Shown here one piece after another: positions 1-64,000 of a DNA stretch of 64,000 nt. The translations under genes were made by a program, and so were the position numbers. Under the pieces are notes generated by a model. It was not told where the DNA came from, did not search any database, and worked only from the letters and a program-made list of their open reading frames with translations. Numbering within the stretch: position 1 is the first letter of the stretch; every line of letters starts with the position of its first letter. The DNA lies in IMG/VR virus record IMGVR_UViG_3300042564_002372, positions 45,828-109,827 of that record. One strand, 5' to 3'. The DNA is from a virus.

Positions 1-3000
1 CACTGGCTTGATATTCTTGATAAGCCTTCTTCATCTTTGCAAGAAGTGCTTCTTTGAACATCAATTCATTTGCATCTGATTTTAAAAATTCTTTTAGTGA
101 TTTTATCTCATCTAAAAGTTTATTCAACTTCTCCTCATTAGGAGAAATGTCCATATCCTCCGCTTCAGCAATGAGTCGTTCTAACTCACGTAAGTCTGAA
201 ATGAAATTTGGTTTTAGTTTTAAGAAGTTTGGATTATTTTTTAGGAATTCATTGAACTCCACTCCCATGATTGTTGGAGCCTTTGGATAGTTTGATTCAA
301 ACTGATCAACAAGGTTTCTCAAGAAGCCTATTGCAGAATCAAGAGTGTCTTCAATCTGATTTGCAAGTTTTGTTAGTGCACCAATCTGCTTACCATTTTC
401 TTCTATTGATTCTTTAAGAAGTTCTGTTTCAAACTCCAACTGATCAATAATAGATTTTGAATCCCCAGAAAGTTCTGAGACGTTTTGAACTGCATCTTGC
501 AAGTATGCAAGAAGTAATTCACCATCTTCCTTCTGAGCTTCGAGGTCAGCAATCTCTTGCAATAAATCTTCTTTAGCTCTTGACAAACGCATTGCTGCAT
601 CAAGAGCCTTTCTTACAGAAGACTTTAATTTTGTACCCTTCTTAGCTCTAGCATCATCTCCACCCTTCTCAATGGTCTTGTTGATTTTCTCAAGCTCTTC
701 TTCAATAGTTAAAACATCAGCTCTTTTCTGCTTAATTGTTTTTTCTAACTCAGCTTGTTTCTCAATAACCTCATTGTGGTAATCATTGATGAGTTCTGCT
801 CTAGCATCTTGGACATTAAGATCATAAAGTTTAGGAGCAGCTTCTGTTGCCTTCTTTTCTTTTGATCTTTTAATTTGCTCTTTCTCTGTAGCAGTTAGTT
901 CTCTGCCAAGAGAGAATATTCCTTTTTCAAATCCAGGTTTTGCTTCAAATGATTTTAAATCAATTGGTATTGATTTTACAACTCTTTTACCTTTCTTACT
1001 CTTGGTAACATAAGTAAACATGAGTTGATTTTTATCACTATCAAACTCAAGTCTTCCTTTTTTAATACCACCCTTATTTTTACCTGCATTCCATTCTACA
1101 ATGGTGTTAACATTATTCATGAAGAATGCAGCTATTGGATTATTCGCAACTGCTGAAACTTTTCCTAGTTTGTAATCCTGTAGCAATTCAGGATTAATAT
1201 CTCTTTCTCCTTTGTTATCTCTGATTCTAATTGTACCATCTGGATTTTGTCCAAGAATAGTAAGCTTTGGAAAACGATAAACTTCGTTTCCATTTGAATC
1301 ATATTCTACAACTTTACCAAGAAAGTATTCTTCGCCTATTTGAAAATTTTTCTCACCATCTTTAGTTACAATCTTTACTCTCTCGCCAATCTTCTCTTCA
1401 GGAATAACTGTATTTGGTTCTTTCTTCTTTGGTGTGAATTTCTCAGGAACAGATTTCATCTCAGAGTATTCATCAAGAAACTTCTTTCTCTTCATACCCA
1501 TTTCAACAAGCTCAAATAGATCTTGAGTTAACTCATCCTCATTGATTGAACCTTTTGCTTTAATCTCTGATACAACTTTCTCAACAGCCTCAGTGTTAGG
1601 AACTCCATTCAACAATACATCATTGAATAGCTCAGCAGTGTTTACACCAGCAGTTATTAACTTATTGTTTAGGCTAGGTATTCTATTATCGTAATCAAAT
1701 ACTTTAGAAGCAGCATAGGTGAGTTTGTCAATTACAGCATCACTGTAAACACGATCACCCTTATCATCAACAACACCTTTATACTTTAAGCTAATATCCT
1801 GATAAGCTTTATCAATATACTGTGCTTGACTTTCAATAACTCGAAGTCTATTCAAGAATGATTGTCTAGTATCAGTTTGATATGCATATCCTTCTTGTTG
1901 CAATTGCAAAAATCCTTCTTCTGTATTAGCAAGAGCTCTAAGTTCTTCAAGCTCAAGATTAACAAATTCTGTAGATGTGTACTTAGCACGATTTAATATT
2001 GTGCCAAAAAGAAAATCAAACTCAAGATCTTTTGATCCTGATACATCTCCTTGTGCAATCTTTTGTGCTCTTTCTTGTTGAATTGCTTCAGCAGCATTTA
2101 TAACTTTTGAAGAATCTTTAAGCTTATCTTTAATTAAAGAGTTATTGAATATAGTGACTGCTTCATCTCTAAGCTTTTTTTGCTGACCACCATATCCATC
2201 AAACCCTCTTTCTCTAAGAGAACCAGTCATACCAAGTGTTGGTATTCCAGATGTCATGATTGCTCCAGACACACCACCAATAAATAGGTTTAGTAAACCT
2301 TCATCATCAGTTAATGCTTCTCTAGCACCATTGAAAAATAAATCATTTAGAATAGAAGCATCTCCTGTCTCATCAAGTTTTGAGAAGTAGTTCTCTGTAC
2401 CAACTTGTGCAGCATATTGCGAAGCTTCTTCAAGTGCTTCAGTTGTATTAAATGCTAACCCAGCAATGTTTCTGGCTTTGTATAAAGTTTTAGCTAATCC
2501 TTTTTCAGGAAGTGCTGAGATATACTTCCCTTGTTTAAACATTACATTGTTAATAACATTCTTTTCTCCCTTAAATGTAGAAGAGAATATTTTAGGAAGT
2601 TGTATAAAGTTAGAGGCTGATAGTAATCCAATGTTTAGTCCATAAACTGTTTTACCAGCTCTTTCTGCAAGATTATCAATTTCTTTTAAATCTTCTCCCT
2701 GTGGGACATATCCATTGTTAGCAATGTATTTGTCAATCAATGATTGTCTGAATTCCTGAGAAGCGTTAAGAGCTTCTATACCAGCTTCACCAGCAGCACC
2801 AAATGTTGCTACAATACCTCTTTCAGCTCCCATCAATGCTCTACCAGCAGCAACTCTAGCGGATGCTCCTAGCCCATTTAATGCAGAGTTTATAGCTGAA
2901 AGTCTTTGTACTTGTGGAAGAGCATTAGCAGAGCCAACAGCAGCGTCAGCAGCAGCAGCCATAGTTCTTCCTTGTGCAACAAGTCTAGATGTTAGACCAA

Positions 3001-3610
3001 TTGCTCTAAAAGCACCAGACCATGCAAAACCACCTGCAAGAGCACCTGCTGCAAATCCAAGATTTTTAATAATGTTATCAGCTAAAAAGTTAGCTGTAAA
3101 TAAATTATCTGGTTCCCACCAGTTACCTTCTCTTTCTCTTTGAGTTTTGTAATTAGCAAAAGTGGTTTCTAGATATTCATTATTGAAATCATTCAATTCC
3201 CTGCTTACTGGATTATCAAACATTGCTTTGAACTCTCCAGTCTTTGCCCACTCACCCACTCCATATACTAAACCAGCTGTACCATTTACAAATGTTGAAC
3301 CAGCAATACCAACAAACTTAGCAACACCGTTACCAAGTTTTTCTAAAGCTCCTTGCCCTCTTGCATACAATTCCTCATTATCCAATGTGGCATACACCTT
3401 TGGATATTTTCCAGATAGGTCTAAGTTTCTTGTATTAACGTATGAGAAAGTTTGTCCTTGTTGAGGAGTGCTTTCGTTCATAAGTTTATAGAAAGTATCT
3501 ACTGCACTTTCAGACTTACCACCTGTGCCTGGGCTTTGAGGAGTTTTTACAAGATTCAGAGGCTCAACCCCCAAATTTACTGGTCCAAATATTCCTACTT
3601 CTTCTTCCAT
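1..3610 (-). CDS. Giant virion (ejection/cargo) protein, N-terminal ~1200 aa, truncated by the window edge
   Basis: Absent from the ORF track, consistent with a frame running off the window edge. ATG at 3610 overlaps the upstream TAA (TAATG). Reads MEEEVGIFGPVNLG...ARGQGALEKLGNGVAKFVGIAGSTF...NIIKNLGFAAGALAGGFAW, with Gly/Ala hydrophobic segments. Position matches the giant ejected proteins of crAss-like phages. Confidence 0.8.
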   Translation of the reverse strand, partial: MEEEVGIFGPVNLGVEPLNLVKTPQSPGTGGKSESAVDTFYKLMNESTPQQGQTFSYVNTRNLDLSGKYPKVYATLDNEELYARGQGALEKLGNGVAKFVGIAGSTFVNGTAGLVYGVGEWAKTGEFKAMFDNPVSRELNDFNNEYLETTFANYKTQREREGNWWEPDNLFTANFLADNIIKNLGFAAGALAGGFAWSGAFRAIGLTSRLVAQGRTMAAAADAAVGSANALPQVQRLSAINSALNGLGASARVAAGRALMGAERGIVATFGAAGEAGIEALNASQEFRQSLIDKYIANNGYVPQGEDLKEIDNLAERAGKTVYGLNIGLLSASNFIQLPKIFSSTFKGEKNVINNVMFKQGKYISALPEKGLAKTLYKARNIAGLAFNTTEALEEASQYAAQVGTENYFSKLDETGDASILNDLFFNGAREALTDDEGLLNLFIGGVSGAIMTSGIPTLGMTGSLRERGFDGYGGQQKKLRDEAVTIFNNSLIKDKLKDSSKVINAAEAIQQERAQKIAQGDVSGSKDLEFDFLFGTILNRAKYTSTEFVNLELEELRALANTEEGFLQLQQEGYAYQTDTRQSFLNRLRVIESQAQYIDKAYQDISLKYKGVVDDKGDRVYSDAVIDKLTYAASKVFDYDNRIPSLNNKLITAGVNTAELFNDVLLNGVPNTEAVEKVVSEIKAKGSINEDELTQDLFELVEMGMKRKKFLDEYSEMKSVPEKFTPKKKEPNTVIPEEKIGERVKIVTKDGEKNFQIGEEYFLGKVVEYDSNGNEVYRFPKLTILGQNPDGTIRIRDNKGERDINPELLQDYKLGKVSAVANNPIAAFFMNNVNTIVEWNAGKNKGGIKKGRLEFDSDKNQLMFTYVTKSKKGKRVVKSIPIDLKSFEAKPGFEKGIFSLGRELTATEKEQIKRSKEKKATEAAPKLYDLNVQDARAELINDYHNEVIEKQAELEKTIKQKRADVLTIEEELEKINKTIEKGGDDARAKKGTKLKSSVRKALDAAMRLSRAKEDLLQEIADLEAQKEDGELLLAYLQDAVQNVSELSGDSKSIIDQLEFETELLKESIEENGKQIGALTKLANQIEDTLDSAIGFLRNLVDQFESNYPKAPTIMGVEFNEFLKNNPNFLKLKPNFISDLRELERLIAEAEDMDISPNEEKLNKLLDEIKSLKEFLKSDANELMFKEALLAKMKKAYQEYQAS

Positions 3611-6300
3611 TAATATATTGGGAAATTAGTGGTTTCTTTAATAAAGGCTGCGGTTACACCATTGCTGAAGCTTTCCAACTGTGGATTTATTTGCCCATTA
3701 ATTTGTTTTGGTAAAGCAACATCTCCTATCAAAAATGATTTTCTCAAGGTGTTTGTATTTTTATCAAATATATAAATTCTTGGGTAAACTACATTTGGAT
3801 TTGCCACATCTTCTTCCAAATCTCCCATTAATGAATAGTTATCACTACTGAAATTAGAAAAGTCTTGAGTCTTGAAGTATGCAGTTGTAGGCTCACCTGG
3901 CTTACTTAAGTTTGTTGTGCCACGTGCATTTAATAAATCAAATGCATTTTTCAAGTTTGGATTTGCTGGAGGTTCATATCCAGTTAAGAATTTATAATCA
4001 TTTCTTTCAATTGGAACATCATAAACTTCACCATCTTTACCAGTAATTTGTAATATATAAGTTGATGGAGATTGTAAGGTTGTTCCAGGTTGAGTTAATA
4101 TACTTGCACCAAAATCTTCTCCTAAAACAACGGATGACAAATTCTGATACATTTCTGGGTCAGTTCCTCTAAACTTCCCAAGTACAGTTATGAAATTATT
4201 TTTATAGTCTTCAGTCTTTAAATCACCTTTGGAAATAGTTGCAATCTTTCCCATTGGAACAGCTCCATTATTTTGATAAGCTTGTGCTACAAACTTATCA
4301 ATATTTTTTTGGTCAGCATCTTTAAAAGATTTTGAAATTTGGAACATGAGTGTAGAAGGAAGTTCTGTCTGCAAACCAACTGTTGTTGATTTTCTAGGAT
4401 ACAAAACCTTCTCTATCTCTCTCATTTTTTGTTCTCCAAATTTAGAACTTAATCTAATTTGTGCCTGATTCCTAAGCATTTCCTGATTTTTATCAACCGT
4501 AAGGCTTCCAAAAAAATTATACATTTCTGGATGAAGATTAACATAATCAATGAGATCTTTTTGAGAAAGATTCACTGACTCCCCACTTGCTAATTTTATA
4601 GATTCAGGTTTAACAGAAGCTACAGCTTTATTGTAGGCTTCAACATCGACTCCTTGTAGAACAGCCATTTGTTTGGCATCTTCTTGAGCCTTGTTCATTA
4701 TTGATCTTTTAGCCTCTAAGCTTTTTGCAATAGCATCTTGAGCACCAATTAAACTGTGTAAAGTTACTGGGACCTTTTCAGGATTTGTTCTGTAAAGAGT
4801 TATTAATGATGATGCCATTATTTGAGCAGTATCATTAATCTCTCCAGAATTTGGATTATTTGTTTTACCACGATAGGCAGCTGCATCAGAAAGTTTTTTC
4901 AATAGCTCTTCCTCAGTGTCTCCTGGGTTTGCCATTCTCAATGTTTCTAATGCAAGTTTATTATTTACACTATTAAATTGTGAAGCCAATTCTGAATACT
5001 CACCTTCAACCATAGCTCTAATTGCACTAGGATCAGCATCAATTGGTGCATCAACTCCTCCACCTTGAAAGTATGCTTGCTGAGCTCTAATCTTCTCCAT
5101 CTCAGCATTATGCTTTTCTTGCTCTCGTCTATCTGAAGCGAGTTTTAAAGCATAATCAGCTTGCCATTGTCTCTGTCCTTGTTCAAACTTATTGATCTCC
5201 ATGCCTACAGTGAACCAAGGATTAACAGAATACTTTCTAGAAACTTCTTTACTAGAAAGAACTTCAGACATAGAGGAGAGATAATTATCTCTATATATCA
5301 TTCCTTTAACAGCCTCAGGATTTCTAGCAACTGCTGCTAGACTTTCTGATTTTGATTCTTCAAGTTCACGATTCAATCCTTCAAAATAACTAATCTCATC
5401 ACTTATTGATTTAATTAGATCTGCATCATATTCTTTAGTCTTGGCTTTGTTTTGTTGTTCAGCTAAACTAATTTTTAAGAACTCAATTTTGCCATTATTA
5501 AACTTTATATTTTTATCAGCTGAGCTTGTAGCAATCACTCCAAGTTGTTCAGGAGTAACATCTCTAAAATTATATCTACCTTCAATAGAAAGTTGTTCAT
5601 AGTCAGCTGGTGTTAAAGCACTTTTGAAAGCATTTAATATTTTTGAAGCATCTTTACCTCTCAAGGTTTCCTCAACCATAACATTATTTATTATGGGGTT
5701 TCCTTTTTCATCTCTTAGATATCTTCCTTGCTCATCTGTTTTAAAAAGATTTGGAACAGTCTTCTCATCAATGCCCACTTCTTTTGCAATGTCTTTAATC
5801 TTTCCCCAAACATCAACAGGAGTTGTATAGTAGCCAGTATAACTAGCTCCTACAGTTGGATTATTAAACCACTCTTGATCTGTTAGATTAAATAAATAAT
5901 TGTTTGCAGGATTGTATTTTCCAGCATCAATATCTTTTTGAATTTTTTCTTGTACAGCTTTTCTCTGAGCTGTTGATTGAACAGCTGAAATAATATCAGG
6001 ATCTTTCGCAACACTACCAGCCATTCCTGCTACAGAATTAACCAACTGATAATTAGAGAAGTCAGCAGCTGCAACAGTCTTTAACTTAGAGCCAAGATCA
6101 TTAAGTTTAGATTGTAGGTATTGCTTATCCTGAGGTCTAGCAATACTAAGCCCTGCAACTTGATCTATCTGAGATTGGATTCTTTGTAACCCTTGGTCGT
6201 AACGCTGTTGCTTCTCCATACCAACAGCAACCATAGCCTCAACAGGAAGCTGTTGAATGTATGGATTAAACTGAGGTATTACATCTGTGAATGAAGCCAT
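3610..6300 (-). CDS. Putative internal virion/ejection protein (896 aa)
   Basis: Helical Q/E/K-rich protein starting FNPYIQQLPVEAM...KQQRYD; lies in the cargo cluster after the tail genes. Confidence 0.6.
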   Translation of the reverse strand: MASFTDVIPQFNPYIQQLPVEAMVAVGMEKQQRYDQGLQRIQSQIDQVAGLSIARPQDKQYLQSKLNDLGSKLKTVAAADFSNYQLVNSVAGMAGSVAKDPDIISAVQSTAQRKAVQEKIQKDIDAGKYNPANNYLFNLTDQEWFNNPTVGASYTGYYTTPVDVWGKIKDIAKEVGIDEKTVPNLFKTDEQGRYLRDEKGNPIINNVMVEETLRGKDASKILNAFKSALTPADYEQLSIEGRYNFRDVTPEQLGVIATSSADKNIKFNNGKIEFLKISLAEQQNKAKTKEYDADLIKSISDEISYFEGLNRELEESKSESLAAVARNPEAVKGMIYRDNYLSSMSEVLSSKEVSRKYSVNPWFTVGMEINKFEQGQRQWQADYALKLASDRREQEKHNAEMEKIRAQQAYFQGGGVDAPIDADPSAIRAMVEGEYSELASQFNSVNNKLALETLRMANPGDTEEELLKKLSDAAAYRGKTNNPNSGEINDTAQIMASSLITLYRTNPEKVPVTLHSLIGAQDAIAKSLEAKRSIMNKAQEDAKQMAVLQGVDVEAYNKAVASVKPESIKLASGESVNLSQKDLIDYVNLHPEMYNFFGSLTVDKNQEMLRNQAQIRLSSKFGEQKMREIEKVLYPRKSTTVGLQTELPSTLMFQISKSFKDADQKNIDKFVAQAYQNNGAVPMGKIATISKGDLKTEDYKNNFITVLGKFRGTDPEMYQNLSSVVLGEDFGASILTQPGTTLQSPSTYILQITGKDGEVYDVPIERNDYKFLTGYEPPANPNLKNAFDLLNARGTTNLSKPGEPTTAYFKTQDFSNFSSDNYSLMGDLEEDVANPNVVYPRIYIFDKNTNTLRKSFLIGDVALPKQINGQINPQLESFSNGVTAAFIKETTNFPIY

Positions 6301-6316
6301 ATTATTATTGTTTTAT

Positions 6317-6324
6317 CAAATTTA
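6317..6324 (-). promoter_or_regulatory. Possible Bacteroidota-type -7 promoter element (TAAATTTG)
   Basis: Matches TAnnTTTG in the intergenic gap, 17 nt before the ATG at 6300; no -33 element confirmed. Confidence 0.4.
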
Positions 6325-6340
6325 GTAGTAATAGTCCAGA

Positions 6341-9262
6341 TTACATGGATTTAATTGCCTTGACAAGAGCTCCGTTTTTACCTGTAGTCATCTTCTTCTG
6401 TTTTTCCTGAGCAACTTCCATTTGCTTTGCATACAATTCAATTTCCTTTGGAGTCATGTTTCCAAATGGTGTACCAGAATATCCTGATCCTTCTAAGTTA
6501 AACTGGGCAAGAGGATTCATATTCATTGCTCTGAAGCGTGGATCAAATCTGTAATTGTAAAGGTTTTCGTATGTTTGAAGGGTTCTGTTCTCAGCCTGGT
6601 TCTGTAGATATTTAGCAGAGATAGAATTGAGAGCAGCTTGAGTAATGGCCTTTGTATTAGAAAGAGCTTGTTGTTGTCTTCCGTATTGTTGATCAAGAAT
6701 TTGTAAATTTCCTAGACCAAAATCATTTAACATTTTTCTGTTATCAGCATACACTTGATTCTTCATAGCCTGATTTAACTTAAACTGCTCACCAAGAACT
6801 TTTTGATTGGCTGCATATTTCTGTGCATTCAACGCAGCTAATGCAGCTGGATTAAATCCAATCAATCTTTGAGCAGCTCTATAATCAGCTTGGTTTTGAT
6901 TAATATTCTCCTGTAGAGAAATATCAAACGGAACAGTTAGCTGTGGCTGTAAAGTTTGTGCTTGTACAGGCTCTAATTGATTTTGAGCAAGAGCTAGCAT
7001 CTCTCCAGATAGCTGACGTGGATCAAGAGCTTCTGCATCAGTTGGTCTAACATAAGGAAGAACTTGATTAACTATATTCATCCAATTAAATTTTTCTTCA
7101 GCAGCGGGCTTAGGTCTCTGTTTAATTCCTGCCTTATCAACACTTTCAGGAACTTTAATTTCTAAACTTCCTGGTCCTCTTTGCATTTCTCTTTTACCAA
7201 GTACATTAACTCCTGGTAAATTAATGTATTCTGGATAAGTCTGTAGTTGATTTTCTAACATGTATCTAACTCCAGGTTCCAATGCTAAAGCATTTCTGTA
7301 TATTTTATCGCTAATGTCTTCACCGCCTTGAGCTTTCTTAACCGAAGCTCCTTTCTTAGCCTTTTTCACTTTACCCTGTGCTAAATCATCAGCTACAAGA
7401 TTGTATTCTTCAGCAGTGTCATTAATAGCAGATTGTAGATTAGCTAGTTTTATTTTCTCATCAGCAATAGTCTTGAGCGTTTGATTTCCTCCATACGCAT
7501 TTGCTTTCAATGATTCGAAAGTGAGTAGGTCGTATGGACTAGTAACATTTAAGTTGTCAAGTTCTGTAACAGACTTATCGATAAGTTTATTTTGTTTCTG
7601 CTCAGTTTTAGATAGGTCAGCAACATAGTTTTTAAACTTCTTACCTGCTGCTTTAGGAATACCAATCATCTCAGCACCAAACTTTGGAACTTTTAAGTTA
7701 CCAAATACTGTAAGACTAGTATTTCCTGTACCATCTTTTAATTTAACAGCAGGTTCTTCTCCTTCCACTTCAACACTTGCTTTTCCAGTAGCAGCATCTG
7801 TACCGTATTCTGCATAATCTGTATAACTATCGTTTCCTGTATCACCAAAAGAAGCACCTATTCCAGTTCTTCCCTTTCCATCAGACTCATCATGAGAATT
7901 ACCTTTAAACATTACAGTTTCTCCTCCTTCAGGAAGATGATGATTATATGAAATAGGTTCTGCATATCCACCCCAATGAGTTTTAAGATCACCACCCATA
8001 GCAAATTTATCTCTTCCTGTATACATTGCACGTTCGCTAGGAGGGGTGTAACTTTTTAAATGTCCACCTGCACGTAGTGTATCCATTGTTGGATCTGGAG
8101 CAAACAATCTAGTTAATGGTATACCTTCAAGTTCTGTTGCCACCTGTGGATTTGCAATACCACCATCTCTCATATAAGAGTAGTTTTGTTGTTGCAGTCC
8201 TTGAGTGCCTTGATCAAAAGCCATCTGCTCAATGTTACTTTGAGTTTTTCTATTAGCAGCTTCTGTTTTTCTAACATTTCCGCTGCCTACAAGATTACCA
8301 AGAGTCTGACCAGCAAACTTTCCAATCATACCTCCAACTGGACCACCAAGCAATGTACCTGCTACACTTCCAATTCCAGCACCTACTTTTCCAGCACCAG
8401 TAACGCCATATCCTTTTGGACTTCCGAGTCCAGCAGTGAGTTGAGAAAGAGCATCTCCTCCTCCCTGTTCTTGAAACTTAAAGATGTCAGTTTTTTGACC
8501 AGACGAATTCATTTTCAAAAAATCAGGATTGGTTTTGAAGTTTGAAAACATACCACCATCAGCAGCTTCTTCCAAGTCTGTGTAAATAGTGTTAGGAGCA
8601 AATGTGTTTGCTATCTCTGTACCATTCTTTGCAACAGTGGTTCCTACGCCATAGATGGGAAAGAACTCTCCTCCTGTATTAATATTATCTTCTGGACGTA
8701 CATATTTTCTTTGAACTTGCTCAGGACGTGTCATAGAAGCTTTACGAGCAACACCACTAACTTCAGCCATTTGCTGTGCTTGTTGGCGCATGTCTTTTTC
8801 TTCGCCCATTTGTTGGATACCACTAACTACGTCACCAGCTGCTTGAGCAACAGCCATTGGTCCACCAGCTTTACCAACACCCTTACCAATTTTTCCAAAC
8901 ATGTCAGCCATGCCTGATTTACCCATTGGCATTGTCTCATCACCAAAAAGAGCCTTCTTCAACTTCTTGCCATTCTTAGCACCTTTCTGTTGTGAAGCAA
9001 GTTGTGCCATTTTTAAAGCTTCCTCATCACGCATATCTTGTGTTGAGCCAGTGATGAACATATCATTCTGGTCATACAACTGTTGAAAGTTGATTGGTTG
9101 AGGATTAAACTGAAGAGATGTATTTCCTTGAATCATAGCTCCCATCTGAGCTTTCTTCAAAGCTTTCCCATGAACCTTCATAAAAGATTCTTCTGTAGGG
9201 AATTTTTTGTAAAATTCTTTCTCAGACTTAACACCTGCTATCTTTAAAATTTCAGCCTTCAT
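6341..9262 (-). CDS. Putative internal virion cargo protein (973 aa) with glycine zipper and repeated A-x-x-G(G) linkers
   Basis: Gly zipper GAGIGSVAGTLLGGPVGGMIGKFAG; GNSHDES and EVEGEEP motifs; about 10 AQMG/AKNG/ADGG/AMGG/AQGG-type motifs; Q/N-rich C-terminus. Confidence 0.6.
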   Translation of the reverse strand: MKAEILKIAGVKSEKEFYKKFPTEESFMKVHGKALKKAQMGAMIQGNTSLQFNPQPINFQQLYDQNDMFITGSTQDMRDEEALKMAQLASQQKGAKNGKKLKKALFGDETMPMGKSGMADMFGKIGKGVGKAGGPMAVAQAAGDVVSGIQQMGEEKDMRQQAQQMAEVSGVARKASMTRPEQVQRKYVRPEDNINTGGEFFPIYGVGTTVAKNGTEIANTFAPNTIYTDLEEAADGGMFSNFKTNPDFLKMNSSGQKTDIFKFQEQGGGDALSQLTAGLGSPKGYGVTGAGKVGAGIGSVAGTLLGGPVGGMIGKFAGQTLGNLVGSGNVRKTEAANRKTQSNIEQMAFDQGTQGLQQQNYSYMRDGGIANPQVATELEGIPLTRLFAPDPTMDTLRAGGHLKSYTPPSERAMYTGRDKFAMGGDLKTHWGGYAEPISYNHHLPEGGETVMFKGNSHDESDGKGRTGIGASFGDTGNDSYTDYAEYGTDAATGKASVEVEGEEPAVKLKDGTGNTSLTVFGNLKVPKFGAEMIGIPKAAGKKFKNYVADLSKTEQKQNKLIDKSVTELDNLNVTSPYDLLTFESLKANAYGGNQTLKTIADEKIKLANLQSAINDTAEEYNLVADDLAQGKVKKAKKGASVKKAQGGEDISDKIYRNALALEPGVRYMLENQLQTYPEYINLPGVNVLGKREMQRGPGSLEIKVPESVDKAGIKQRPKPAAEEKFNWMNIVNQVLPYVRPTDAEALDPRQLSGEMLALAQNQLEPVQAQTLQPQLTVPFDISLQENINQNQADYRAAQRLIGFNPAALAALNAQKYAANQKVLGEQFKLNQAMKNQVYADNRKMLNDFGLGNLQILDQQYGRQQQALSNTKAITQAALNSISAKYLQNQAENRTLQTYENLYNYRFDPRFRAMNMNPLAQFNLEGSGYSGTPFGNMTPKEIELYAKQMEVAQEKQKKMTTGKNGALVKAIKSM

Positions 9263-9263
9263 A

Positions 9264-12200
9264 TCAGTTGTATTTATCCAGCCAGTTATCCTTGTCTGGG
9301 TTATTTGTAAAGTTAAGTAATTGATTTAATTTTTTCATTGGTTGGGCATCTAATTGATTGATTCCCAATTCAGCAACTGGATACTCTGTCACCTTCTTTC
9401 CTTTGAATTTATAATTCTTTCCTGGCTTCATAAGCTTTGTATCTCCTGCATCAGAAACACCAACAACATCGTAAGGAACTCCTTCCATAGTGATGTAGTT
9501 GCTATCAATCTCTGTCACTTTTCCAGGATGTGCCCATTGACCTCTGTTGTCTTTTATCACTCCTCCTTTTCTTTTCTTTGGAAGATAGAATCTATCATAT
9601 ATTTCAATAGGGTTCATCATTCTATTCAAAGCAGGATTATTAAAATCATACTTATCATAAATAGAAACATAAGAACCATCAGGACTCTTCTGTAATGTAA
9701 ATCTTTGTAAAGGATCTATATCTCCAAATTTTACATTCTTATCTGTGTCTGCATTTTCAGAATACCACTTACTATCTAAGATTGGTAACAAACCATTCAT
9801 TTCCATTTTCTCACCAGGTTTTAAATCCTTAGTGAGGTTCATCAACTCATAATCATCAATAACATCTCTGATAGTGTAATACTTAGCATCAGGATCTTTT
9901 GCTACAGAAGGTTTGTACTTTGACTCTTTTAGATATTGTCTTTCGCCAGGGATGTTCATTGCTGTTGCCCAGAACTCTTCAGCCAAGTGTGGTTTACCAC
10001 TTTTAGTTTTCAATGGTTCAGATTCATTACCCATTAAATAATTATATGCATATACAGGAAGTTTTAATGCATTAGGATAATCTACTGGCCTAACAGTTTT
10101 ATACACCTCTGTATTACTTAAAGGTTTTAACGCATTTAATAAACTAAGAGCCTTTGTTGTAACAGGATCAGATATTTCTTCAGATACAAACTTTGTTGCT
10201 TTTTTTGCAAAACTTTCTTCTCCACCATCCTGCATACTCTTTGGTTTCCAATCCAATCCATTCTGGTAGAATTTCATTTCTCCACCATTCTGTTTTTTAG
10301 GAACTTCATTCTTTGACTCTTCTGATTTTTCTTTAGCTTTTTTATGCATGTAGCTAGAACCACCTATTATTCCAGCTCCTGCAACGCCAGCTCCTTTAAA
10401 GTATTTGTTATTTTGAGCATTATTCCAATCTTTCAAAACATCCATTTGCTTTTCATCAGCAATCTTAGGTGTGCTAAGCATTACAGCATCAACTGCTTCA
10501 TTTTCTTTTGCTACACCTTTTGGAAAGCTTTGGACTTTCTCAATCAACTTATTATTGTTGTGATCAAAAAAGTTTCCAGCATCATCATAGTATATTCTAT
10601 TTTTTAAATCAAAAGGTGCTCCTCCAGTTAAAGAAGACACTTCAAATTCTTTTAATTTTTTTGGTAATCCTTTAATTGGTTGAAGAGGTTGTAAGTCCCA
10701 AGTGTCTGTGAAATCAACAAATTTTCTACCTTGTTCATCCACTCCTTTTGTAATCCATCCATTACCATGAACGGCACCAAAATTAAATTCTGGTCGAACT
10801 TCCATTGTCCCAAATGAAGACTTAGGATTATCAACTATAGATTGTAAATCTTCCTTTCCAATTCTAAAATCATTTATTGCTAATGTATTATCTGCATTTT
10901 TAGAAAATGTATCATAGTTAGGTTCTAATCCATTATATAATCTCCAAGCATCAAATCTATTTTTAGTAGCATGTGTCTTAGGTTTAAATTTTAAAAAATT
11001 TGGAGTTAGTAATTCTGCTGGGGAAGCTAAAACTGTAAAAGGATCATAGCCTATAGGTGTGATACTTCTATTTACAACTTCTCCTACTTGTTTTGTTAAA
11101 TTTTTACCAAGTTGTTTACCAACTAATTTAGATCCTCCCCCAATCAATGTTGGATCAATTGCTGATAGTCCAATGTTTGCAGCATTCTGTAAAAACCCTT
11201 CTGGATTTTCATAGCCTAGAACATCAGAAAGATCTCTTTGACTGCTTCCAAATTGTCCAAAGTTTGGATTTACATTACTGAAGTTATAAGGCTTACCTGT
11301 CAACATTGCAACAGTTTCTGCTAATGCTGCTGTAGGAACTTGCTCAAGCTTCATTAGGTTTTCAGGAATGCCATATAATGCTGCTGTTGTAAAGTCACGC
11401 AATGAGTCCATTGTGTAACTTCTAGGAGCTGTGACAGTTACTTCAGGTAAGTCAGGTAGAGTGAATGCACCATCATAGTATGTGCCCACTTGCCTGTTCC
11501 TATACATCTCTGGATAGCGGGGATCGTTTATAGATATTCTTTCTATGTCATCGCCCTTTTGCGCAGAAGGTATTCCTCCACCATTTTGAAATCCATCAAT
11601 TGGGTAGTATGATTTTCTACCATATACTTCACCAGTTTTTTCTCCAGACTTAGAGTTTATATAATTTGCAAGCTTCTTAGCAGTGGCAGCAGGACTCATG
11701 CTTTCAGTCTTTGTAGGTAGAGGTTGTGATTTAGGATATATTAATTCAACATCACCACTAGGATATACTCCTTCAATATCACTACTACTAATTACATTAG
11801 GTGAACTTGTTTGAGACATTACATCATAAGCTGTTTCTGCACCTAGTGCTCCAAGAAGACCTCTATTCCACAGCAATGAATTATTTGTCATTCCTTTCAC
11901 ATTACTAAAAAGCTCCAAATACCCTGTATCAGTTTTGTTTAAATTTATAGGGGAGTTGGCAGCACGTCTTGCTTGTTCTGTTAATGGATACAATGGATCG
12001 CCAGGTCTTAGCATCATTGCAGGTCTTCTAAAAGTGTTTGCTCCTAGGAATGTTGGTAAAGCAACACTAGCCAAATTAATTCCTGCATTTAAGTAATTAC
12101 CTCTATAAGCCTCATCAGCACCTTGTAATCCATCTACAATCATTCCAGCAATATTGCCAACTCTACCAACAGCTTGTGCAGTTGGATGAGGAATAAAGTT

Positions 12201-13565
12201 TCCCATTTGCATTACATCAGTTGCTACATCAGCATACCCAAGCCCTTGTCGTATCAATTCTTCGCCACGTCCAGGAGCTTGTTTTAGCTGAGGTAGGCTT
12301 TGTAGATATTTGAAATATTGATATTCTGGATTTTCTTTAAGTTCTAGTCCTGCAATTTTATTAGCAATATTAGTATCTATATTTGTTTCATCTTTTTCAA
12401 TCTTTTTTCCTTTCTGTGCTGAAGCCATTGTCTTCTTTGCATACTTTCCTTTGCTAGGAGCAGAACCAGCTGTACGTGCGTATGTAAATCCTACAGAGCC
12501 AGGAATAGACATACCACCCATTGCAATTGGTGTAATTTCTTCATCACCTTTAGCAATGATGTTCATTAGCTTGATAAAGTTTTCATCACCTGTCAACATG
12601 AGTGTTCTGTCAAGTGATTCATTATTCTTTAATTGTTTTTTTGCTTTATCCAGATCTTCTTTTGTAAACTCTTTACCTTTTCTAATATCATAAATATCTT
12701 TATCATACATTAGGAATCTAAGAGCATTTAAGTCAGATCTTAACTCACGAGGTTTTTCTAAATGTTGAGCATCTTGTACTTTTGACCAAAGTTCTGGAGT
12801 TAAAACTTTAGGAAGTTTCTTAGTCCAGTTTGGATCTATTGATGATCTTAGTAAATTAATTTCTTTACTACTAAGATCTGATTCGTATGTATCTATTGCA
12901 TGTGCAATTTCATGGGCCTTTACTGTATTTACATCTCCATCAAAATCTCTTGGATTAATATTAGCTACTCCCTCACCCTCAAAAAATTCAGATCTTTTTG
13001 TTGGATCATAGGTTATAGCACCTGGTCGTTGAAGCTTTTCTAGTTCTAGAAAGTTACTTCTCATTTCCCTATCAATTAAACCACCGCTATATGGATCAAG
13101 TATTTCATCTCCTGTAACAGGGCTATATTCAGGAAATTCTTGATAACCTGTTTCTATTTTTCTTCTTCTATATTCTGGACTAGTAATCCAAGATTTGAAA
13201 AACTCTACTGGATCTTTTGTTTTTTCTAAATAAGGAACTGTGGGTATAGGAGTATATTCAGGCATTCTAGCTGCTTGATCAAATGGAGAAGGATCTCTAA
13301 AGCCTTGTACAACCACTTCAGGAAGATTATATTGAGCTGCAATGCCCCTGTCCTTCTCCTCTTGCATTTTCTTATTCATGTAGGCAGTTACACCACCTTG
13401 AGCAATTGGAATAAGTTCACCACCATCTTGAAACTGTCCTCCCCATGCGGGAGAATAGTTTCTTCCTTTAGTGTTATATCCTAGTCCAACAAAGCCTTCA
13501 GGAAGGCTAACGTTTGAATCATTAGCGTTGTCTGCTTTCCCAAAGTTATCTAACCATCCTTTCAT
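9264..13565 (-). CDS. Modular (polyvalent-like) virion cargo protein (1433 aa) with zincin HEXXH module
   Basis: HEIAH at about 12900-12914 followed by a downstream Glu; modules separated by FQDGG/AQGG/AMGG/AQKG/FQNGG/KQNGG/MQDGG/KRKGG. Confidence 0.6.
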   Translation of the reverse strand: MKGWLDNFGKADNANDSNVSLPEGFVGLGYNTKGRNYSPAWGGQFQDGGELIPIAQGGVTAYMNKKMQEEKDRGIAAQYNLPEVVVQGFRDPSPFDQAARMPEYTPIPTVPYLEKTKDPVEFFKSWITSPEYRRRKIETGYQEFPEYSPVTGDEILDPYSGGLIDREMRSNFLELEKLQRPGAITYDPTKRSEFFEGEGVANINPRDFDGDVNTVKAHEIAHAIDTYESDLSSKEINLLRSSIDPNWTKKLPKVLTPELWSKVQDAQHLEKPRELRSDLNALRFLMYDKDIYDIRKGKEFTKEDLDKAKKQLKNNESLDRTLMLTGDENFIKLMNIIAKGDEEITPIAMGGMSIPGSVGFTYARTAGSAPSKGKYAKKTMASAQKGKKIEKDETNIDTNIANKIAGLELKENPEYQYFKYLQSLPQLKQAPGRGEELIRQGLGYADVATDVMQMGNFIPHPTAQAVGRVGNIAGMIVDGLQGADEAYRGNYLNAGINLASVALPTFLGANTFRRPAMMLRPGDPLYPLTEQARRAANSPINLNKTDTGYLELFSNVKGMTNNSLLWNRGLLGALGAETAYDVMSQTSSPNVISSSDIEGVYPSGDVELIYPKSQPLPTKTESMSPAATAKKLANYINSKSGEKTGEVYGRKSYYPIDGFQNGGGIPSAQKGDDIERISINDPRYPEMYRNRQVGTYYDGAFTLPDLPEVTVTAPRSYTMDSLRDFTTAALYGIPENLMKLEQVPTAALAETVAMLTGKPYNFSNVNPNFGQFGSSQRDLSDVLGYENPEGFLQNAANIGLSAIDPTLIGGGSKLVGKQLGKNLTKQVGEVVNRSITPIGYDPFTVLASPAELLTPNFLKFKPKTHATKNRFDAWRLYNGLEPNYDTFSKNADNTLAINDFRIGKEDLQSIVDNPKSSFGTMEVRPEFNFGAVHGNGWITKGVDEQGRKFVDFTDTWDLQPLQPIKGLPKKLKEFEVSSLTGGAPFDLKNRIYYDDAGNFFDHNNNKLIEKVQSFPKGVAKENEAVDAVMLSTPKIADEKQMDVLKDWNNAQNNKYFKGAGVAGAGIIGGSSYMHKKAKEKSEESKNEVPKKQNGGEMKFYQNGLDWKPKSMQDGGEESFAKKATKFVSEEISDPVTTKALSLLNALKPLSNTEVYKTVRPVDYPNALKLPVYAYNYLMGNESEPLKTKSGKPHLAEEFWATAMNIPGERQYLKESKYKPSVAKDPDAKYYTIRDVIDDYELMNLTKDLKPGEKMEMNGLLPILDSKWYSENADTDKNVKFGDIDPLQRFTLQKSPDGSYVSIYDKYDFNNPALNRMMNPIEIYDRFYLPKKRKGGVIKDNRGQWAHPGKVTEIDSNYITMEGVPYDVVGVSDAGDTKLMKPGKNYKFKGKKVTEYPVAELGINQLDAQPMKKLNQLLNFTNNPDKDNWLDKYN

Positions 13566-13566
13566 A

Positions 13567-14433
13567 TTACTTGTACGAGATTTGTGCTGGAGCTATAATG
13601 AATTGTGAAACTAAATGAGCGTCTGAACGATTGTCAAGAATGTGTCTGATTTTCAATTCTTTAGCTCTAAGGGGTTCTTTCTTAAATGATCTTGATCCAT
13701 AGTCCATGTTGATTTGATTCACTTCTTTATCAAGAGAAAGTGATTGACATGTTCTGACAAAGAGTGGTATGCTCTTGTCTTTCACTACAGACCAGAATGT
13801 ATTGTACTGATAGAAGTTATCACTCTTAGTAAATGTGATAGTCTTGCTTTCAGCATTTAATATAGGATATTGTAAGTAGGATTTCAAATTATTGATTGGT
13901 TTTGGCACCAGCTCCAATACACCTGTACTCTGCTGTCCATTGTAAAGAACAGCTTTATTAAACCATATATTGTCAAGTTCTATTCTTGATACATCATTTG
14001 ACACACCATAAGGATCACTAAAGTATTTGTACACCTTAGTGTAGTCTTTTACATTCTGAAGAATCTCATCTTGATATTGATATGCAAAAGGATATTCAAT
14101 AATGTATGGCTCTATGTGTCCATAGAATGTATTGTAGATAGTGTGATCTAGAAGATGTCTCCAGACACAAGCTGTCTGAATAGTTTCTAAAGGAGTGTTT
14201 TGATATTGATCCTGCGTAATAGTTGTGACAGGGAATGATTTTTGGTACGCACACTTTCCTTCAGATGTAATTGTAATCAAGTCAACACTATCATCTACAA
14301 TGAAACTAATGCCTGTAGTTACTTCAGAGAGTGTTACACCTGAGGCAATAACATTCCCATACGCATCTGTGATGGTGAAAGGCCCTGAGTTAGGGCCTGT
14401 CTTTGTTAGTTTTATAGCGATAGTCTTTGACAT
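13567..14433 (-). CDS. Tail protein: small beta-domain plus probable C-terminal part of the stabilization/nozzle protein
   Basis: N-terminus TIAIKLTKTGPNSGPF resembles 14435-14890 and 28181-28432, followed by VWRH..YNTFYG..PYIIEYPF..FNKAVLYN. Start placed at the second Met. Confidence 0.55.
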   Translation of the reverse strand: MSKTIAIKLTKTGPNSGPFTITDAYGNVIASGVTLSEVTTGISFIVDDSVDLITITSEGKCAYQKSFPVTTITQDQYQNTPLETIQTACVWRHLLDHTIYNTFYGHIEPYIIEYPFAYQYQDEILQNVKDYTKVYKYFSDPYGVSNDVSRIELDNIWFNKAVLYNGQQSTGVLELVPKPINNLKSYLQYPILNAESKTITFTKSDNFYQYNTFWSVVKDKSIPLFVRTCQSLSLDKEVNQINMDYGSRSFKKEPLRAKELKIRHILDNRSDAHLVSQFIIAPAQISYK

Positions 14434-14434
14434 G

Positions 14435-14890
14435 TTATGGGCATCCAATATTTAATGTTTGTTGAATCGAGGCGTTATAACCACCTGGAGCAATACAACT
14501 TGTTATACTAGCTCCTGTGTATGTATAATACCTAACTGGTGAACCAGGAAGAATATATTGTTGACCTGCGCCAAGAGTTGGTTGAATCAATGTAAATCCG
14601 CTGTCCGCTGGATCACATCCTGCAAGTTGATAATATGTACTACATGTAGTTGTTGTTGTAGTAGTTACAGGAAATGTGAGAGTTATGTCTATAAAGTTAG
14701 TACACAAGCCAGTGGACTTCACACGAACAATTGTAGTTCCTACAGGAGCTAAAGTTGTTGTGTAGCCAGCTAAAAGAGCTGTTCTAGACACACCTGTTAC
14801 AAATGCTGTAGTGTATCCATCTATATTAGAGAAGAGGCTAAATGGGCCTGTATCTACCCCAGCTGCGCTCAATGTTATTGTTATAGTCAT
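14435..14890 (-). CDS. Small virion decoration/adhesin-like protein with poly-Thr linker
   Basis: Paralog of 28181-28432 (ITLxxAGxDxGPFxLxSNxDGY); TTTTTTT linker; Cys pairs. Confidence 0.55.
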   Translation of the reverse strand: MTITITLSAAGVDTGPFSLFSNIDGYTTAFVTGVSRTALLAGYTTTLAPVGTTIVRVKSTGLCTNFIDITLTFPVTTTTTTTCSTYYQLAGCDPADSGFTLIQPTLGAGQQYILPGSPVRYYTYTGASITSCIAPGGYNASIQQTLNIGCP

Positions 14891-14927
14891 GTTTCAAATT
14901 TTAACGCTATTGCTTATTTATTTTATT

Positions 14928-17900
14928 TTAAGATGGGCAATTACATTCAGGATCAAAACAGCCAACACCTTGTGACAAGAATCCACAATCATCACTTATG
15001 ACTTCAGTAACACATGCTATGAAACACAATCCTTCATCTTGAGGAGGTATATTGTAGGTAATTGTTACACCATTTTCATTCTTGAAGACAAATGTACATC
15101 CACCAAATGGAGCTGATGTTAATATATGACAATCAGCTGGTATCTGAGTAGTTGTTGTAGTTGTAGTTGTGCTTGTAGTAGTAGTTGTTGTTGGAGTAAT
15201 TGGATTTTCAGTAGTTGTTGTAGTTGTTGTAGGTGCCTCAGTAGTGGTGGTTGTGGTTGTAGTTGGGATAGTTGTTGTTGTAGTTGTAGTCCCACACGTT
15301 CCAGCAAACACTTGAGTTATCTCATTTGTATAATTTGTATGTGCACCTGATTGCAAAGAATACAAAGTGCTCAAATTACCATTTATATAATAGAAGCCAT
15401 TAGCATAATTTGTAAATGACCAGAATGGTTGAGGATTCGTAGTATCACAATTTACATCTATATCATATACAAAGAATGTATATCGAGGAGTGGCTGTAGT
15501 TGTAGTGGTAGTTGGAGGCGTAGCGGTAGTAGTTGTAGTGGTAGTAGTAGAACATGGAGTACCATTATCACTTGTGCTACCGCTTTGGAAGAACCAATAA
15601 TTTGTTCCATCAGAGTAGTATCCATCAGGTATAGGAGTGGTTAAACTACTATCAGTATATAAGAATGTACCACTTACAATATTAGGTCCATTAGTAGATG
15701 ATGCGTAGAATGTTGCTCTATTAAATGCAGCATAATCAGCACAAGCCAATGGTCCAGTACTTAAATTAGGAGTACTATTCAACAAGAAACTATAAAATGC
15801 TACTGTTGTCGTTGTTGTTGTAGTTGGGGTAGCAGTTGTTGTTGTCGTAGTAGTTGTTGGAGCAGCTGTAGTAGTTGTAGTTGTTGTAGAGCTTGTTGTA
15901 CTAGTAGTAGTTGTACTAGTAGTACTAGTTGACGTTGTAGTTGTTGTAGATGTGGAGGTTGTAGTAGTTGTTGGTCCAACCAAAATACAATCTAAAGATA
16001 CAATCACTCCAACACCTGCTAGAGAACAGTTTATCTCCCGAACTGTAGCTGTTATGTTACACTGCAAAGGAGCAACAGTAGTTGATGTTGTAGTTGTTGT
16101 TAATCTTGTAGTTGATGTTGTAGTGGTAGTAGTTGGATTAGCAACTAATGTTCCTACTAAGAAATCAAAGTCTTCACAGCAATTGTTTTGTCCAGAATAG
16201 AAGAAGTTATTCTCTGCAATATAGAAGTTTGGAAGATAGCTGTGAAAGCTTATCCAACTATTCGTGTTCATGTTAAAAGACAATGTCCACGATACATTGC
16301 AGAAGTATTCTTCATCACTAAGACTAATGTCTTGTCTGATGGTTAGACCATTGACAATATTGTTGATGTAGAAACTTTGTTCAACTGGATCATACAGAAT
16401 GTTTTTTGACTTTGGTGCATAATCAAGTTTTGTAATAATCACTCTATCGTATACAGCATCATAGACACCATGTAATCCTATTCCTTTGAAGTGATTATCA
16501 ATATTCACTTCTGGGAAATTTTTGTAGATTATAAATGGTAGATGCTCAACAAAGAATCTATTCATTCCTGATCCAAATCCAGACAAGTCAGTCACTTGTG
16601 TTCCTTGAATTAAGAACACTTGTGCCCTCTTTGCATCCACTGTAATCTGACCTTGAGGAATCTTCAAAAGCATTCTATGCTGACTTCCCACATACCCAAG
16701 ATCAGTTTCTGCAAAGTCAATTGGAGGAGCACCTCTAAACAATAATGGATTACCTACATAAGCAGCTTGAGGGTTGCTTGTGTCAATAGTCAATAGATTA
16801 TTGTACAACAATGTCTTATTCTCAAATCTGGCCAGAATAGCTTTATTCTGTATACCATCTAGGCTTATAAGATTTCCATAGTTCTGTGGGAAATCAAAGT
16901 AAGAAATAGCTCTGTAGATGAGCCAGTTGTTCACTCTGTTGTCAGCATCGATATTCTGAGCATCAGAATAGATTGTTCTGAATGGGTAGTTTGTGAAACA
17001 AAGTCTCGCTTCCCAGTCAGGAGGTAGGTGAGTGAATGTGTTCTCTCTATTTTGCTTTGAGAATGTTGTATTGTAGTAATAGGTATTGTCTTGAGCAATA
17101 GGAACAAAGCTCTGTTGCAACCAGTCATCTGGAATGTCTGTACTAACATGTGGCCAGAAGTCTCCCTCTCTATTGTTAAACGCTTGTCTTAAATCAAGAT
17201 TGTAAGAGCTCTCGCAATAGAAGTTTGGAATGCCATAGGCAAACAGATAGAAGTAACCATCGTAATATGTAATAGTTGAGCTTGGTGTTACTCCTCCAGA
17301 TCCACCTTGAGGGAAAGTTGTACTAGTGGTAGTGGTGGTAGATGTAGATATAATCACATCTGTTCCCACCTCATTAGGACAGTCGAAGTTGTGTGCTTTG
17401 TAAGAAATGATGTTAGCCATCACTCCTTGTCCAGGAATGCTGTAGTTCTCGAGAATTGATCTCGCAGAGTGCCAGTATCTAGGATATGCAACGTTACCTA
17501 TCTCATCATAGAAGATGTCGCTATCATCAGGAGCGTTCACTCTGTTATCAATAAAGAATGGAAGCTTTGTTTTGAATGCGAATCTGCTAATAAATGTGTC
17601 ACCACCAAACACAGTGGTGGTTGGATTAGGTGAGTTAATTATGTATTGATAACCTGTATCAATTGTTTCGTATGAATAGATTTGTCCCCACTGATTGATA
17701 ATCATGTCTTTCAGTGATGCATAATATGAAACAACCTGTATCGGTTCTTCCTTAGCTGGTGTTCCACAGTTTCCTATTTCTGAAATAGTGAATCTTGATC
17801 TATCTGAAACAATACTTGTTGTTCCAGAAAGCATGTTTGGACTCTGGTTAGGAAATGGTAAAGCTGTAGTGTCTTCGTTTGTTTTTACAAAGACAGAGCT

Positions 17901-20621
17901 TTCTCTGTTCCAGTTATTGATTGGTAAATCATCACCAACAGCTTGTACACCTGGAATTAAATATCTAGATATGTCGAGTTCTCTTTGTTTGATTCCTTGA
18001 TTATCAGGAACACCTACGCCATAATTATAGTCAGCTATAGAGTTAAAAGAGTAAGCATAATTCTTTCTAGTGATGCCATTGATATAGATAGTTAAATAAG
18101 ACTGATATGCAGTGAACATAGCTGTTGCACTGAATGGTGTAGTGATACCTCCAAGTCTAGCAGAACTATCAAGAGCAGCCTTTTGTGCAGCTTCAGAGAG
18201 CAATTTATATTTAGCATTGTCTTTCACTTCTACAAAGTGAGCTTTACCAGTACCAAACATTACACTTTCAAGCTTGAGAATGTCTGCTAGGAATGGTTGA
18301 CCAAATGATGTCTCTGGGGAGTTGAAGATTTGTCTATATCTATTCTCATCTTTAAAACCATCAAGTAGTGTTGTGTTACCACAATTTGCGTCAGATCTCA
18401 CTTTTGATATCAAACGTATTTGAGAAGTTGCACAATCTGCTGTACATATCACTGCTGTATCAGCAACTACCTCAACAGTAACTTCTGAAGCACCAACACT
18501 TCTAACTGTTGGTCCTAAAAATCTATCATCATAAGATGCTGTAAATGTAGCAAGTGCATAATCATCTAATTCATAGACATCATAGTCAGCATATCCTACA
18601 TCGCCTGCACCAATGATAATTGTTGGCTTTCCAACAGAGCAAATCTCGTCATTCTGTATAGAAGTGTAATCCTTGTAGACAAGTTTGTTATTCTCGCAAG
18701 AATAGTATTGAATTCTAGCCAATGGAGCACCAGTAATTAGGTCAATTCCTAGGCTAGTGATGATTACATCAAATGGCTTACACTCACTCTGGTAAGCATT
18801 GTTTGTTGTTGTAAGGAATGGATCTTCGTTAAGATCGTTGTAAGGATAGTTAGGGAAATAGAACGATTGTTCTTCTCTTTGATACTCACCAACGTTTCTT
18901 AAAATACCTTTAGCAACAATAGACTTATTAACACTTCTATCACCACGAACAATCTTAAATCCTACAATGTCAGCTTTCTGATCATCTGTAAGATTTGATA
19001 TTTGAATTAGATTTAATATTTGAGAAGGATCAAGTTTTACACCAATAGGAAATACAGCATCATTCCCCATCACCATTGATTGTGGTGTGGAGAACACTTT
19101 ACTTTCATAAATAGCTGAGATGTTTACATCTGGGAACTTGTGGTGTCTGATTTTTTGTCCTGCAAGGTTTCCCCACACGTCTGTGTTGCATGGATACTCT
19201 TCAACAGATTCCCAATAGGCAAATTCGCCAAATTGATATGGTCCTTTGTAAGCATCATTTGCTGAATATTCTGAAGAGAATCCTGTGACAGAAGCTGTGT
19301 TATAAATCTTCCAATACGGTGCATCATTAGTTAATGGGTCTGGTTCTCCTATAAAATCTGGGTTAGTATCAGGGATTCTTGGCAAGAGTTGCTCAAAAGA
19401 TGTAATAGCTCTACCTGGAATGTGAAAACCATCTGTTTGTTTTCCATTCTTCAATAGAAATACAATCTCAAAAGCATACACTTCATCACGAAGATATCCT
19501 CTTAGATTCGTTGCGTTTATTTCGTTTGCGTAGTTCTCTGTTGGAGGAATTCTCCAAGATTCCCATTGCAATGTAATTTGACTAGCAATTTGTTGATAGT
19601 TGATTCTATCAATAGACGTTAACTGATCCCATACAAGAACATCTTGGACAGCAGTTAAGTCTTGAGCAATCTCATAGAATGGAAACTTCTCAAAGATGTC
19701 AGCAATGTCAAGAACAATTGTTGATTGACCTGTGTATGTAATCTGTCTAATACTGTTGTCAATAAAGTATGTACCAACAAGATCAACAGATGTTACACCA
19801 TTGATTGTTTTGATTACAGCAAGATTGAAATATTCAAATTGTCCAGTTGTATCAAGGTTGTCAATAGTAACAACAATAGACTTTCCTACAGGATAGTTGA
19901 AGTTAACTGATGTAATAAACTCATCAGCAATAGGTGTAGGATTGGTAACTGAGTAGTAGGATGTGAATGGATTACCAGCTGGATCAGAATACTGAATAGC
20001 AAACTGATATGTACCAGCAATAAGGTTTCCACCACTAACAACGTCAGTGATTACTATCTCAGGAATGTTAAAGTTAGGCTGAAGCTTGAGTTGATTACAA
20101 TCAAGATCATCTGTATAGATTGGGCTACAAAGAGGACTTCCTGATCTAAGAATCTTAGGAATGTCATCAATGTCCAAGTATCTTCTAGGGTTGTAACCAT
20201 CTGTCCAATAAATCTCTGTATTACAGTTTGTGATTCTGTGGACAATCTTATGTATAGGATAGTTGATGTTGAAGTTTAAGCAAGGAGCATTTACCAACAC
20301 TCTATACACACAATCATTATTATCCATGTAGCCAATCTGGCTATCTCCTGTGGAGGGATTAGTAATGAAGAATATGTGTTTGTTCTTTTCTATAATGAAG
20401 TGCTCACCTATAACAACAAATCCTTCAGGTACACGAAGACAAAATTCGTTACCAGATTCGTTCTGATAGTTTACAGAATTAGAATCAAAGTTTTCAACAG
20501 CAGCGTTTAGAGCATAAGTTAGCCTCCCCTTTTGAATTTGATTCAGTGACTGATCAAGATTCAATCCTGTAGTGGCATTGTTATACTCCTGTCTGACGTT
20601 ACCTTCTTCTTGCTCAGCCAT
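14928..20621 (-). CDS. Tail stabilization/nozzle protein (P22 gp10-like, crAss-type) with Thr-rich C-terminal extension (1897 aa)
   Basis: Beta-rich; LTYALNA..EN, IYWTDGYNPRRYLDID, GTYQFAIQY, RGYLRDEVYAFEIVF and WISFHSYLPNFY motifs; follows the ring-protein genes. Confidence 0.7.
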   Translation of the reverse strand: MAEQEEGNVRQEYNNATTGLNLDQSLNQIQKGRLTYALNAAVENFDSNSVNYQNESGNEFCLRVPEGFVVIGEHFIIEKNKHIFFITNPSTGDSQIGYMDNNDCVYRVLVNAPCLNFNINYPIHKIVHRITNCNTEIYWTDGYNPRRYLDIDDIPKILRSGSPLCSPIYTDDLDCNQLKLQPNFNIPEIVITDVVSGGNLIAGTYQFAIQYSDPAGNPFTSYYSVTNPTPIADEFITSVNFNYPVGKSIVVTIDNLDTTGQFEYFNLAVIKTINGVTSVDLVGTYFIDNSIRQITYTGQSTIVLDIADIFEKFPFYEIAQDLTAVQDVLVWDQLTSIDRINYQQIASQITLQWESWRIPPTENYANEINATNLRGYLRDEVYAFEIVFLLKNGKQTDGFHIPGRAITSFEQLLPRIPDTNPDFIGEPDPLTNDAPYWKIYNTASVTGFSSEYSANDAYKGPYQFGEFAYWESVEEYPCNTDVWGNLAGQKIRHHKFPDVNISAIYESKVFSTPQSMVMGNDAVFPIGVKLDPSQILNLIQISNLTDDQKADIVGFKIVRGDRSVNKSIVAKGILRNVGEYQREEQSFYFPNYPYNDLNEDPFLTTTNNAYQSECKPFDVIITSLGIDLITGAPLARIQYYSCENNKLVYKDYTSIQNDEICSVGKPTIIIGAGDVGYADYDVYELDDYALATFTASYDDRFLGPTVRSVGASEVTVEVVADTAVICTADCATSQIRLISKVRSDANCGNTTLLDGFKDENRYRQIFNSPETSFGQPFLADILKLESVMFGTGKAHFVEVKDNAKYKLLSEAAQKAALDSSARLGGITTPFSATAMFTAYQSYLTIYINGITRKNYAYSFNSIADYNYGVGVPDNQGIKQRELDISRYLIPGVQAVGDDLPINNWNRESSVFVKTNEDTTALPFPNQSPNMLSGTTSIVSDRSRFTISEIGNCGTPAKEEPIQVVSYYASLKDMIINQWGQIYSYETIDTGYQYIINSPNPTTTVFGGDTFISRFAFKTKLPFFIDNRVNAPDDSDIFYDEIGNVAYPRYWHSARSILENYSIPGQGVMANIISYKAHNFDCPNEVGTDVIISTSTTTTTSTTFPQGGSGGVTPSSTITYYDGYFYLFAYGIPNFYCESSYNLDLRQAFNNREGDFWPHVSTDIPDDWLQQSFVPIAQDNTYYYNTTFSKQNRENTFTHLPPDWEARLCFTNYPFRTIYSDAQNIDADNRVNNWLIYRAISYFDFPQNYGNLISLDGIQNKAILARFENKTLLYNNLLTIDTSNPQAAYVGNPLLFRGAPPIDFAETDLGYVGSQHRMLLKIPQGQITVDAKRAQVFLIQGTQVTDLSGFGSGMNRFFVEHLPFIIYKNFPEVNIDNHFKGIGLHGVYDAVYDRVIITKLDYAPKSKNILYDPVEQSFYINNIVNGLTIRQDISLSDEEYFCNVSWTLSFNMNTNSWISFHSYLPNFYIAENNFFYSGQNNCCEDFDFLVGTLVANPTTTTTTSTTRLTTTTTSTTVAPLQCNITATVREINCSLAGVGVIVSLDCILVGPTTTTTSTSTTTTTSTSTTSTTTTSTTSSTTTTTTTAAPTTTTTTTTATPTTTTTTTVAFYSFLLNSTPNLSTGPLACADYAAFNRATFYASSTNGPNIVSGTFLYTDSSLTTPIPDGYYSDGTNYWFFQSGSTSDNGTPCSTTTTTTTTATPPTTTTTTATPRYTFFVYDIDVNCDTTNPQPFWSFTNYANGFYYINGNLSTLYSLQSGAHTNYTNEITQVFAGTCGTTTTTTTIPTTTTTTTTEAPTTTTTTTENPITPTTTTTTSTTTTTTTTQIPADCHILTSAPFGGCTFVFKNENGVTITYNIPPQDEGLCFIACVTEVISDDCGFLSQGVGCFDPECNCPS
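15150..16135 (-). repeat. Poly-Thr (mucin-like) coding tracts
   Basis: (GTA/GTT/GTG)n runs on the + strand are mixed ACN codons; several tracts separate small Cys-bounded domains. Confidence 0.85.
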
Positions 20622-20626
20622 AGGTA

Positions 20627-21604
20627 TTAATTATATCTTCTTCTGTACCCCCAACGATTTGTTCTGTTAGGAAGCTCATACATAGCAAATTTATTCAATT
20701 GTTGTCTTATTCTACGCTGCTTAGCCCAGACATCTTGTTTCTTAATTTCAATGTCTGCCATGATGAATGCCTCGTCAGAAAGACTCTTGTAATATACAAG
20801 CTTTTGTTGAAGCTGATTAAATGTTTCATCATTGGTTTGATTAACCAACATTTCAAACACTTTGTATTTAATAAAGTGTTCTAGATATTCTCTAATACGA
20901 TAATTATCAGGAATAAGCTGGTTTCCAAGACTGTCGTAATCTTGAGCATAGAAAACAAGGTGGACAACACCATTTCTGAAATTTGTAACGAACTTGTTGT
21001 CTCTAATATCGAATGAATCATAAGTAGATGAACCTGGTGTAAAGTTATGAATTGGAACAGATCCTTGACCATACATCTCCCAGTTTTCTGTATAGTTAAC
21101 ATCACAATGTCCTCTTGCAGAAATGTTTCCTGGCTTTAGAAGATATTGTCTCTGGTAGGTCATTGCTGTCTCATTGTTTGTCTTGTAGACAGTTTGCATG
21201 AACTCAGGCATACAAGAACCATCACATCCTACATTTCCACAGCAAGGGCTTTCAGGAGAACAAGCTGTAGTGATTGGACTCACCTGTATAGTGGTTTGTG
21301 TAGATGCTTGAGAATAGAATGAGTTAGCTGTTTGATATGGGAAACCATTAACAACTGTACACATCCATGCTTCACGAACAGCATAAAAGTTATCTGGAAG
21401 TCTTGCTTCGAAGTTATCAACAACAAGAGCTGTCTCAGCTATCACGTATGTAGCTCTTCCCAGCTTTCTAAGACATTTGTCTAGATAGGTGGGGAATAAT
21501 AGATCATCTACAGCACCTGTATCAAAGTAGCTTTTCAATTCTTCTTTGACAGTGGAGTAGATTGGATCTGGGCTTACGAAGTTAAATTTATAGTAATAGC
21601 TCAT
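20627..21604 (-). CDS. Putative tail ring/tubular (adaptor) protein
   Basis: 325 aa directly before the nozzle gene; LPDNF and LIPDN...YIKYK-like motifs of tail tubular proteins; synteny. Confidence 0.5.
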   Translation of the reverse strand: MSYYYKFNFVSPDPIYSTVKEELKSYFDTGAVDDLLFPTYLDKCLRKLGRATYVIAETALVVDNFEARLPDNFYAVREAWMCTVVNGFPYQTANSFYSQASTQTTIQVSPITTACSPESPCCGNVGCDGSCMPEFMQTVYKTNNETAMTYQRQYLLKPGNISARGHCDVNYTENWEMYGQGSVPIHNFTPGSSTYDSFDIRDNKFVTNFRNGVVHLVFYAQDYDSLGNQLIPDNYRIREYLEHFIKYKVFEMLVNQTNDETFNQLQQKLVYYKSLSDEAFIMADIEIKKQDVWAKQRRIRQQLNKFAMYELPNRTNRWGYRRRYN

Positions 21605-21606
21605 CT

Positions 21607-22086
21607 TTAATTACGATTCCATGTTGCATAAATATGTTGATACTTCTCGTCAACTTTCAGATAGTGGTTAATCAATCTAGAGTTTTGTCTTGTTGGTTTG
21701 AATAGCCACAAGTCAGAAAACTTAAATCTACAAGATCTTTTAAACCACTTCCATCCAAAGAAATATCCTTCTGTATGGTAGTTGAAGTTGTAAATATACT
21801 TTCCCTTCTCTCTAGTTTTTTTCCAGTCGATTGGAAGATTTATATACTCTTTACCATTGACCACTGTGGTCTTCACTCTTTTCTTTTTGTTGATTGCAAA
21901 GTCTCCTATTCCACATGGGAGTTTTACCTTCTCCCCTGTTTCAAGCATGTGTTCAACAAACATCTCATTGAAACCATAAACAACTCTCTTCCAGTCATCG
22001 AAAGAGAGGTTTATTTCAGGTTTCTCACTCTTGAAATTATTGTAGTTTTCTTTTGAGGCACTTCGCCAATCTATTGGTACTCTCAT
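21607..22086 (-). CDS. HU/IHF-like DNA-binding protein
   Basis: HMLETGEKVKLPCGIGDFAINKKKR resembles the HU/IHF arm signature; basic; crAss-like tail modules carry an IHF-like gene here. Confidence 0.6.
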   Translation of the reverse strand: MRVPIDWRSASKENYNNFKSEKPEINLSFDDWKRVVYGFNEMFVEHMLETGEKVKLPCGIGDFAINKKKRVKTTVVNGKEYINLPIDWKKTREKGKYIYNFNYHTEGYFFGWKWFKRSCRFKFSDLWLFKPTRQNSRLINHYLKVDEKYQHIYATWNRN

Positions 22087-22811
22087 CTAAATTGTGGGGC
22101 ATTAGGTGATTGACCATCTATTCCATCATCAGTCATGTCAGTCTTCAGATTGAAATAGCTCTGTAGAAGCTTCTGTGAGGTTAAGTCTAACACTTGCTTC
22201 TCCAAGTATCCTGGGAGAGCAAACTCTTTATCTAGAGGGTTCTGACAAAGCTGGTCAGTCGTATAACTTGGAGTTCCACATCCGCATTCTGGGTACATGA
22301 TGCTATTAGGTATATCTTCTTCAAAAAGAGCTACAAACCTAACAGCCTGTAATGCTGGATTGCTGACATAAAGATAACCATTTGAAATCCAGAAATACTG
22401 TTCTTTTTTAATAACAGGAAGTTTTAATAGGTTGAGATAACGATTGACAGTTATCTCTTTTATCTTAGTGCCTTGTCCAGACATTGCGTTTATTGAATAA
22501 ACACCTTGAATGACATATTGATAATTTCCTTCAGATATTCTAGGAAGTTGATATTTTGATCTTGCAACAGAGCAAGGATCTGCATAATCGCAGCATTCTG
22601 AGATGGGCACCTCACACATTTCCAAACATGGAATTGTTGTAAAAAGTGTATCTGTTGCCCAAAGTTTTCTAAGATTGGTTTCTCTTTTTATCAACAATAA
22701 TGCATTATTTCTCACCTCAGAGGCAATTGCTCTGTCTGTGATGAGACTATCCGTTGACATGATCTTGTGTGTTGCTCGCACATCAGATACTAATTTTCTT
22801 AATGTTGACAT
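22083..22811 (-). CDS. Putative tail ring protein
   Basis: 242 aa in the tail cluster; YFWISNGYLYV and FALPGYLEKQV motifs; synteny. Confidence 0.5.
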   Translation of the reverse strand: MSTLRKLVSDVRATHKIMSTDSLITDRAIASEVRNNALLLIKRETNLRKLWATDTLFTTIPCLEMCEVPISECCDYADPCSVARSKYQLPRISEGNYQYVIQGVYSINAMSGQGTKIKEITVNRYLNLLKLPVIKKEQYFWISNGYLYVSNPALQAVRFVALFEEDIPNSIMYPECGCGTPSYTTDQLCQNPLDKEFALPGYLEKQVLDLTSQKLLQSYFNLKTDMTDDGIDGQSPNAPQFR

Positions 22812-22867
22812 CTTGTGTTACTGATTTTCAGAGTTATATCTACTCAAATTTAATCATTTTTCCAAAT

Positions 22868-22928
22868 AAAAACTCCCAGACATTAAATGCCTGGGAGAAA
22901 CTCTACAAAACCAATAAAGTAGAGTTTA
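22868..22928 (-). terminator. Double hairpin / intrinsic terminator after the fibre operon
   Basis: CTCCCAG..CTGGGAG with a U-run on the minus strand, adjacent to an AAACTCTAC..GTAGAGTTT hairpin. Confidence 0.6.
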
Positions 22929-22953
22929 TTTAATTTAGTTGAAATTGGTTTTA

Positions 22954-23280
22954 TTATTCACCTTCTACAATAGCTGTAGTTGTGCTAGTGGTAGTTGGTA
23001 CAGGGGGAATATAATCACCTGTGATGGTTAGGTTCAGCTGTGCTGCAACCCAATCCCATGCGTAGGAGTCCACTTCCCACTGAGTGTAAGCTTCGCCTGT
23101 CATATTCAAGTTTCCCTGAGCTACTTGTTGGCCTACATAACCCTCTGCTGTTTCAGATAGTAATTGATAATAAAATGTTGCACTTGTTCCTAGTGTTACA
23201 TTAATAGCATAAGCATTTAGAATCTTGGCCTCAATCACTTGTCCATTGTCCCAAATTGATACGGGTTCGATTGTTTTCAT
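22954..23280 (-). CDS. Fibre-associated small protein (possible assembly chaperone)
   Basis: 108 aa immediately after the long fibre gene; Thr-rich tail. Confidence 0.45.
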   Translation of the reverse strand: MKTIEPVSIWDNGQVIEAKILNAYAINVTLGTSATFYYQLLSETAEGYVGQQVAQGNLNMTGEAYTQWEVDSYAWDWVAAQLNLTITGDYIPPVPTTTSTTTAIVEGE

Positions 23281-23304
23281 TTGTTTGTTTGTTTTAAAGT
23301 TATT

Positions 23305-26300
23305 TTATAATGCTGCTGCTCCTATTGTAAATAGTGCTCCATTAATTTCAACAATTATTTGATGTGTCTCACCTGGCTGAGTTCCTATTACTGCTCTTCC
23401 TAATTTCCAAAATCCAGAAACATACCCTGTATCAAGAACTCCTGTTCTAATGGCTCCATTTATCTCTAATTTAGCTCCTGTACTTGTTGTCGTTCCAATC
23501 AGCACGTTGCCACCAGTAGTAATTGATAAATAATTAGTTGGCCAACTTGAAAATGTACTTGGTGAATTATTTGCTCTATATCCTATTCCAAAAGAATCTG
23601 CAACTCCCCAAGCAGCGGTTACCTGACCTATAGCCCAACTATGATTGGACACATTGCTATAAAATAAAACAGAAGGTCTGTCACCACCTGTTGAACCTGT
23701 AGAAAAATCAGATACAATACCATAACTATGATTACCCTCTCCATTTCTAACTTTCAATGCAGGAAAATAAACTCCACCAGCAGATTTGCTGTTGTTTATA
23801 TTTACTAAACCTTCATTGTTTGTGGAATCACCAATAACAGATAATCTTGATAATGGGCTAGTAGTTCCAATACCAACATTTCCATTCTCAGCAATAGTTA
23901 ATTTTGCATCTGCTAGTGTTGCACTACCAGCACTACCTTGAGGACCATTTAAAATATGTATCTTACCCTGTGCATCATTAGCCGTTAAGTCTGTTCTTTG
24001 AAATACAATAGCAGACTTTCTATATGCAGTGTTGGATTCTCTATATCCAAAATGGATACCTGACCACTGACCAATCCCCATTTGAGAAACCCCTACAGAA
24101 ACAAAATCATTAATATTTGATATTGCTTCCAAAGGTTTTTGAGGACTAATTGTTCCTACACCTACATTTCCATAAAATACAGAACTTTGATCTCCTCTAA
24201 AATCAGCAACATTTATAGGAACAGCATTACCTGTAGTACCTGGATATGCTCTAATTCTTAAAGTATTAGTTACGGCAGATCCTGCTGTTACAGTTGCATC
24301 TATACCAATCCATCTATTTACAGCTCCTGTTCCACTTTGTAAATCTGCTGCAAATCCGTATTTAATTAAATTTTCAAAACTCCCATCAACCCCACTAACA
24401 CTGCAATATTTTGCTATTTCTCCTGCTACTGAAAGTCTTTGAGCAGGATTAGTGGTATTAATTCCAACATTGCCATCTTGAAAAGCATACAACATTGAGG
24501 AGCCTGTAAACTTTATAGTGAATCCGTTTGAATATCCACTTTGTCCTGCTAAAAATATATCTCTTGCTCCTCCTGCTGAACCAACAGCAACAAGTCCATA
24601 TCCTGAAGTTCCTGTTGAAGTTATTATAGCAGCATTAGCACTTGATGAAGCTAAAAATTGTGCAGCCGTCACACTACTTGAAAAGCTAGCATTTCCTGTA
24701 TTTGGTACAATACGTAAAACGGTATTATTATTAGCTACATCATAAATACTAAAGTCACTATTATTAGCAGCATTTAGACCACCTACTAAATCCCAACTAT
24801 TACCACTTGTGCTATTTTGTAGTCTTAATCTTACGTTTGATTGGTCGTTATCATTAACAATAAGTGAAGGTGTTGCAACTCCACTAACTCCAAATAAAGC
24901 TTTTTTTGCCTGAACACTATTGCTAAAGGTTGCTGCGCCTGATGTATTAATTGTTAATAAATCAGAATATGATATTGTATTTCCTGCTGTTCCTGCGGCA
25001 TATCTTATCCTAAATAAATTTGCATTCCCAAAATCTGCCATCCAAGATGTATCAGTTACTTTAAACTGATAGGTATTGCCTGTTGAAGTATATTGAATGT
25101 TGTATCCTAATGCTGGATATCCACCTCCTGATAGACCTAAATCTACAGTACCAATCGTATTTGTAACTGCTGAAATATTCCCAGCAGATATGTTTCCGTT
25201 AACCTGCAACCTTTGCCCAGCGTCTGTAGTTGTGTTTACAAGTAGGTTTCCAGCTGAACTCATCACCATTCTAGCAGTAGATGCTGTTATATCATAAAGA
25301 TAAAATGAGCCTGAAAAACTACCATTTGCAGACCCAGCTACAGATAATTCATAAGCTCTGCTACTTGTGTTAACTATTGCTAAAACTGTTTGTGATGTAT
25401 TACTACTTGATAATCTTAATCCTGGACTTGTCCCATTTTGAAAAGCACTTCCAAAAATTTCAACTAAGGCAGTTGTATTGCTTGCAGTACCAATACCAAC
25501 ATTTGTTCCATTATCAAATATGTTACTATTACCAATAGAACTTGTGCCTGTAAACTTAGATAAATAGTTAGTTGTACCAGTTCCTGTAACTGTTCCGCCT
25601 CCATCTATTACCTCGATAACATTACCTGAAGAATCAACAGCTAAATTACGAGTTGCAGTTCCTGTAAATGTGCCTGCTCCATAAGCGTTAAGCCTTAACC
25701 CTCCTGAACCATTTATTCTTAATCTTGTGCTACTATCAAGAGCTGACCATGAATTTGCTATTTTAAAACTATCTCCATCAGAATTATCGATGCCTGCACT
25801 CCACCCAATAACACCGTTAATATCCCAAGAAAGAATTGGATCACCCCCTCCTGCCCCTGATGTTCTTAATGCTAAAAATGTATTTGCAGTTGTAATTGAA
25901 CTATTAGTATTATGAATATAAATACCAGGAACATCACTTGAAGCAGGAGATGTATAAGTTGAACCTGAACCTTCAATATGTAATTTAGCTAATGGAGTAA
26001 TTGTACCAAGTCCTATGTTTGTTCCATTGTCAAATAGTAAACTATTCCCAATTGTTGTAGAGCTTGTAAATTTAGTTATTGTGTTAGTTGTTCCAGAAAC
26101 TGCTACAGAGGTTCCAGAACTTCCTGATGTACCTCCACTGCCATTTGTTCCACTAGTACCACTAGTACCTCCAGTGCCTGATGTTCCGCTAGTACCTGTG
26201 GTACCAGATGAACCACTGGTGCCAGCTGTACCGCTAGTACCAGAAGTGCCACTCGTACCTGTTGTTCCAGATGTTGCACTTGTTCCTGACGTACCACTAG

Positions 26301-28152
26301 TTCCACCTGTTCCGTTAGTAGCTGATGTTCCACTGGTTCCACTTGAACCAGAAGTCCCTGTAGTACCTGATGTTCCTGAGGAGCCACTGGTGCCAGTAGT
26401 TCCACTCGTACCGCTTGATCCACTTGTTCCATCTATTCCACTACTGCCAGATGATCCACTACTACCAGATGTGCCAGTTGTACCACTGGTACCTGAGCTA
26501 CCGCTAGTGCCTGTAGTACCTGAAGTTCCAGCTGTTGCGCTAGTACCTGAGGTGCCGCTTGTTCCAGATGAACCATCTCCACCTGTAGCACCATCAAGAT
26601 TGACTTGCCATGTGCTGTATGTACCAGAACCAGTTAGTCTAAATACTATAAAGCTTAATGCCCCTGTTGATGGGTTGTAAGAAACAACTTCAGCCTCGTT
26701 GTGATTATTTGCATCGTATGCAATAATTATAGATTGTGCTACAGTGTATGCTAGTCCAAGACCCACTGTAATGGTTCCTGAGTTCCCTGGTGCTTGTAGT
26801 GTGTATGTTGAGCTTGATGTAGTGGCAAATCTATCTCCAGATAAGCCAGAAGAACCTGATGTACCAGTCGTTCCACTAGTACCTGCTGTACCACTTGTTC
26901 CAGTAGTACCGCTCGTGCCACTAGTCCCACTAGAGCCTGTTGTACCACTAGAGCCACTTGTACCATTACTACCATCAAGACCAGTAGTTCCGCTAGTTCC
27001 AGAGCTACCACTTGTTCCAGTGGTTCCACTTGTCCCTGAACTACCAGATGTACCTGTAGTGCCTGAAGAACCAGATGTTCCTGTTGTTCCACTTGATCCT
27101 GAGGTTCCAGTGCTTCCACTAGTTCCACTTGTACCACTAGACCCTGAAGTACCGCTAGTACCATCTGTTCCGCTAGTTCCACTAGTTCCTGTTGTACCTG
27201 AACTTCCTGATGAGCCTGAAGTACCAGTGGTACCACTACTTCCTGAAGTACCAGATGTACCAGATGTACCAGTGCTACCTGAAGTACCGCTACTACCTGA
27301 TGTTCCTCTTGTACCTGAGGTACCAGAGGTTCCTGCTGATCCTGTGCTACCAGATGTACCTGAGGTTCCAGCTGTACCACTTGTACCTGCTGGGCCTGGG
27401 ACATAGCCAAGAATTGTATATATATCAAGATCAGTTATAGGGCTCGCTGCTGTAACTAATCCTTTTGCATTTACAGAAAACTTTAATGGCGTTACACTTG
27501 TGTATGGATTAGCATTTGCATTTTGTAATGTAAGTGTTATTGTGCTCTGTGTAAAGCCTGTACCTACCACATCTCCTGTGAATGTAATGGCTTGTGGAGA
27601 AACTACTAATGGTGTTGTTGTAAGACTTGTAACTAATCCTTTAGCATTAACTGTTACCACTGGAATCAATTGGCTAGCACCAAATGTTCCTGGGTTTATA
27701 TTTACAGTGTTGAGTGTGAAAGCTACAGCACCAGGGCCTGTTGCTACACCATCACCAGAAAGAGCTGTGATGTAGTTTCCTGGAGGTTGGAAAGATGAGC
27801 TGTCTAGTGTACCATCACCTTTAACGAATTGAGAGGATGTACCACCTGTTGTTATATGTCTTGCAGCCTGAACATTACCCTGTAGTGTAAGTGTGAAATT
27901 TCCTGCGATGGTTGTGTTCTGAATTAAACTACCACCTAACTGCACTGGTTGACTTAATCCTGATTGAATTAAACCATTGTTGAAGATGTAACCCATCTGA
28001 GCATTTGTAAATGCTTGGTTAATCTTCTGTAAAGCAGTTTGGAAACTGTCGTTTGTATTTACACCAATATATAATAAATTCTCACCTTCATAGAAAACGC
28101 AAGAAGATGATAATAAAAGAGGGCATGGCTCAGATCCACATATAACGCTCAT
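23305..28152 (-). CDS. Long tail fibre / receptor-binding protein with collagen-like G-T-S shaft (1615 aa)
   Basis: Two long (G-S/T-S/T)n blocks; repeated GNVGIGTTSP-type fibre motifs; Cys-containing N-terminal module shared with two neighbouring genes. Confidence 0.8.
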   Translation of the reverse strand: MSVICGSEPCPLLLSSSCVFYEGENLLYIGVNTNDSFQTALQKINQAFTNAQMGYIFNNGLIQSGLSQPVQLGGSLIQNTTIAGNFTLTLQGNVQAARHITTGGTSSQFVKGDGTLDSSSFQPPGNYITALSGDGVATGPGAVAFTLNTVNINPGTFGASQLIPVVTVNAKGLVTSLTTTPLVVSPQAITFTGDVVGTGFTQSTITLTLQNANANPYTSVTPLKFSVNAKGLVTAASPITDLDIYTILGYVPGPAGTSGTAGTSGTSGSTGSAGTSGTSGTRGTSGSSGTSGSTGTSGTSGTSGSSGTTGTSGSSGSSGTTGTSGTSGTDGTSGTSGSSGTSGTSGSTGTSGSSGTTGTSGSSGTTGTSGSSGTSGTTGTSGSSGTSGTTGLDGSNGTSGSSGTTGSSGTSGTSGTTGTSGTAGTSGTTGTSGSSGLSGDRFATTSSSTYTLQAPGNSGTITVGLGLAYTVAQSIIIAYDANNHNEAEVVSYNPSTGALSFIVFRLTGSGTYSTWQVNLDGATGGDGSSGTSGTSGTSATAGTSGTTGTSGSSGTSGTTGTSGSSGSSGSSGIDGTSGSSGTSGTTGTSGSSGTSGTTGTSGSSGTSGTSATNGTGGTSGTSGTSATSGTTGTSGTSGTSGTAGTSGSSGTTGTSGTSGTGGTSGTSGTNGSGGTSGSSGTSVAVSGTTNTITKFTSSTTIGNSLLFDNGTNIGLGTITPLAKLHIEGSGSTYTSPASSDVPGIYIHNTNSSITTANTFLALRTSGAGGGDPILSWDINGVIGWSAGIDNSDGDSFKIANSWSALDSSTRLRINGSGGLRLNAYGAGTFTGTATRNLAVDSSGNVIEVIDGGGTVTGTGTTNYLSKFTGTSSIGNSNIFDNGTNVGIGTASNTTALVEIFGSAFQNGTSPGLRLSSSNTSQTVLAIVNTSSRAYELSVAGSANGSFSGSFYLYDITASTARMVMSSAGNLLVNTTTDAGQRLQVNGNISAGNISAVTNTIGTVDLGLSGGGYPALGYNIQYTSTGNTYQFKVTDTSWMADFGNANLFRIRYAAGTAGNTISYSDLLTINTSGAATFSNSVQAKKALFGVSGVATPSLIVNDNDQSNVRLRLQNSTSGNSWDLVGGLNAANNSDFSIYDVANNNTVLRIVPNTGNASFSSSVTAAQFLASSSANAAIITSTGTSGYGLVAVGSAGGARDIFLAGQSGYSNGFTIKFTGSSMLYAFQDGNVGINTTNPAQRLSVAGEIAKYCSVSGVDGSFENLIKYGFAADLQSGTGAVNRWIGIDATVTAGSAVTNTLRIRAYPGTTGNAVPINVADFRGDQSSVFYGNVGVGTISPQKPLEAISNINDFVSVGVSQMGIGQWSGIHFGYRESNTAYRKSAIVFQRTDLTANDAQGKIHILNGPQGSAGSATLADAKLTIAENGNVGIGTTSPLSRLSVIGDSTNNEGLVNINNSKSAGGVYFPALKVRNGEGNHSYGIVSDFSTGSTGGDRPSVLFYSNVSNHSWAIGQVTAAWGVADSFGIGYRANNSPSTFSSWPTNYLSITTGGNVLIGTTTSTGAKLEINGAIRTGVLDTGYVSGFWKLGRAVIGTQPGETHQIIVEINGALFTIGAAAL
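26103..27400 (-). repeat. Gly-X-Y (GTS/GSS/GTT) 9-bp-period coding repeats in two blocks
   Basis: Blocks at about 26840-27400 and 26103-26580, separated by a ~85-aa non-repeat domain; the opposite strand gives spurious PxV ORFs. Confidence 0.9.
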
Positions 28153-28180
28153 AGCTTGACTTTTTAAAATTTTCTATCAA

Positions 28181-28432
28181 TTACAGTGGTCCTGTAGTGG
28201 TAGTAGTTGTGGTTGTGACGCTTACAGTTACGTTAATAAAGTTTGTACACACTCCTGTGCTCATTATTCTTACAGTGGTTGTACCAGCTGGAGCAGTTAC
28301 AGTATACCCTGCTAATAAAGTTGCTTTAGGAACATTTGTAGCAAATGCTGATATATATCCATCAACATTTGAATAAAGATTAAATGGTCCTGAATCTGCT
28401 CCAGCTGATGTAAGAGTTATGTATATGAACAT
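28181..28432 (-). CDS. Small virion protein, paralog of 14435-14890
   Basis: ITLTSAGADSGPFNLYSNVDGY...STGVCTNFI plus poly-Thr tail. Confidence 0.6.
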   Translation of the reverse strand: MFIYITLTSAGADSGPFNLYSNVDGYISAFATNVPKATLLAGYTVTAPAGTTTVRIMSTGVCTNFINVTVSVTTTTTTTTGPL

Positions 28433-28451
28433 GCACTTTTTAATTTAATAG

Positions 28452-28961
28452 TTAGCAAGAAGTTGCTGCACTCAACACTCCTCCACTTGATACTGTCCAC
28501 TTAGTACTTAAATTGGTTATGTAAATATAACCACTATAAGGAATGGTTCGTGCACTATTAGTGTACAATACTACACCATTAGCTAACACAGGTACAGATG
28601 TGTACAATGGAGGCAACAATACAGCTGATGTGCAAGGACTAGAAAGATTTACCAAACCTCCTAAATACCAAGTGTAAAATGCAGGTCCTGTAGTAGTTGT
28701 TGTACTAGTTGTTGGACGAGCTGATGTACTAGTTGTGGTAGTTGAAGATGGTGTTGGAGAAATTTGTGCTTCTATGATAGCAATTGCATTGTCAATTTTC
28801 TGCAATACGACTGTAAGGTCATCACAGCTTTGTATTCCTGTTCCTGCTAGGTTTGGACCTATGTATTTTACATTCTCAGAAGAAACAAATTTGCATTGAT
28901 CACCGCTGCAACCACATGGACCTAGAGATCCACATCCTGGGCAATTAACATTAAATGGCAT
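28452..28961 (-). CDS. Short Cys-rich fibre/spike-like protein
   Basis: CPGC..CGC..C N-terminus, shared VKYIGPNL..LQKID module, Thr linker, C-terminal domain GVVLYTNS. Confidence 0.55.
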   Translation of the reverse strand: MPFNVNCPGCGSLGPCGCSGDQCKFVSSENVKYIGPNLAGTGIQSCDDLTVVLQKIDNAIAIIEAQISPTPSSTTTTSTSARPTTSTTTTTGPAFYTWYLGGLVNLSSPCTSAVLLPPLYTSVPVLANGVVLYTNSARTIPYSGYIYITNLSTKWTVSSGGVLSAATSC

Positions 28962-28965
28962 AATC

Positions 28966-30051
28966 TTATGGGATAAACATTATATAGTAAGCACCAATTG
29001 TAGGTTGGATATTGGTATGGCTTAATCCACCTCCTGAATTACCTATTACTGTATTTACAGTAATATTTGTTGTAGCACTAGCTGTTTGTAGTGTAGATAA
29101 TTGATACACTGTAACTTCTCTTTCAGTGTTAGAAAATTGAGCTCTGTTATTAGTTATTCTAGTTTCATAATTGTGCTGATGTCCTGGATCAATAACATTA
29201 CTCGTAGCACTGTGTGTGTGAGAAGGAATTTGAGAAGCTGTAAGAGTCACGTTGTTCAATCCCTGCACACTATTCAGTGCGTAACTTGGGTTACCTGGTG
29301 TAGATGGATTAACTACTGAACTCATTGGAATTGAGCCAGCCATACTACCATCTGTAGTTCCTACAGCAACACGTCCTCTCTTGTCTGGTGTACCATTGCT
29401 ACCATTACACAAATACACATCTACAAACTGTCCTGAGCCTTTTCCTGTAACATCAAAGCCTGTAATAGGACCATAGTATTCATACGCAATGTATGGTACC
29501 ATTCTGTTCTTGTACAGATTGGATGGAGCAATGCTATTCAAATAAGCTTGAATAAGACTATTCAAATCAGCCAGTTGAACATAGTTTGTTTCAACATCAA
29601 GCTCTAGTGCTGCTAGATCAGCAGCTGTTAAACACAACTTGTTGATAGCTGCTTGAAGAATAGCATGTGTATCAGACGATGCTGTTACACCTGTCAAACA
29701 TCCAATTGTGTAATCAGCATTAAGGGTGGTGAGTGTTGATTCAATTGCTGTAACACTGGTTTTTAAAGAGCAAATTGATTTTATCAGGGCTGAAATAACA
29801 TTATTAAGTGTAATGGTACCAGACCCTGGAAGAAACCCACTCACCAATGGGCAGAGATCAGCTGGATTAATGACAGGAATAACGCCATTACCAGTAGACA
29901 AGTTTATGATGAAATTTGCAATTTGTAATTCAACATGGGCAAGAGTATCGCCATTTGAAATACCAAGAGCAGGAATACCATATCCTGTATATTTTACGCA
30001 CTGATCAGATATAATTTCAGTGCATCCATTAAAGCAATTAGAGCAGCTCAT
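28966..30051 (-). CDS. Tail collar-domain fibre protein
   Basis: YLCNGSNGTPDKRGRVAVG collar motif; HTH and HQH His-x-His metal sites; HTNIQP..YIM C-terminus. Confidence 0.8.
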   Translation of the reverse strand: MSCSNCFNGCTEIISDQCVKYTGYGIPALGISNGDTLAHVELQIANFIINLSTGNGVIPVINPADLCPLVSGFLPGSGTITLNNVISALIKSICSLKTSVTAIESTLTTLNADYTIGCLTGVTASSDTHAILQAAINKLCLTAADLAALELDVETNYVQLADLNSLIQAYLNSIAPSNLYKNRMVPYIAYEYYGPITGFDVTGKGSGQFVDVYLCNGSNGTPDKRGRVAVGTTDGSMAGSIPMSSVVNPSTPGNPSYALNSVQGLNNVTLTASQIPSHTHSATSNVIDPGHQHNYETRITNNRAQFSNTEREVTVYQLSTLQTASATTNITVNTVIGNSGGGLSHTNIQPTIGAYYIMFIP

Positions 30052-30318
30052 TTATTTATATTTTAGAAGTTTTACTTTACTAGCTATTTGACATACACTA
30101 AAGTTTTTAGCGTAATCTGGGTTACAATACTTATATGTCAAGATTCTTCTATAGTTGAGAAGATCTATCATTGTTGTATATGGAATAGGCATATTCAATG
30201 CAAACACAGTGTTGTTGTAAAGATTCTTTGCAACTTCTGTAATCTTACATTCAATATCTTGTAGCAAATCAGGAATTTCACCACATTCAGAACAGGAAGT
30301 TAATCTAGGTTGTAACAT
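30052..30318 (-). CDS. Small structural protein (Cys-rich)
   Basis: 88 aa, tightly packed within the structural operon. Confidence 0.5.
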   Translation of the reverse strand: MLQPRLTSCSECGEIPDLLQDIECKITEVAKNLYNNTVFALNMPIPYTTMIDLLNYRRILTYKYCNPDYAKNFSVCQIASKVKLLKYK

Positions 30319-30320
30319 GT

Positions 30321-30452
30321 CTATTGATTTTGAGATATTGGTGGTTGCACTGTGATTTCATCCTTTTTCTTCTGTGCACAATACGCACACATTCCATTTT
30401 TCAGATTGCATCCACATCCTACACTTGCTCCACAGCTTGAACACTTTGCCAT
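30321..30452 (-). CDS. Tiny Cys-rich (Zn-binding) protein, 43 aa
   Basis: Manually translated MAKCSSCGASVGCGCNLKNGMCAYCAQKKK...; fills the gap between neighbouring genes. Confidence 0.65.
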   Translation of the reverse strand: MAKCSSCGASVGCGCNLKNGMCAYCAQKKKDEITVQPPISQNQ

Positions 30453-30453
30453 A

Positions 30454-31020
30454 TTAGTAATACGTTGTTACAGTTGCATAATTATTTCCTGAGCACCCAC
30501 AGTTGTTTCTCATGAAGTTGCTCAGCATTTTATCAGCTTGAAGATACAATTTATTTGCTTCAACTGTAGCACAATTATTTGCAGCTGCAATAGCTCCATT
30601 GATAAAGAATGATATAGTTGTAAGCTCCACCTTAGCTTGTGTCTTAATTGCTCTGTCACACTCCATCATGTCAAGCTTCATAAATGCTTCGTCAAACTTC
30701 TCTTGAAGTCTTTCCACACGCATGATAGTTTTCTTAACAAAGTTTACGTTTGCTGGAGCCACTGAATACTTTAGATAGTAGATACCATCAGGAAGTGGAT
30801 CGTTACCAAGTGTTGAAATTCCTAAGTTGGAGGTTGTAAAAACATTCAACTCATTAACAACAAATGGAAGATTTACTATCCCAAAGTTAGGAACATTTAT
30901 CTCAATAGATGGAGATGTAACGTTTGGTGGTGTAGTTGGGTAGGTAGATGCATCAGCAACAGCAAGCGTTAGCGTGTTGTATGTTGGAACTACGAGAATG
31001 TCTAGTTTCAGAGTTGACAT
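30454..31020 (-). CDS. Structural protein (putative tail hub/ring)
   Basis: LPDGIYYLKYSV motif; start reassigned to MSTLKLD because the upstream ATG lies within a terminator hairpin. Confidence 0.5.
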   Translation of the reverse strand: MSTLKLDILVVPTYNTLTLAVADASTYPTTPPNVTSPSIEINVPNFGIVNLPFVVNELNVFTTSNLGISTLGNDPLPDGIYYLKYSVAPANVNFVKKTIMRVERLQEKFDEAFMKLDMMECDRAIKTQAKVELTTISFFINGAIAAANNCATVEANKLYLQADKMLSNFMRNNCGCSGNNYATVTTYY

Positions 31021-31029
31021 AGGAGTTAT

Positions 31030-31080
31030 AAAGAAAAATGCCAGAGGACTTTGAGAACTAATCCTCTCACCCTCTGGCAT
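31030..31080 (-). terminator. Intrinsic terminator
   Basis: ATGCCAGAGG...CCTCTGGCAT stem followed by a U-rich run on the minus strand. Confidence 0.65.
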
Positions 31081-31109
31081 AGGTTATAGAAATTTTAACT
31101 TACCTACTA

Positions 31110-32297
31110 TTAAGGAATCAAAGTGCTAGTAGTGGTAGTAGTTGATGGAGGTGTAGAAGTGGTAGTGGTAGTTGTAGTGATACAAGCGTTGTTATCAAGT
31201 ACAGTACCAAGAGCAGCTTCAAGAACAGCTTCAACAGCAGTAGAGATACCAGCGTTACCTGGAGTAGCAGCGTTAGGAACAGCAATAATTACCATGCTAT
31301 CTTCATAGATGTAATCACCCCACTGGTAAACAGATTTGTCAAACTGGTTGAATCTGATGTAGTAGGTGTTGTAAATAACGTTGTTGCTTACATAGGTCTC
31401 GAAGTTCTCATTGTAACCATTCATTCTGTACAAGTGCTTCAAGTAACCAGCCTGATAGCTGTAGAAGTTCTTCTCAAGCTGAGCAATTTCGTCAGCAGTA
31501 CCAGTTGGGTAAGAAGATCTCTGAACAACAACAGGGTTAGCTACGATGTCACAGTTGTCAGCAACGATGAAGTCAGCAGTGGTAGCAGGACCTTGGTATA
31601 CAAAGGTACGGAACCACATTCTGTCATATTCCCAAGGGAATGCAGCAATATCGCAAGGCTGGCCATATTTGGTAAGAGGCTTACCAGAAATACGAAGAAC
31701 AGCACTAGCATTGTTACCAATTCTTTGGAATGTGTAGAAATCAGACAATGTGATGTTGTCAGGGTTGTTGCCAGGAGCTGCAAGATTCAATTGGAAAATA
31801 AATTGATCAATCAATGCAGGTACGTTGACATCAGCGCAAGGATCAGCACCACAATCACAGCAAGGAGCTTGTACAGTTACAGAACGGGTGAAACCGTTGA
31901 AGTACAAGGTGTCAAGATAACTAGAGTGGCCTCTTAGAGTAAGAGTTACAACTTCTCCACACTGTACATTCCAATTACCTACATCGGTAATTTGGACAGC
32001 AGGAGTAGAGCAACCTGATACTTTGTACCATTCAGTTACGTTGGAAGAGCAACCTGAACCAGAAGGACAACCCTTGATTTTATCAGAACGCTTAGAGCCT
32101 TGTAGGTAGGTGTTTTGTCTACCTTGAGCTACATAGAAGTATGGAGCAGCAGCAATGTTGCCAGCTGTAGCCACACTGTAGTCGTTTCTGAAGAAACCAA
32201 CTTGACCAGCAGTTAGATCCTGAGTAGAACCAGCACTAGGGAGCGAAGTTTGCCCTACTGGAACTACAAAAAGGGTGGTTAACGAGAAATCAGCCAT
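31110..32297 (-). CDS. Putative auxiliary capsid/decoration protein (395 aa)
   Basis: Third gene after the major capsid gene, followed by a terminator; codon usage resembles the capsid gene; Thr-rich C-tail. Confidence 0.5.
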   Translation of the reverse strand: MADFSLTTLFVVPVGQTSLPSAGSTQDLTAGQVGFFRNDYSVATAGNIAAAPYFYVAQGRQNTYLQGSKRSDKIKGCPSGSGCSSNVTEWYKVSGCSTPAVQITDVGNWNVQCGEVVTLTLRGHSSYLDTLYFNGFTRSVTVQAPCCDCGADPCADVNVPALIDQFIFQLNLAAPGNNPDNITLSDFYTFQRIGNNASAVLRISGKPLTKYGQPCDIAAFPWEYDRMWFRTFVYQGPATTADFIVADNCDIVANPVVVQRSSYPTGTADEIAQLEKNFYSYQAGYLKHLYRMNGYNENFETYVSNNVIYNTYYIRFNQFDKSVYQWGDYIYEDSMVIIAVPNAATPGNAGISTAVEAVLEAALGTVLDNNACITTTTTTTSTPPSTTTTTSTLIP

Positions 32298-32322
32298 TTT
32301 TTTGTTTGTTTGTTAAGTTTAT

Positions 32323-33054
32323 TTATTCATTTGTTTGTATTCTGAACTGGGCACTTTGTACCGCAGCTGCATTCTCTGTATACATTGCAAGGTTTTGGAC
32401 AGTTAAATCGACTAACTCGTCTTCTAGGTATTCTTCAAGTTCGCAATTAACATCCGTAGATGGTTGGCCGTCAAACCTGATGTAACCTGCCTTATCAATG
32501 TAGATTGGATATCTCATATAAGAGATGTATATCGCACTAGGAGTGAACGTTCCGTCTGTGAATATACTAATTTCATCTGAGGAGATAAAATTAAATGTCT
32601 CTTGATATTCGAAAGATGGTTTATAGTGAACGTTGTTCAATAAGAACTGCAAATCACCATGTTTTGCCAAATCTTTGTTTATCCAAATTTGTCGATCCTT
32701 ACATGGGCCTTTGTCAGCTAAAACATAGCTGTCAATGTAGAACATGTATTTTGGATCAAGCTTATCAATATCAGCTGCCCACTGATTCAATGTTTCATTC
32801 TTAATGTATAGGTCCAACTTACCACGATTGTAATTAATTACAAGTCTTTGTAGGTCTTCGTAACGCTTTTTAAAAGAGTCTAGTCCTAAACCACTAACAA
32901 CACTAAATCCATCAACCTTCTGTTTGATGAGCTTTATTTGCGCTTCGTTAAGCGCAAGTATTTTATCTTCTAGTTGAATCTGTTGATGCTCATTAGTTGA
33001 TAGTTTATTTAGTTTTTGATCAATCTTATATAATAAACTATCTACAGGTATCAT
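32323..33054 (-). CDS. Putative head-tail adaptor/ring protein
   Basis: LNEAQ...KKRYEDLQRL and YISYMRYP...CELEEYLEDELVDLTV motifs typical of crAss-type ring proteins. Confidence 0.55.
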   Translation of the reverse strand: MIPVDSLLYKIDQKLNKLSTNEHQQIQLEDKILALNEAQIKLIKQKVDGFSVVSGLGLDSFKKRYEDLQRLVINYNRGKLDLYIKNETLNQWAADIDKLDPKYMFYIDSYVLADKGPCKDRQIWINKDLAKHGDLQFLLNNVHYKPSFEYQETFNFISSDEISIFTDGTFTPSAIYISYMRYPIYIDKAGYIRFDGQPSTDVNCELEEYLEDELVDLTVQNLAMYTENAAAVQSAQFRIQTNE

Positions 33055-34019
33055 ACAGAAGCGAGTTTCTTAGATTTCAACTTTTGTTCTAGAGTGATTA
33101 GTTCGTCTTGATTATCATCGTTAGCCAAGAACTTCACCAATTCCTCTTCGTCTTTTGCCACTTCATATTCACCTTCAAAGATACGTCCGCTGGACTTAAC
33201 TCTGTAAACTGAATGTGCAATAGCTTGCTTAACCAAATCTTTGATATGGAGTAAATTTTCCTTCATGTCTGCAAATCTGTTAAACACTTCGATTGTTGAC
33301 AATCCTTGGTATTTACCAGACTTGAATTCAGTCTGCTTGAGAATATTATCCACTTGATTATATACAAAATCTTCTTTGGAATCTTCTGTAATTGGAAGTC
33401 CTAGAAGTCTTGCTACTTTTCTTTTCTTCTCAGGAGACATTGTATCAAACTTGGAGATTGCCTTGTTGATCAATTGTTTCTTCTTGAAGATTACAGCATT
33501 TTCGATATCATCATCTACAACGTAGAATTGTGTATCTGCTGGATAGTCACCTCTTTCCCATGCTTGGTAAGAACTAGCAACAGTTGGATGAACTCTCAAC
33601 CAAGAGAACGCAAGTTCTTGAAAAGGTATTGTCAAATCGAAGTAGTTATCACCATCAAGAAGTTTCACAGGTTGGACATGTGTATTATCATCTGTAGACT
33701 TAGATAAGCTGTAGTTCCAGAAAGGAGCTCTTGGTCCAAGATCAATTCCTCCTAGAGCATTTTCAAGTTTCTGTCTTAGCTCTGTTACACGCTCAACTTC
33801 TAGTTCACGTTCTGTAGGATCAGCAATTCTTCTGATGTAAGCAGCATCAGGATCTAAACCTGTTCTGTATCTTCCATCAAGTTCCTTGTAAGGATATTTA
33901 AAAACTCCAGTTCCTGGAATTCTTGATAACCCTCGTTGTGATAATCCTCCTTGCATGGTTTGCATGCCAGCACTGTTGTACTCCTTCTTAATCGTGGAGA
34001 TTTTCCCTAATTTACCCAT
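33051..34019 (-). CDS. Conserved protein downstream of major capsid gene (322 aa)
   Basis: Synteny with the crAss-like capsid module; function unclear. Confidence 0.5.
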   Translation of the reverse strand: MGKLGKISTIKKEYNSAGMQTMQGGLSQRGLSRIPGTGVFKYPYKELDGRYRTGLDPDAAYIRRIADPTERELEVERVTELRQKLENALGGIDLGPRAPFWNYSLSKSTDDNTHVQPVKLLDGDNYFDLTIPFQELAFSWLRVHPTVASSYQAWERGDYPADTQFYVVDDDIENAVIFKKKQLINKAISKFDTMSPEKKRKVARLLGLPITEDSKEDFVYNQVDNILKQTEFKSGKYQGLSTIEVFNRFADMKENLLHIKDLVKQAIAHSVYRVKSSGRIFEGEYEVAKDEEELVKFLANDDNQDELITLEQKLKSKKLASV

Positions 34020-34101
34020 TACGTAGTTATTTGATTATTATTGGTTTGTTTGCAGAGTGCGCCAATCAAATGGCTAGGCTCACTGACCCACACTCTGTTT
34101 T

Positions 34102-34143
34102 AAAGAGGGAAAAAGTGCCCCTCGCTTTGAGGGGCTCTTTCCT
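34102..34143 (-). terminator. Intrinsic terminator after major capsid gene
   Basis: GCCCCTC-GCTTT-GAGGGGC stem with a U-run on the minus strand. Confidence 0.65.
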
Positions 34144-34144
34144 A

Positions 34145-35698
34145 TTAGAACTGTGGAATTTCTTCAATAAGAACAGTTCTTGACAAGTCTTCGATGAATA
34201 CATCGCAACGATCTTGCATCCAGATTTCATAGCCTGGGAATTTGTTGGCAGAAGACATACCCTGAGACTTAGCAAAGCCTAGGTGGTGTCTACGTCCATC
34301 AATGTAACCCCAAGTCATAGAAGGAGCACCCTTCATACGTACTTCACGAATGTTGTTAACCATAGAGCCATCAGACATTGGAGATACGTCAAATACCATG
34401 AACACAGGAGTTGATTTCTTGTTCTGTCCAAATTCCAAGTTGGATTGAGGAAGATCAAGTTCTTTCAAGTGGATAAGTTCAACACGACCAGTCTCACGAG
34501 TTACCATTGCATCGAATGCAAAGTTGTAAGTGATGTGCTGTCCTTCTCCTTGCATATAACGGTTACCGCTATCTGCCATGAAAGTAAGACCAGAATTCAA
34601 AGCATCTGCTTTAAGAGCTTGCTGGAACACATCGAAGCCAGCTTCGTTAGTGTACATTTTAACTCTTCTATCCTTAACATCCACACGTCTGTAGAACAAG
34701 TCTCCAAATACGGAACGGATAAGGTTTGCGGAGAATTCTCCACGATTGTATTGTACCAAGTTACCATTGTTACGCATTCTGTGGTAAACACCAGCAGACA
34801 CACGCTTCAATTCTTGCTTAGATCCATTAGTTTTTACAGTGCCTGGCTTAGACCAGATCATTCGCTTCACCTTAAGTTCAAGCATTGCTTTTCTCAACAT
34901 AAATTCTACGAATGGCTCCCACTTAACATCGTTACGAGTTAGAGGAAGTTGGTTTCTACGCTGAGGGGCGTATACCAAGATATCAAGAGGTTTGCCAGAA
35001 GCATCACGCATAGTCTTATCATCAGCCCATGCAGTAACTTGGTGCTCAAAACCATATCCAGAACCAAGAGATTCGAACATAGTGATTTTCTCACCAAGTC
35101 TTGGTAAACCAAGAAGGTCCTGATCAAATTCACCAATTGCAGCATCAACCAATTCTAGTTCGATACCAATTTGCAAGAAGGTAGGGCTTACGAAATCCAA
35201 GATTGGGTTATCAGACACCAATGTGAAAGTGTAAAGGAAACCTGCATTCCATGGAACTGGATCTTTTACAGCGTACCATCTTGGACCATACTGACGAGAA
35301 CCTACAGAAACGATAGCGTTCTTAGAGAATTCGTTAGTGTCCAATACCACCTGAAACTCCTGACCATCGATACCTGGCTTGCTCAACTCAGCAGTGGAGC
35401 TAGGGATGTCAATGATTTTAGGGAATTTGTAAGGAACTTGAACGTCCCACTTCCAAGAATCGCTGTTGTTGTCGATGTAATAAGGAGTGGACTTGTTGAT
35501 CATATCAAGGAAGTCATTGCTGTACAATGAGCTCTGAGTGTACAAGGAGATGATCTTCTTGTCATAGTCAGCTGGCTCAGTAGAGTGGAATGACTCCAAG
35601 TGATTTGAATCAGTTAGCTTTCCTACTGCACGCTTGTCCATTGACGCAACACGGGCATAGGTAAAGCCAGTTAAACCTGGGATTGTTTGAATTGCCAT
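34145..35698 (-). CDS. Major capsid protein (crAss-like, HK97 fold), 517 aa
   Basis: Follows portal and acidic scaffold; size; SAGVYHRMR, KMYTNEAG and C-terminal DRCDVFIED motifs; followed by a terminator. Confidence 0.8.
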   Translation of the reverse strand: MAIQTIPGLTGFTYARVASMDKRAVGKLTDSNHLESFHSTEPADYDKKIISLYTQSSLYSNDFLDMINKSTPYYIDNNSDSWKWDVQVPYKFPKIIDIPSSTAELSKPGIDGQEFQVVLDTNEFSKNAIVSVGSRQYGPRWYAVKDPVPWNAGFLYTFTLVSDNPILDFVSPTFLQIGIELELVDAAIGEFDQDLLGLPRLGEKITMFESLGSGYGFEHQVTAWADDKTMRDASGKPLDILVYAPQRRNQLPLTRNDVKWEPFVEFMLRKAMLELKVKRMIWSKPGTVKTNGSKQELKRVSAGVYHRMRNNGNLVQYNRGEFSANLIRSVFGDLFYRRVDVKDRRVKMYTNEAGFDVFQQALKADALNSGLTFMADSGNRYMQGEGQHITYNFAFDAMVTRETGRVELIHLKELDLPQSNLEFGQNKKSTPVFMVFDVSPMSDGSMVNNIREVRMKGAPSMTWGYIDGRRHHLGFAKSQGMSSANKFPGYEIWMQDRCDVFIEDLSRTVLIEEIPQF

Positions 35699-35723
35699 TG
35701 TTTTTTACTTTGTTTTATTTAAT

Positions 35724-36959
35724 TTATAAGAACCATGAGTTCGCTTTTCCAGGATTGCCACCAGAACCAGGTTTTTTACTGGTCTGCCTTGCAACTTCCT
35801 CAAACAACTGGGTTGACTTCTTAGTCACTCCTGTTCTTTGTATGGTAGATAGCGTAGGATCTTTTTCCAAAATCTTAAGGAGAAGTCCCAGCTTAACTTT
35901 CATAGCGTGGTTCTCAGGTCTCTTAAGTTCCAGGATAGTCTTGTCAAAATCTGTCAGGGTTTCGCCTGAAGGAGTTTTGTACTTGTCTACCAAAAGGAAG
36001 TCTTGTAGTTCTGATGCCAATTTGGGGTTTAATGGAATTCCATCAAACTCCTTTGTTTTCAATTTGTCTTGTAGGACAGACTGAACGTTTTGTATATACT
36101 GATTTCGAATCATTGCTTTCTGCTGAAGTTGTTGTTCAGCTTGTTGCTCCATTTGTTGCAACTTCACTGCTTCCTTCTTGACAAGCACTTTATGATGCTT
36201 GCTAGCAACTGTTTCTAAATCACCGTAGTTTCTAAGTCTTTCAACTTCTGTAGTGATGTCTTCATTATCAAATCCCTGGTCTGCCAGAGCTTGTTTAATC
36301 ACTCTCACCTGATTGTCTTCATTAGAAAGATCCAACTCAGCGAAACTCACCACATTGTTGTATACACCAAAATAATCTTTAGGGTTTACACCCTTTACAA
36401 ATATGGCATCAAACGCTTTCTGGTAATCTTCTCCAAATTGACCTATGAAGTTATCAACAATTTCAATTGCACCTTTTTTCTTTTCTGAATTGAACTTCTC
36501 CAAGAATTGTTCTGGGGTTTCAATTACAGCATCCTCTTCATCATCATCTTGTGTAAAAACACCAAGTTTGAAAAGGTCTTTCGATAAAGAAACGAATGGT
36601 GATTCTGCAACATCTTCATCTTCTTCCTCAGCTTCTGCTTTGGCTGGTGGTGTTACAACATCGTCTTCTGTTTCTTCTTCATCTTCATCATCTCCAAGAA
36701 AGTTTTTCAAAACATCTTGTTGAGTGGTTTCCTCACCATCTAGCTTCTGGACAACTTCTTTACCTTTTGATACTTCTGGTTTCTTAGGAGCTTTTGGTTC
36801 TTCCGCTGTCTTTACAATTGTCTCTAGTTTGTCAGGATCTTCTGTAGAAGTTTCTGGAGAGAATAAATCGTCCAACAGCTGCGTGTTACCTACTCCCATC
36901 TCCATAGTATCTTCAATACCAAAGTTACCAAATGACGGAGTGTCTAGGTTGTCTGCCAT
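35724..36959 (-). CDS. Putative scaffolding protein
   Basis: Highly acidic N-half, coiled coil, located between portal and capsid genes. Confidence 0.6.
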   Translation of the reverse strand: MADNLDTPSFGNFGIEDTMEMGVGNTQLLDDLFSPETSTEDPDKLETIVKTAEEPKAPKKPEVSKGKEVVQKLDGEETTQQDVLKNFLGDDEDEEETEDDVVTPPAKAEAEEEDEDVAESPFVSLSKDLFKLGVFTQDDDEEDAVIETPEQFLEKFNSEKKKGAIEIVDNFIGQFGEDYQKAFDAIFVKGVNPKDYFGVYNNVVSFAELDLSNEDNQVRVIKQALADQGFDNEDITTEVERLRNYGDLETVASKHHKVLVKKEAVKLQQMEQQAEQQLQQKAMIRNQYIQNVQSVLQDKLKTKEFDGIPLNPKLASELQDFLLVDKYKTPSGETLTDFDKTILELKRPENHAMKVKLGLLLKILEKDPTLSTIQRTGVTKKSTQLFEEVARQTSKKPGSGGNPGKANSWFL

Positions 36960-37092
36960 ATATGTAGTTAATTATTTGATTGGTTTGTATGATATAAATG
37001 TACTTTCGTTTATAAAATAATCAAATAAGGAATAATCAAAATTGTTGTATTTTTGACACGTATAGCATTAATGTCAATTTTTCCATATTTTA

Positions 37093-39687
37093 TTATTTCT
37101 TATCGTTTTTAGATGCTCTATTTGAAGCATTTATTTTAGCCACTTCAACATCATTCTTCATATTCTCTCTAGCAACATTTAGTTTTTCTTTTTCAAGTTG
37201 CATCTTCTGCATAGCTTGAGTGTTTTTAGATTGAATATCCTGCATCTTTAATTGATAATCCTGAGCTGCTTTTGACTGTTGCATAGATAGATTTGAAATC
37301 TCTAATATATCAGGAGTTCCTGATTCATCAACATCAGCTGTTGCTGCTTCGCCTCTTGCCGCAGCATTAATAAGAGCTATTTCTTTCTTATTAATTCTAT
37401 CAAGTTCTTTCTGATAGTTCTCATTGGCAAGTGCTTCTTGAGCTTGTTGTTGCTGAGCCTGTAGCTGAGCACCTGCAATTTGTTGTTGTTGCTCAAGCTG
37501 CTGCTGTTGCATTTGCATCTGCTGGTCTTGCATTTGCTGCTGACGATCTTTGAGATTTTTGAATGTCTTCTTCATCTCTCTCATAGACTTAGTAGAATAC
37601 AATTCTATTACATCATATAGTGTGCCACCATTCTGAATGACAGCCTGAGATAGCTGACGAAGCTCATTAAACATTTGTGTATCTTCTGGTCTGTTAGTTA
37701 CAAACACTTTAAGATCACGAAGCTTCAAATCATTACCATTTACTTGTATAAATGCAGATTCTCCTTCAGATGTAATGTATGATAATGTAGACATAGGTTT
37801 AGCACTTTCTACATATTGTGCAGCATCTACAATAGCTTGATATAACTGACCTAATACATACTCGTGTGCAATGAATAGGGGCTCTGTCTGAGCGTATGAC
37901 TGACTGACAGCTGTGTTAACACCTGTGGCAGATTCGCTCGCTTGTACGGTGCCTAAACGCTGTCTAGAGATGCCTATCAGTTCCCAACATTCGCTCTTTA
38001 ATTGGAGAGCAAGGTTATATCTAGACTGGATTTCACCAGTTCTTGTCAAGTCTATGTTTCTTGCAATAGTGGTGTTGGAGACAGCAGCCTTTGTATTCTC
38101 TGGACTGTCATCATCAAATATAATACCACGCTCTCTTGCTTCCATTTCCCATACATCTAGAGCATCTTGATCATCTCCATCTTTTAGTCTAGGAACACGT
38201 CTAATATTTACAGAAGCTACATTACCAATTTCTTTTTCTAGTAGTTTGTAGAGCTGATTCATGCAAATGTTGTACAACACCTGGAATGGCTTCATCAAAT
38301 CCACTAATGATTTGGCTTCTGTGTTCTTCACCTCAAACGTAGTGCCTATAATAGGGCAATAGTTAAGGATTTTTAGAGGTTTGATGTGGTAGATGTCTGG
38401 ACCAATCTTTGTTCCTTGATACCACTGGTTAATCCAGCCCCATTCAAGAGAGATTTGTGTAGGAATAGTGTTTGCCTTGTAGTTTTCATCAACAAGAACA
38501 CTTTGCTCATTACCCATTTCATCTAAATAGGTGAGTTTACCAATTTTTCTCTTGCTAATCCAATATGCTCTAACAACAACATATTTGTATCCAAATGTAG
38601 ACACGTTTGTTGTTAGTCCTAAGAAGTCTTTTAGTCCATCATTGTTCTCCTTCATCTCACTTTCAATCATCATTCTTGTCTGAAGGACAAGAGGATCAAA
38701 TGTGTCGTATTGAATAGAGTCAATACCATCAGCAGCATTAGGATTACCAAGGTTGGATTCACGAACGTTGATAAGTCCGTAGTCTTGCAATGAGCTTCTT
38801 AGGTGATCAATCTCTTCTTTAGTGAGATCTGGGATAGATTCAATAATTTCAGAAAGTTCCATAACTTGCACAGTACCAGCAGCATACGCTCCTTGGTTTC
38901 TTCCTGTTGGATCAGAAATCCACTTTCTATCTGGCGTAGTGAGGAACCATGTATTCTTTGGGTTTGCCACCTCTATGTTGAATCCAAGCTTAGAGTTGTC
39001 TTCATAGATGTGATAGAACTCTCTAGCAGAAATAAGAAGATCTCTGAATGCATCCTCTGATTTTTCTTTCAGGTTGAATTCAGCTTTTTGACATGTAAGA
39101 ATGTGATTAGCCCATTTCTCAGCTACAGAAGTGTAAGAATCTAGCTGATCCTTCACTTGCTCCATTGTCATTTGGTTAAGCTGTTCTTCGTCAATCTCTT
39201 GACCCTGCATAGCAAGCTTCTGCAATATGTTCTGTCTAGCTTGAGAAATAATAAACTCCTGAAGAACATCTGTTTTGAATTGTAGTTCTTCAGCTTGGCT
39301 ATCATCATCAAATGCCTTTACACGAAATGTATCTGGACGCTTAGATATTTCACCTACAAGGTTATTGATGGGAGTAGTTACAATAGAATAATGCTTAACG
39401 TATGATGGCAAACCTAAATCTGCCTGAAGCATCTCTGTAAAAGATTTCACATCTGGCTCTTGATAAAAGTCTTCCATTCTCAGGATGCCTTTTACAAGGT
39501 CATAGTTTTTAACAAACGTGTCACGACTCTTCATATATTCCGCATACGACTTGTTTGCGAAATAATCCATCGTGTTTTTCACCCAACTCTCATCCCGCTT
39601 TTCTTTCTCTGTCTTGAACTGATCAGGGAAAATGTTAAGATAGGCATATCGTATGGTTGCGTCCTTTGTATATCTAATGATTGCCAT
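37093..39687 (-). CDS. Portal protein
   Basis: 864 aa directly after terL; KHYSIVTTPINNLVGE, SLVDLMKPFQVLYN and GISRQRLG motifs; Q-rich C-terminal barrel. Confidence 0.85.
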   Translation of the reverse strand: MAIIRYTKDATIRYAYLNIFPDQFKTEKEKRDESWVKNTMDYFANKSYAEYMKSRDTFVKNYDLVKGILRMEDFYQEPDVKSFTEMLQADLGLPSYVKHYSIVTTPINNLVGEISKRPDTFRVKAFDDDSQAEELQFKTDVLQEFIISQARQNILQKLAMQGQEIDEEQLNQMTMEQVKDQLDSYTSVAEKWANHILTCQKAEFNLKEKSEDAFRDLLISAREFYHIYEDNSKLGFNIEVANPKNTWFLTTPDRKWISDPTGRNQGAYAAGTVQVMELSEIIESIPDLTKEEIDHLRSSLQDYGLINVRESNLGNPNAADGIDSIQYDTFDPLVLQTRMMIESEMKENNDGLKDFLGLTTNVSTFGYKYVVVRAYWISKRKIGKLTYLDEMGNEQSVLVDENYKANTIPTQISLEWGWINQWYQGTKIGPDIYHIKPLKILNYCPIIGTTFEVKNTEAKSLVDLMKPFQVLYNICMNQLYKLLEKEIGNVASVNIRRVPRLKDGDDQDALDVWEMEARERGIIFDDDSPENTKAAVSNTTIARNIDLTRTGEIQSRYNLALQLKSECWELIGISRQRLGTVQASESATGVNTAVSQSYAQTEPLFIAHEYVLGQLYQAIVDAAQYVESAKPMSTLSYITSEGESAFIQVNGNDLKLRDLKVFVTNRPEDTQMFNELRQLSQAVIQNGGTLYDVIELYSTKSMREMKKTFKNLKDRQQQMQDQQMQMQQQQLEQQQQIAGAQLQAQQQQAQEALANENYQKELDRINKKEIALINAAARGEAATADVDESGTPDILEISNLSMQQSKAAQDYQLKMQDIQSKNTQAMQKMQLEKEKLNVARENMKNDVEVAKINASNRASKNDKK

Positions 39688-41711
39688 TATGAAAATAATT
39701 TATTTTTCCTCGTATTGAACATATTTTTAGAGCTGCTGAACAGCTTCCCACTCTTTAACTTTTTTGAATATAACGATTTAACTCGTTCATCACTAGTTCC
39801 TCCAATCTTTCCTAATATAGGGTCCATCTTAAGTGCCTGAGCTATAGCAAGTTCCGCTGCTACAATTCTATCGAAGTTTCCCTCATCGTTATATTGGATG
39901 ATTTCTTCAAGAAGCATTGGGTCAAATATCTTACTCACCCCTGTAACTTCTTTAGTTATTTTACCATCATCATCTTTCTCAGAATAAATAACATCGTCCA
40001 TGTATCTTTTCAGACATGTATGTAGATAGTCAATTATTTTCTGAGCTGATCTGTGAATTCCATACTCTCGTTTCACAGTAGTGTTAGGAATCACTTCTAA
40101 CAACCATTGTGGTTGTTTCTCTAGATAGTGTGCATCACCTTTGCTTTTCATGTATTCAATGAACGAAATGTCGTCATTCTCACAAAGAGCTCTAGCGTTG
40201 TAATATTTAATCAGTAATCTAGCCTGTTCTTCCCACGTTTCCTTCTTATCAGGTCTTGCACAATACGAAGCTACGAACATATCCTGATATTTTTCACCAG
40301 TGAGATCGTGCATTCTCTTGTAAATATACACAGAACCTAGTGAAGTTGAATACTTTGCCTGTCCTTGTCTATAGGGGTCAACTCCTGCAACGTACAATCC
40401 ATAGGGAGGATTCTCTATAGGAAACTCATATATCACTATAGGAGCATCCTTTCTATCTGTACTCTTGAGAGGAAAGTTTGTTATAGGCATGTTGTCTGTA
40501 AACTCATGTCCAATCTTTCCTTCGTCACTAAATAATATAACAGGTGTTCCTGTTCTTTCGTTCTGCAATAGTCTGATTTTCTGTCTTTTAGCAGCTTCTA
40601 TATCAAAGATGTTGGTGTCTTCATTGAGGAATATGTCATCCACCTTCTGTGGATAGTACATCTTCTCTTTTAAATAAGCCACTCTATCACCAGCCTTCTT
40701 TAATCTTTCTAAGTTATCGTTAGTGATTTTGTCAGCTTTCTCTTCATTAGACACTAACATCTTCACATTATGAAGCTCGCTAGTTTTTGGAGCATCTACA
40801 TAAGCTCCTAACGTAGAATCTTCTTTGGCTTCCATTCTATATTTATTAGAAATGAATAGCCCATGCACACGCTTTGTATCCTCTTCGTTATTATATGTTA
40901 GGAAGTTGTAATTGTCAACATCAAACATCAATGACTTAGCATCCATAAAACGCTTCATATCACCGCCTGTACCTGTAAGAATTGGGGAACAGCCCCATCC
41001 AAATGGCGTTGTAAAACCAGGAACAGCAGCCTGTAAGCCTCTCAAGAAAGATCCTTTACCAATCTCATCAATAATGAGCTTACGTGGCTTTGTACCAGCA
41101 ATAGCTTCTTCGTTATTACCCTCATCTAAGTTACGAATAAGAATTTGAGAGAATGGTATTCTCTCTCCTCCCCTTGTCTTTATTCCTAACGTCACCTGAT
41201 TCTTCCAATTATCCTCTACACGCTGCCATCTAAAGTATTCAGGAAGGAAGTTGAGGCCCTTATCAAGCTTATCTGTAATTAGTTTAATATCTGGAGCATT
41301 CAGGCCAGCAATAACGTTCTGTGAGTTCTCATCAAATGTGGCACCCCAAGCAATGTAACTTGCTTCAAGCACAGACTTAGCAAAACGTCTAATACCCAAA
41401 ATGACCAACCCACGCTTCTCAGCATGGGCTCTGTCTATTTCATTTGTAACTAACCATTCATTGTCTCTCAGAGATGGGTTTGCATATTTCTGATAGATTC
41501 GTCCTCTATCATCCATAACATCCACTTCTGTATGCCACAGATTCAAATGCCAATACAGAAAGGGGTTGATGAACACACCATCCATCATAAATCCATCAAG
41601 ACACAGCTTCTTATGAAAGTCAAAGAAGGGCTTGTATTCCTGTGATGTCTTATCAGGAAGGCGTGTTTGGTTAATCAACCACTCACTGTATTTAACATTT
41701 TCTAGATTCAT
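39687..41711 (-). CDS. terL: Terminase large subunit
   Basis: Walker A-like GIRRFAKS, Walker B LIIDEIG, motif III LTGTGG, nuclease GVDPY and FDRIVA. Confidence 0.9.
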   Translation of the reverse strand: MNLENVKYSEWLINQTRLPDKTSQEYKPFFDFHKKLCLDGFMMDGVFINPFLYWHLNLWHTEVDVMDDRGRIYQKYANPSLRDNEWLVTNEIDRAHAEKRGLVILGIRRFAKSVLEASYIAWGATFDENSQNVIAGLNAPDIKLITDKLDKGLNFLPEYFRWQRVEDNWKNQVTLGIKTRGGERIPFSQILIRNLDEGNNEEAIAGTKPRKLIIDEIGKGSFLRGLQAAVPGFTTPFGWGCSPILTGTGGDMKRFMDAKSLMFDVDNYNFLTYNNEEDTKRVHGLFISNKYRMEAKEDSTLGAYVDAPKTSELHNVKMLVSNEEKADKITNDNLERLKKAGDRVAYLKEKMYYPQKVDDIFLNEDTNIFDIEAAKRQKIRLLQNERTGTPVILFSDEGKIGHEFTDNMPITNFPLKSTDRKDAPIVIYEFPIENPPYGLYVAGVDPYRQGQAKYSTSLGSVYIYKRMHDLTGEKYQDMFVASYCARPDKKETWEEQARLLIKYYNARALCENDDISFIEYMKSKGDAHYLEKQPQWLLEVIPNTTVKREYGIHRSAQKIIDYLHTCLKRYMDDVIYSEKDDDGKITKEVTGVSKIFDPMLLEEIIQYNDEGNFDRIVAAELAIAQALKMDPILGKIGGTSDERVKSLYSKKLKSGKLFSSSKNMFNTRKNKLFS

Positions 41712-42040
41712 CGTCTACCTTTAAGGAAATCTTCAGCCATAGAGCCAAGCTCACCATTACCACGTATTTCCACCTTAGATTCTTCTTTCTCTCTAAGCTT
41801 ATCTACCACTTCAAGAAGAGCTAGATAGTTCTTCATTGTCTCCTGAATAAACTTACCCTGAGATTCAATGCTAGCAATCACCATAGGCAACATTCCACCC
41901 TTAGCTGTAGGCTTCCATTCTATCCTGTCTGTCAGCTTATGCAGAGGATTGGCATCAACATATTCCTTCCATGAAGCAAGTTGTTGTTCAGCCCAATCGA
42001 GCTCTGTATTAACGTACGTAGTTTTCTTTGGAGCAGCCAT
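41708..42040 (-). CDS. Hypothetical protein, possible terminase small subunit
   Basis: 110 aa overlapping the terL start; C-terminal KVEIRG; positional inference. Confidence 0.45.
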   Translation of the reverse strand: MAAPKKTTYVNTELDWAEQQLASWKEYVDANPLHKLTDRIEWKPTAKGGMLPMVIASIESQGKFIQETMKNYLALLEVVDKLREKEESKVEIRGNGELGSMAEDFLKGRR

Positions 42041-42234
42041 TACGATAGGGTTACAATACCAGCAGCAGCAGTTTTTAGCTCTGTGACAGACGTTTGTATT
42101 GGACCGCTGAGCAGCTCCTGAATTTGCTTGTTAGCAATATCCTTTGTCTTCTCATCAATACCAGGTGTAGCACACAACGCTGCCAATCTTTCAATAACGG
42201 ACATTGATTCTTGTCCAACCATAGCTCTATTCAT
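42040..42234 (-). CDS. Hypothetical protein
   Basis: 64 aa, translationally coupled to its neighbours. Confidence 0.55.
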   Translation of the reverse strand: MNRAMVGQESMSVIERLAALCATPGIDEKTKDIANKQIQELLSGPIQTSVTELKTAAAGIVTLS

Positions 42235-42467
42235 ATTAAATTGTTTATATCCTCATCAGATAGTGGTTTGTCTTCTTCCTCATCATACACATCATTTTCT
42301 TCCTCTGACATGTATTCTTCTTTCACAACAATATTAATGACATCTTGATCTTCTCCTTGAATACCAATGATATCAACATAATCAGCCCCAGCGTCCCACA
42401 GATGCGTTAACGTATCAAGAAGAAGCTCTAAGCTAATTTTTCTAAAACGCATTTCTTTATTCGCCAT
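42231..42467 (-). CDS. Acidic hypothetical protein
   Basis: 78 aa, coupled to its neighbours. Confidence 0.55.
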   Translation of the reverse strand: MANKEMRFRKISLELLLDTLTHLWDAGADYVDIIGIQGEDQDVINIVVKEEYMSEEENDVYDEEEDKPLSDEDINNLI

Positions 42468-42735
42468 CGATTTCCTCCTCTTGTTCTCTTGTCATCACTG
42501 ATTTCCATTTCTCTGTAGGACACGCACAAGACAAGCATTTTGTTTTAGCAGAAAGTGTACATCCACAATGTGTACAATGTTCATCAAAACGTATCGTCTT
42601 ATGATGTTTAGAATGAAACTTGCATTCATTGCAAATTGCCATTCTTTCAGCTGACACCTGATCAATCTGTTCCTTTAGTTTTTCTTCTGGAAGCAGATTG
42701 TTTTTCCAACCTTCGTAAATCTGTGTTAAGCTCAT
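42457..42735 (-). CDS. Cys-rich Zn-binding protein
   Basis: RMAICNEC...CTHCGC...KTKCLSCACPTEKW. Confidence 0.65.
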   Translation of the reverse strand: MSLTQIYEGWKNNLLPEEKLKEQIDQVSAERMAICNECKFHSKHHKTIRFDEHCTHCGCTLSAKTKCLSCACPTEKWKSVMTREQEEEIDGE

Positions 42736-43075
42736 TTATCTTATTCATTAATATTTTACGCTTCAACAACATCTGATCAATATCATCATTCCACTTCTCC
42801 GTTTTAACATCACTATCAGAATTGGAAATCCTATCCCTAAAACTCCTAATCTTCTCATCTAAAACATCAAGCTTTTTCTGGGCAGCTCTATCATTCCATT
42901 TCAATGTACCAAACCCAGAAATCTCCACTGTCTTATTTTTCTGTAAAGCTGCCAATGTGCTGTCAAACTGATGTCGTATTATTTGATCAACAATATTAAC
43001 ATCCATGTTTAAGGACTCGGAGAGCTTTCTAACAAACCAATCCCTATGGGACATTGAATTAGGCTTTTCCTTCAT
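42662..43075 (-). CDS. HU/IHF-like DNA-binding protein
   Basis: LQKNKTVEISGFGTL matches the HU/IHF signature. Confidence 0.65.
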   Translation of the reverse strand: MKEKPNSMSHRDWFVRKLSESLNMDVNIVDQIIRHQFDSTLAALQKNKTVEISGFGTLKWNDRAAQKKLDVLDEKIRSFRDRISNSDSDVKTEKWNDDIDQMLLKRKILMNKINELNTDLRRLEKQSASRRKTKGTD

Positions 43076-43406
43076 GCAAAATCTTTATCTCTAATGTAAT
43101 GTCACTGGAGAAATCTAATGATATGAGGGGATTGACAACAATCTTTCCATCCTTCTTAAGAAGCAAGTTTCTTTTTTTGAGCTTAGACACCATGTTGTTC
43201 ACTGTAGCTCCTGTGGTTTCATAGGTTGAACAAAACTTCTCTCTATTACTTGGAACAGAAATACTTCCAGAAACAGCAATGAAAGACATCAGCTGAACTT
43301 CCCGTGTTGTAAGCATCAAATCGTTCAATGCAGAAAGAACAGAATAATACCTGTACGACACATCCGTGTCATTCTGTAATCCCTTCTTTAATCGTTGTAC
43401 AATCAT
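43059..43406 (-). CDS. Winged-HTH protein (RepL/MarR-like)
   Basis: LTTREVQL...TVNNMVSKLKKRNLL..DGKIVVNP; start reassigned to the ATG at 43406. Confidence 0.55.
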   Translation of the reverse strand: MIVQRLKKGLQNDTDVSYRYYSVLSALNDLMLTTREVQLMSFIAVSGSISVPSNREKFCSTYETTGATVNNMVSKLKKRNLLLKKDGKIVVNPLISLDFSSDITLEIKILHEGKA

Positions 43407-43424
43407 TTCCTTATTGGTTTCTAA

Positions 43425-43457
43425 CAAATATAAAACATCCTCCGTGAAAATAACAAA
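43425..43457 (-). promoter_or_regulatory. Bacteroidota sigma-A type promoter driving the structural arm
   Basis: TTTG-N21-TATATTTG, matching the -33/-7 consensus TTTG-N19-21-TAnnTTTG. Confidence 0.7.
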
Positions 43458-43459
43458 TT

Positions 43460-43645
43460 TTATTATTTCTGTTTTTGAATCAAGGCCCCACCCAGGTGAT
43501 GAGTTGTAAAGAAACCCCCCACCAAAATTTTCAAAATTTGGAAAAATGTTGTGTCAATGGGAGGGGAGGTTACTTCCAGTTGCAACCCCACGCAGAGTTG
43601 GGGTAGTCGAGGGACTCCCCCTTAAACACACTTAACCAATCAAAA
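43460..43645. other. Divergent-arm junction, GC-rich non-coding (possible genome end/packaging or origin region)
   Basis: Coding strand switches here; G/C runs contrast with the AT-rich surroundings. Confidence 0.4.
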
Positions 43646-43648
43646 ATC

Positions 43649-44026
43649 ATGTTACAACACTTAGCACCAACAAAATCAATTGAGGTAATTGGCACTCTTG
43701 CTGAAATCGTAGGAACTGGAGGTAAAGTATTCTACTCTCCAGGAAACTGGGATGGAGATAAGCGCATCTTCCTTGAACTAAGAACCGCTTCTGGACAGGA
43801 AGGTAGAATCTTCTGCTCACCTGCTGTGAGCAAGCACCTTCGTGAGAAGACCATGAAGCCATCTCAGTTGTTTGGAATGCCTGTCGCTCTTATCACTAGA
43901 GTTGATAAGACCAAAGGTTACACCGTTACTTTGCCTGGTTCTCAACTTGTGGAACTTGCAGTTCCAACTGAAGTTGAGACTTGGACTCAACCAGCAACAT
44001 TAGAAGAAGTAGAGAGGGTTTCATAA
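43649..44026 (+). CDS. First early protein, hypothetical (125 aa)
   Basis: A-rich leader, followed by a terminator-like hairpin. Confidence 0.7.
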   Translation: MLQHLAPTKSIEVIGTLAEIVGTGGKVFYSPGNWDGDKRIFLELRTASGQEGRIFCSPAVSKHLREKTMKPSQLFGMPVALITRVDKTKGYTVTLPGSQLVELAVPTEVETWTQPATLEEVERVS

Positions 44027-44042
44027 CCCTCTTTTCTTCTCT
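44001..44042 (+). terminator. Terminator-like hairpin
   Basis: AGAGGGTT-TCAT-AACCCTCT followed by TTTCTTCT. Confidence 0.6.
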
Positions 44043-44075
44043 ATATACAGGGTGGGAGTAAAAACGTTTGGGTGG

Positions 44076-44675
44076 GCTAGTTACACAGAGATTGTATCTG
44101 TGCAAATCAGACATATATTATAAATACAATGAAGGGTTCTACGAGGCCAAGCATGTGGTAATGCGTTGTAATATATATGGTGTGATCTGTGTAACTAGTT
44201 TATCCTTACTAAAGTACAACGAATGTAGGGTAATGTACAATTTAATAAAGTTTTACACGGGAAAACTAAAACTTCATGTTGTACTTTATCAAGAATTTGT
44301 TGAGTGAATAAGAGTAGGAGTGACACCACACACGTAATAATGACATGTTTTCGTAAGTGTCGTTTTTACTATTCACTATTTTATATAGCATTAACAAACA
44401 ATTGTATGTGGCCACGTAGTGCCTTAATCCATCCGTGATGCATGTGTAAGCATGTAGGATGGACATACAATTTCAATGCACCATTCTCACTTCCCAAGGG
44501 TGAGCAGTTGTAATAGATGAAGCGTCAGCAAAATGGGTCAATGCAGAAATAATTTCACAGCGACATAACCAATGGGTCATGCTGTAATTGTTTGCCTGTG
44601 ACATAATCTATTACAATTGAGTGCAGAGGGATTTGGAGGGTCAGATGCTCCCGAGCAGGTGCAAGGCCTGCATTT
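44076..44675 (+). ncRNA. Candidate large structured RNA / hairpin array
   Basis: Six consecutive stem-loop domains, most with 9-14 bp stems containing G-U pairs; no convincing ORF. Confidence 0.55.
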
Positions 44676-44704
44676 ATTATTTAATCATTTAAACGCACAA
44701 CAAC

Positions 44705-44884
44705 ATGTTAAAATCAATTTTAATTTTCTTGTTTCCTAAGACTATTGCTTCTATTAAGAAGGATAGTATTAATGAATATCTCTGTAATCATGAAGATCCA
44801 GAATTTGATCAAATGCAGGCTGATTATTATGAGATGATGAGTATTGAACATCAACAATGGCTAGAACAAGATGAAAACATTTAA
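44705..44884 (+). CDS. Hypothetical protein, 59 aa
   Basis: Manually translated MLKSILIFLFPKTIASIKK...QDENI; AAACGCAC leader. Confidence 0.55.
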   Translation: MLKSILIFLFPKTIASIKKDSINEYLCNHEDPEFDQMQADYYEMMSIEHQQWLEQDENI

Positions 44885-45161
44885 TGATTTAGTCTTTATA
44901 GATGAGATTATGTATGGCGACTTAAAATGGAGTCGCTCATACATGATATTTGATAATGGATATGGTATATCTGTTGTAAAAGGTCCTCATAGTTATGGAG
45001 GTAAATTAGGCTTATATGAAATTGCTGTCTTAGATAATGATGGCTACATCACTTATGAAACACCTATAACTGATGATGTAATAGGCTTTCTTAAGCCTGA
45101 AGATGTTAGTAAACACATGATTGAAATTCAAGAATTACCAATTGCACACAAAAACACATAA
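44871..45161 (+). CDS. Hypothetical phage protein
   Basis: FDNGYGISVV..SYGG..GLYEIAVL..TPITDDVIGFL, a recurrent phage early-protein pattern. Confidence 0.7.
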   Translation: MKTFNDLVFIDEIMYGDLKWSRSYMIFDNGYGISVVKGPHSYGGKLGLYEIAVLDNDGYITYETPITDDVIGFLKPEDVSKHMIEIQELPIAHKNT

Positions 45162-45166
45162 AACGA

Positions 45167-45472
45167 ATGAACACATTAAAAGTAGTTAGGGCTATAGCAG
45201 TGGGAACTGCTCTCCTTGCAGGAATTCTATCTGTTCTCATTATTATGTTTGCTGGAACAGCACTTGAGATGGGTGTAACAGATGAACAGTTCTTATTCAC
45301 TGTCATCATCTTTTTCATTTCCACATTATATTGGTTGGCTGTTGATGCTCTTATTAGAAGAGATGAGGCTGATACAGAAGCAATGAAGAAGATTCATCAA
45401 ACAACATTCAATCAGGCTGCTGTATTGATGATTCTTTCTATTATTGGAACACTTTCTCTGGTATTCTTATGA
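45167..45472 (+). CDS. Membrane protein (about 3 TM segments)
   Basis: Three hydrophobic stretches. Confidence 0.65.
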   Translation: MNTLKVVRAIAVGTALLAGILSVLIIMFAGTALEMGVTDEQFLFTVIIFFISTLYWLAVDALIRRDEADTEAMKKIHQTTFNQAAVLMILSIIGTLSLVFL

Positions 45473-45675
45473 AGTATGCCAGAGAGTGTTCTATTACAGG
45501 TGAAGGAATGAATGAGGGATGGGTGGGAGATGATGGATGTGTCTATTTTAAATATGAAAAAGATGCAAAGCAATGGTGCATAAGCAGAGGATATAGAGAT
45601 ATTGATGATGCTTATGTTGATGATGTAATTTATTACACAGAATGGGATGAGTTTGAACTAGACTTTGAAGAATAG
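45469..45675 (+). CDS. Small acidic hypothetical protein
   Basis: Coupled ORF, D/E-rich C-terminus. Confidence 0.6.
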   Translation: MKYARECSITGEGMNEGWVGDDGCVYFKYEKDAKQWCISRGYRDIDDAYVDDVIYYTEWDEFELDFEE

Positions 45676-45677
45676 CC

Positions 45678-45887
45678 ATGATTGTAGCAAGACAAAGTAT
45701 TATATCTGGTAAGGTTTATCAGATGGAATTGGATATCACTCAACAACAGTTGGATGATTTTGCTAATGATAAACTTGGATTGATTCAAGAAGCATTTCCT
45801 CATTTGTCTATTGATGAACGTGAATTCATCATATCTGGTATCCATCCAATAGAATGGAGAGAGTTATTTGGAGAATTAGAAGAATAA
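45678..45887 (+). CDS. Hypothetical phage protein
   Basis: LIQEAFPHLSIDEREFIISGI motif. Confidence 0.65.
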   Translation: MIVARQSIISGKVYQMELDITQQQLDDFANDKLGLIQEAFPHLSIDEREFIISGIHPIEWRELFGELEE

Positions 45888-45901
45888 AAAACAAAACGCA
45901 C

Positions 45902-46018
45902 ATGAAAAAATTAACTAAAAAAGAATTCAGTGAAAGAGTAGTATTCTATAGTCTACTATCAGCACTAGTCATCATGCTAATTGTATGGTGGATTGAGTTT
46001 ATTAAATACTTCCCATAA
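45902..46018 (+). CDS. Single-TM peptide, 38 aa
   Basis: MKKLTKKEFSERVVFYSLLSALVIMLIVWWIEFIKYFP; AAACGCAC-ATG leader. Confidence 0.5.
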   Translation: MKKLTKKEFSERVVFYSLLSALVIMLIVWWIEFIKYFP

Positions 46019-46131
46019 ATCATATTCTAATATGATTTGTGCGTCTGCTGAGCATCAGAATAAACTGCTCAATTATTATAGCATTAATTAAAATCAAAGC
46101 AAATAAACAAACAACTAAAGCAAAAACGCAC

Positions 46132-46407
46132 ATGAAAGCACACCAAACAATTGCAGATGTGTTGATGGACATCAATACGCCTGATGCAGCAAAGAAGTTC
46201 GTTGTGATTACAGATCACGAGAACACGTTTTACTTTTCCTATCCAGGAGAAGATGAGTTTAATCCTTTAAGAGGACAGGCTTTTCTTACACGCACATTTA
46301 TTCCTTTCGCAATTAGCGTGCATCAAGAAGTGGGATCTCATTTCGTTTACAAATGGGATACAATGAATGAAGTGGTTGATCATTTTGACTTACTATTTAA
46401 CTCTTGA
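46132..46407 (+). CDS. Hypothetical protein
   Basis: Start reassigned to the ATG after the AAACGCAC leader. Confidence 0.6.
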   Translation: MKAHQTIADVLMDINTPDAAKKFVVITDHENTFYFSYPGEDEFNPLRGQAFLTRTFIPFAISVHQEVGSHFVYKWDTMNEVVDHFDLLFNS

Positions 46408-46412
46408 TAGCC

Positions 46413-46676
46413 ATGAAAGTGAAGAATAAAGAACAACTCGACAAGTTTATCATTACAATGGTAAAACTCTATCCTACCAATCTCACTTATGCATTCAAGC
46501 GTGTGAGTGATATCACTGGGGTTAAACCTTTAGTTATATCAAATAGATGGTACACCAACATTAGACATCGTTCTGATGTAATTTACAGGATAGTTACAGA
46601 TGAGGTGGAAATTAAGAACACCAGAGTGATGAGGTCAGATCTGATTGAGAAACTTATGAAAATCTTTAGGATATGA
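46413..46676 (+). CDS. Hypothetical, possible HTH protein
   Basis: AFKRVSDITGVKPLVISNRWY resembles an HTH. Confidence 0.5.
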   Translation: MKVKNKEQLDKFIITMVKLYPTNLTYAFKRVSDITGVKPLVISNRWYTNIRHRSDVIYRIVTDEVEIKNTRVMRSDLIEKLMKIFRI

Positions 46677-46918
46677 AACCTCAACTAAAAGAACACATGA
46701 AAAATATGACAAGTTTTATTGCATTGATGCTCTCGTTTTACATATTTGTGTATTACATGATCACATTTGCAATGATAATTACATGGAGAACATTTGATCT
46801 CCATCCATCTCTTGGCTTTTTGGCTCATGTAATAGCTTCACTAGTGATCCTATTAACAATATACATGTATGAGCCACGTAAAGATAAAGATGATAAAACT
46901 CACAGAAGAAGAGATTGA
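46673..46918 (+). CDS. Membrane protein (2 TM)
   Basis: Two hydrophobic helices. Confidence 0.55.
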   Translation: MKPQLKEHMKNMTSFIALMLSFYIFVYYMITFAMIITWRTFDLHPSLGFLAHVIASLVILLTIYMYEPRKDKDDKTHRRRD

Positions 46919-47036
46919 GAACTTTAGAGCAATTGCTGACAAGTTCAATGTCAAATTTGATGTAAAACAAGTAAAAAACAATTATTATGTTACAGCCCCT
47001 GAGGATAAACTAATCCAATGGGGCTATTACGAATAA
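46890..47036 (+). CDS. Hypothetical protein, 48 aa
   Basis: Manually translated MIKLTEEEIENFRAIADKF...QWGYYE. Confidence 0.5.
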   Translation: MIKLTEEEIENFRAIADKFNVKFDVKQVKNNYYVTAPEDKLIQWGYYE

Positions 47037-47040
47037 AATT

Positions 47041-47184
47041 ATGAGCGCATTTACAGAGGAAGAAATAAACACTCTCATAGAATTGTGGCGTGATAAGCTT
47101 ACAATCAAAGAGATGGCATGGACAATGAAAAAGAAGCCTACACAAGTGTATTATCAGCTTAAGAAGCGTTCATTAGTAGGGTAA
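47041..47184 (+). CDS. Small HTH protein, 47 aa
   Basis: FTEEEINTLIELWRDKLTIKEMAWTMKKKPTQVYYQLKK, a GcrA/Myb-like HTH pattern. Confidence 0.55.
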   Translation: MSAFTEEEINTLIELWRDKLTIKEMAWTMKKKPTQVYYQLKKRSLVG

Positions 47185-47239
47185 AATAGATAGGGTTTGA
47201 TGTTAATCTAAGTCGCCAGTGCTTTCCAGTGGCAAATTT

Positions 47240-47376
47240 AGTCAGGTGGCGGAAAGTGTGCCCTGTTATTACGGGAAGTACATAGGAAGACGCTAATCAC
47301 GGAAACCTAGTGAGGTAGTGAACGCAAGTGAAAGATGTCTGCGGATATCATGCATGTTCGAATCATGCCCTGACTA
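47240..47376 (+). ncRNA. tRNA-like RNA 1 (137 nt, no anticodon loop)
   Basis: Acceptor AGTCAGG/CCTGACT, D-stem GCG/CGC, T-arm GCATG-TTCGAAT-CATGC; insertions in the D-loop and anticodon region; no CCA. Confidence 0.7.
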
Positions 47377-47392
47377 CTAAAAATTAAAAGTT

Positions 47393-47494
47393 ATGAATAA
47401 AGAAGAAATTAAAGAATGGATTGACAGATGGTCAAAACTAGAACCATCCCCTAAAAGGGATGCTATAATTAAGATTTGGTCTAGGCTTCTGTAA
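47393..47494 (+). CDS. 33-aa peptide between the two tRNA-like RNAs
   Basis: MNKEEIKEWIDRWSKLEPSPKRDAIIKIWSRLL with A-rich leader. Confidence 0.45.
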   Translation: MNKEEIKEWIDRWSKLEPSPKRDAIIKIWSRLL

Positions 47495-47500
47495 TTAAAT

Positions 47501-47609
47501 AGTCAGGTGGCGGAATTGGTAACGCACATACAACGAAGGGTGTGTACAGCCCAACCATAAAGAGAGTTGTATGGTGGTATAAATGTGGGTTCGAATCCTA
47601 CTCTGACTA
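47501..47609 (+). ncRNA. tRNA-like RNA 2 (109 nt, enlarged anticodon arm)
   Basis: AGTCAGG/TCTGACT acceptor, GCGGAATTGGTAACGC D-arm, CATACAAC/GTTGTATG stem around a 31-nt insert, GTGGG-TTCGAAT-CCTAC T-arm. Confidence 0.75.
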
Positions 47610-47628
47610 CACACTAAAAACAAAACAC

Positions 47629-47790
47629 ATGGAACTACTAATTAGCATACTAATTGTCACCAGCATTTCTACATTCATTGCTGTATTTTGGATAAAAGGC
47701 ATAAACGACATGCATGAAAATTATCCTGATTACAAAGGAGAAGATTTGTTTGATGAAGATTTGAATAAAAATAAACAAACAAACACATGA
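47629..47790 (+). CDS. Single-TM small protein
   Basis: MELLISILIVTSISTFIAVFWIKGI...; start moved downstream of the tRNA-like element. Confidence 0.55.
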   Translation: MELLISILIVTSISTFIAVFWIKGINDMHENYPDYKGEDLFDEDLNKNKQTNT

Positions 47791-47993
47791 AACAGACAGC
47801 AGTAGATTGGTTGTTCAACAGACTATGGGAAACACCAAAAGATAAGTTTGCATGGCAAAGTATTTTAAAAGAAGCCAAAGAAAGAGAAAAGATGCAAATT
47901 GAGAGAGCAAATTTAAACGGTGCCTCTGCTACTCTTTTGCACAAATTTGAATTAGGAAAGTATTATAACGAAACATACGGAGAAGATGCCTGA
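47787..47993 (+). CDS. Hypothetical phage protein
   Basis: MKQTAVDWL...AKEREKMQI...YYNETYG, a pattern recurrent in Bacteroidota phages. Confidence 0.65.
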   Translation: MKQTAVDWLFNRLWETPKDKFAWQSILKEAKEREKMQIERANLNGASATLLHKFELGKYYNETYGEDA

Positions 47994-48183
47994 CATAACA
48001 ATGTGCCCAGGGACAAATTGTCCCCAGAAAGAAAATTGCTACAGATTTACAGCAAAACCTAGTGACTACCAATCTTATTTTATGGAGTCACCCATCAAAG
48101 ATGGTAAGTGTGATTACTATTGGGGAGAGAACGCAGAGAGAATCTGGAATCAACTCAACAATATTGTAAAAGGAAAAGAATAA
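47986..48183 (+). CDS. Small Cys-containing protein
   Basis: DITMCPGTNCPQKENCYRF...CDYYW. Confidence 0.65.
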   Translation: MPDITMCPGTNCPQKENCYRFTAKPSDYQSYFMESPIKDGKCDYYWGENAERIWNQLNNIVKGKE

Positions 48184-48217
48184 ATGTCCAGTTTTAATCG
48201 CTGGACATTTTTATTTT
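48182..48217 (+). terminator. Intrinsic terminator
   Basis: AAATGTCCAG...CTGGACATTT followed by T-runs. Confidence 0.7.
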
Positions 48218-48223
48218 AGCACT

Positions 48224-48448
48224 ATGGAAATCTATTTAGGAAAACAAGCGAAAAGTCTATTCTATGGTAGAGATGTTCCTATTAATTCAATAGGAGTGTT
48301 TCAAACTATAGGAGGAGACTGGTTGTATTGGTTCAATGATAATTGGACGTATGATACAGGGGTGGCTGACACAGAAGTGGAGGCAATGGAAACAGCAAAA
48401 AAGAATTTTAGACCGTACAAAAAACCAAACAATGATGAAACTATTTAA
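48224..48448 (+). CDS. Hypothetical protein
   Basis: 74-aa ORF in the operon. Confidence 0.6.
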   Translation: MEIYLGKQAKSLFYGRDVPINSIGVFQTIGGDWLYWFNDNWTYDTGVADTEVEAMETAKKNFRPYKKPNNDETI

Positions 48449-48593
48449 AGCAAACAAAGGAATTAAAAGAACAGGAGATTTAGCACCAAGAGGTGTAAAA
48501 AGCACAATTAGAGGAAACTACGGTTTCAATGAAGTAATGGAACATATATTTAACGAAGCAAGAAAACCAGATCCATCATGGAAAAAGAAATGA
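48435..48593 (+). CDS. Small basic hypothetical protein
   Basis: Start reassigned to MKLFKANK. Confidence 0.45.
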   Translation: MKLFKANKGIKRTGDLAPRGVKSTIRGNYGFNEVMEHIFNEARKPDPSWKKK

Positions 48594-48817
48594 ACACCTA
48601 CAAGCATTGGGTAAATCTACATCTAGATAAGGACAATGCAGACAAATTCTTTGCTAATATGGCAAGTCAAAGACCAGTGTTAGATCCTTCAGGAGAAGTG
48701 TTAGAAGATGAATTTATCTATTCAGCATTTCTTTGGGAAAAATCAAACGAGGGTCATGACTATTGGCAAAATATTCAAGAAAAACTAGAGCAAGATAATG
48801 GGTGGGTCGTTATTTGA
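48578..48817 (+). CDS. Hypothetical protein
   Basis: SAFLWEKSNEGHDYW motif. Confidence 0.6.
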   Translation: MEKEMNTYKHWVNLHLDKDNADKFFANMASQRPVLDPSGEVLEDEFIYSAFLWEKSNEGHDYWQNIQEKLEQDNGWVVI

Positions 48818-49316
48818 TATGAGACATCTCATGTGGTTAGAGGCTAACTTAAAGGTTAGCTTCTACCAACCTGAGAAGCTTGAGCAGGGTATGATCTTTA
48901 TGAATAGTTTATACCCAGGAACAGACAGAGAGTTTGTTGAGCTATGGTTGCTTGAAGAAGACATCATTGAAGAAGAGTATGACAACTTTATAAACAAGAA
49001 TGGTTTTCCTGTTGAGATGATGGTTACACTAGAGATGAAAAATCCTGATGAGCCTGATTTAATTGTGGCATATCCGCCAGAAATAGGATGGATTCATCAA
49101 AATGACGATTCAATCAGAGAGTTTGATGTTGATGATGCCAATTGGATTATTCAGAATAATAATGGTGTGGTGCATGTATTGATTGATGAAGAAGCTTATG
49201 ATCAAGATGGTACAATCTACACTATCACAGAAGACCAAGAAGTGATTATGAAATACCAATTTGATGATGATATATATGACGATGATTATGATTGGGATGA
49301 ATACTTGGAAGAATAA
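48798..49316 (+). CDS. Highly acidic hypothetical protein
   Basis: D/E-rich, very few K/R. Confidence 0.65.
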   Translation: MGGSLFDMRHLMWLEANLKVSFYQPEKLEQGMIFMNSLYPGTDREFVELWLLEEDIIEEEYDNFINKNGFPVEMMVTLEMKNPDEPDLIVAYPPEIGWIHQNDDSIREFDVDDANWIIQNNNGVVHVLIDEEAYDQDGTIYTITEDQEVIMKYQFDDDIYDDDYDWDEYLEE

Positions 49317-49355
49317 CTAAAATTATGTATTTTACTAACGAAAAAAATTAAAACG

Positions 49356-49964
49356 ATGGCAGTAGAAATTTATTTAGAACCTGAACTAGAAGAGATGGTT
49401 GGTTCTGTAGAAGTAACAGAAGAGTGGAAGCAGCTTGCTGAAGAACTTGGTATGGAAGGTCAGTTGAAACTGATTACACCAAAGTCAGGAGAAGAAAGTG
49501 ATAAGAATCCTTCTCCATACATCCACATGAACGCTAAAGCAGAGCGTGTATTTGCAATCCTTTGTCCAGAAGTGGTTGATTACAAGAAGTATGACAAGTC
49601 TACTATCCCAAGAGATGTGCTCAGAGAAATTGCTATGGCTGAAAGACTCAAGTTCTTTGATAAGATTTGTATTTGGTATGATGATGCTTCTCCAGATCCT
49701 CTTGTAGTTGGTTACATCAAAGTGGGAAACTATGAATATGTAAAGCACATGATTGCTAGATTTGGTGATGAACTTCTTCCATTTGAAGAATTAGAACGTA
49801 AGTCAATCAACAGATTAAAGAAGAGAATGACAGATAAGCTGAAGTCTGCTCTATCTAGTATTGATTCTACAGTGGATGAGTTCTTCAATCCTACCAGATA
49901 CAATTCAGAAGTTTTGAGAATTGAGTTCAATGGTGTCACTTACAACCATAGATGTGGTAGTTAA
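49356..49964 (+). CDS. Hypothetical protein
   Basis: 202 aa coupled to the polymerase gene; WYDDASPDPLVVG motif. Confidence 0.7.
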   Translation: MAVEIYLEPELEEMVGSVEVTEEWKQLAEELGMEGQLKLITPKSGEESDKNPSPYIHMNAKAERVFAILCPEVVDYKKYDKSTIPRDVLREIAMAERLKFFDKICIWYDDASPDPLVVGYIKVGNYEYVKHMIARFGDELLPFEELERKSINRLKKRMTDKLKSALSSIDSTVDEFFNPTRYNSEVLRIEFNGVTYNHRCGS

Positions 49965-51931
49965 TGAATGTCTTAATCTATGACATAGAAACTCTAAAAG
50001 AAATGTTTCTCGTGGGGATTTATATTCCTCACGAGAATACATATCATGAGTTTGAGGTGAGCAAAAGCAAATATGATCTGGATAGGTTTGTAGAGTTCTC
50101 AGAGAAGTATAAAAACTTCTATTGGGTGGGCTATAACAATCTAAGATTTGACTGCCAAGTTGTTGAATGGATCTTGAGAAAGTGCCATGACTGGGGAGAA
50201 AAATCTAATCTAGAAGTAGCAGCCATGATTGCTCAGAAAGCGCAGGACGTTATTCATGATGCTAACTATGATGTGTTTGCTGAATATCGTGAAGAAGATC
50301 TTACACTCAAGCAGATTGATTTGTTCAAGATACATCACTTTGACAATAAGAATAGACGTGTTAGTCTAAAAAGACTAGAGTTTGAAATGGATCTTGAGAA
50401 CATTGAAGAGATGCCAATTCATCACACAAAGGTGGGAATGACTCTAGATGATAGAAAGCTCACACGTCAATATTGTAAGAATGATGTTATGGCCACTTAT
50501 GAATTCTATAAGGTGACCATAGGTGAAACAGATCATCCGTTGTACAAGGGTAATGATCAGATACAGCTTAGACTAGATATAGAGAAAGAGTTTGACATTC
50601 CATGTATAAACTATTCAGATAGTAAGATTGGTGATGAGATCATCAAGAAATACTATTGTGAAGAGAAGAGAATGGATGTTAAGACACTTCCTAGAAAAGG
50701 TCACTTTAGAAAATACATCTTCATCAGTCAATGTATTGCTCCGTATGTACAGTTCAAGACTGTCCAGCTCACTGAGTTTCTTAAGAAGATTAAGAAGATG
50801 CGTCTAGAGCTTACAGATGATTTCAAAGAACACATACACTTTTATGACAATGTGTATTCGTTCATGAAGGGTGGATTGCACACAGAAAACAAACCAGAAG
50901 TGTTTGAAGAGGATGAAGACCATTTGATCATTGACTGGGACGTTTCTAGCTACTATCCTGCCATCATCATCAACAACAAGCAGTATCCATATCATTTAGG
51001 AAAAGAGTTTCTTACAGGCTATAAAAAGATGTATGAGAAGCGTCTCGAACTAAAGCCTTTTGCAAAGAAGGATAAGAAGATTAAGGGTATTGTTGGTGCG
51101 TTGAAGCTTGCTGTAAACTCTGTGTATGGTAAATCTAGTGACATGAATAGTTGGATATATGATAGACAACTTACTATGTTTACAACCATCACAGGAGAAT
51201 TGTCCTTGATGATGCTTATTGAAGCGTATGAAACTAAAGACATACGTGTCATATCAGCAAACACTGACGGTGTTACAATTTACATCAACAAAAGCAAACT
51301 TGCTGAGATGGATAAGATTAATGCCTGGTGGTGTAAGATTACAGGATATGAACTTGAGAGAGCTGATTACAAGAAGATTATATTCTCAACAGTTAATGAC
51401 TACCTAGCAATCAAAACAGATGGAGAAATTAAAAAGAAAGGGGATTTTCTCACGGATTTTGAACTTCATAAGAACAAATCCGCCAGAATTGTCCCTCTTG
51501 CTCTTGAGCGTTACTTTGTTGATGGTGTTCCTATTGCTGAAAGCATTACTCTTCATAAGAATCCTTTTGATTTTTGCATAAGACAGAAATCAACAAGTGA
51601 TTTTCATTATGAAGGATATAGAAAAGGCATGGAACCATCCATTTACAATAAGCTTATTCGTTATTATGTAACAAGTGGTAGCGATGGTGAGAAACTATTG
51701 AAAATTAAGAACCAAGACTCACAGTCAACTGCACCAAACAGTTCACAAGTGGAGGCTGGTGATTGGTTATGCAAGGTGGTGAACTATCTTCCTGCAAGTA
51801 CAGATGTCAAATCAATGGATATCAACTATGACTATTACATTGATAAGGCTGAAAGTCTTGTGCTTAAGATTGTTACAAAAGGTAAGAAGCGAAAAGTAGA
51901 AAGAATCCCTAACCAAATTTCTTTATTTTAA
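49964..51931 (+). CDS. polB: DNA polymerase, family B
   Basis: Exo I YDIET, Exo II GYNNLRFD, Exo III YCKNDV; Pol motifs DVSSYYP, KLAVNSVYGK, ANTDG. Confidence 0.92.
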   Translation: MNVLIYDIETLKEMFLVGIYIPHENTYHEFEVSKSKYDLDRFVEFSEKYKNFYWVGYNNLRFDCQVVEWILRKCHDWGEKSNLEVAAMIAQKAQDVIHDANYDVFAEYREEDLTLKQIDLFKIHHFDNKNRRVSLKRLEFEMDLENIEEMPIHHTKVGMTLDDRKLTRQYCKNDVMATYEFYKVTIGETDHPLYKGNDQIQLRLDIEKEFDIPCINYSDSKIGDEIIKKYYCEEKRMDVKTLPRKGHFRKYIFISQCIAPYVQFKTVQLTEFLKKIKKMRLELTDDFKEHIHFYDNVYSFMKGGLHTENKPEVFEEDEDHLIIDWDVSSYYPAIIINNKQYPYHLGKEFLTGYKKMYEKRLELKPFAKKDKKIKGIVGALKLAVNSVYGKSSDMNSWIYDRQLTMFTTITGELSLMMLIEAYETKDIRVISANTDGVTIYINKSKLAEMDKINAWWCKITGYELERADYKKIIFSTVNDYLAIKTDGEIKKKGDFLTDFELHKNKSARIVPLALERYFVDGVPIAESITLHKNPFDFCIRQKSTSDFHYEGYRKGMEPSIYNKLIRYYVTSGSDGEKLLKIKNQDSQSTAPNSSQVEAGDWLCKVVNYLPASTDVKSMDINYDYYIDKAESLVLKIVTKGKKRKVERIPNQISLF

Positions 51932-51933
51932 CT

Positions 51934-52440
51934 ATGGAAGAGAAATCTTACACACAAATAGAAACACTACCTCCTGTTAATTTTATTCCTGTACATCGAA
52001 GATCAATGAAGATTCCAATCCAAAGAGGTAGCAGATACTTTGATCTGTCTGGTGTAGTGCATGTGGTGATATATTCTAAGCCAGATGTGATTAAGTTGAT
52101 GCCACTCAAGCATAATGCAATGGTTGATGTTTGGGAAGTGGATGAGTTTAAGAACCAAGTGAGGCTTTTAAAATTCACACATGTTCCACACCCTCCAATA
52201 AACAGAACTAATGTTTCAGAACATCTTCTGGAATACCAGTTCAACATTATTGGTAAGACAATGGCAAACACTGTTACAGAACAAGCATGGAAGAAAGAAT
52301 GGAAGTTGACCAAGAAGCAAAAAGAAATGTTCAAGAGCTATGCCCTTGGAATATTAAAAAAAGTTTTTAGATTCAATGGTGCAAAGGCTCGTGAGACGTA
52401 TGAGTTCTTTGATAAAAACTTTGGACTATTAACGCTTTGA
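51934..52440 (+). CDS. Hypothetical protein
   Basis: 168-aa ORF in the replication operon. Confidence 0.6.
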   Translation: MEEKSYTQIETLPPVNFIPVHRRSMKIPIQRGSRYFDLSGVVHVVIYSKPDVIKLMPLKHNAMVDVWEVDEFKNQVRLLKFTHVPHPPINRTNVSEHLLEYQFNIIGKTMANTVTEQAWKKEWKLTKKQKEMFKSYALGILKKVFRFNGAKARETYEFFDKNFGLLTL

Positions 52441-52443
52441 TTC

Positions 52444-52536
52444 ATGGCCAGTTTTCTTCTAATCTATTTTTTGTTTAGTACTGGATTGCTAATTGCACTA
52501 GTAGAATTTATAATTAAACACGATAGAAAACGATGA
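52444..52536 (+). CDS. Single-TM peptide, 30 aa
   Basis: MASFLLIYFLFSTGLLIALVEFIIKHDRKR; ATGA overlap with the next ORF. Confidence 0.4.
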   Translation: MASFLLIYFLFSTGLLIALVEFIIKHDRKR

Positions 52537-52709
52537 ACACAAACCAAGATTACGAACACGATCCAATTAGAGAAGCTGCAATTATACGCTTGCAGATGAG
52601 AGAAGAAGTGGAACAAGCAAACCACGAGTATGAGAAAATAAAACCTGCAAAAATCATCGTAACCACAGAGAAGAACAATGAAGTTCAATGTGACACCCTC
52701 CCATTTTGA
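52533..52709 (+). CDS. 58-aa protein ending in DTLPF
   Basis: Manually translated MNTNQDYEHDPIREAAI...EVQCDTLPF. Confidence 0.5.
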   Translation: MNTNQDYEHDPIREAAIIRLQMREEVEQANHEYEKIKPAKIIVTTEKNNEVQCDTLPF

Positions 52710-53301
52710 ACAACTTCTCAAACAATCCTATAGTCTAGATCACATTTTCTTATTGAAGCTTGTAGAGGCCAATATTGACATACAACCATTAACAGATGGA
52801 AGTATGAAGATAGCTGGCCTCTATCAGTCTTTGATCAGGAAAGGTCTTATCTCTGATGTAACACAAGAAGTTACACAGCTAGGAAGAGAGTTGTTGACAT
52901 TTGCTGATTCAGAAGTGAAACAGCCTATGAAAAAACTGAAGCAAAAATCATCAGACTTTGAAAATTGGTGGAATGCATTCCCATCTACAGACAACTTTGA
53001 GCACAAAGGAAAGAAGTTTCCTGGATCAAGAGCCTTGAAGAGAGCTAGAGAGGATTGTAGAATTAAATTCAATAAGATTCTTGCTGAAGGAGAATATGTG
53101 GCAAAGGACATCATTGATGCTACTAATCTAGATGTATATCTAAAGAAGGAAGCTTCTTTGCGAACAGGTGATAATAAGCTCAGCTTTTTGCAAAATAGTC
53201 TCACCTATCTTGCACAGAGAAGTTTTGAGCCGTTTATAGAAATGATTAAAACAGGAGTGGAAGTACCTAATGCACAAACAAAAAGATCAATTGATATATG
53301 A
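52678..53301 (+). CDS. Putative replication initiator/helicase loader-like protein
   Basis: N-terminal wHTH-like region, FENWWNAFP motif as in phage replication proteins; lies upstream of the DnaB-like helicase. Confidence 0.5.
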   Translation: MKFNVTPSHFEQLLKQSYSLDHIFLLKLVEANIDIQPLTDGSMKIAGLYQSLIRKGLISDVTQEVTQLGRELLTFADSEVKQPMKKLKQKSSDFENWWNAFPSTDNFEHKGKKFPGSRALKRAREDCRIKFNKILAEGEYVAKDIIDATNLDVYLKKEASLRTGDNKLSFLQNSLTYLAQRSFEPFIEMIKTGVEVPNAQTKRSIDI

Positions 53302-53681
53302 CTGCTAAATTTAAAAATGCATCATGTTTTCTCATGTTCTCAGCTCTGTCTGAAATAATGCTTGACATGTATGAACACGTAAAGCCACTGAGTCAATATG
53401 ACCCAGCATTACACACAAAGCTTATTAACTTAAAAGTGAACTTTGAGCGTGTTAGTAAGAAAGCATTTCTTATGTTCCCTGAAGAAGAGCAACTAAGCTT
53501 TATGAAGATGATCACTGTATTTGAAAAACTAATCGAATCGTCTAATGATGAGAAGAAGTTTTTCCAATTAATGGGACTCATTGAATCTTGGCAAAGTGGC
53601 ACTCTTACAGTGGTTAATACAAAAGAAGAATTGGTCAAGGTGGCTGATGATGTTAAGAATGATAAAATAGATATTCTATGA
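53298..53681 (+). CDS. Hypothetical protein
   Basis: 127 aa, coupled to its neighbours. Confidence 0.6.
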   Translation: MTAKFKNASCFLMFSALSEIMLDMYEHVKPLSQYDPALHTKLINLKVNFERVSKKAFLMFPEEEQLSFMKMITVFEKLIESSNDEKKFFQLMGLIESWQSGTLTVVNTKEELVKVADDVKNDKIDIL

Positions 53682-54760
53682 GTTTTGAAGCTCTTAAACG
53701 AGAAGTTGACAATGGTTTAAATGGTAGGAATAATGGTATTCCTATGGGGTTTCATCGTCTTAACAGATACATAGGCATTCGTAAGAGAATGTACTTTGTA
53801 ACAGGTGGTTTAACAGGCTCAGGCAAGACTAGCTTTGTTGATGATGCGTTTGTTTTGAATCCTTATGACTGGTATATCAGTCAGAAAGACCCAAAATTCA
53901 AACTTCGTATCATATATCGTTCAATGGAACGTAGTAGAACATACAAACTTGCTAAGTGGATATGTAGAAAGATCTTTCTGGATCATGGTTATATCATTCC
54001 TGTGAGTAAGTTGTTGGGCTGGACTGAGAAGATGACAAAGGATGAGCATGACATATTTCTATTGTACAAGCACTACATGGAACAGATGGATGATGTCATC
54101 ACCATTATAGATGGTCCAGAGAATCCTGTTGGTATTGCCAAAGACTTGAGAAGTCATGCAATGAATCATGGTGTTATTGAACAGCTTGACGAATACAACA
54201 AGATTTACATTCCTAATGATGAGAACGAAGTGACCATTGTTGTTGTAGATCACCTAGGATTGCTCAAGACTACCAAAGAGCTCACTACAAAGAAGCAAAC
54301 TATTGACAAGATGAGTGATGAACTCAGATATGCAAGAGACTTCTTTGGCTACACCATTGTAGCTGTGCAGCAGTTCAATCGTGACATATCTAATCCTATT
54401 AGAATCAAGAACGGTGATGTAGAACCACAGCTAGAAGACTTCAAAGAGTCATCAGTACCTCAAGAAGATGCTGACGTTGTGCTAGCACTATTTGATCCTA
54501 TGAGATACAAGGTGTCAGATCCCAGTGGTTACAATCTTGACAAGTTGATTGATGAATATGGTGGTAAGTATTTTAGATCACTAAGACTCATCAAAAATAG
54601 CTATGGTGAAGATGATGTAAGAATTGGTCTTGGCTTTCTTGGCCAGATAGGTATGTTCAAGGAACTTCCCAAGAGGAAGGATATTACAGATGTAGACTAT
54701 GAAAATGTCGTAAACAAAAGTTTCTTCTTAAATGATCAGCATAGCTCAACATTGCGATAA
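53678..54760 (+). CDS. Replicative DnaB-like (SF4) helicase
   Basis: Walker A GLTGSGKT, SME, VVVDHLGLL, QQFNR, DFKES..EDADVV. Confidence 0.85.
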   Translation: MSFEALKREVDNGLNGRNNGIPMGFHRLNRYIGIRKRMYFVTGGLTGSGKTSFVDDAFVLNPYDWYISQKDPKFKLRIIYRSMERSRTYKLAKWICRKIFLDHGYIIPVSKLLGWTEKMTKDEHDIFLLYKHYMEQMDDVITIIDGPENPVGIAKDLRSHAMNHGVIEQLDEYNKIYIPNDENEVTIVVVDHLGLLKTTKELTTKKQTIDKMSDELRYARDFFGYTIVAVQQFNRDISNPIRIKNGDVEPQLEDFKESSVPQEDADVVLALFDPMRYKVSDPSGYNLDKLIDEYGGKYFRSLRLIKNSYGEDDVRIGLGFLGQIGMFKELPKRKDITDVDYENVVNKSFFLNDQHSSTLR

Positions 54761-54878
54761 GTGTAAGAACATCACGAGTCACACCTTGAATAATGGTGTG
54801 ATTTTGTGTTTAAAGTGCAAAAAGCAAATGAAATTAAAGAACAATGAAACAAACAAGGAAAACAAAGAAAATAGATAA
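54732..54878 (+). CDS. Zn-ribbon peptide, 48 aa
   Basis: HCDKC...LCLKC, manually translated. Confidence 0.5.
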   Translation: MISIAQHCDKCKNITSHTLNNGVILCLKCKKQMKLKNNETNKENKENR

Positions 54879-55062
54879 AATACAGAAAATATGTTCTGAT
54901 TGTGCTTCTACTTCTGTATTAGTCCATGCAAATAAAAAATGGGATTTTAATAAACAAGAATGGATTGATAGAGAAATCAGTAGTTTTGGATATTGTGAGA
55001 ACTGTGAAGCTTCCGTATTTATTACAGATGTAAAAACTAATATAGGTTTTGGATTTATGTAA
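54844..55062 (+). CDS. Zn-ribbon protein
   Basis: CSDC...CENC. Confidence 0.55.
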   Translation: MKQTRKTKKIDKIQKICSDCASTSVLVHANKKWDFNKQEWIDREISSFGYCENCEASVFITDVKTNIGFGFM

Positions 55063-55068
55063 AAATTT

Positions 55069-56172
55069 ATGAAAGAAAAAACTTTAAGAGATATTCGACA
55101 AGAGGAGTTTGCAAAATCTTGGAAAGACAAAGGAGAATATGGTATTCTCTATTTGTGTCCACGATTTGGTAAGATTAGAACTAGTATCAATGTATTGAAG
55201 GAGTTTCCTAAAGATGCAAGTGTACTTATTGCTTATCCAGACAATAAGATTAAGCAATCCTGGTTAGATGATTTTGAAGCTCTTGGATATGATAATGACA
55301 ACATCACGTTCACCACACATCTTTCATTGAAGAAATATGCAGGAAAGAAGTTTGACTTAGTGATTGTAGATGAGATACATCTTCTTAGTGAAGCACAAAT
55401 TGAGGTGTGTCAAGACTTCTTTGACATCAATCAGAAAGTGTTGGGACTAACAGGAACTCTTGCTAAAGAAACAAAGAATGTATTAGCAGAATATTTAGCA
55501 CTGAACATCGTTGCTGAATACCCTCTTGAGAGAGCAATAGAAGAAGGTATCATTGTAGACTATGAAATCACTGTTGTTACAACACCATTAGATAATGTCA
55601 CTAATCAAATGTTTGGGACCAAGTCCAAAACAGAGAAGCAACAATATGACAGCTATGGATGGGTGATTAACAAGATGCAGTCAGAACGCAGAGATACTAT
55701 GTTTCTCAGACTAGCAAGGATGAGACTCATACAATCATCTTTAGCAAAGAAAAATCTTACCAAGAAGTTGATTAGCAAGCACCAGGATGAGAGAATGCTC
55801 ATATTCTGTGGTGTAACAAAGGTGGCTGATGATTTAGGAATTCCTTCCTATCACAGCAAGTCCAGCGAAAAGAAAATGTTCAATGATTTCGCTGAGGGAA
55901 AAGGTAATCACATGGCTGTTGTGAAGATTGGCAACACTGGTGTGACATACAAACCCTTGAATCGTGTTATAATTAATTACTTCGACAGCAATAGTGAGAA
56001 TCTTGCTCAGAAAATACAGAGATGTACAGCTATGGAATACAACAACCCTGATAAAAAGGCTCAGATATACATCATATCAAGCAATGAAGAGGTGGAGTTG
56101 AAGTGGTTGCAAAAGTCTCTAGAATTCTTTGACAGAAGTAAAATTAAGTTCATCGACTCTAGGAATTTATAA
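55069..56172 (+). CDS. Superfamily 2 (DExH) helicase
   Basis: Q motif RQEE, PRFGK, IVDEIH, GLTGT, QKIQR. Confidence 0.85.
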   Translation: MKEKTLRDIRQEEFAKSWKDKGEYGILYLCPRFGKIRTSINVLKEFPKDASVLIAYPDNKIKQSWLDDFEALGYDNDNITFTTHLSLKKYAGKKFDLVIVDEIHLLSEAQIEVCQDFFDINQKVLGLTGTLAKETKNVLAEYLALNIVAEYPLERAIEEGIIVDYEITVVTTPLDNVTNQMFGTKSKTEKQQYDSYGWVINKMQSERRDTMFLRLARMRLIQSSLAKKNLTKKLISKHQDERMLIFCGVTKVADDLGIPSYHSKSSEKKMFNDFAEGKGNHMAVVKIGNTGVTYKPLNRVIINYFDSNSENLAQKIQRCTAMEYNNPDKKAQIYIISSNEEVELKWLQKSLEFFDRSKIKFIDSRNL

Positions 56173-56226
56173 CTAAAAAAGTTAAATTTACTAATCAAGA
56201 AAATTAAAAACTAAAACTAAAAGCAA

Positions 56227-56898
56227 ATGGCAAGTAAACTGATTGGGATTGTTGGAGAAACATCCACAGGAAAATCAACATCAATCAAACACCTAAATCC
56301 AGATGAGACTTACATCATCAACGTAGCCAAGAAGGAACTTCCCTTCAAAGGTTCTGAGAAGATGTACAGCGCAGAAAAGAAAAACTACAAAGAAGTGGAT
56401 GATGCCAACGAGATTTCTAGGCTTCTGAGAACCATTTCTGAGAAAGCACCACACATCAAGAACATCGTGATCGAGGATTCAAACTACATCATGGGTTTCA
56501 CTATGGTTTCTAAGGCCACAGAGGTAGGTTACCAAAAGTTCTCTATTATGGCTAAGGACATGGTGGATTTATTTAGGACAGCAAGAATGCTCAGAGATGA
56601 CATTGTTGTGTTCTATTTCACTCACCCAGAAGTGATTGAGGATTCTGGTGAAATCATTGGTTACAAGATTAAAACAGCAGGTAAGTTGATTGACAACCAA
56701 GTGTTGTTAGAAGGTTTGATGACTGTATGTCTTTACACTCTTGTAGAAGAGCAGAAGGATGGTACAGCTACATATAATTTTGTAACAAACAGGTTTAGAA
56801 AGATGCCAGCTAAATCACCAGATGGTATGTTTTCTGAATTGAAAATACCAAACAACCTACAACTGGTTGTGGATAATGTAAACGAGTATTATAAATAA
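56227..56898 (+). CDS. AAA ATPase, Sak4-like recombination protein
   Basis: GETSTGKS Walker A, IVIED, AKSPDGMF; adjacent to the SSB gene. Confidence 0.75.
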   Translation: MASKLIGIVGETSTGKSTSIKHLNPDETYIINVAKKELPFKGSEKMYSAEKKNYKEVDDANEISRLLRTISEKAPHIKNIVIEDSNYIMGFTMVSKATEVGYQKFSIMAKDMVDLFRTARMLRDDIVVFYFTHPEVIEDSGEIIGYKIKTAGKLIDNQVLLEGLMTVCLYTLVEEQKDGTATYNFVTNRFRKMPAKSPDGMFSELKIPNNLQLVVDNVNEYYK

Positions 56899-56921
56899 AA
56901 AACAATTAAACAATTAAAGTT

Positions 56922-57815
56922 ATGTCAGGAATTGGCGGTTCAAAAAGAGAAAGAAAAGAAAGCGGAAGCGAGTTTCCAAAGAAAGTTGGCTTATTCGAAG
57001 CTAGTGTCATTGCAATCAATCCAACGATTGAGCAGTATAAGGACATTCTTGGAATCGAATTGAAAGAAGAAAGCAAAGCAACTGAGTATCTTGGTGAGAG
57101 TAGAGATGGTAATACTACCATTAGGATTAGCGTCTGGTTGAAAGATGTTAAGTCTGGTCAGAATTTCAATATCAACTACTATCTAGAAGATAAAGAGCGT
57201 GAGAACAAGGATGGAACCAAAAAGCAATACATTAACCAACTAGGACTTTGCGCTTGGGCAGCTGATGAAGATGGTCTAGCACAATGGTTTAAAGGAACTC
57301 CTGACAATCCAAAAGATTACAGAGTGGCTTATGTTGGTGAAGAAGAATTCTATGAATTCCTACGCAACTGGTTGTGTGAACTAGACTATGGTAAGAGCGA
57401 TACAACTCTATCATTGGATTGGAAAAAGCTAATGAGAGGAAACGTGAAAGAAATCACTTCTCAAATCGATGGTCATTATTGTGGAAACTTTGTAGCAATG
57501 GCTACAATCACAACTAAAGACAAAGATGGAGAAGTGAAGGAGTATCAGAGTGTGTATAACAAAGCATTCCTTCCTGCATATTCTTTGAAGCAGTTCAGAC
57601 TTAAAGAGAATGATTACAATGATTCATCTCGTGTCAGTGCACTACTTACTAAGAAGTCAAAAGATCTTCGTCCACACGAAAGATTTGTTGTTAAGATTGC
57701 TGGTGAGTATGGATGCAAAGACTACTATACGTTCAAGGACTTGCATGATTATGATCCAGAGATGAACATCGCAGCATCAGATAAAGTAATTGCTGACGAT
57801 GATGCTGATTATTGA
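56922..57815 (+). CDS. Putative single-stranded DNA-binding protein
   Basis: VIAINP, KKQYIN, AYVGEEE motifs; acidic-aromatic tail ADDDADY; follows the Sak4-like gene. Confidence 0.6.
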   Translation: MSGIGGSKRERKESGSEFPKKVGLFEASVIAINPTIEQYKDILGIELKEESKATEYLGESRDGNTTIRISVWLKDVKSGQNFNINYYLEDKERENKDGTKKQYINQLGLCAWAADEDGLAQWFKGTPDNPKDYRVAYVGEEEFYEFLRNWLCELDYGKSDTTLSLDWKKLMRGNVKEITSQIDGHYCGNFVAMATITTKDKDGEVKEYQSVYNKAFLPAYSLKQFRLKENDYNDSSRVSALLTKKSKDLRPHERFVVKIAGEYGCKDYYTFKDLHDYDPEMNIAASDKVIADDDADY

Positions 57816-57834
57816 TAAATAATCTTTTAAATTC

Positions 57835-57862
57835 AAGGCTCTCAGAAATGGGAGCCTTTTTT
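57835..57862 (+). terminator. Intrinsic terminator
   Basis: AAGGCTCTCA-GAAA-TGGGAGCCTT followed by T-run. Confidence 0.75.
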
Positions 57863-57872
57863 ATTACACACT

Positions 57873-58265
57873 ATGGCAAAAGTAATTTGGATACCTGGAA
57901 GCATTGGGGAGCTACTTGATAAAGTGAGCATCCTCAATATTAAACGTGTCATGATCAGTGACACAGAGAAGCTAGCAATGGTAAAGGATGAGCTACAAGA
58001 GTTAATGGATGTAGCAACACCCTTTTTAGAAAACAAAGAAGTAGAAGAGTTGTATGATCTTCTCCTGATGGTGAACAAGAATCTCTGGGACGTAGAAGAT
58101 GTCCTTAGAAAAATGGAAGCTAATAAACAATTTGATGAAGAATTTATTGCGAAAGCCAGAAGTGTCTATTTCCTAAATGACAGACGATTTGAACTAAAAA
58201 GTAAAATCAATGCTGCAATGGGATCTAGAATAAACGAGGTGAAACAATATGTGAATTATCAATGA
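57873..58265 (+). CDS. DUF6165-like protein
   Basis: SIGELLDKVSILNIK...VNKNLWDVED..R...ARSVYFLNDRR..EVKQY. Confidence 0.6.
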   Translation: MAKVIWIPGSIGELLDKVSILNIKRVMISDTEKLAMVKDELQELMDVATPFLENKEVEELYDLLLMVNKNLWDVEDVLRKMEANKQFDEEFIAKARSVYFLNDRRFELKSKINAAMGSRINEVKQYVNYQ

Positions 58266-59269
58266 TTACTGGGGAAAAATTAGAACAGCTGAATTTTGAA
58301 ACCATACTTTCTAAGATATCTGAGTATGATATATTCAGATGGTATATGCCTAATAAGAAATGGGAAGTTAACAGAGTGACTTATTCTCCATTCAGAAATG
58401 AATCTAGGCCCTCTTTCACAATCTATTCTAAAGATGGTAGGTTATTCTATCTGGACTTTTCAGACTCACACTACAGAGGAGGATGTTTTAATTTTGTAAA
58501 GCAGCTATTCAATGTAGGACACAATGAATGTCTGGAAATGATTGATAGAGATTTCAATCTAGGAATTAGAATAAAGAAGAGGGATGATCTTCCAAGTCAT
58601 ACAGAGATTGTTTCTAAGTATGAACAGCCTGAGAAGTTGGAGAAAAGGTATTCGCATATTCAGGTGATCACTAGAAAATTCACTAGCGAAGAGTTAGAAT
58701 ACTGGAATCAATATCATCAAGACATCCAAGATCTAAAGGAGAATAATGTCTATTCTATCAAGAAGCTTTATTTGAATAGAAGCATTGTCCATCTAAAAGA
58801 AACTGAACTTAGATTTGGTTATTTCTATGATGGGCATTGGAAGATCTATAGACCTTTCAGCAAAGATTCTAAATGGTTTCCCAACAATACACCAATCACT
58901 GCTATGGATGGTAAGGATAATCTTGACAAAACCAAGATGGCTTTCATAAACAAGAGTAAGAAAGACTATATGGTGATGAAGAAGATTTATCCTTATTCAT
59001 GTGCTGTTCAAAACGAAGGAGTGGCTTGCTTCTCTGAAGAGAATGTTGACTTCTTGAAGCACAACTCAAGCAGCCAAATCCTTTCTTTTGACAGTGATGT
59101 TGCTGGTGTAAAAAATTCTAAAATGGTAACAGAGATGTTCAACTTTGATTATTGTAATGTACCAAGGTATTATCTACAAGAAGGAATCAAAGACTGGGCA
59201 GATCTGGCAAAGAAGTATGGAATGCAAATTATCGAACATTATTTAAAACAAAAATTTATAATACCATGA
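58262..59269 (+). CDS. DNA primase (DnaG/Toprim-like)
   Basis: SPFRNESRPSF degenerate Zn-finger region, SFDSDVAG Toprim motif, KDWAD. Confidence 0.8.
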   Translation: MITGEKLEQLNFETILSKISEYDIFRWYMPNKKWEVNRVTYSPFRNESRPSFTIYSKDGRLFYLDFSDSHYRGGCFNFVKQLFNVGHNECLEMIDRDFNLGIRIKKRDDLPSHTEIVSKYEQPEKLEKRYSHIQVITRKFTSEELEYWNQYHQDIQDLKENNVYSIKKLYLNRSIVHLKETELRFGYFYDGHWKIYRPFSKDSKWFPNNTPITAMDGKDNLDKTKMAFINKSKKDYMVMKKIYPYSCAVQNEGVACFSEENVDFLKHNSSSQILSFDSDVAGVKNSKMVTEMFNFDYCNVPRYYLQEGIKDWADLAKKYGMQIIEHYLKQKFIIP

Positions 59270-59457
59270 GTGGAGAAATAAAAGAGTTAGCAGAATGGTG
59301 CGCAGAGCGTGCTAAAAATTGCCCATCGTTAAAAGAAGAGATACAAGATCTACTAGACTTAGCAATCAATGAGATTGAAGAAGGGGGATCGATGTATCAT
59401 GAAATAAGCCTATGTATGGCAGATGTAGAAGAACTAATCAAAGAAAACTGTAATTAA
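59266..59457 (+). CDS. Hypothetical protein
   Basis: 63-aa acidic ORF, coupled. Confidence 0.6.
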   Translation: MSGEIKELAEWCAERAKNCPSLKEEIQDLLDLAINEIEEGGSMYHEISLCMADVEELIKENCN

Positions 59458-59459
59458 TT

Positions 59460-60263
59460 ATGTCAACTTATTCAACAACTAAATATTTTCTCACAGGTAC
59501 GGAACTTCCTAAAGAAACAAGAACATATAAGCCTGTTTCACATGGTCAATTAATTGACCTCACCCTGGAGAGCATTCATCAAGCAGGATTTAAGCTTGAA
59601 TCAGAAAAGTATTCTGCTGCAAGAGATGGTAATGTCGCTAATGGTAGATTCACTATTAGCAATGTAGCTGATAAAGAGATGCAGCTACAGATTGGCTGGC
59701 AGAACAGCTATGACAAGAGTCTTAGCTTAAAGTTTGCTATTGGTACACAAATCATTGTTTGTCAAAACGGAATGGTTAGTGGTGACTATGGTGCGTTCAA
59801 AAGAAAGCATCAAGGAGATGTACAAGAGTTTACACCAAGTGCTATTGTAGAATACATTAAAGCTGCTGGTGATGGATTCAGAAAGATGCAGAATGAGCGT
59901 GAGCTTATGAAGCACGTTCAGATTGATGCTCGTGTAGCTGCTGAGCTTGTGGGAAGAATGATTCTTGAGAAAGAATTTATTGAATCTACACAATTGAATA
60001 TAATCAAGCGTGAGTTGAAGAATCCAACGTTTGATTATGGTGCTCCAGAAAGCTTATGGGAGTTGTATCAACACACCACCTATTCAATGAAGGAAGTTCA
60101 TCCTACATTATGGATGGGTAACCACGTTGATGCTCATGAGTTCTTTGTAACTGCATCTGGTGAGTTAAAAAGTAAATCAGTTAACATCTCATTTGAAGAG
60201 TCGACAACTAGGAGACAGTTGACAATCTTTGATCAAATCGCAGAAGCAGATGTTGTGGGATAA
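59460..60263 (+). CDS. DUF932-like protein
   Basis: YKPVSH, NSYDKS, VCQNGM, RKH, SLWELYQ motifs. Confidence 0.7.
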   Translation: MSTYSTTKYFLTGTELPKETRTYKPVSHGQLIDLTLESIHQAGFKLESEKYSAARDGNVANGRFTISNVADKEMQLQIGWQNSYDKSLSLKFAIGTQIIVCQNGMVSGDYGAFKRKHQGDVQEFTPSAIVEYIKAAGDGFRKMQNERELMKHVQIDARVAAELVGRMILEKEFIESTQLNIIKRELKNPTFDYGAPESLWELYQHTTYSMKEVHPTLWMGNHVDAHEFFVTASGELKSKSVNISFEESTTRRQLTIFDQIAEADVVG

Positions 60264-60969
60264 ATTCAAAGAACACTTTCACGAGAGTTGGCACGATGTA
60301 ATGCGTCCATTTATTGAGAGTGAAGAGTGTGATGAGATTTATGCATTTCTAAAGTCAGAAGGAAGAAGGGGCAAGAAAATTGCCCCTCTTTCGTCTAACA
60401 CCTATAGATGCTTTAAAGAAACTCCACTTGACAAAATGAAAGTGGTGCTACTAGGTATGTGCCCATACCACACACAACTTAATGGTGTGCCAGTAGCAGA
60501 TGGTTTGTTAATGGGATGTTCTGTTACAGATAGGCTTCAGCCTTCACTAGAGCAGTTTTACAATGCTGTAGAGAAAGATTGTTACAAAGGATTGAATCTG
60601 AAATACAAGAAGAATACTAATGTATTATATCTAGCTGAACAGGGTGTACTAATGCTTAACGCAGCTCTCACTACAGAAATCAATAAAGCTGGTTCTCATT
60701 TGAAGATATGGGAGCCATTTATCAAGTATGTATTTGAGAATGCTATTGCTCCAAGCAGAGTGCCTGTTGTATTTCTAGGTAAAGAAGCTAGCAAGTTTAA
60801 ACGTTATATGCCCCCGTTAACATGGTCCTTCGAATTGAGTCACCCAGCTAGTGCTTCTTACAAGAATACTGATTGGGATTCAGAAGGTGTATTCACAAAA
60901 GTAAATAGAGTGCTATTAGATGAAAAGAAAACACAAATCTGGTGGTTAGATGAAGATCTGCCATTTTAA
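60250..60969 (+). CDS. ung: Uracil-DNA glycosylase family 1-like, atypical active site
   Basis: KVVLLGMCPYH, PSL, QGVLMLNAALT, GSH..W, SHPAS. Confidence 0.85.
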   Translation: MLWDKFKEHFHESWHDVMRPFIESEECDEIYAFLKSEGRRGKKIAPLSSNTYRCFKETPLDKMKVVLLGMCPYHTQLNGVPVADGLLMGCSVTDRLQPSLEQFYNAVEKDCYKGLNLKYKKNTNVLYLAEQGVLMLNAALTTEINKAGSHLKIWEPFIKYVFENAIAPSRVPVVFLGKEASKFKRYMPPLTWSFELSHPASASYKNTDWDSEGVFTKVNRVLLDEKKTQIWWLDEDLPF

Positions 60970-60981
60970 ACAAAACACATT

Positions 60982-61299
60982 ATGATAACAGAATTAGTTA
61001 ATGATTTAGAAGAACTAGAGGTGGGAGATGTGGTAGTCTATGCTTCTGGTGTTGGAATGAGAACTGCAAAGATTGATAGAAAGCCTGAGAAACATTCTCC
61101 TACAGCTAGTTGGTATAAATCTACTAGATGTAGAGTGAATATCACTATCAACACCTATCCAAGAAAGATTTGGCAAAATGGAGCTTATGTTGTACATGGA
61201 ACGAGAACAACTAAGACACAAAACTTTAATGTTGAAGAGTTCAATAATGTGAAATACATTAGGCTTTCTGCTCCAATACTTAGACTAGTTGAGGTATGA
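60982..61299 (+). CDS. Hypothetical protein
   Basis: LEVGDVV (SH3/KOW-like) start. Confidence 0.6.
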   Translation: MITELVNDLEELEVGDVVVYASGVGMRTAKIDRKPEKHSPTASWYKSTRCRVNITINTYPRKIWQNGAYVVHGTRTTKTQNFNVEEFNNVKYIRLSAPILRLVEV

Positions 61300-61613
61300 C
61301 GTTTGAAAGCAAATACACTGGAACAGTAAGAAAAGGTGATTTGATTGCAATAGGATATGACAACTACATGCTTCTTGGAATTTATGTAGGACGTGGAAAA
61401 ACAGGAACTATTCAATACTATTCACTTTACGCCTTAAGTGTTTTCTATAAAGAAAATAGACATCTCCATAATTATAGTAAGTCTTATGTCAATGCACCGC
61501 ATGTAACAAGGATAGTTAAGGTGAATGTCAATGACTTGAATGAAGAAACACTTGAGCAGTACAATGAAGCAATGATTTATTTAGAACAACAAAAATTTAA
61601 AATTGAAAGATGA
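61296..61613 (+). CDS. Hypothetical protein
   Basis: VRKGDLIAI start; coupled to its neighbours. Confidence 0.6.
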   Translation: MTFESKYTGTVRKGDLIAIGYDNYMLLGIYVGRGKTGTIQYYSLYALSVFYKENRHLHNYSKSYVNAPHVTRIVKVNVNDLNEETLEQYNEAMIYLEQQKFKIER

Positions 61614-63919
61614 TACTAGAAAAACAAAAAGAAGCAATGGTTTTCGCTGATGGCGAAATAAACGAATCAATTGGAATGTCTTTAGACTTGGATTCTGCTC
61701 AGATTTTGATGCAGATGTTAAGTAAGAATCTCTATTCAGATTCAATAGGCTCAACTATCAGAGAGTGTGCAAGTAATGCACTAGATAGTCACAGAAGAGC
61801 TGGTGTGGAAGATCCAATTGTTGTAAGTTTTAAACTAGATGACAATAACAACTATGTTTTCTCTGTAGAGGATTTTGGTATTGGTCTAGATGCTGATGAT
61901 GTGAAGAATATCATTAGTAAGTATGGTAAGTCTACCAAACGTAACTCTGATACAGAACTAGGTATGATGGGTCTTGGCTTTAAGGCCCCTCTTGCTTACA
62001 CATCTAGTTTCTATTTCATCTGTCGTAAAGATGGCATGGAACGTAAGTATATGATGTACGAAGGTGAAGACACAAACACTATCGATCTTCTGTATGAAAG
62101 ACCTACAGAAGAGAGAAATGGTGTTAAGGTGATTGTTCCAGTTAAATGGAGTGATAGAAGTAGCTTCTACATTAAGATTCAGGAGCAACTCGCTTATTTT
62201 GATAGTGTGTATTTCGATGTTACAGCAAATGGGAATAGTGTTAATAACAAGTTCACCATCTATCGTGGTGAGCACTTTCAGTATTCTGAAATGTCAAAGG
62301 ATGATTACCTCCACATTTGCTTGGACAACGTGTATTATCCATTAGACTTTAACAAGCTTGGTATTTCTAATTTAGAGTTTCCTGTAGCATTGAGATTTAG
62401 TTTGACTGATGGAATATTTCCAACACCAAACAGAGAAGCTATCAGGTATACACAAGAAGCTAAAGACATTATTCTCAAAAGATTGGGACAAATGTCTGAC
62501 TTCTTCATTGAGAAATACAATCGTGAGATGCAAAACTGCTCTACATTTGATCAGGTGATAGAGTATTACACCAGCAAGAAAAGAAGTGTAGAGATTGTTC
62601 CTGGCAAGTCTTTGAACGTTGGTTACCTATCTATCTTCAGCGATATAGTGATGAATGAGCCTAAAATGGAAGGTGTAAAACATCTTGATCTAAGAAAGCT
62701 TGTTGATAAGAGTGAATACATTCTAAATGAGTATGCTGTAACATACACTCTCAACAGAGGAAAGTTCAAGGAGGTGAAGAGTGGAAGCTGGGAATCGAAT
62801 GTTAGTAGAAACAATGTTATGGGTAACAACACATACATGTATTCTTCTAGGATCTCAGAGTTGAAGAAGGCGTATCTAAGAACTCATTTACAGAATGGTA
62901 CATTCAACAATTACTATTTTGTGAAGAAGATAGCAACATTCTCTTTGTTCAATAAGACTGCTGCTTCTAATTATATGAAAAGCTTGAAGCGTGATAACTA
63001 CTATCAACTGCTAGAGCTTTCTAAAATTAAGAAAGAACACTGGAGAGAAGCAATCATAGAGTTTCAGGGTATTGTGAATTCTATGATTTCTGGATTCAAG
63101 AACCTTGATGATGTGGTTGTTCCAGACAGCTTTATTCAGTCTAGAAAGCAAATTAGTGGTAGAACAGGAGTGAATAGACGTGAGAAACTAGCTGGTGACA
63201 TCATCGTCAAAGAAGCAAGACAGCTAGAAAGGTTTGTTGATGGTAAGAACTGTAAGTTTGTTCCTGACACATGGTCTTTGAAGGATATACCAAAGAAGAA
63301 AACTCTAATAGTTTATGGTCATCATGACGATAGCCTAGATCTTGATAAGTTGTATAGCATCACTTGTGGTAAAATGAACATCACTATAATTTCGCTATCA
63401 ACAAAAGAAATAAAGGTGCTTGAGAAACTAGAGTTGAACAATGTAATGTCTTATTCAAAATTTATGGAAGGTAAAAGTAAACCATTCAAGAAGCTTGTTA
63501 CTGCCTATCTAATCAATAAGCTAATACTTAATCAATCGTATGTTTTCAGAAAATCTGATTATTTGAAAAGCATATCCACTGAATTATCAGATAAAATGGA
63601 TTTGCTCGAGAAATATAGAAACACAAACTATAGAGATGGGTCTACTGAGATTTACAAGGCTATGATTGATTTAGCAGAAGAGAATAAACTTTTCGATTAC
63701 AGTATATACCACGAGTATATACGAATGAAGGAAACACTCGAAAGGTTGTATTTTCTAAATGCTATTATGGGATCACTCAATTTCTATTCTTACAACAGTG
63801 GTATGTCTCCAGGTGTTGAAAGAGCTATTGTAGACTTGATGAAGTATCACAAATTCAAAGTGAATCTTGATCACTACACTCGTCTTGAAGAAGATAAATT
63901 AGAAGAACAATTTTGTTAA
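61610..63919 (+). CDS. rIIA: rIIA-like protein (GHKL ATPase N-terminus)
   Basis: NLYSD..IRECASNALDSH, VEDFGIGL, STKRNS..GMMGLGFKAP, PTPNREAI. Confidence 0.8.
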   Translation: MILEKQKEAMVFADGEINESIGMSLDLDSAQILMQMLSKNLYSDSIGSTIRECASNALDSHRRAGVEDPIVVSFKLDDNNNYVFSVEDFGIGLDADDVKNIISKYGKSTKRNSDTELGMMGLGFKAPLAYTSSFYFICRKDGMERKYMMYEGEDTNTIDLLYERPTEERNGVKVIVPVKWSDRSSFYIKIQEQLAYFDSVYFDVTANGNSVNNKFTIYRGEHFQYSEMSKDDYLHICLDNVYYPLDFNKLGISNLEFPVALRFSLTDGIFPTPNREAIRYTQEAKDIILKRLGQMSDFFIEKYNREMQNCSTFDQVIEYYTSKKRSVEIVPGKSLNVGYLSIFSDIVMNEPKMEGVKHLDLRKLVDKSEYILNEYAVTYTLNRGKFKEVKSGSWESNVSRNNVMGNNTYMYSSRISELKKAYLRTHLQNGTFNNYYFVKKIATFSLFNKTAASNYMKSLKRDNYYQLLELSKIKKEHWREAIIEFQGIVNSMISGFKNLDDVVVPDSFIQSRKQISGRTGVNRREKLAGDIIVKEARQLERFVDGKNCKFVPDTWSLKDIPKKKTLIVYGHHDDSLDLDKLYSITCGKMNITIISLSTKEIKVLEKLELNNVMSYSKFMEGKSKPFKKLVTAYLINKLILNQSYVFRKSDYLKSISTELSDKMDLLEKYRNTNYRDGSTEIYKAMIDLAEENKLFDYSIYHEYIRMKETLERLYFLNAIMGSLNFYSYNSGMSPGVERAIVDLMKYHKFKVNLDHYTRLEEDKLEEQFC

Positions 63920-63940
63920 TTAATTAAAAATCAATAACTT

Positions 63941-63966
63941 AAGGGAGGCTTAGTCCTCCCTTTTTC
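63941..63966 (+). terminator. Intrinsic terminator
   Basis: AAGGGAGG-CTTAG-TCCTCCCTT followed by T-run. Confidence 0.7.
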
Positions 63967-63987
63967 ATTTAAAACCAAAACAAAACT

Positions 63988-64000
63988 ATGTCAATTTTCA
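63988..64000 (+). CDS. Start of next gene (possibly rIIB), truncated
   Basis: ATG after an A-rich leader; identity guessed only from rIIA/rIIB synteny. Confidence 0.3.

Follow-up and report, generated by a model that had tools for sequence, protein, structure and literature searches.

The window analysed here is a 64,000-nucleotide stretch of the IMG/VR virus record IMGVR_UViG_3300042564_002372, and its source is an uncultured crAss-like phage whose genome carries the crassvirus muzzle, ring 1, ring 2, capsid, portal and terminase families. Two adjacent genes, both with the open reading frames given in the initial annotation and, like all features described below, on the minus strand, encode P0001 (1433 aa; 9264..13565), a scaffold-borne modular cargo-like protein recognised by open reading frame and homology, and P0002 (973 aa; 6341..9262), which by open reading frame, homology and synteny is a presumed cargo protein, placed where crAss001 carries C1 (gp45). 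The neighbouring orf293 (13567..14448) encodes 293 aa, contains phrog_15100 as its C-terminal part and always precedes the scaffold gene by synteny in 80 related loci, taken from IMG/VR as the source of the relatives' DNA; the crassvirus muzzle protein gene lies at 14928..20621 (PF25731, E 1.2e-31). In these 80 loci the gene order is constant: ring 1, muzzle, orf293, scaffold gene, C1-like gene and two large genes, with two to three genes (orf151 in some loci, orf293 and the scaffold gene) intervening between the muzzle and C1-like genes. This order agrees with that of gp44, gp45, gp46 and gp47 in crAss001. A search of 50,697 GenBank phage records returned no relatives of P0001 or P0002, the zincin part excepted, and no cultured relative of either.

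P0001 is punctuated by short glycine-rich motifs, here called seams, that take the form hydrophobic/basic-Q/K/A-x-G-G, with position -3 taken by Q/K/A and position -4 by a residue that is hydrophobic or basic, or the form A-Q-x-G. N-G and D-G, which are standard turn formers, are common at positions -2/-1. The eight motifs that the initial annotation had listed for this protein were all recovered at their nucleotide positions: F-Q-D-G-G (residues 45-49), A-Q-G-G (55-58), A-M-G-G (348-351), A-Q-K-G (383-386), the compound seam F-Q-N-G-G-G-I-P-S-A-Q-K-G (659-671; 11553..11591), K-Q-N-G-G (1091-1095), M-Q-D-G-G (1111-1115) and K-R-K-G-G (1331-1335). The strict form (A/Q)-x-G-G occurs seven times in P0001 versus 1.0 expected from composition-preserving shuffles (0 of 2000 reach seven), a density of 4.9 per 1000 aa as against 0.63 in the other 92 open reading frames of the genome. 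The looser form (A/Q)-x-x-G shows weak enrichment in this protein (P about 0.014). The expectation of a motif frequency above background held for the strict form in P0001; in P0002 the strict form was found five times versus 1.9 expected (P about 0.05), and the loose form stayed at background (P 0.12). Across the 80 related loci the strict motif occurs 4.7 times per 1000 aa in the scaffold family and 3.7 times in the C1 family, as against 0-0.8 in all neighbouring families. A compound grammar (G-G, then I-P-x-A-(Q/E)-x-G) is common to the scaffold and C1 families, between which no sequence similarity was detected, and is absent from ~270,000 aa of neighbouring proteins. No paper describing such a seam was found in the literature.

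The scaffold comprises four conserved segments, each delineated by HMM. S1 (residues 1-50; 13416..13565) ends in the F-Q-D-G-G seam and is predicted to be disordered (AF2 pLDDT below 45); S2 (residues 353-386; 12408..12509; E 1.3e-20) ends in the A-Q-K-G seam; S3 (residues 1091-1115; 10221..10295) has a seam on either side; and S4 (residues 1331-1433; 9267..9575; E 1.6e-52) consists of the K-R-K-G-G seam, a small beta domain and a tail ending W-L-D-K-Y-N. The beta part of S4 is modelled with pLDDT 75-82 and S1-S3, together with the linker ahead of S2, with pLDDT below 50, a disorder prediction drawn from a shallow alignment of 20 sequences. The S4 fold has no clear match, the portal-bound domain of crAss001 gp45 included; Foldseek and VIA-align searches with the scaffold model gave weak cupin-like or beta-sandwich rows alone (Z up to 5.2), and again no gp45 match. 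Relatives span 178-2000 aa, and the order S1-S2-S3-S4 is kept in the 315 scaffold proteins scanned; 140 proteins have all four segments, the others being subsets and none permuted. In nine full-length proteins of 191-231 aa there is nothing but S1-S4, with all seams retained; scaffold-only forms of about 190-240 aa lie at the matching genomic position, where IMG/VR loci have forms of 178-254 aa. S2 and S3 are strongly conserved, and, as 29-36% of their identical residues are coded by differing, synonymous codons, it is the peptide that is under selection.

Inserts range from 0 to 1168 aa and are confined to fixed slots, each starting immediately behind a seam of the type Q-x-G-G or A-Q-x-G and having another seam at its far end. 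This right-hand seam belongs to the slot and does not travel with the module: one module family adopts the seam of whichever slot holds it. Distinct right-hand junctions end in G-G in 58 of 71 cases in slot 1 and in 65 of 65 in slot 3; at some slot 1 and slot 2 junctions, A, T, M or Q stands in place of the second glycine. Seams also separate modules within one slot, distant from scaffold segments. The 526 inserts form about 120 clusters, most of them without a known domain, and the recognisable families are zinc peptidases and cell-wall enzymes; module domains in relatives are SLT (9 of the 52 relatives sampled), YkuD, PG_binding_1, Amidase_2, M78, DUF6782, GNAT and ART-PolyVal, the last as PF18760 in the relative P0058.

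Module families change slots between relatives, and turnover is evident even at close range. The nearest phage (L013) has flanks of 90-92% nucleotide identity, yet carries other modules in slots 2 and 3, and S3 is 93-96% identical in nucleotide sequence to those of L013 and a second phage (L018), although both adjoining modules differ. Of 1135 internal HSP ends in P0001, 49% fall within 10 aa of nine motif sites, versus 11% at random (0 of 5000 placements reach this value), and homologues show module swaps; the prediction that similarity and indel breakpoints would coincide with the motifs was borne out for this protein. At the level of sequence comparison, seams and module swapping are established, and the proposal of a short scaffold that takes interchangeable modules at its linkers is strongly supported by the scaffold-only homologues, the fixed segment order, the motif-flanked slots and the movement of modules from slot to slot.

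As anticipated, motifs bracket four modules in P0001, of 289, 273, 419 and 215 aa. The slot 1 insert (residues 51-352; 12510..13415; phrog_24249) is a compound linker followed by module A, a zincin-like metallopeptidase, and ends in the A-M-G-G seam. Its metal-binding motif H-E-I-A-H (residues 218-222; 12900..12914) is kept in 100 of 100 module A homologues, with H218, E219, H222 and E235 invariant. The AF2 model (pLDDT 80-95) has a zincin fold, as an exhaustive structure aligner returned a list filled by zinc peptidases (best Z 6.9); Foldseek gave nothing at E below 1, and ArdC at E 1.5 only. Slot 2 holds module B (residues 387-659; 11589..12407), which occupies slot 2 in 41 relatives and a merged S2|S4 slot in three, and module C (residues 672-1090; 10296..11552), the two sub-modules of which (672-835 and 836-1086) are found in slots 2 and 3 of relatives. 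The compound seam lies between the two modules, and HSP starts cluster there at 631-670. Module D in slot 3 (residues 1116-1330; 9576..10220) belongs to a family that relatives also carry in slot 1, in slot 2 and C-terminally. Searches with single modules gave nothing significant by sequence against the PDB and nothing credible against Pfam at E up to 10; assignment of module B to the PT-TG family was rejected, with no such match in the Pfam search at E up to 10, and domain searches found no SLT (lytic transglycosylase) domain in P0001. The ESM Atlas offered weak leads, module A resembling LPD23 at 0.79 and module D, at 0.90-0.93, viral proteins of 210-233 aa that stand alone.

In P0002, the HSP ends lie near motifs in 44% of cases versus 20% at random (P 0.005), chiefly at residues 41 and 638-647. 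The A-Q-M-G seam (residues 38-41; 9140..9151) is an insertion point in relatives, as seen from 25 HSP ends within 10 aa and from junction sequences, and A-Q-G-G (residues 644-647; 7322..7333) is the main one, with 46 HSP ends within 10 aa. Of the ten motifs that had been noted in this protein, only two or three are insertion points; the remainder lie inside the conserved core (residues 110-650 and 720-972). Like gp45 of crAss001 (Bayfield et al. 2023, PMC10172136), the P0002 gene lies 3' of the muzzle gene and ahead of RNA-polymerase-like cargo genes. C1 spans portal and tail, its chain being threaded from tail to capsid (PMC10172136); further points of likeness are a hydrophobic segment rich in Gly, recurring Phi-x-G-G motifs and the motif G-G-W-L. 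In the solved virion, the resolved pieces of C1 begin at or after Phi-x-G-G motifs, and the resolved segment 425-552 continues through an A-F-G-G/W motif. No band assignment for gp45 was found in the text or supplements of the crAss001 papers, and module swapping is not described for it (PMC10172136). The similarity between P0002 and gp45 is weak (BLASTP E 0.26; hhalign E 1e-4, probability 57%, 52 columns), and PF25725 (crAss_CARG1), with E allowed up to 10, matched nothing in the genome and, with E up to 1, none of 16 P0002-family members. P0001 lacks a counterpart in crAss001, where gp45 directly follows the muzzle gene. By analogy to crAss001, the location of both genes between the muzzle and RNA-polymerase-like genes suggests that their products are probably carried within the virus particle, and that they may be packaged and injected.

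The best explanation, which we hold to be probable though far from certain, builds on the scaffold, slots, seam grammar, swaps, zincin fold and gene order described above: P0001 would be modular cargo on a mostly disordered scaffold of ~200 aa, packed and extruded uncut, and P0002, as part of the same reading and with the same standing, would be the counterpart of C1, sharing the seam grammar of P0001 and having two main insertion points. The three gaps between segments and a site in or after S4 are the slots; a slot may be empty or may hold a single folded module or more than one. Recombination in the conserved DNA that encodes the scaffold, with about 75-300 nt for each segment, would swap slot contents between phages, an exchange that would outpace the divergence of neighbouring genes. 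The whole P0001 chain would be packed in the particle and extruded via the tail as beads on a string. Its seams would serve as hinges and, along with the conserved peptides of the scaffold, would dock to the portal or to the inside of the tail. The modules, in P0001 a zinc peptidase and in other phages peptidoglycan enzymes and many unknowns, would have their targets at the envelope of the cell or within the host.

The seams look like recognition sites, because the conservation of Q/K at -3 and of G-G exceeds what a plain flexible linker requires, and a protease would also fit. P0001 might then be a polyprotein cut after each G-G seam, either by the zincin, acting in cis, or by a different protease from the phage or its host, with modules and small scaffold peptides released before packaging, in the head or after ejection. 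The fixed G-G and the pattern at -3 and -4 on both sides of every module, the location of seams in stretches predicted to be disordered and accessible, and the invariant H-E-x-x-H and E235 of module A all agree with such processing, a role that has been proposed for metallopeptidase domains of polyvalent proteins, with DdrB of phage P1 being processed (Iyer et al. 2017, PMC5512222). H-E-x-x-H is also present in all proteins with at least three inserts; since the homologues of the first sample had been found by similarity to a zincin-bearing query, which biases this link, the comparison was repeated on the IMG/VR sample, with the same outcome. However, 39 of 58 insert-bearing proteins, in a sample drawn by scaffold similarity only, lack H-E-x-x-H but keep the seams, and scaffold-only proteins retain every seam with nothing to release. 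Cuts would also yield tiny peptides from S2 (34 aa) and S3 (21 aa), both strongly conserved, the second glycine gives way to other residues at some junctions of slots 1 and 2, C1 of crAss001 is unbroken through one comparable motif, and the four protease families searched (C48, C5, C39 and S78) had no match in the 95%-complete genome. On these indirect points, cleavage at the seams is somewhat disfavoured, and processing of P0001 as a polyprotein appears unlikely. Still less probable is a small scaffold with permissive loops and no recognition at all, in which Gly-rich turns tolerate insertion and the duplicated seam is a recombination footprint: the turn-forming N-G/D-G, the few insertion sites, the slot-bound right-hand seam and the homology arms of 75-300 nt would suit it, but not the compound grammar shared by two dissimilar families alone, the seams that part modules inside one slot, or the synonymous variation pointing to selection on the peptide.

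The proposed modular cargo has partial parallels. Like the polyvalent proteins of phages and conjugative elements, for which delivery with the invading DNA has been proposed (Iyer, Burroughs, Anand, de Souza and Aravind 2017, PMC5512222), P0001 is encoded among late/virion genes and combines unrelated domains in one polypeptide: a zincin, of the type frequent in that group, and three unrelated modules, to which relatives add SLT, YkuD, Amidase_2, GNAT and ART-PolyVal. Its position among crassvirus cargo genes suggests that P0001 too may enter the recipient cell with the DNA. Unlike polyvalent proteins, it carries its domains on a defined ~200-aa scaffold with fixed slots, one conserved seam peptide and scaffold-only forms, and most modules of its family lack a Pfam family, the recognisable ones being mainly cell-wall enzymes. 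The text of PMC5512222 contains neither 'linker' nor 'crAss' (0 occurrences each), and the literature searched yielded nothing relevant that would link crAss-like phages to polyvalent proteins, transglycosylases or processing by proteases. Podovirus ejection proteins of the T7 gp16 type are similar as presumed internal virion proteins that leave the particle ahead of the DNA, and the SLT domain recurs among relatives, though not in P0001 itself. To our knowledge, T7 gp16 is not assembled from exchangeable cassettes on a scaffold. Viral polyproteins that clan CE enzymes cut after Gly-Gly (the adenovirus protease and pS273R of African swine fever virus) and C39 double-glycine leaders likewise place G-G with a conserved preceding pattern between functional units; in contrast, the search for a G-G-specific protease of clan CE (C48, C5) or of the C39 family gave no match in the 95%-complete genome, and the second glycine of the P0001 family is not invariant.

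Few known viruses match the crAss-like phages in abundance, and we know of little that has been established about the material they inject besides DNA and RNA polymerase. A wider interpretation, possible but rather doubtful, is that seams and scaffold peptides constitute a general crassvirus loading system, whereby any module between two scaffold or C1 seams would be packaged, pass along portal and tail, and reach the host. A dedicated partner would recognise the seams, either repeated binding sites in the portal or tail barrel or a novel protease, and phages would shuffle a common pool of more than 100 modules, most of them unknown, and use it as an arsenal during entry and takeover. If true, sequence-marked fixed slots would give a simple rule for spotting injected modules in metagenomes (about 120 insert families here), and a slot-loaded scaffold would offer a way, open to testing in laboratory phage-host pairs, to load phage particles with foreign proteins and would account for the rapid change of the entry and takeover tools of crAss-like phages.

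By sequence, the source of the window is a crAss-like phage. The IMG/VR record (109,827 bp, 95% complete, with the window as its right-hand 64 kb) encodes an identified portal and large terminase, a major capsid protein (PF23898), ring protein 2 (PF25702), ring protein 1 (PF24228) and a muzzle protein of 1897 aa (window 14928-20621; PF25731, E 1.2e-31). 3′ of the muzzle gene, the minus strand carries in order a 151-aa gene, a 293-aa gene, P0001 (1433 aa, 9264-13565), P0002 (973 aa, 6341-9262), an 896-aa gene and larger genes. In crAss001, genes for the cargo proteins C1 (gp45) and C2 (gp46) and for the virion RNA-polymerase proteins come after the muzzle gene (gp44). This muzzle-then-cargo order is matched, and P0001 and P0002 therefore lie within the cargo block. 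The muzzle gene itself appears to be split: phrog_15100 is matched at positions 11-417 by the 1897-aa protein and at its end (1589-1781 of 1783) by the separate 293-aa protein (region 13567-14890). Only some of the related loci have the intervening 151-aa gene. A 1615-aa protein with collagen triple-helix repeats (23305-28152; PF01391, E 1.3e-39; 17% Gly), around which the G+C content is raised (0.45 vs 0.36), is probably a tail fibre.

Searches with P0001 returned 380 homologues of about its own length and 419 that are shorter; most cover just 7-55% of the query, often with 60-95% identity. The similarity ends cluster at residues 51-58, 341-360, 381-410, 581-590, 631-670, 821-840, 1081-1090, 1111-1130 and 1321-1340. 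The initial annotation had listed Gly-Gly linker motifs in P0001, each of which was found at its place, and had proposed to test whether homologue breakpoints fall on them; 49% of 1135 internal similarity ends lie within 10 aa of nine motif sites, vs 11% for random sites. The strict form [A/Q]-x-G-G occurs seven times vs 1.0 expected from shuffles and is ~8 times as dense as elsewhere in the genome. In 80 related loci, the density of the strict motif per 1000 aa is 4.7 for the P0001 scaffold family, 3.7 for the P0002/C1 family and 0-0.8 for all neighbouring families, while the compound form I-P-x-A-[Q/E]-x-G is confined to the scaffold and C1 families.

Some of the short homologues, complete at 191-231 aa, are made up solely of the pieces common to all long ones. 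Four segments cut from the alignment of these proteins were made into profiles, corresponding to P0001 residues 1-50 (S1), 353-386 (S2), 1096-1115 (S3) and 1336-1433 (S4). Their order is constant in all 315 proteins scanned (240 from protein searches and 75 distinct ones from IMG/VR loci), and the complete S1-S2-S3-S4 set is the most frequent. Inserts span 3-682 aa between S1 and S2 (slot 1), 0-1168 aa between S2 and S3 (slot 2) and 3-1159 aa between S3 and S4 (slot 3), with additional ones within or after S4, so that the gene product ranges from 178 to 2000 aa. The gene is flanked by the 293-aa gene and the P0002 homologue in 80/80 IMG/VR loci, scaffold-only forms included. The scaffold-only forms, fixed segment order and variable slot content bear out the earlier proposal of a short scaffold accepting interchangeable modules at the motifs. 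From a shallow alignment of 20 sequences, S1-S3 are predicted to be disordered (pLDDT <45) and S4 is modelled as a small β domain (pLDDT 75-82) with no clear neighbour in the PDB. A G-W-L-D-x-[Y/F] motif is present at both scaffold ends (13550-13562 and 9267-9284) and in many relatives recurs between S3 and S4; the scaffold family has 1.9 G-G-W-L per 1000 aa, all neighbouring families none.

Turnover of slot content is extensive, as 526 inserts of at least 50 aa form ~120 clusters, including 79 singletons, when grouped at 70% mutual coverage. Module A of P0001 is restricted to slot 1 and module B to slot 2, slots 2 and 3 take both halves of module C, and module D is mostly in slot 3. In the nearest phage, the flanking genes are 90-92% identical in nucleotide sequence, yet slots 2 and 3 hold different modules. 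Identity ends near codon 54, right behind the first seam (the short Gly-Gly linker motif), and the 85-nt S3 segment is 93% identical with unrelated modules on either side. The scaffold-coding segments are sufficiently long for recombination arms. In S2 and S3, 29-36% of identical-residue comparisons show different codons, so selection is on the peptides themselves.

Every insert begins right behind F-Q-x-G-G (S1), S-A-Q-x-G (S2) or M-Q-x-G-G (S3) and is closed by a second seam immediately ahead of the next segment: Φ-[A/Q]-M-G-G before S2, [F/K]-[Q/A]-N-G(-G) before S3 and [K/Q/F]-[K/R]-x-G-G before S4, with a G-G end in 58/71, 27/38 and 65/65 distinct junctions, respectively. The module D family is seen in all three slots and also at the C-end, always followed by the seam type of its place. 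The seams are therefore part of the scaffold and bracket each of its segments. Seams also part modules inside one slot, e.g. at P0001 residues 659-671.

With 1134 representatives at E 0.001, the P0002 family is large; the conserved core of the protein spans residues 110-650 and 720-972. Strict motifs are marginally enriched in P0002 (5 vs 1.9 expected) and the loose form shows no excess over amino-acid composition. Its motifs had likewise been read as insertion points. This holds for A-Q-M-G (residue 41) and K-K-A-Q-G-G (residues 638-647), where insertions in relatives concentrate, with fewer near residue 214, but not for R-D-G-G, R-A-G-G and A-M-G-G, which are invariant core parts. P0002 resembles crAss001 gp45 in position, a Gly-rich hydrophobic stretch and repeated Φ-x-G-G motifs; the sequence evidence for a relationship is weak, with no match of P0002 to the Pfam C1 profile. 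One C1-position relative (an A2 member) carries an SLT domain (E 2e-23), so the C1 family takes enzyme modules too.

Weighing the points for and against cleavage, the favoured reading, somewhat more likely than not, is that the seams act as hinge-plus-docking elements on an uncut chain. Processing of a polyprotein at the seams, as first proposed, is rather unlikely, although the seam resembles a recognition site and lies in flexible stretches, a conserved zincin is often present, and polyvalent proteins offer a precedent (Iyer et al. 2017, PMC5512222). Against it, 39/58 insert-bearing proteins, sampled by scaffold similarity only, lack H-E-x-x-H, and the genome has no C48, C5, C39 or S78 family matches. 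All seams are retained in scaffold-only proteins, the second Gly is variable in slots 1 and 2, and cuts would release the well-conserved S2 and S3 as 34- and 21-aa peptides. Moreover, crAss001 C1 is modelled continuously from residue 425 past A-F-G-G-W. A further resolved piece begins four residues after F-S-A-Y-G-G, and peptides of the connecting stretch were detected (Bayfield et al. 2023, PMC10172136), consistent with a single chain threaded through the portal. Hinge-plus-docking is also favoured over purely passive linkers, a quite improbable role for the seams.

The closest concept to P0001 is the polyvalent protein (PMC5512222); among studied relatives, crAss001 C1 (PMC10172136) is the nearest in position. 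The slot scaffold and seam motif are described in neither paper, and literature searches found no description of them. The S4 end (9267-9560) gave a weak hhalign match (E 0.054) to gp45 residues 371-432 (crAss001 locus, 11988-14516), a stretch directly ahead of the portal-bound domain; the match takes in a K-V-T-E piece and the G-G-W-L motif, which gp45 has where that domain starts.

Many slot 2 and 3 modules open with [I/V]-S-x-x-D-P-R-Y directly behind the seam (P0001 residues 672-690, window 11500-11552). Many modules close, just ahead of the seam, with a hydrophobic stretch rich in Gly/Ala and then a basic or Q-rich run (residues 1050-1075, window 10340-10420), which may form a membrane-active tail. 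For modules B, C and D, neither Pfam nor the PDB gave a relative, and the Atlas gave none that convinces. Module A (residues 90-336, pLDDT 80-95) has invariant H218, E219, H222 and E235, and zinc metallopeptidases make up nearly all of its structural neighbours, with no single strong match (PepO, Zmp1, ECE-1 and neprilysin at Z 6.5-6.9; anthrax lethal factor, thermolysin and IrrE ranking lower). Among 52 diverse relatives, Pfam identified SLT in nine and YkuD, PG_binding_1, M78, DUF6782 and GNAT once each; precomputed matches in relatives add Amidase_2, ART-PolyVal and DUF3310. Judged from these domain assignments, the recognisable modules are aimed mainly at the cell wall, and such a module pool is consistent with release of the protein from the particle at entry.

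Follow-up and report, generated by a model that had tools for sequence, protein, structure and literature searches.

A crAss-like phage may borrow the host TonB motor during entry through TonB-box-like motifs in its probable cargo proteins

Group B colicins and TonB-dependent pyocins present a TonB box on their disordered N-terminal translocation domains and are imported by the TonB of the target cell. Host TonB is also needed for the entry of phages T1 and phi80 via FhuA, where it acts on the receptor's own box and no phage-protein box is involved. Podoviruses move megadaltons of unfolded protein from the capsid across the envelope before the DNA, and the energy for this step is usually ascribed to capsid pressure. 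In Bacteroidota, TonB-dependent transporters of the SusC/RagA type present a box with the consensus L-x-E-V-V-V-T-G/A in a flexible segment before the domain that is acted on; the SusC-like consensus of B. thetaiotaomicron is DEVVV(V/T/I), and BT1763 carries DEVVVTG at residues 82 to 88. In Bacteroides phage crAss001 (PMC10172136), the genes for the cargo proteins C1 (gp45) and C2 (gp46) stand between the muzzle gene, which they directly follow, and the genes for the virion RNA polymerase, and the two proteins are rich in x-G-G linkers. Polyvalent proteins, which enter the cell together with the DNA, are large and mosaic; they contain a zincin MPTase with HExxH...D as well as ART-PolyVal and lysozyme/transglycosylase modules, and they have been proposed to be autoprocessed (Iyer et al. 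2017; PMC5512222). TonB occurs 0 times in that paper, and our search of the literature for a TonB box in phage ejection or virion proteins yielded nothing relevant.

The window analyzed here is a 64,000-nt stretch (positions 45,828 to 109,827) of the IMG/VR record IMGVR_UViG_3300042564_002372, a genome of 109.8 kb; all features located below are on the minus strand of the window and are given in window coordinates. The phage is uncultured and crAss-like, and its cargo gene block is defined by the gene for the crAss muzzle protein (14928 to 20621; Pfam PF25731, crAss_MUZ, E = 1.2e-31). Two genes downstream of the muzzle gene lies the gene for P0001 (9264 to 13565), a mosaic polyvalent-type cargo protein of 1433 aa with 380 mosaic homologues, followed by that for the next cargo-position protein, P0002 (6341 to 9262; 973 aa; 1467 homologues). 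With an alignment as the query, synteny around the P0001 gene was found to be kept in 9 related viral contigs; a single-protein query for related loci gave no match in bacterial genomes or viral contigs. By analogy with the syntenic locus of crAss001, P0001 and P0002 are probably virion cargo that is ejected via the muzzle. They share with C1 and C2 the gene position and the richness in x-G-G linkers, and P0002 occupies the slot of C1/gp45, a likeness that is positional only. BLASTP detected no significant similarity to gp45 and gp46 (E = 0.26 and 1.8; 0.26 for P0002 versus gp45), so that sequence homology to these proteins was dropped and the cargo assignment was made by position; moreover, gp45 to gp47 of crAss001 contain no TonB-box-like motif. 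Pfam assigned no family to P0001 or P0002, a match to DUF456 below the threshold being the only one. A protein search of a phage-genome collection found no cultured relatives of P0002, and the sole cultured match of P0001 was one zincin-like module shared with Cellulophaga phage phi17:2, whose virion proteins have FQxGG linkers and no TonB-like motif.

The first-pass annotation of this DNA had pointed out three TonB-box-like octapeptides in these two proteins, all of which are present, with the coordinates of the first shifted by one base. Motif 1, LPEVVVQG, spans residues 81 to 88 of P0001 (13302 to 13325); motif 2, LPEVTVTA, spans residues 706 to 713 of the same protein (11427 to 11450); and motif 3, the degenerate LPGVNVLG, spans residues 682 to 689 of P0002 (7196 to 7219). 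Each had been placed about 22 to 35 aa past an AQxG linker, and the measured distances agree: 23 aa from AQGG at residues 55 to 58 of P0001 (13392 to 13403), 34 aa from AQKG at residues 668 to 671 of P0001 (11553 to 11564), and 34 aa from AQGG at residues 644 to 647 of P0002 (7322 to 7333). A conserved pre-motif block (ISINDPRYPEMYRNRQVG...; 11475 to 11552) travels with the motif and precedes it before two different downstream modules. Elsewhere in the 109.8-kb genome, the pattern LP[EDG]V.V.. occurs in no further real coding frame; the remaining matches to this regular expression in the whole genome are antisense frames of collagen-like genes.

The octapeptides were scored with a matrix built from 28 TonB boxes from five Bacteroidota genomes, each at most 45 aa ahead of a Pfam Plug domain. 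Among the 33,193 octamers of the whole phage proteome, motif 1 ranked first with 16.9 bits and motif 2 ranked second with 13.5 bits, both inside the range of true boxes (leave-one-out median, ~15.6 bits) and well outside what chance would give. Motifs 1 and 2 therefore fit the Bacteroidota TonB-box consensus, as had been proposed for all three octapeptides; motif 3, with 1.3 bits (rank 184 of 33,193), is by itself not a significant match.

Positional conservation in homologues, suggested as a check at first pass, was observed in both families. Across 23 homologues, residues L81 to V86 of P0001 are invariant, in contrast to their variable flanks. Among 120 homologues from the P0001 family, we counted 103 matches of at least 12 bits versus 2.05 in shuffles (50-fold), and at the same threshold the P0002 family gave 22 matches, at a single position, versus 1.45 in shuffles; since homologous sequences are not independent, these counts overstate the number of events. 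Distant P0001 homologues carry LDEVVVTG, which is the canonical Bacteroidota box, LDEVTVTG, LDEVVVTA, or LGEVTVTA, and at the position of motif 2 distant relatives have LDEVTVTA, LDEVVVTG, or LGEVTVTA. Position 2 (P/D/N/G) and positions 7 and 8 vary as they do in real TonB boxes. In the P0002 family, every match of at least 8 bits sits 278 to 319 aa from the C terminus. The position of motif 3 reaches at least 10 bits in 34 of 120 P0002 homologues, with NLPEVSVLG, NLDEVTVSA, DLDEVVVKG, or LDEAVVTA at the orthologous site, and the motif is absent in ~25 of the 120. Several close relatives (L126, L127, and L132) have weak boxes or none. Because some close relatives do without the motif, it is not essential for ejection in the lineage and is no general requirement; it looks accessory.

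The spacing from the linker is kept throughout the family. For 147 of 150 instances, the median distance past a linker was 32 aa (interquartile range, 22 to 35), versus 121 aa for random positions. Among homologues, the modules behind the motif are of at least five unrelated kinds, and an identical upstream block pairs with different modules, which supports the earlier claim that the motifs lie near the starts of cargo modules. The location of the motif right at recombination junctions, with one upstream block joined to different downstream modules, would also be expected of a phage-internal element, either a docking strand that holds modules to a virion part in packaging or a junction motif that flags the borders of modules in recombination or processing, as VENN does in CdiA and DPxGL in Rhs toxins, with an incidental likeness to TonB boxes. 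Strands rich in Val and Thr are common as docking elements. The DNA of the motif often reads CTT CCT GAR GTN GTT GTA, so that its conservation is partly visible in the nucleotides, and the octapeptide of a Chitinophaga protein (L030/L101), in whose open reading frame Pfam found no family, stands right behind DPTGL, which resembles the end of an Rhs core. However, synonymous variation is seen, and 24 bases are short for homologous recombination. An internal element also leaves unexplained the L at position 1, the E-V-x-V core, and the G/A at position 8; the restriction of its drift (P to D, N, or G) to changes that the TonB-box consensus allows; and the top rank of the two copies among TonB-box matches of the whole proteome. 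We consider this alternative unlikely.

As for the predicted structure, neither motif 1 nor motif 2 is predicted to be buried in a folded domain, an outcome that the first-pass annotation had named as refuting, and both may lie in disordered linker regions: AF2 gave motif 1 a pLDDT of ~21 to 30 and modeled motif 2 as coil with a pLDDT of ~45. These values are low because the alignments were shallow (23 and 40 rows), and they are not proof of disorder. The pre-motif block at 11475 to 11552 is the sole part of its AF2 model with a pLDDT of 62 to 82. In relatives, a segment of ~35 aa comprising a helix and the motif is deleted, and the downstream domain is retained.

Beyond these families, a DNA pattern coding for LPEVVVTG, a form of the motif in phage homologues that also serves many real transporters as their TonB box, was found in at least 120 bacterial stretches. 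Among the 120 bacterial matches listed, 46 had the octapeptide directly before a Plug-like domain, a count made with the octapeptide itself left out, since otherwise the shared motif alone scored; five were confirmed by Pfam. In IMG/VR, LPEVVVTG occurs in ~11 families, which is not clearly above a rough chance estimate of ~5 based on assumed residue frequencies and an assumed database size. At three viral loci, it lies within sequence that looks like the folded tail-fiber chaperone domain of the S74 type. These two observations, together with the fact that Val/Thr-rich octamers are common, would suit a chance likeness in which the motif is an ordinary beta-strand at the edge of folded domains. 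Against it stand ranks 1 and 2 among 33,193 octamers, the 50-fold excess over shuffles, the invariance of the motif amid variable flanks, its loss as a removable indel, and its low pLDDT. Chance likeness is thus already disfavored, and we assign it only a very small probability.

The module behind motif 1 carries a zincin signature, HEIAHAID, at residues 218 to 225 of P0001 (12891 to 12914), and H218, E219, H222, and D225 are invariant in the alignment of P0001 homologues. HExxH followed by D three residues on is the form of the phage-type MPTase of polyvalent proteins (PMC5512222); the P0001 module differs in that it is not recognized by Pfam. Residues 212 to 338 form the best-folded stretch of the AF2 N-terminal model (pLDDT, 70 to 90), and a Foldseek search of this model against the PDB returned nothing with E < 2. 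The homologues of P0001 are mosaic, many with an SLT domain and some with YkuD or ART-PolyVal, and they share ART-PolyVal and lysozyme/transglycosylase modules with polyvalent proteins. With several unrelated effector domains joined in one chain and shuffled among relatives, and with module contexts that change around the motif, the family shows this feature of polyvalent proteins. In one homologue, a motif stands directly ahead of a YkuD (L,D-transpeptidase) module; SLT modules have no motif ahead of them.

T4 gp21 cleaves at the consensus L/I-x-E, which L-P-E fits, and the octapeptide might be a protease recognition site, either of this prohead-protease type or for the protein's own zincin, at which a polyprotein is cut into modules. 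The conserved HExxH...D module of P0001 and the autoprocessing proposed for polyvalent proteins (PMC5512222) are consistent with such a role. On the other hand, the primed side (V-x-V-x-G/A) is conserved as strongly as the residues before Glu, which is unusual for such sites, and cutting after E would wreck the conserved unit. Moreover, variants without Glu occur (LSPVDVTG and LPGVNVLG), and a search for an S77 or S78 prohead protease in the genome found none. A role as a protease site thus appears quite improbable.

On balance, TonB-box mimicry that draws on the host motor during entry is the best explanation, and we hold it with moderate confidence; the phage may borrow the TonB motor of its host much as some bacterial toxins do. 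The octapeptide L-[P/D]-E-V-[V/T]-V-x-[G/A] would act as a short linear mimic of the TonB box found in host TonB-dependent transporters, placed in disordered linkers 10 to 40 aa past QxGG/AQxG and ahead of successive modules of the probably ejected proteins. As the unfolded cargo chain comes out of the outer membrane into the periplasm, a host protein of the TonB family would use its C-terminal domain to pair with each box as a beta-strand, and the TonB-ExbBD motor, driven by the proton motive force, would draw the cargo in one module after another, or at least tether it. We infer the ejection of the proteins, the binding of TonB, and the force or tethering. At first pass, cleavage at the AQxG linkers was thought to expose the boxes near new N termini; it would be dispensable, since an unfolded chain could, while being extruded, offer its internal boxes for binding as well. 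A phage-encoded TonB_C domain as a possible partner was sought in the genome, and none was found.

Compared with the known systems, the proposed mechanism would share with colicins and pyocins a foreign protein that presents its box in an unstructured region. Each of those toxins has a single box at its N terminus and is threaded through a receptor, whereas the phage carrier would come via the tail with several internal boxes, one per module. With T1 and phi80 it would share dependence of entry on host TonB, with the difference that the box would be that of a phage protein. Like the box of Bacteroidota transporters, the phage motif precedes, in a predicted flexible segment, the domain that would be acted on; unlike it, the phage motif has no Plug or barrel behind it and can be present in as many as three copies in one chain; in the mosaic family, its position 2 shows a strong preference for Pro.

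The same sequence evidence would equally fit a TonB decoy or anchor, in which TonB is occupied to stop host uptake or superinfection via TonB-dependent receptors or wall-acting modules are held in the periplasm, and the motif directly before the periplasm-acting YkuD module would agree with it. Nevertheless, copies per virion would be few, crAss001 being estimated to contain at most 12 copies of any small cargo protein, and Bacteroides have many TonB paralogues, 11 of them in B. thetaiotaomicron (PMC10350073); with few virion copies and many TonB paralogues, titration is unlikely. In addition, SLT modules also act in the periplasm and lack a preceding motif. We regard a decoy or anchor as distinctly unlikely.

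TonB-box mimicry during entry could have a wider reach. In contigs of T7-like podoviruses, LPEVVVTG lies within residues 36 to 63 of a protein encoded just upstream of a gp16-like internal virion protein, and it is also present in tape measure proteins. The occurrence of this tag in T7-like phages, which are unrelated and carry it in the internal-virion-protein slot, suggests that this reach may extend beyond the crAss-like lineage. Tentatively, host-matched TonB boxes might be a general device of proteins ejected ahead of the DNA by phages of double-membraned bacteria (crAss-type polyvalent cargo, T7-type internal virion proteins, and tape measure proteins), with TonB-ExbBD pulling and unfolding them through the tail and outer membrane and the boxes serving as successive handles, one per module; this generalization is possible but doubtful. 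If TonB-box mimicry is true, the host motor would be a second energy source for ejected phage proteins, phage entry would be mechanistically tied to bacteriocin import, and tonB/exbBD alleles and TonB paralogue repertoires would shape host range and resistance in Bacteroidota.

A motif near the N terminus was also seen in the stand-alone genes P0242, P0246, and P0257, the first of which has its start inside a linker-like MQRGG and is perhaps truncated.

All three octapeptides that the first-pass annotation had described as TonB-box-like are present, with one coordinate shifted by a single base. Motif 1, LPEVVVQG (13302-13325, -), and motif 2, LPEVTVTA (11427-11450, -), lie in the mosaic, polyvalent-type protein P0001, and motif 3, LPGVNVLG (7196-7219, -), lies in its neighbor P0002; they follow AQGG, AQKG, and AQGG linkers by 23, 34, and 34 aa, respectively, consistent with the original description. 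Across the complete phage genome, the pattern matched no further genuine coding frame, and the leftover regex matches fell in antisense frames of collagen-like fiber genes; the 1615-aa collagen-repeat tail fiber gene (23305-28152, -) carries such false matches as antisense LP(E/D)VPV runs.

By its sequence, the phage, whose 109,827-bp IMG/VR record contributes its right-hand 64 kb as the window, is crAss-like, and the ORF at 14928-20621 (-) matches the crassvirus muzzle family of Pfam (E=1.2e-31). On the minus strand, the muzzle gene is followed 3' by a 293-aa gene, the 1433-aa gene of P0001 (9264-13565), the 973-aa gene of P0002 (6341-9262), an 896-aa gene, and the beginning of a very long ORF; gene order is conserved in 9 related viral contigs. 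In the Bacteroides phage crAss001, the same slot holds cargo proteins C1 and C2 and virion RNA polymerase subunits (PMC10172136). BLASTP similarity of P0002 to gp45 (E=0.26) and of the 896-aa protein to gp46 (E=1.8) was not significant, so it is from gene position that we infer P0001 and P0002 to be probable cargo. Across the mosaic P0001 family, the middle is shuffled and the ends are near-invariant (MKGWLDNFGK... and ...DNWLDKYN); these may be docking or packaging ends.

The consensus of 100 Bacteroides thetaiotaomicron SusC-like transporters is DEVVV(V/T/I), and the BT1763 box is 82-DEVVVTG-88. As a reference set, we located Pfam Plug domains in five Bacteroidota genomes, yielding 28 transporters selected independently of the motif, and took from each the stretch that best matched the BT1763 box at most 45 aa upstream of Plug. 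The resulting matrix read L-[D/N/E]-E-V-V-V-[T/I]-G. Among 33,193 octamers from 84 phage ORFs, LPEVVVQG ranked first (16.9 bits) and LPEVTVTA second (13.5 bits), with the next best at 10.5 bits; genuine boxes had a leave-one-out median of ~15.6 bits. LPGVNVLG scored 1.3 bits (rank 184). Thus, the proposed likeness to Bacteroidota TonB boxes held for motifs 1 and 2 but not for motif 3, which taken alone is not a convincing box. We also searched a bacterial genome collection for DNA encoding LPEVVVTG, the form common in homologues, and obtained at least 120 matches. Among the 120 listed, 46 placed the octapeptide directly before a Plug-like domain, in Bacteroidota, Gemmatimonadota, Proteobacteria, and Verrucomicrobiota; at five loci confirmed by Pfam, it stood ~15 aa before Plug. 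Thus, the phage-type octapeptide is itself a bona fide TonB box. No TonB_C domain was found encoded by the phage. LPEVVVTG also occurs in two Bacteroidota BlaR1/M56-family proteins (L016:4862-6109, -; L083:1933-3972, -), one with its own TonB_C domain and the other with an amidase and a Plug-like end.

We detected 380 homologues of P0001; their architectures are shuffled, and many contain an SLT lytic transglycosylase domain. In the 120 listed homologues, the motif was matched 82 times by a simple regex (one to three copies per protein), and the matrix scan gave 103 matches of at least 12 bits, versus 2.05 in shuffled sequences. The motif is constant between variable flanks: at least five unrelated sequences follow it (a zincin module, PRSYTMDSLRDF..., KDERIKEAMSQG..., YDEQYPFYQSLS..., and a YkuD L,D-transpeptidase module), while one upstream block, ISINDPRYPELYKNRQVG...LPD, precedes different downstream modules. 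Across 23 aligned N-terminal modules, L81 to V86 were invariant within a variable stretch, which bears out the expected positional conservation. When 1.84 billion representatives were searched exhaustively with HMMER, using the sequence surrounding motif 2, only 63 relatives emerged; the distant members have LDEVVVTG, LDEVTVTG, LDEVVVTA, LDEVVITA, or LGEVTVTA as the motif, which is the canonical Bacteroidota box, with scores up to 24 bits. The tolerated substitutions match those in real boxes: P/D/N/G at position 2, T/S/Q at position 7, and G/A at position 8. The location at recombination junctions, together with motif DNA that often reads CTT CCT GAR GTN GTT GTA, leaves some probability to a junction or processing signpost, although synonymous changes do occur in that DNA. 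A block, ISINDPRYPE(L/M)Y(K/R)NRQVG..YDGA..LPD (11475-11552, -), always accompanies the motif and may be a second binding element. In one P0001 homologue, P0058, SLT is paired with an ART-PolyVal ADP-ribosyltransferase module, and no TonB-like motif is present.

Nearly all motif instances (147/150) follow a QxGG/AQxG linker, at a median of 32 aa (IQR, 22-35) compared with 121 aa for random positions, and possible stand-alone genes carry the motif 39-71 aa from the N terminus. Hydrophobic/Q-x-G-G linkers (FQDGG, MQDGG, AQGG; longer form, AQNGQEMRFYQNGLDWKPKSMQxGG) are a recurring feature of virion proteins from unrelated phages of Bacteroidota, including P0001, P0002, their homologues, crAss001 gp45 (L002), and Cellulophaga phage phi17:2 gp041 (L003:8351-11038). 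The linker is a candidate cleavage site or flexible hinge. An invariant zincin signature, HEIAHAID (12891-12914, -; P0001 aa 218-225), has HExxH followed three residues later by D, a form matching phage-type metallopeptidases of polyvalent proteins (PMC5512222); neither Pfam nor Foldseek recognized the module, which could be the processing protease of the linkers. We consider it less probable that the motif is itself an L-x-E site cut by a protease, as the primed side is conserved equally well, Glu-less variants exist, and the phage genome encodes no S77 or S78 prohead protease.

In an AF2 model of P0001 residues 1-420 (23-row alignment), pLDDT was below 50 for residues 1-102 and ~21-30 at motif 1, and only a helical zincin-like part (212-338) was confident. 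For residues 660-830 (40 rows), motif 2 was coil (pLDDT ~45), and the conserved pre-motif block alone had some confidence (62-82). In relatives L125 to L128, the N-terminal module is missing the ~35-aa segment made up of helix and motif, and the domain behind this segment is retained. The models and this indel gave no sign that the motif is buried, and the region is likely disordered, as modeled from shallow alignments.

In the P0002 family, a degenerate motif occupies one fixed site, 278-319 aa from the C terminus (e.g., NLDEVTVSA, DLDEVVVKG, LDEAVVTA, LSPVDVTG); scores reach at least 10 bits in 34/120 members, and ~25/120 have no motif. crAss001 gp45 to gp47 carry no such motif. Since boxes are also weak or absent in some relatives (L126, L127, L132), the motif appears accessory within the lineage.

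Altogether, we lean slightly toward reading the motif as a mimic of the TonB box, carried by ejected proteins. On arrival of the chain in the periplasm, the motif would be bound by the C-terminal domain of a host TonB-family protein and could then serve as a handle for energized pulling or as a tether. TonB-dependent bacteriocins share this logic; here, there would be one handle per module. We found no publication on a TonB box in phage ejection proteins, and TonB is unmentioned in the crAss001 atlas (PMC10172136) and the polyvalent-protein survey (PMC5512222). In other papers, TonB-dependent transporters as crAss receptors are a proposal from docking only.

Scanning IMG/VR for LPEVVVTG returned 47 stretches, none of this lineage. 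One protein family (600-985 aa; GC 0.51-0.57) accounts for 16 of them and carries the motif at ~aa 36-50, within an N terminus rich in Pro, Gly, and Ala; a second, of 370-390 aa, accounts for seven, with LPEVVVTG at ~aa 53-63. At the one locus examined per family, L174:7306-9123 (-) and L207:9295-10446 (-), with LPEVVVTG at aa 36-63, the motif gene lies within a virion-gene block, immediately 5' of the gene for a gp16-like internal virion protein (phrog_6651). L174 has the full T7-type order (tail tubular A, tail tubular B, small proteins, internal virion proteins, fiber); in L207, identified genes were limited to those for the internal virion protein and the fiber. About 20 IMG/VR loci resemble these two, and one family matches Pfam GP88 (PF17338). 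Three further matches, on low-GC viral contigs, are tape measure proteins (L169:574-4200, +; L192; L204), with LPEVVVTG at ~aa 765 and a Lys-rich stretch after it. Carriers of both kinds are likewise proteins that exit the virion into the periplasm. Another three matches sit in what we take to be a folded tail-fiber chaperone domain and are coincidences. The total of ~11 families is not significant alone against a chance expectation of ~5 for one octapeptide, a figure estimated roughly by assuming residue frequencies and a database size; it is the concentration in ejected proteins that is suggestive.

In Chitinophaga (L030:1032-3602, +; L101), LPEVVVTG stands 11 residues after a NNPLIMNDPTGL motif resembling an Rhs core end, and no Pfam family was found in the L030 ORF. 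This would put the octapeptide where a C-terminal toxin tip begins and, if real, would hint that some delivered toxin domains of Bacteroidota carry TonB boxes.

Follow-up and report, generated by a model that had tools for sequence, protein, structure and literature searches.

A predicted, enlarged twister-type ribozyme in a mosaic non-coding region of a distant crAss-like lake phage

Introduction

Twister ranks among the best-studied small ribozymes and reportedly goes back to Roth et al. in 2014. To our knowledge, its natural role has not been settled.

As a reference system we took the type P1 twister, in which P0 and P5 are optional and which is represented in Rfam by RF03160 (PMC5408937, PMC6765202, PMC11662667). 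In the published order, an N-A cut site is followed by a 4-bp P2 and by an 'NC' that forms a 2-bp pseudoknot with L4; a CCC:GGG pseudoknot is present, the catalytic G lies in G-A-GGG, and P0, P3 and P5 are optional (PMC5408937, PMC11662667). The A at the cut site is highly conserved and a second A stacks on P2 (PMC5408937, PMC11662667). Activity is retained when P1 is deleted, and in crystal structures the G-C pair closing L4 is essentially invariant (PMC5408937). In the rice twister, P4/L4 reads CCGG-UCCCAAGC-CCGG (PMC11662667).

According to PMC5737381 and PMC6765202, Weinberg et al. (2015) reported neighbourhoods of hatchet, pistol and twister-sister, in which ribozymes cluster in phage-like intergenic regions. 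Bacterial and phage ribozymes have been suggested to process polycistronic transcripts (PMC6765202). The non-coding block described here resembles the GOLLD and ROOL systems (RF02032; PMC5737381), with their long, gene-free, helix-dense regions in lake phages, often near tRNAs, and it contains an element that we compare with twister feature by feature.

Results

Genome and borders of the non-coding block

The window, that is the whole 64-kb stretch of DNA analysed, is the right-hand part of a 109,827-bp IMG/VR virus record. Its large terminase, portal and DNA polymerase belong to PHROG families 6681, 6547 and 1252, respectively. Terminase identity amounts to 40% with Leptolyngbya phage Lbo-JY46, 32% with Cellulophaga phages phi17:2 and phi4:1, and 27-31% with gut crAss-like phages; these values mark the phage as a distant crAss-like one. 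Lake metagenomes are the source of its relatives.

Leftward structural genes stop at 43427. A lone rightward ORF, ORF125 (43649-44026), ends in an intrinsic-terminator-like hairpin (44011-44034, + strand) that closes it and delimits the non-coding block on the left; in contig L117, a hairpin of other sequence stands at this place. The block studied is the gap between ORF125 and the ATG at 44705, with which the first of many small rightward ORFs begins. ORF125 was assigned to no family, and no relatives were found when it was used as a handle. Between the divergent gene sets, positions 43430-43648 hold unusually many G-runs and C-runs (CCCCCCACC, GGGAGGGGAGG) as well as a hairpin, GGGGUAGUC-GAGG-GACUCCCC. 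This stretch is 78-87% conserved in L144, L133 and L056, where the adjoining ORF125 is swapped for other sequence.

A preliminary description had put the block forward as a candidate novel large ncRNA, and the Rfam scan indeed named no family in the stretch: a permissive scan of 42500-46000 and a scan of the whole window at gathering score yielded chance-level matches only, plus one outlying tRNA-like match. Hatchet, pistol, hammerhead and twister-sister had no match in the window in these scans, nor did GOLLD (RF02032), either at 42500-46000 (E <= 10) or in the whole window (gathering score). Blastn against GenBank phages left the region without a match, and ARAGORN called no tRNA or tmRNA in the stretch. 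The outlying tRNA match, at 47501-47609 (+ strand; 109 nt, 40.1 bits, above the cut-off), was not called by ARAGORN and overlaps a listed 82-aa ORF (47542-47790).

A scan for sigma-70-type promoters found none on the + strand of the block. The motif T[TC]TATATA[CG][AC] occurs twice in the genome, both times within the block, against about 7 occurrences expected by chance on a rough composition estimate, and is thus not enriched. A 16-mer around 44379, considered as a promoter, occurs once and is no repeat. Among the small early ORFs tested, no RNA-end-repair enzyme was recognisable.

Folding energy, strand and coding potential

The six inverted repeats listed in the preliminary description all lie at the coordinates given there, the first arm pair matching at 13/13. 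Compared with shuffled controls, the + strand of the block folds better than chance (661 nt, z = -3.6), but both strands do so equally. Element by element, + strand z-scores were -3.5 for H1, -2.1 for H2, -1.3 (not significant) for H3, -3.3 for H4 and -2.0 for module T; the P4-P5-P2'/T1 part of the twister-type element (44486-44630) scored -1.95, a value that omits the 5' P2 strand and L2 (size limit). For H2 and H4, the minus strand gave the better score. Since both strands fold well, energy alone neither proves an RNA nor assigns a strand.

The strand is given by changes in relatives. One-sided changes, in the twister family as well as in H1-H2, almost always yield G.U on the + strand, and most of the structures therefore sit on + strand RNA; this pattern bears out the earlier proposal that a + strand RNA structure is under selection. 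The view of the block as free of genes was likewise sustained, as indels among relatives have lengths not divisible by three and no ORF is conserved. A coding reading was rejected: a 79-aa ORF (44068-44307) and a 44-aa ORF (44304-44438) are lost in relatives through frame-breaking indels and early stops.

A variant of twister predicted at 44475-44630

By its match to published features and by covariation, the segment 44475-44630 (+ strand) is a predicted self-cleaving variant of twister, of type P1 with P5. The predicted cut site lies between C44474 and A44475, and A44476 follows. P2 is UGCA/UGCA (44477-80/44622-25), to which C44481-G44621 adds a fifth pair. P4 (44486-90/44500-04; CUCAC/GUGAG) carries L4, UUCCCAAGG, at 44491-99, and P5 is a 115-nt arm (44505-44619) that corresponds to the fifth hairpin of the preliminary description. 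On the 3' side, G44626-A44627 precede the pseudoknot strand of T1, in which C44493-95 would pair with G44628-30, and in T2 C44481-82 would pair with G44498-99.

The order of elements is the same as in twister, running from the cut N-AA through P2, NC, L2, P4, U-CCC-AA-NN, P4', P5, P2' and G-A-GGG to the optional P1'. Also shared are the CCC:GGG complementarity, a conserved A at the cut site, a conserved G at the position of the general base, a dispensable P1, and intergenic sites near phage genes and other ribozymes. Set beside the rice P4/L4, CUCAC-UUCCCAAGG-GUGAG matches U-CCC-AA-NN.

The element also departs from the published form. P5 is much larger, with 10-182 nt in the family and 115 nt in this copy. 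L4 has 9 nt, and U.G replaces the near-invariant G-C closing pair; by inspection of alignment rows, L4 reads UU-CCC-AA-GG, with U where G is expected and P4 resuming right after GG. The 2-bp pseudoknot is CC:GG and not GC:GC, and may compete with the fifth P2 pair. Finally, a subfamily has a conserved insert, of at most about 250 nt in the inspected copies, between P4 and L4. At E <= 10, the twister-P1 model RF03160 matched neither the window nor L031 (P5 of 46 nt, the shortest among the exact 22-mer matches listed) nor L116 (a 62-nt minimal copy), and five whole phage records gave nothing above its cut-off.

Conservation and covariation across the family

The 22-mer core CCCAAGGGTGAGCAGTTGTAAT is found exactly in at least 119 IMG/VR contigs. 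Among bacterial genomes, it occurs only in four lake MAG contigs, which are probably phage DNA. Copies have a common scaffold, AAUGCACCA..CUCAC-UUCCCAAGG-GUGAG-CAGUUGUAAU(10-182 nt)AUUACAACUG-A-GUGCA-GAGGG, in which the median length of the P5 insert is 91 nt. Searched against 1 Mb of fetched loci, a covariance model built from 40 copies gave 128 matches, divergent ones included. The model finds one copy in this genome. Five further phage records that are near-complete hold 0-2 each; in the fifth of them, L058, the copy is cut off at the locus end.

In an alignment of 99 copies, 92.9% of cells pair, compared to 32-50% with slid partners, and 24 pairs change on both sides, compared to 11.0 +/- 1.6 in shuffles (0/500). 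Helices P1, P2, P4 and P5 covary. For P2, 99% of cells pair and double-sided changes are seen in 4/4 pairs, with variants such as UGUAC/GUACA and UGCGU/ACGCA; for P4, 98.6% of cells pair and 5/5 pairs covary, with the variants UCAAC/GUUGA, CCUGA/UCAGG and CUAGU/ACUAG. P1, which lies outside the search model, pairs in 63% of cells, by UA, AU, GC, CG and GU. In the present copy it is essentially absent, with 2/4 possible pairs.

The positions that matter for cleavage in twister are kept. A+1 is present in 97/99 copies and A+2 in 96/99, and U occupies N-1 in 88/99. In G-A-GGG, the G (G44626 here) and the A that follows it are present in 95/99 and 97/99, respectively. Both strands of T1 are kept in 93-96/99 copies and never vary together, so that no covariation signal is possible for this pseudoknot. 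The CC and GG of T2 are able to pair in 97.9% of cells. However, where C44481 changes from C to U, a G-to-A change accompanies it at 44621 (UA:5, besides UG:4) more than at the L4 G (UA:1). As C44481-G44621 covaries better, T2 is ambiguous with respect to the fifth P2 pair.

Other readings of the core were considered and dropped. The 22-mer resembles a T7-type promoter (TAAT..ACTCACT) and, through GTTG..CAAC, a mimic of a CRISPR repeat, but covariation and the twister register account for all of the conserved bases. An HDV-like topology, a hammerhead core and a pistol core, compared by eye, did not fit.

Several variants of the element were seen. Tandem arrays are found in L102 (four copies) and L114 (three copies). 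In a second form of the ribozyme (form 2), the 5' strand of P4 is separated from L4 by an inserted conserved domain, GUGGAUAUAAAGACUUCUUA ... UAAGAUGUGAAACCAC, together with a second hairpin, CUGAUUAA..UUAAUCAG. Such copies (L003 at about 2100-2645, L115, L125, L053, L060, L103 and others) are ribozymes of about 300-400 nt, with an insert of about 150-250 nt in those inspected; the insert of L003 matched no Rfam family. In some P5 arms, for example in L080:10120-10249 and in L060, there are hairpins that resemble T-arms (GGUUCAAAUCC, GGGUUCAAUUCCC), and the motif GGUUUAAAUAG recurs. Degenerate copies keep the P2 and P5 scaffold and are without the CCCAAGG loop or without P4 (L065:537-635, L044:640-816 and L022:909-1021; further examples are L060:1949-2116, L114:4773-4880 and L133:3432-3543). 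In these, the 3' GAGGG or GAGAG often pairs instead with a 5' CCCC or CUCUC. The degenerate copies look decayed or repurposed, and they are sometimes in tandem with intact ones; the scaffold is thus able to outlast loss of the catalytic core.

H1-H2, a lineage-specific RNA

H1 (44077-44198, + strand) is a three-way-junction RNA with covariation. In its outer stem (44077-89/44186-98), 5 pairs show double-sided changes. Within it are a small hairpin (44097-100/44108-111, loop UGCAAAU) and a long AU stem that begins at 44112/44179 and has a variable tip; the junction strands AAUGCAUC and UGGUGUGAG are conserved. By our reading of the alignment rows, the L015/L202 group has the outer stem swapped for an unrelated complementary stem, GAAGAACAU/AUGUCUUC.

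H2 (44229-44288, + strand) is a nearly invariant hairpin, GUAAUGUACAAU...AAAGUUU-loop-AAACUU...AUGUUGUACUUUA, in which the one-sided changes are all to G.U or G-C on the + strand. Its core was matched in 55 lake-metagenome contigs. The second hairpin of the preliminary description is thereby redrawn in part: the 3' arm is kept, but the proposed 5' arm at 44210-20, an alternative partner, is little conserved and has an A.C mismatch in most relatives, and the invariant partner is 44229-40.

For H1-H2 as a whole, represented by 30 distinct lake sequences, 93.7% of cells are paired, compared to 28-47% with slid partners; there are 57 double-change cells, compared to 21 +/- 3, and G.U is seen on the + strand only. 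Searches of relatives found H1-H2 in this lineage only. We conclude from the comparison of sequences that H1-H2 is a separate, lineage-specific + strand RNA. With about 270 nt, it may be a candidate new class of ncRNA.

H3, the boundary motif, H4, module T and the leader

H3 (44313-44370, + strand) is a weak, G.U-rich hairpin of this genome only. The preliminary description had counted it as the third hairpin, but it is not kept in L117 or L133, where uncompensated changes fall in its 3' arm, and its folding score is not significant. It was also considered as a terminator in relatives, where the terminator scan did not call it. The motif TATTCACTATTTTATATAGCATTAA (44370-44394, + strand) forms a boundary, with conserved sequence on its left side and mosaic sequence on its right. 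The string used in searches was TTATATAGCATTAA, its 14-nt 3' part; the full 25-mer is conserved in alignments of relatives. From the H2 core to TTATATAGCATTAA, the distance is 149-150 nt in nearly all relatives that have the string; in one exception, L187, it is 666 nt. The motif might be a promoter or a recombination joint.

H4 (44401-44472, + strand) is a three-way junction that ends 2 nt upstream of the predicted twister cut, in the position of P0. It is made up of AUUGUAUGU / GGCCAC-GUA-GUGCC / UUAA / UCCAUCC-GUG-AUGCAUG..GGAUGGA / ACAUACAAU. This module recurs in 12 IMG/VR contigs, either just 5' of a twister or as the P5 arm of a twister, as in L024, L141, L143 and L055.

Downstream of the twister-type element, module T (44632-44682, + strand) consists of two hairpins spanning 44632-44671 and, in this genome, a U-rich tail. 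The first hairpin is GGAG..CUCC and the second is GCAGG-U-GCAA-R-G-CCUGC, with a GNRA-type loop closed by U-R. A pattern scan called 44655-71 with ATTTATTATT a terminator. Module T recurs in the more distant contigs L046, L057, L080 and L103. Because in L057 and L103 it stands directly 5' of a twister and has no U-tract, it is not simply a terminator. A conserved leader, TCATTTAAACGCACA (44685-44699, + strand), lies just 5' of the first small early ORF.

Mosaic structure in relatives

Through a small protein encoded nearby (44871-45161), two related contigs were found, in which conserved blocks are separated by large indels. In L137 (109,983 bp), H4 is followed directly by module T. Alignment of L137:400-546 with 44401-44702 leaves an exact gap of 156 nt that equals 44475-44630, with its boundaries just 3' of the predicted cut and at the final pseudoknot G, so that the ribozyme behaves as a discrete unit of insertion or deletion. 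L144 keeps H1-H2 and has other sequence downstream. In L002 and L003, a small ORF with its own terminator lies between H3 and H4, and L003, a close relative, has an expanded twister (form 2) of about 400 nt at the homologous place. Across the 55 lake-metagenome contigs, content and order vary between the 44370-94 motif and the leader at 44685-99.

The preliminary description had proposed, among other readings, one multi-domain large ncRNA. Blocks that are separable, gained, lost and reshuffled, as in L137, L144, L002 and L003, are not the behaviour of one large RNA, and this proposal is not supported. Its other suggestions, that the block encodes decoys, antitoxin mimics or RNase III sites, received no support; the most conserved module is the predicted self-cleaving ribozyme, of a known class, and processing would therefore be intrinsic to the RNA.

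Neighbours of the twister family

Of 63 twister copies, 61 are intergenic, and 58 of 62 share their strand with the gene downstream. Hatchet ribozymes above the Rfam cut-off lie near family members (L019:191-325, L060:3088-3239 and L014:5635-5767), at distances of about 1-1.5 kb. In this respect the family is like the neighbourhoods of hatchet, pistol and twister-sister. Contigs of the same set also carry phage tmRNAs above the cut-off (L139:303-732, L039:9393-9837 and L019:8424-8820), with tRNAs nearby, and a freshwater-1 RNA above the cut-off lies at L128:12522-12584 on a contig with the twister family. A P0 hairpin upstream of the ribozyme was found across the family in 35% of cases, compared to 27% in control windows, which is no clear enrichment.

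In two contigs, a GOLLD match abuts the twister match. The first, L070:1635-2020 (133.7 bits), ends 3 nt before the twister match and the second, L034:4367-4761 (100.8 bits), ends 6 nt before it, both scores being below the 150-bit cut-off. The predicted cut in both contigs is 5 nt into the twister match. This arrangement fits trimming of an upstream RNA, and the twister in L034 and L070 may define or trim the 3' end of GOLLD. The block of the present phage differs from GOLLD and ROOL in that H1 to H4 have no match at E <= 10 and in that it is modular and not one conserved fold.

Discussion

We favour the reading that this is a mosaic, rightward-transcribed non-coding region with at least four independent RNA modules, in which an enlarged twister is the predicted processing element, and we give it a probability of about 0.68. 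From the structures, their strand and conservation, the shuffling of modules and the feature-by-feature match to twister, we infer transcription, cleavage and a role in processing. The transcript would fold P2, P4 and the 115-nt P5 arm, and L4 (UUCCCAAGG) would dock onto the 3' GAGGG and onto the CC of L2, upon which cleavage would take place between C44474 and A44475. The upstream product would carry H4, as well as H1-H3 if these are co-transcribed, and would end in a 2',3'-cyclic phosphate; the downstream product would begin with a 5'-OH and contain the body of the ribozyme, module T and possibly the message of the early genes. The likely role of the twister would thus be RNA processing, in which an upstream folded RNA is severed from the leader of the early genes. 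Given the terminator-like hairpin 3' of the ribozyme, the ribozyme may instead end a short RNA and not an mRNA leader.

This arrangement is like the punctuation of polycistronic transcripts by ribozymes and tRNAs, with a predicted self-processing element placed between RNAs and co-oriented with the flanking genes. It differs from such systems in having only one or two twister copies per genome of about 100-120 kb. A broader version of the favoured reading is that lake phages have a cassette region of interchangeable RNAs, in which enlarged twisters serve as punctuation and release each RNA with defined ends. The cassettes would be H1-H2, H4, module T, GOLLD-like RNAs and the variable P5 or L4 inserts; the ribozyme arms would carry payload domains, and the L4 insert could make cleavage conditional. 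We regard this extension as tentative, and on balance would not expect it to hold in full.

The alternative that survives best is that the element derives from twister and no longer cleaves, being a three-way junction that presents the P5 arm or binds a protein and that keeps its core for the sake of folding. The Rfam twister model does not match it, the closing pair of L4 differs, T2 is ambiguous, copies without the CCCAAGG loop persist (L065:537, L044:640, L022:909 and L060:1949), and the P5 arms, like the large conserved L4 insert of form 2, resemble payloads. Yet the positions for the chemistry, including A-A and G-A-GGG, are kept at 95-98%, which is hard to explain for a silent scaffold, and the family is found in typical ribozyme company, near hatchet. 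We therefore think that loss of cleavage is unlikely.

Less probable still, at perhaps one chance in ten, would be that a single multi-domain ncRNA of about 600 nt acts as a unit. Contiguous hairpins with no conserved ORF, terminator-like hairpins on both sides, the overall z of -3.6 and GOLLD-class RNAs in related phage regions would suit such an RNA. Against it, the modules are found apart and in other orders in relatives, H3 is not conserved, the block is interrupted in L002 and L003 by a small ORF with its own terminator, GOLLD, ROOL and other Rfam families have no match here, and an internal self-cleaving ribozyme, as predicted, would split the molecule. Least probable by far is an element acting as DNA, such as a replication origin or a recombination hotspot with DNA hairpins at the switch from leftward to rightward genes: the cumulative GC-skew minimum at about 43-44 kb, the equal folding of both strands (with H2 and H4 better on the minus strand) and the position at a mosaic joint would agree with it, but + strand G.U changes would read as A.C mismatches in DNA or on the opposite strand, the pseudoknot partners and unpaired invariant bases of the twister would be meaningless in DNA, and the skew switch is explained by the coinciding change in gene direction.

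Under the favoured reading, that of a mosaic of RNA modules with an enlarged twister, the finding bears on the ribozyme class as well as on these phages. A large phage-borne subfamily of twister, present in at least 119 viral contigs, is missed by the curated Rfam model because its arms are greatly enlarged, and surveys based on Rfam therefore undercount phage ribozymes. Natural insertions of large domains in P5 and L4 are relevant to how ribozymes become regulated. H1-H2 is flagged as a conserved RNA, as yet unassigned, in uncultured crAss-like lake phages. The sites of the twisters, after GOLLD-like RNAs, beside folded modules and co-oriented with early genes, suggest that they trim or release structured phage RNAs; alternatively, they may set the 5' end of early messages.

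Follow-up and report, generated by a model that had tools for sequence, protein, structure and literature searches.

A Leu-Type tRNA Frame without an Anticodon Carries Conserved and Exchangeable RNA Inserts in Uncultured Phages

Introduction

Why does a phage with no tRNA gene of its own carry two RNA elements built on the frame of tRNA-Leu, each with a different sequence in place of the anticodon arm? The question is raised by the window, a 64,000-nucleotide stretch from the genome of an uncultured phage of ~110 kb. No tRNA gene was called by ARAGORN, either in the window or in the genome as a whole. The two elements, copy 1 and copy 2, flank a 33-aa ORF, as originally predicted. The features of the locus are as follows.

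47215-47233, plus strand: conserved upstream hairpin, 6 nt 5' of copy 1, with a GCCA..TGGC stem and a CTTTC loop
47240-47376, plus strand: copy 1, a 137-nt tRNA-Leu-framed RNA from A1 to A73 (sequence and folds), with C74 at 47377
47240-47246, plus strand: 5' strand of the copy 1 acceptor stem, paired with 47369-47375 in seven Watson-Crick pairs
47256-47283, plus strand: D-loop insert of copy 1, a hairpin of 28 nt flanked by A15/A16 and by the G18G19 equivalent at 47285-47286 (fold)
47294-47351, plus strand: central insert of copy 1 (payload A), in place of the anticodon arm (fold)
47352-47368, plus strand: T arm of copy 1, GCATG-TTCGAAT-CATGC (sequence)
47393-47494, plus strand: 33-aa ORF of a Trp-rich micro-protein family (homologs, alignment, and AlphaFold)
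47501-47609, plus strand: copy 2, a 109-nt tRNA-Leu-framed RNA from A1 to A73 (Rfam and 17 homologs), with C74 at 47610
47510-47525, plus strand: D arm of copy 2, GCG-GAATTGGTAA-CGC, of the tRNA-Leu type, with A14, A15, G18G19, and A20a (sequence)
47527-47573, plus strand: central insert of copy 2, an 8-bp stem (47527-47534 with 47566-47573) around 31 nt
47574-47584, plus strand: "variable region" of copy 2, GTGGTATAAAT, 11 nt, not self-pairing
47585-47601, plus strand: T arm of copy 2, GTGGG-TTCGAAT-CCTAC, with 4 of 5 pairs changed on both sides across homologs

Structure of the Two Elements

The identical ends that had been proposed are found in the sequence. Both copies start with T followed by AGTCAGGTGGCGGAA (at 47239 and 47500) and finish with CTGACTAC (47370-47377 and 47603-47610). 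The acceptor stem, the Leu-type D stem, and the TTCGAAT T loop were said to be intact and are so in both. The acceptor stem is AGTCAGG/CCTGACT in copy 1 and AGTCAGG/TCTGACT, with one G-U pair, in copy 2; the D stem GCG/CGC is common to the two. The T stems are unlike, yet both are paired. The two copies retain U8, A14, A15-U48, G18G19, A20a, the UUCGAAU T loop, A73, and C74. As had been noted, CCA is encoded in neither, and A73 is followed by CTA in copy 1 and by CAC in copy 2.

The folds also agree with what had been claimed for the interiors. In copy 1, the 28-nt hairpin occupies the D loop and the center is branched: one arm spans 47297-47320, a 6-bp hairpin that resembles a variable arm is capped by a UGCG loop (47334-47349), and position 47351 corresponds to U48. 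Inside the 8-bp stem of copy 2 lie a GA(A) linker, an inner hairpin (47538-47552), and a single strand that is conserved (47553-47565). A candidate 5-bp pseudoknot (47554-47558 with 47574-47578) is compatible with the alignment of homologs, in which its changes are one-sided only. Copy 2 matches the Rfam tRNA family RF00005 with 40.1 bits, against a gathering score of 29 (E = 5e-5 when the whole window is searched), and the match skips the 48-nt center. Copy 1 was matched by neither ARAGORN nor Rfam in the window search.

The hairpin upstream of copy 1 is kept in 9 of 9 close relatives, including one that has no element at this site (L155), where a C-G pair has been replaced by T-A in compensation. 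This hairpin is part of the upstream unit and not of the tRNA-like element. The scan for sigma-70 promoters and terminators between 43000 and 50000 returned nothing informative near the elements.

Neither Copy Is a Decoding tRNA

When the copies were compared with a canonical tRNA, the 7-bp acceptor stem, the discriminator, the D arm, and the UUCRAnU T arm were all found, and the 5-bp anticodon stem with a 7-nt loop containing U33 was absent from both. The fold of copy 1 contains no 5-bp anticodon stem of any kind. ARAGORN, from which a pseudo or undetermined result had been expected, called neither of them, and the claim that they are not decoding tRNAs is sustained.

It is highly improbable that the elements are decoys for tRNA-cleaving defense nucleases, or intron-containing tRNAs that decode after splicing. 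Phage tRNAs are known to counter anticodon nucleases, which would favor a decoy; intron-containing tRNAs have a possible precedent in the oversized tRNAs of Lak megaphages, which were read in this way (PMC6784885). Neither copy, however, offers a target that resembles an anticodon loop, and the inserts are too diverse for one nuclease; the suggestion of an anticodon-nuclease decoy is thus an unlikely one. As for splicing, whichever contiguous 30 nt are excised from the 37-nt loop of copy 2, position 33 is A and not U. A group I intron would not fit into the 31-nt insert, and no Rfam intron family was found at E ≤ 10. The original prediction had named the splicing of the inserts to give normal tRNAs as an outcome that would count against it; this outcome is excluded by the sequence, since no excision yields an anticodon loop. 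The one call made by ARAGORN in intron mode is an artifact, a fusion whose 5' half comes from copy 1 and whose 3' half comes from copy 2.

Other classes of RNA were also rejected. For tmRNA, pair 3-70 is U-A and not G3-U70, and both ARAGORN and Rfam report none in the window, although the same tools do detect genuine phage tmRNAs in L007 and L118. Mimics such as Y RNA/YrlA, skipping-rope, DUF2693-FD, and salivarius-1 were not found, the Rfam matches in the window being to tRNA only, even at E ≤ 10. In the 17 related loci that were compared with Rfam, only tRNA and tmRNA were matched, and no insert matched any family. The complementarity of either RNA to the genome of the phage itself, counted as 11-mers with the reverse strand of the RNA subtracted, did not exceed that of shuffled sequences. 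In the best antisense match, a 13-mer located at genome position 10891 is complementary to the single strand of copy 2; ~0.3-1 matches of this kind are expected by chance. The guide and synthetase-decoy roles that had also been suggested thus gained no support.

Selection on the RNA Structure

Copy 2 was aligned as 17 distinct homologs from unrelated phage contigs, one of which (L012) stands for five identical loci. At the predicted pairs, 97.3% of the cells are paired, and double-sided changes occur in 14 of the 31 pairs, a result that was matched by 0 of 500 shuffles and by no slid register. Every helix of the frame (acceptor, D, and T) is backed by covariation. A1-U72 and A73 are invariant and pairs 2-7 covary, and a G-C pair of the D stem has become A-U in two distinct sequences (L012 and L156). 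Within the central insert, the outer 5 bp of the stem covary, with C-G changed to U-A in four sequences, and mismatches are tolerated in the inner 3 bp; the inner hairpin shows covariation from GGG/CCC to GAG/CUC. The 11-nt strand at 47574-47584 is invariant in 17 of 17 distinct homologs while the surrounding stems vary.

Copy 1 has a single homolog, found in IMG/VR (L344), with a 57-nt insert that is 100% identical and with other flanking genes; the five metagenome matches obtained in the search for further relatives were all due to chance. The T stem of L344 at the T-arm site of copy 1 is GCAGG/CCTGT, a compensatory change. The proposal that the structure is under selection is therefore supported by compensatory changes in the relatives of each copy. 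Judged from these comparisons, both elements are real, selected RNA genes.

It has to be considered whether the elements lack a function at the level of RNA, being either pseudo-tRNAs in decay or selfish repeats that recombination has spread. This is very unlikely. The hybrid T arm of a sister phage (L158), the solo-acceptor remnants and truncated 5' frames in L356, L358, and L362, and the lack of elements in many relatives would fit such an origin. Decay would destroy the helices, however, and 97% of the pairs hold, with 14 of them changed on both sides. Neither the invariant single strand of 11 nt inside copy 2 nor the identity of the copy 1 insert in an unrelated context, next to a compensated T stem, is explained by decay.

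One Frame and Many Inserts

The frame of the family was defined as AGUCAGG-UG-GCG..., a Leu D loop, a T arm of the ACAGG/GUGGG type, and CCUGACU-A-C, and both copies in the window fit it. This pattern is matched by more than 120 IMG/VR contigs, which is a lower bound. Among 134 unique elements on the one frame there are 103 insert clusters. The description of identical ends with different payloads, made for this pair, holds generally, with ~100 unrelated insert classes and with inserts that differ between sister phages at the same site. In 129 unique elements, U is found at -1 in 81%, U8 in 100%, A73 in 85%, and C74 in 95%. The genuine tRNA-Leu genes of the same phage contigs likewise end in A73-C74 without CCA. 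The insert of copy 2 occurs in unrelated contigs of 20-120 kb, and no protein neighbor is shared by more than 4 of its 17 contexts. In L003 and L008, elements form back-to-back arrays that contain no intervening ORF.

The leucyl-tRNA synthetase of E. coli (LeuRS) needs A73, A15-U48, G18G19, A20a, and the D/T-loop pairs; variants of tRNA-Leu that have been truncated can still be charged, and the anticodon arm is needed only for editing and not for aminoacylation (PMC9976931). All of these listed requirements are carried by both copies. Because the frame keeps the features that LeuRS needs and drops only the arms that it does not, the charging of both RNAs with leucine is plausible. Position 73 is G, C, or U in ~15% of the family members, and leucine charging therefore cannot be universal.

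If the RNAs are charged, the frame itself might be the functional part, as a sink for LeuRS or EF-Tu or as a donor of leucine outside translation, with inserts that only tune it. We regard this as improbable. The nucleotides kept in both copies (A73, U8, A14, A15-U48, G18G19, A20a, and UUCGAAU) are what one would expect of such RNAs, as is the invariance of A1-U72 and A73 in the copy 2 family while the other acceptor pairs covary, and E. coli LeuRS does charge truncated tRNA-Leu (PMC9976931). It is hard to explain in this way, however, why there should be ~100 unrelated and individually conserved inserts, when one element could give the phage the same effect, and the members that lack A73 also argue against it.

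The frame was looked for in cultured phages by blastn against 50,697 phage records, and only generic T-arm matches were obtained; the one inspected, in Enterococcus phage EA1, is an ordinary tRNA-Gln. Neither the literature that was searched nor the 2023 catalogue of viral structured RNAs (PMC10690425) describes a family of frames and inserts of this kind. When 596 Gb of bacterial genomes were scanned with 15-mers, most matches were due to chance, and real elements were present in 4 of 120 loci. Two of these four lie on MAG contigs labeled Sediminibacterium and Flavobacterium, and the labels hint at hosts among the Bacteroidota.

Replacement of Inserts between Sister Phages

The site was compared in nine sister contigs whose DNA polymerases are 91-97% identical. 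In L156, the 54-nt 5' part of copy 1, including the D-loop hairpin, is fused to another central insert and is followed by an element of the copy 2 type. Because this 5' part is joined to a different insert, the D-loop hairpin of copy 1 appears to act as a separate module. Two other inserts are found in L142 around the same 33-aa ORF, and L147, L148, L149, L214, and L219 have a single element at the site with no enclosed ORF. L158 has a hybrid T arm with a weakened T stem, and L155 has no element. The hybrid elements indicate that recombination occurs inside the constant frame, and the frame could persist by recombination alone, without a function specific to it.

That the elements would be untranscribed and decaying in relatives was the other outcome named in advance as contrary to the original prediction. 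Among relatives the elements are kept with compensatory changes or are replaced wholesale, and the sole case that resembles decay is L158. Elements were found in 8 of 80 polymerase-related loci, many of which are short; because of this low fraction the elements are taken to be dispensable. Since the inserts differ between phages that are nearly identical, their function would be an accessory one. The same inserts recur in unrelated phages under structural selection (L344 for copy 1 and the 17 sequences for copy 2). From the presence and absence of elements among relatives, a role in counter-defense is possible.

The Enclosed Micro-Protein Gene

The 33-aa ORF has 24 cluster representatives at E ≤ 1e-3, with E5, W13, and L16 invariant in the family alignment. 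AlphaFold predicts a two-helix hairpin with a mean pLDDT of 93.7. Its homologs and their alignment mark the ORF as a real and conserved gene for a micro-protein. AGTCAGG elements are found no more than 1.2 kb away from it in 26 of 55 IMG/VR loci, with no element in the other 29, and an element is directly adjacent (<150 nt) in 18 of the 55. In the adjacent loci, the downstream element begins 5-12 nt past the stop codon, and the upstream element, if present, ends ~15-20 nt before the ATG; the window shows the same spacing. The two-helix protein could be a partner of the tRNA-framed RNAs.

This arrangement bears on the suggestion, made in the original prediction, that the elements are punctuation signals. 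The frames would then serve mainly for cuts by RNase P and a 3' tRNA nuclease that free small early mRNAs, and the inserts would be incidental. One part of the suggestion stands: the micro-protein is real and conserved and is often held tightly between elements, with an element <150 nt away in 18 of 55 loci and with the spacing of the window. Other observations speak against it. In unrelated phages the inserts have stayed conserved and show compensatory changes, for which a cutting signal has no need. The back-to-back arrays of L003 and L008 have no ORF to release, the sister phages with a single element enclose none, and 29 of 55 loci have the gene but no element. We therefore hold a purely punctuating role to be unlikely.

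Relation to Known RNAs

The closest natural likeness is to phage RNAs that have been known for decades without a function. RNA1 and RNA2 of phage T5 are annotated as misc_RNA, "tRNA-like stable RNA with unknown functions" (AY543070), and like the window elements they frame a center that is free of an anticodon with a T arm and acceptor-like ends. T5 RNA1 (144 nt) is matched by RF00005 end to end with 24 bits, and its Leu-type D arm (TGCCGGAATTGGTAGACGG) is of the same type as that of the family (TGGCGGAATTGGTAGACGC); T5 RNA2 has the T arm GCAGGTTCGAATCCTGT. T5 RNA1 differs from the window copies in the mismatch U1-U72, in U73, and in its ends, which are extended in the annotation. Both RNAs of T5 sit in a tRNA cluster, whereas the window phage has no tRNA, and the swapping of inserts seen in the window family is not described for T5. 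When the region from 47150 to 47700 was compared by blastn with the 50,697 phage records, only MW202828 was matched and no T5-like phage. The species 1 (rnaC) and species 2 (rnaD) RNAs of T4 (AF158101) are stable small RNAs of unknown function beside tRNA genes. The 139-nt rnaC has a canonical T arm at its end and an acceptor-like closing helix; neither RNA has the Leu-type D arm or the AGUCAGG frame, and rnaD has no clear tRNA features.

Class II tRNA-Leu (RF00005) shares with the window elements the acceptor stem, a D stem of 3 bp whose loop is GAAUUGGUA(G)A, A73, UUCGAAU, and an end in C74 only. In contrast to it, the window copies lack an anticodon loop and have A1-U72 instead of the usual G1-C72; copy 2 lacks the variable-arm hairpin and copy 1 has the 28-nt hairpin in the D loop.

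In the scaffold of Ponchon and Dardel, a structured RNA reportedly replaces the anticodon arm, and the cell is said to process and stabilize the product as it would a tRNA. The window elements have the same architecture, but the scaffold is man-made, whereas they are natural, diverse, and based on tRNA-Leu. In the TMERs of the gammaherpesvirus MHV68 and in mascRNA, a tRNA-like module that is not aminoacylated is cut by tRNA enzymes and linked to another functional RNA; there, the host and enzymes are eukaryotic and the cargo is found downstream of the tRNA-like unit, which does not enclose it as in the window. The expression of recombinant RNA from an engineered tRNA scaffold in E. coli has been described (PMC3753655). 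The oversized tRNA-like genes of Lak megaphages cannot be classified by bacterial tRNA finders, and their inserts are identical across cohorts and present or absent between genomes (PMC6784885). These inserts were interpreted as introns of decoding tRNAs, for example Tyr(GTA) and Thr(TGT) (PMC6784885), and their likeness to the window elements is one of description.

Proposed Function

On balance, we lean toward the view that the two elements are non-decoding carrier RNAs, stable and processed as tRNAs are, in which the insert is an effector, possibly in host takeover or counter-defense. Both would be transcribed from the plus strand together with the surrounding small early genes. The tRNA machinery of the host would excise them, with RNase P cutting at A1 and a 3' endo- or exonuclease after A73/C74, followed by addition of CCA, and they would accumulate as stable, L-shaped RNAs. 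The frame would thus provide processing, stability, and possibly leucylation. A structured insert stands in place of the anticodon arm, and in copy 2 of the variable arm as well; copy 1 retains a variable-arm-like hairpin. The insert would be a specific effector that acts in trans by binding a factor of the host or the phage. As a by-product, the cuts at both elements would free a 33-codon mRNA with a 16-nt leader.

A more specific form of this proposal, which we advance only tentatively and consider doubtful, is a natural tRNA-scaffold display. The Leu frame would carry a large set of aptamer-like inserts that are exchanged horizontally, each of which would neutralize or hijack a specific host factor such as a defense protein.

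In the window, RNAs of the kind known from T4 and T5 form a modular system of a constant frame and conserved inserts in a phage that has no tRNA. The frame coincides with the requirements of E. coli LeuRS in the literature, and charging can therefore be tested cheaply. The sister phages, with two elements, one, none, or swapped inserts, constitute a natural genetic series for the study of function. If the inserts are effectors, they would represent a new layer of RNA-based interaction between phage and host and a natural counterpart of the engineered scaffold. If the display proposed above is correct, the stable RNAs of T4 and T5 would be members of a widespread class of RNA-based effectors of host manipulation.

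RESULTS AND DISCUSSION

Architecture and Genomic Setting of the Two Elements

Two tRNA-Leu-framed RNA elements without an anticodon lie amid small plus-strand open reading frames, with a polymerase gene about 2.4 kb downstream. The features are as follows.

47240–47376, + strand, copy 1, 137 nt
47393–47494, + strand, 33-aa ORF between the two copies
47501–47609, + strand, copy 2, 109 nt

In both copies the acceptor strand AGUCAGG is preceded by U at position –1 and pairs with C/UCUGACU. U8 and G9 are present, the 3-bp D stem (GCG/CGC) carries a leucine-type loop (A14, A15, G18G19, A20a), and a U precedes the 5-bp T stem, whose loop is UUCGAAU. Each copy ends with A73 and C74, and CCA is not encoded. 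The D loop of copy 1 contains a 28-nt hairpin, and its centre, the structured segment replacing the anticodon arm, is a branched 58-nt structure with a terminal 6-bp variable-arm-like hairpin. The centre of copy 2 consists of 31 nt enclosed by an 8-bp stem, followed by an 11-nt strand without self-pairing. The structural description in the original prediction was right in all details of sequence and fold for both copies.

A further hairpin (47215–47233; GCCA..TGGC stem, CTTTC loop) is located 6 nt 5' of copy 1. All nine close relatives have it, even L155, which has no tRNA-like element and in which a C–G pair is replaced in compensatory fashion by T–A. This hairpin may be the 3' end of an upstream transcript or a processing site.

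The window is the final 64 kb of a 109,827-bp IMG/VR record. A repeat of ~163 bp is found at both record ends (genome 1–163 and 109665–109827, the latter at about 63838–64000 of the window; one mismatch, at position 36), so that the genome, about 109,664 bp long, is probably complete. The collection's own class for the record is linear without end repeats. The G+C content is 36.8%, and the phage has genes for several giant proteins, a P22-type portal, a DnaB-like helicase, and a DNA polymerase. The minus strand at 1–28152 holds a series of very large ORFs (4125, 896, 973, 1433, 1897, and 1615 aa, the first starting upstream of the window) reminiscent of the giant proteins that crAss-like or related podoviruses encode. 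In phage MW202828 the protein of an 11.6-kb gene is annotated beside its element.

Neither Copy Can Decode

ARAGORN, which the original prediction had named as a check, detected neither a tRNA nor a tmRNA, whether in the window or across the whole genome. A genome-wide scan for a T arm with a matching acceptor stem returned exactly two convincing elements, copies 1 and 2, apart from a few AT-rich sequences that match by chance. The Rfam tRNA model aligned with copy 2 (40.1 bits) only when 48 nt were skipped at the position of the anticodon arm, and it did not match copy 1. When the outer 5 bp of the copy 2 stem are taken as an anticodon stem the loop is 37 nt, and all eight contiguous 30-nt excisions from this loop place A, not U, at position 33. 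A 5-bp stem at the anticodon position is absent from copy 1. These results uphold the earlier claim that the elements are not decoding tRNAs; judged from their sequences, neither is able to decode. A group I intron in copy 2 was rejected, since the 31 nt of the insert are far fewer than such an intron requires and no intron family was reported by Rfam. The only intron-mode call of ARAGORN, a fusion of the front part of copy 1 with the rear part of copy 2, was dismissed as an artefact.

Selection on RNA Structure

Homologues of copy 2 were gathered by exact-pattern scans of IMG/VR and by BLAST of a phage collection. This provided 16 further distinct versions on contigs varied in size and gene content, including one in MW202828 (a complete podovirus, 60.8 kb). 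Across the 17 aligned sequences, 97.3% of the predicted pairs are standard, and both sides have changed in 14 of 31 pairs, a count approached by none of 500 column shuffles and by no slid register. Covariation was found in six of the seven acceptor pairs, four of the five T-stem pairs, the D stem, the outer five pairs of the central stem, and the inner hairpin. The A1–U72 pair and A73 are constant, whereas pairs 2–7 vary, and the 11-nt strand (GUGGUAUAAAU) is unchanged throughout. For copy 1 there is a single relative (L344), in a different gene context, with a nearly identical D-loop hairpin, an identical 57-nt centre, and a compensatory change of the T stem from GCAUG/CAUGC to GCAGG/CCUGU. 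The covariation in copy 2 and the compensated T stem in copy 1 show, in agreement with the original prediction, that both copies are under selection as RNA structures.

A Constant Frame with Diverse Centres

The 15-nt start of the frame occurs in more than 120 IMG/VR contigs (at least 120 among the matches listed). The fetched loci contain 217 unique framed elements, and the centres of the 134 that are too long for tRNAs form 103 unrelated clusters. Arrays of four to six framed elements occur in several phages, often beside ordinary tRNA clusters and in two cases adjoining a phage tmRNA. The centres in 17 array loci matched no Rfam family. No constant protein neighbour of the copy 2 centre was found among its contexts, and for this reason the centre is regarded as autonomous in its behaviour and probably trans-acting.

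Other RNA features were observed in these loci. The two tmRNA genes are L007:3181–3529 (Rfam, 91.9 bits; tag of 25 residues with terminal AA according to ARAGORN) and L118:5724–6218 (68.5 bits). A 74-nt element with the AGTCAGG frame and a centre of normal length (L007:3877–3950) was called tRNA-Ala(CGC) by ARAGORN; it lacks G3–U70, has U at position 37, and is perhaps not a working tRNA but a framed element with an insert that imitates an anticodon arm. Just 3' of the copy-2-type element of MW202828 is a second tRNA-like unit of ~67 nt (L001:634–700), unannotated in the record, with acceptor-like ends, a CCCC/GGGG D arm, a GATGG-TTCGAGT-CCATC T arm, and only about 11 nt at the anticodon-arm position. 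A frame-less spacer recurs between framed elements (L156:1780–1888; L008, + strand, about 3490–3530 and 3610–3700; L353, 3' of the first element). It starts with GTGTTGTTCCCTTGAGAAAGGA and ends with ACAACACAGAGGACTTCTCATCCTCAA, has the potential for long-range pairing and a GAGGA/TCCTC hairpin, gave no Rfam match, and may be another structured RNA.

Maturation Signals and Potential Leucylation

Of 129 unique long elements, 100% have U8, 81% have U at –1, 91% have U48, 85% have A73, and 95% have C74. The framed elements thus carry the maturation signals of the real tRNAs beside them, since the genuine tRNA-Leu genes of these contigs likewise end with A73–C74 and do not encode CCA. [quoted passage not shown] All of these determinants are present in copies 1 and 2. 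Based on that report, the conserved frame would be exactly what E. coli LeuRS needs and the replaced part exactly what it ignores. Charging of both copies with leucine is therefore a plausible, specific, and testable prediction.

Exchange of Inserts at a Single Site

We compared 80 loci at which a relative of the DNA polymerase is encoded. Nine have the hairpin of 47215–47233 and the gene 5' of it, at 84–94% nucleotide identity.

Table. Arrangement 3' of the hairpin in the window and in related loci
Window: copy 1, 33-aa ORF, copy 2
L156: copy 1 unchanged through its first 54 nt, which include the D-loop hairpin, with a different centre and a different T arm joined on; an unrelated spacer and a copy-2-type element follow in that order
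L142: the same ORF (97.5% identical) flanked by two other centres
L147, L148, L149, L214, L219: a single element that combines the L156 centre with yet another D arm; directly 3', the gene found after copy 2 in the window
L158: L156 centre with a hybrid T arm (ACAGG...CCUAC) of only 3 pairs; element at L158:3005–3110
L155: no element

The differences among these nine relatives therefore show that recombination within the constant frame adds, removes, and exchanges centres, and that the D-loop inserts, centres, and T arms assort separately. Recombination alone could also keep the frame constant. Among the new results for the window this comparison is the clearest, and it offers a natural series in which the inserts at one site differ. 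Recombination scars were seen not only in the hybrid T arm of L158 but also elsewhere: a bare acceptor hairpin, AGTCAGG-TGGCAATTGGT-CCTGACTA, 5' of the micro-ORF in L358 and L362, and a truncated 5' frame joined to the ORF leader in L356 and L368.

The Enclosed 33-aa ORF

A HMMER search of 1.8 billion cluster representatives found 24 relatives of the 33-aa ORF (52–84% identity) that have in common the pattern M.KEEIK.WIDRWS.LKPSP.RDMVIKIWS. The protein was modeled with high confidence (pLDDT 93.7) as a two-helix hairpin. The ORF is a member of a conserved Trp-rich micro-protein family and not noise. In 26 of 55 IMG/VR loci encoding these relatives, AGUCAGG-framed elements lie within 1.2 kb of the micro-protein gene (directly adjacent in 18); the other 29 have none. 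In the adjacent loci, as in the window, the downstream element begins 5–12 nt past the stop codon. The protein could be a partner of the tRNA-like RNAs or a frequent passenger of the arrays.

The proposal that the two copies punctuate a transcript is partly supported, because processing at both would release the tiny mRNA of the 33-aa ORF. Punctuation leaves the conserved inserts, the ORF-less arrays, and the single elements unexplained, and it cannot be the whole explanation. The original observation is confirmed; of its interpretation, the absence of decoding and the selection on structure have held, and punctuation survives only in part.

Relation to Known RNAs and Proposed Function

RNA1 and RNA2 of phage T5 are annotated as "tRNA-like stable RNA with unknown functions". 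T5 RNA1 shares the Leu-type D arm, apart from a compensatory swap in the stem, and has a T arm framing a long centre; the Rfam tRNA model aligns with it over its full length (24 bits). RNA1 differs in U73, in its extended ends, and in having no BLAST-level similarity to the window copies. The species 1 RNA of T4 has a tRNA-like T arm and a closing helix at its end. The oversized tRNAs of Lak megaphages were interpreted as intron-containing, with inserts that are identical from cohort to cohort and present in some cases but not in others (PMC6784885). A constant frame with exchangeable inserts was not found in the literature searched or in the 2023 catalogue of viral structured RNAs.

We propose that copies 1 and 2 are carrier RNAs that would be transcribed along with early genes, excised by host tRNA enzymes, and given a CCA tail. 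The L-shaped upper body would stabilize them, leucylation is possible, and the insert would be the specific effector of each. A search of the phage's own genome for complementarity found no target for either RNA, and none of the inserts corresponds to a known motif. The conserved single strand of copy 2 (47551–47563) has a perfect 13-nt complement outside the window (genome 10891–10903), within a 189-aa plus-strand ORF, for a chance expectation of about 0.3–1.

The elements are present, absent, and swapped among near-identical phages, and this pattern marks their function as accessory; host takeover or counter-defence would be the most likely role. Copies 1 and 2 are new variants among the phage tRNA-like stable RNAs, a kind of RNA that is already known. 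To these the window contributes a clean natural series in which the inserts at one site differ, and a micro-protein that is repeatedly found as a neighbour.
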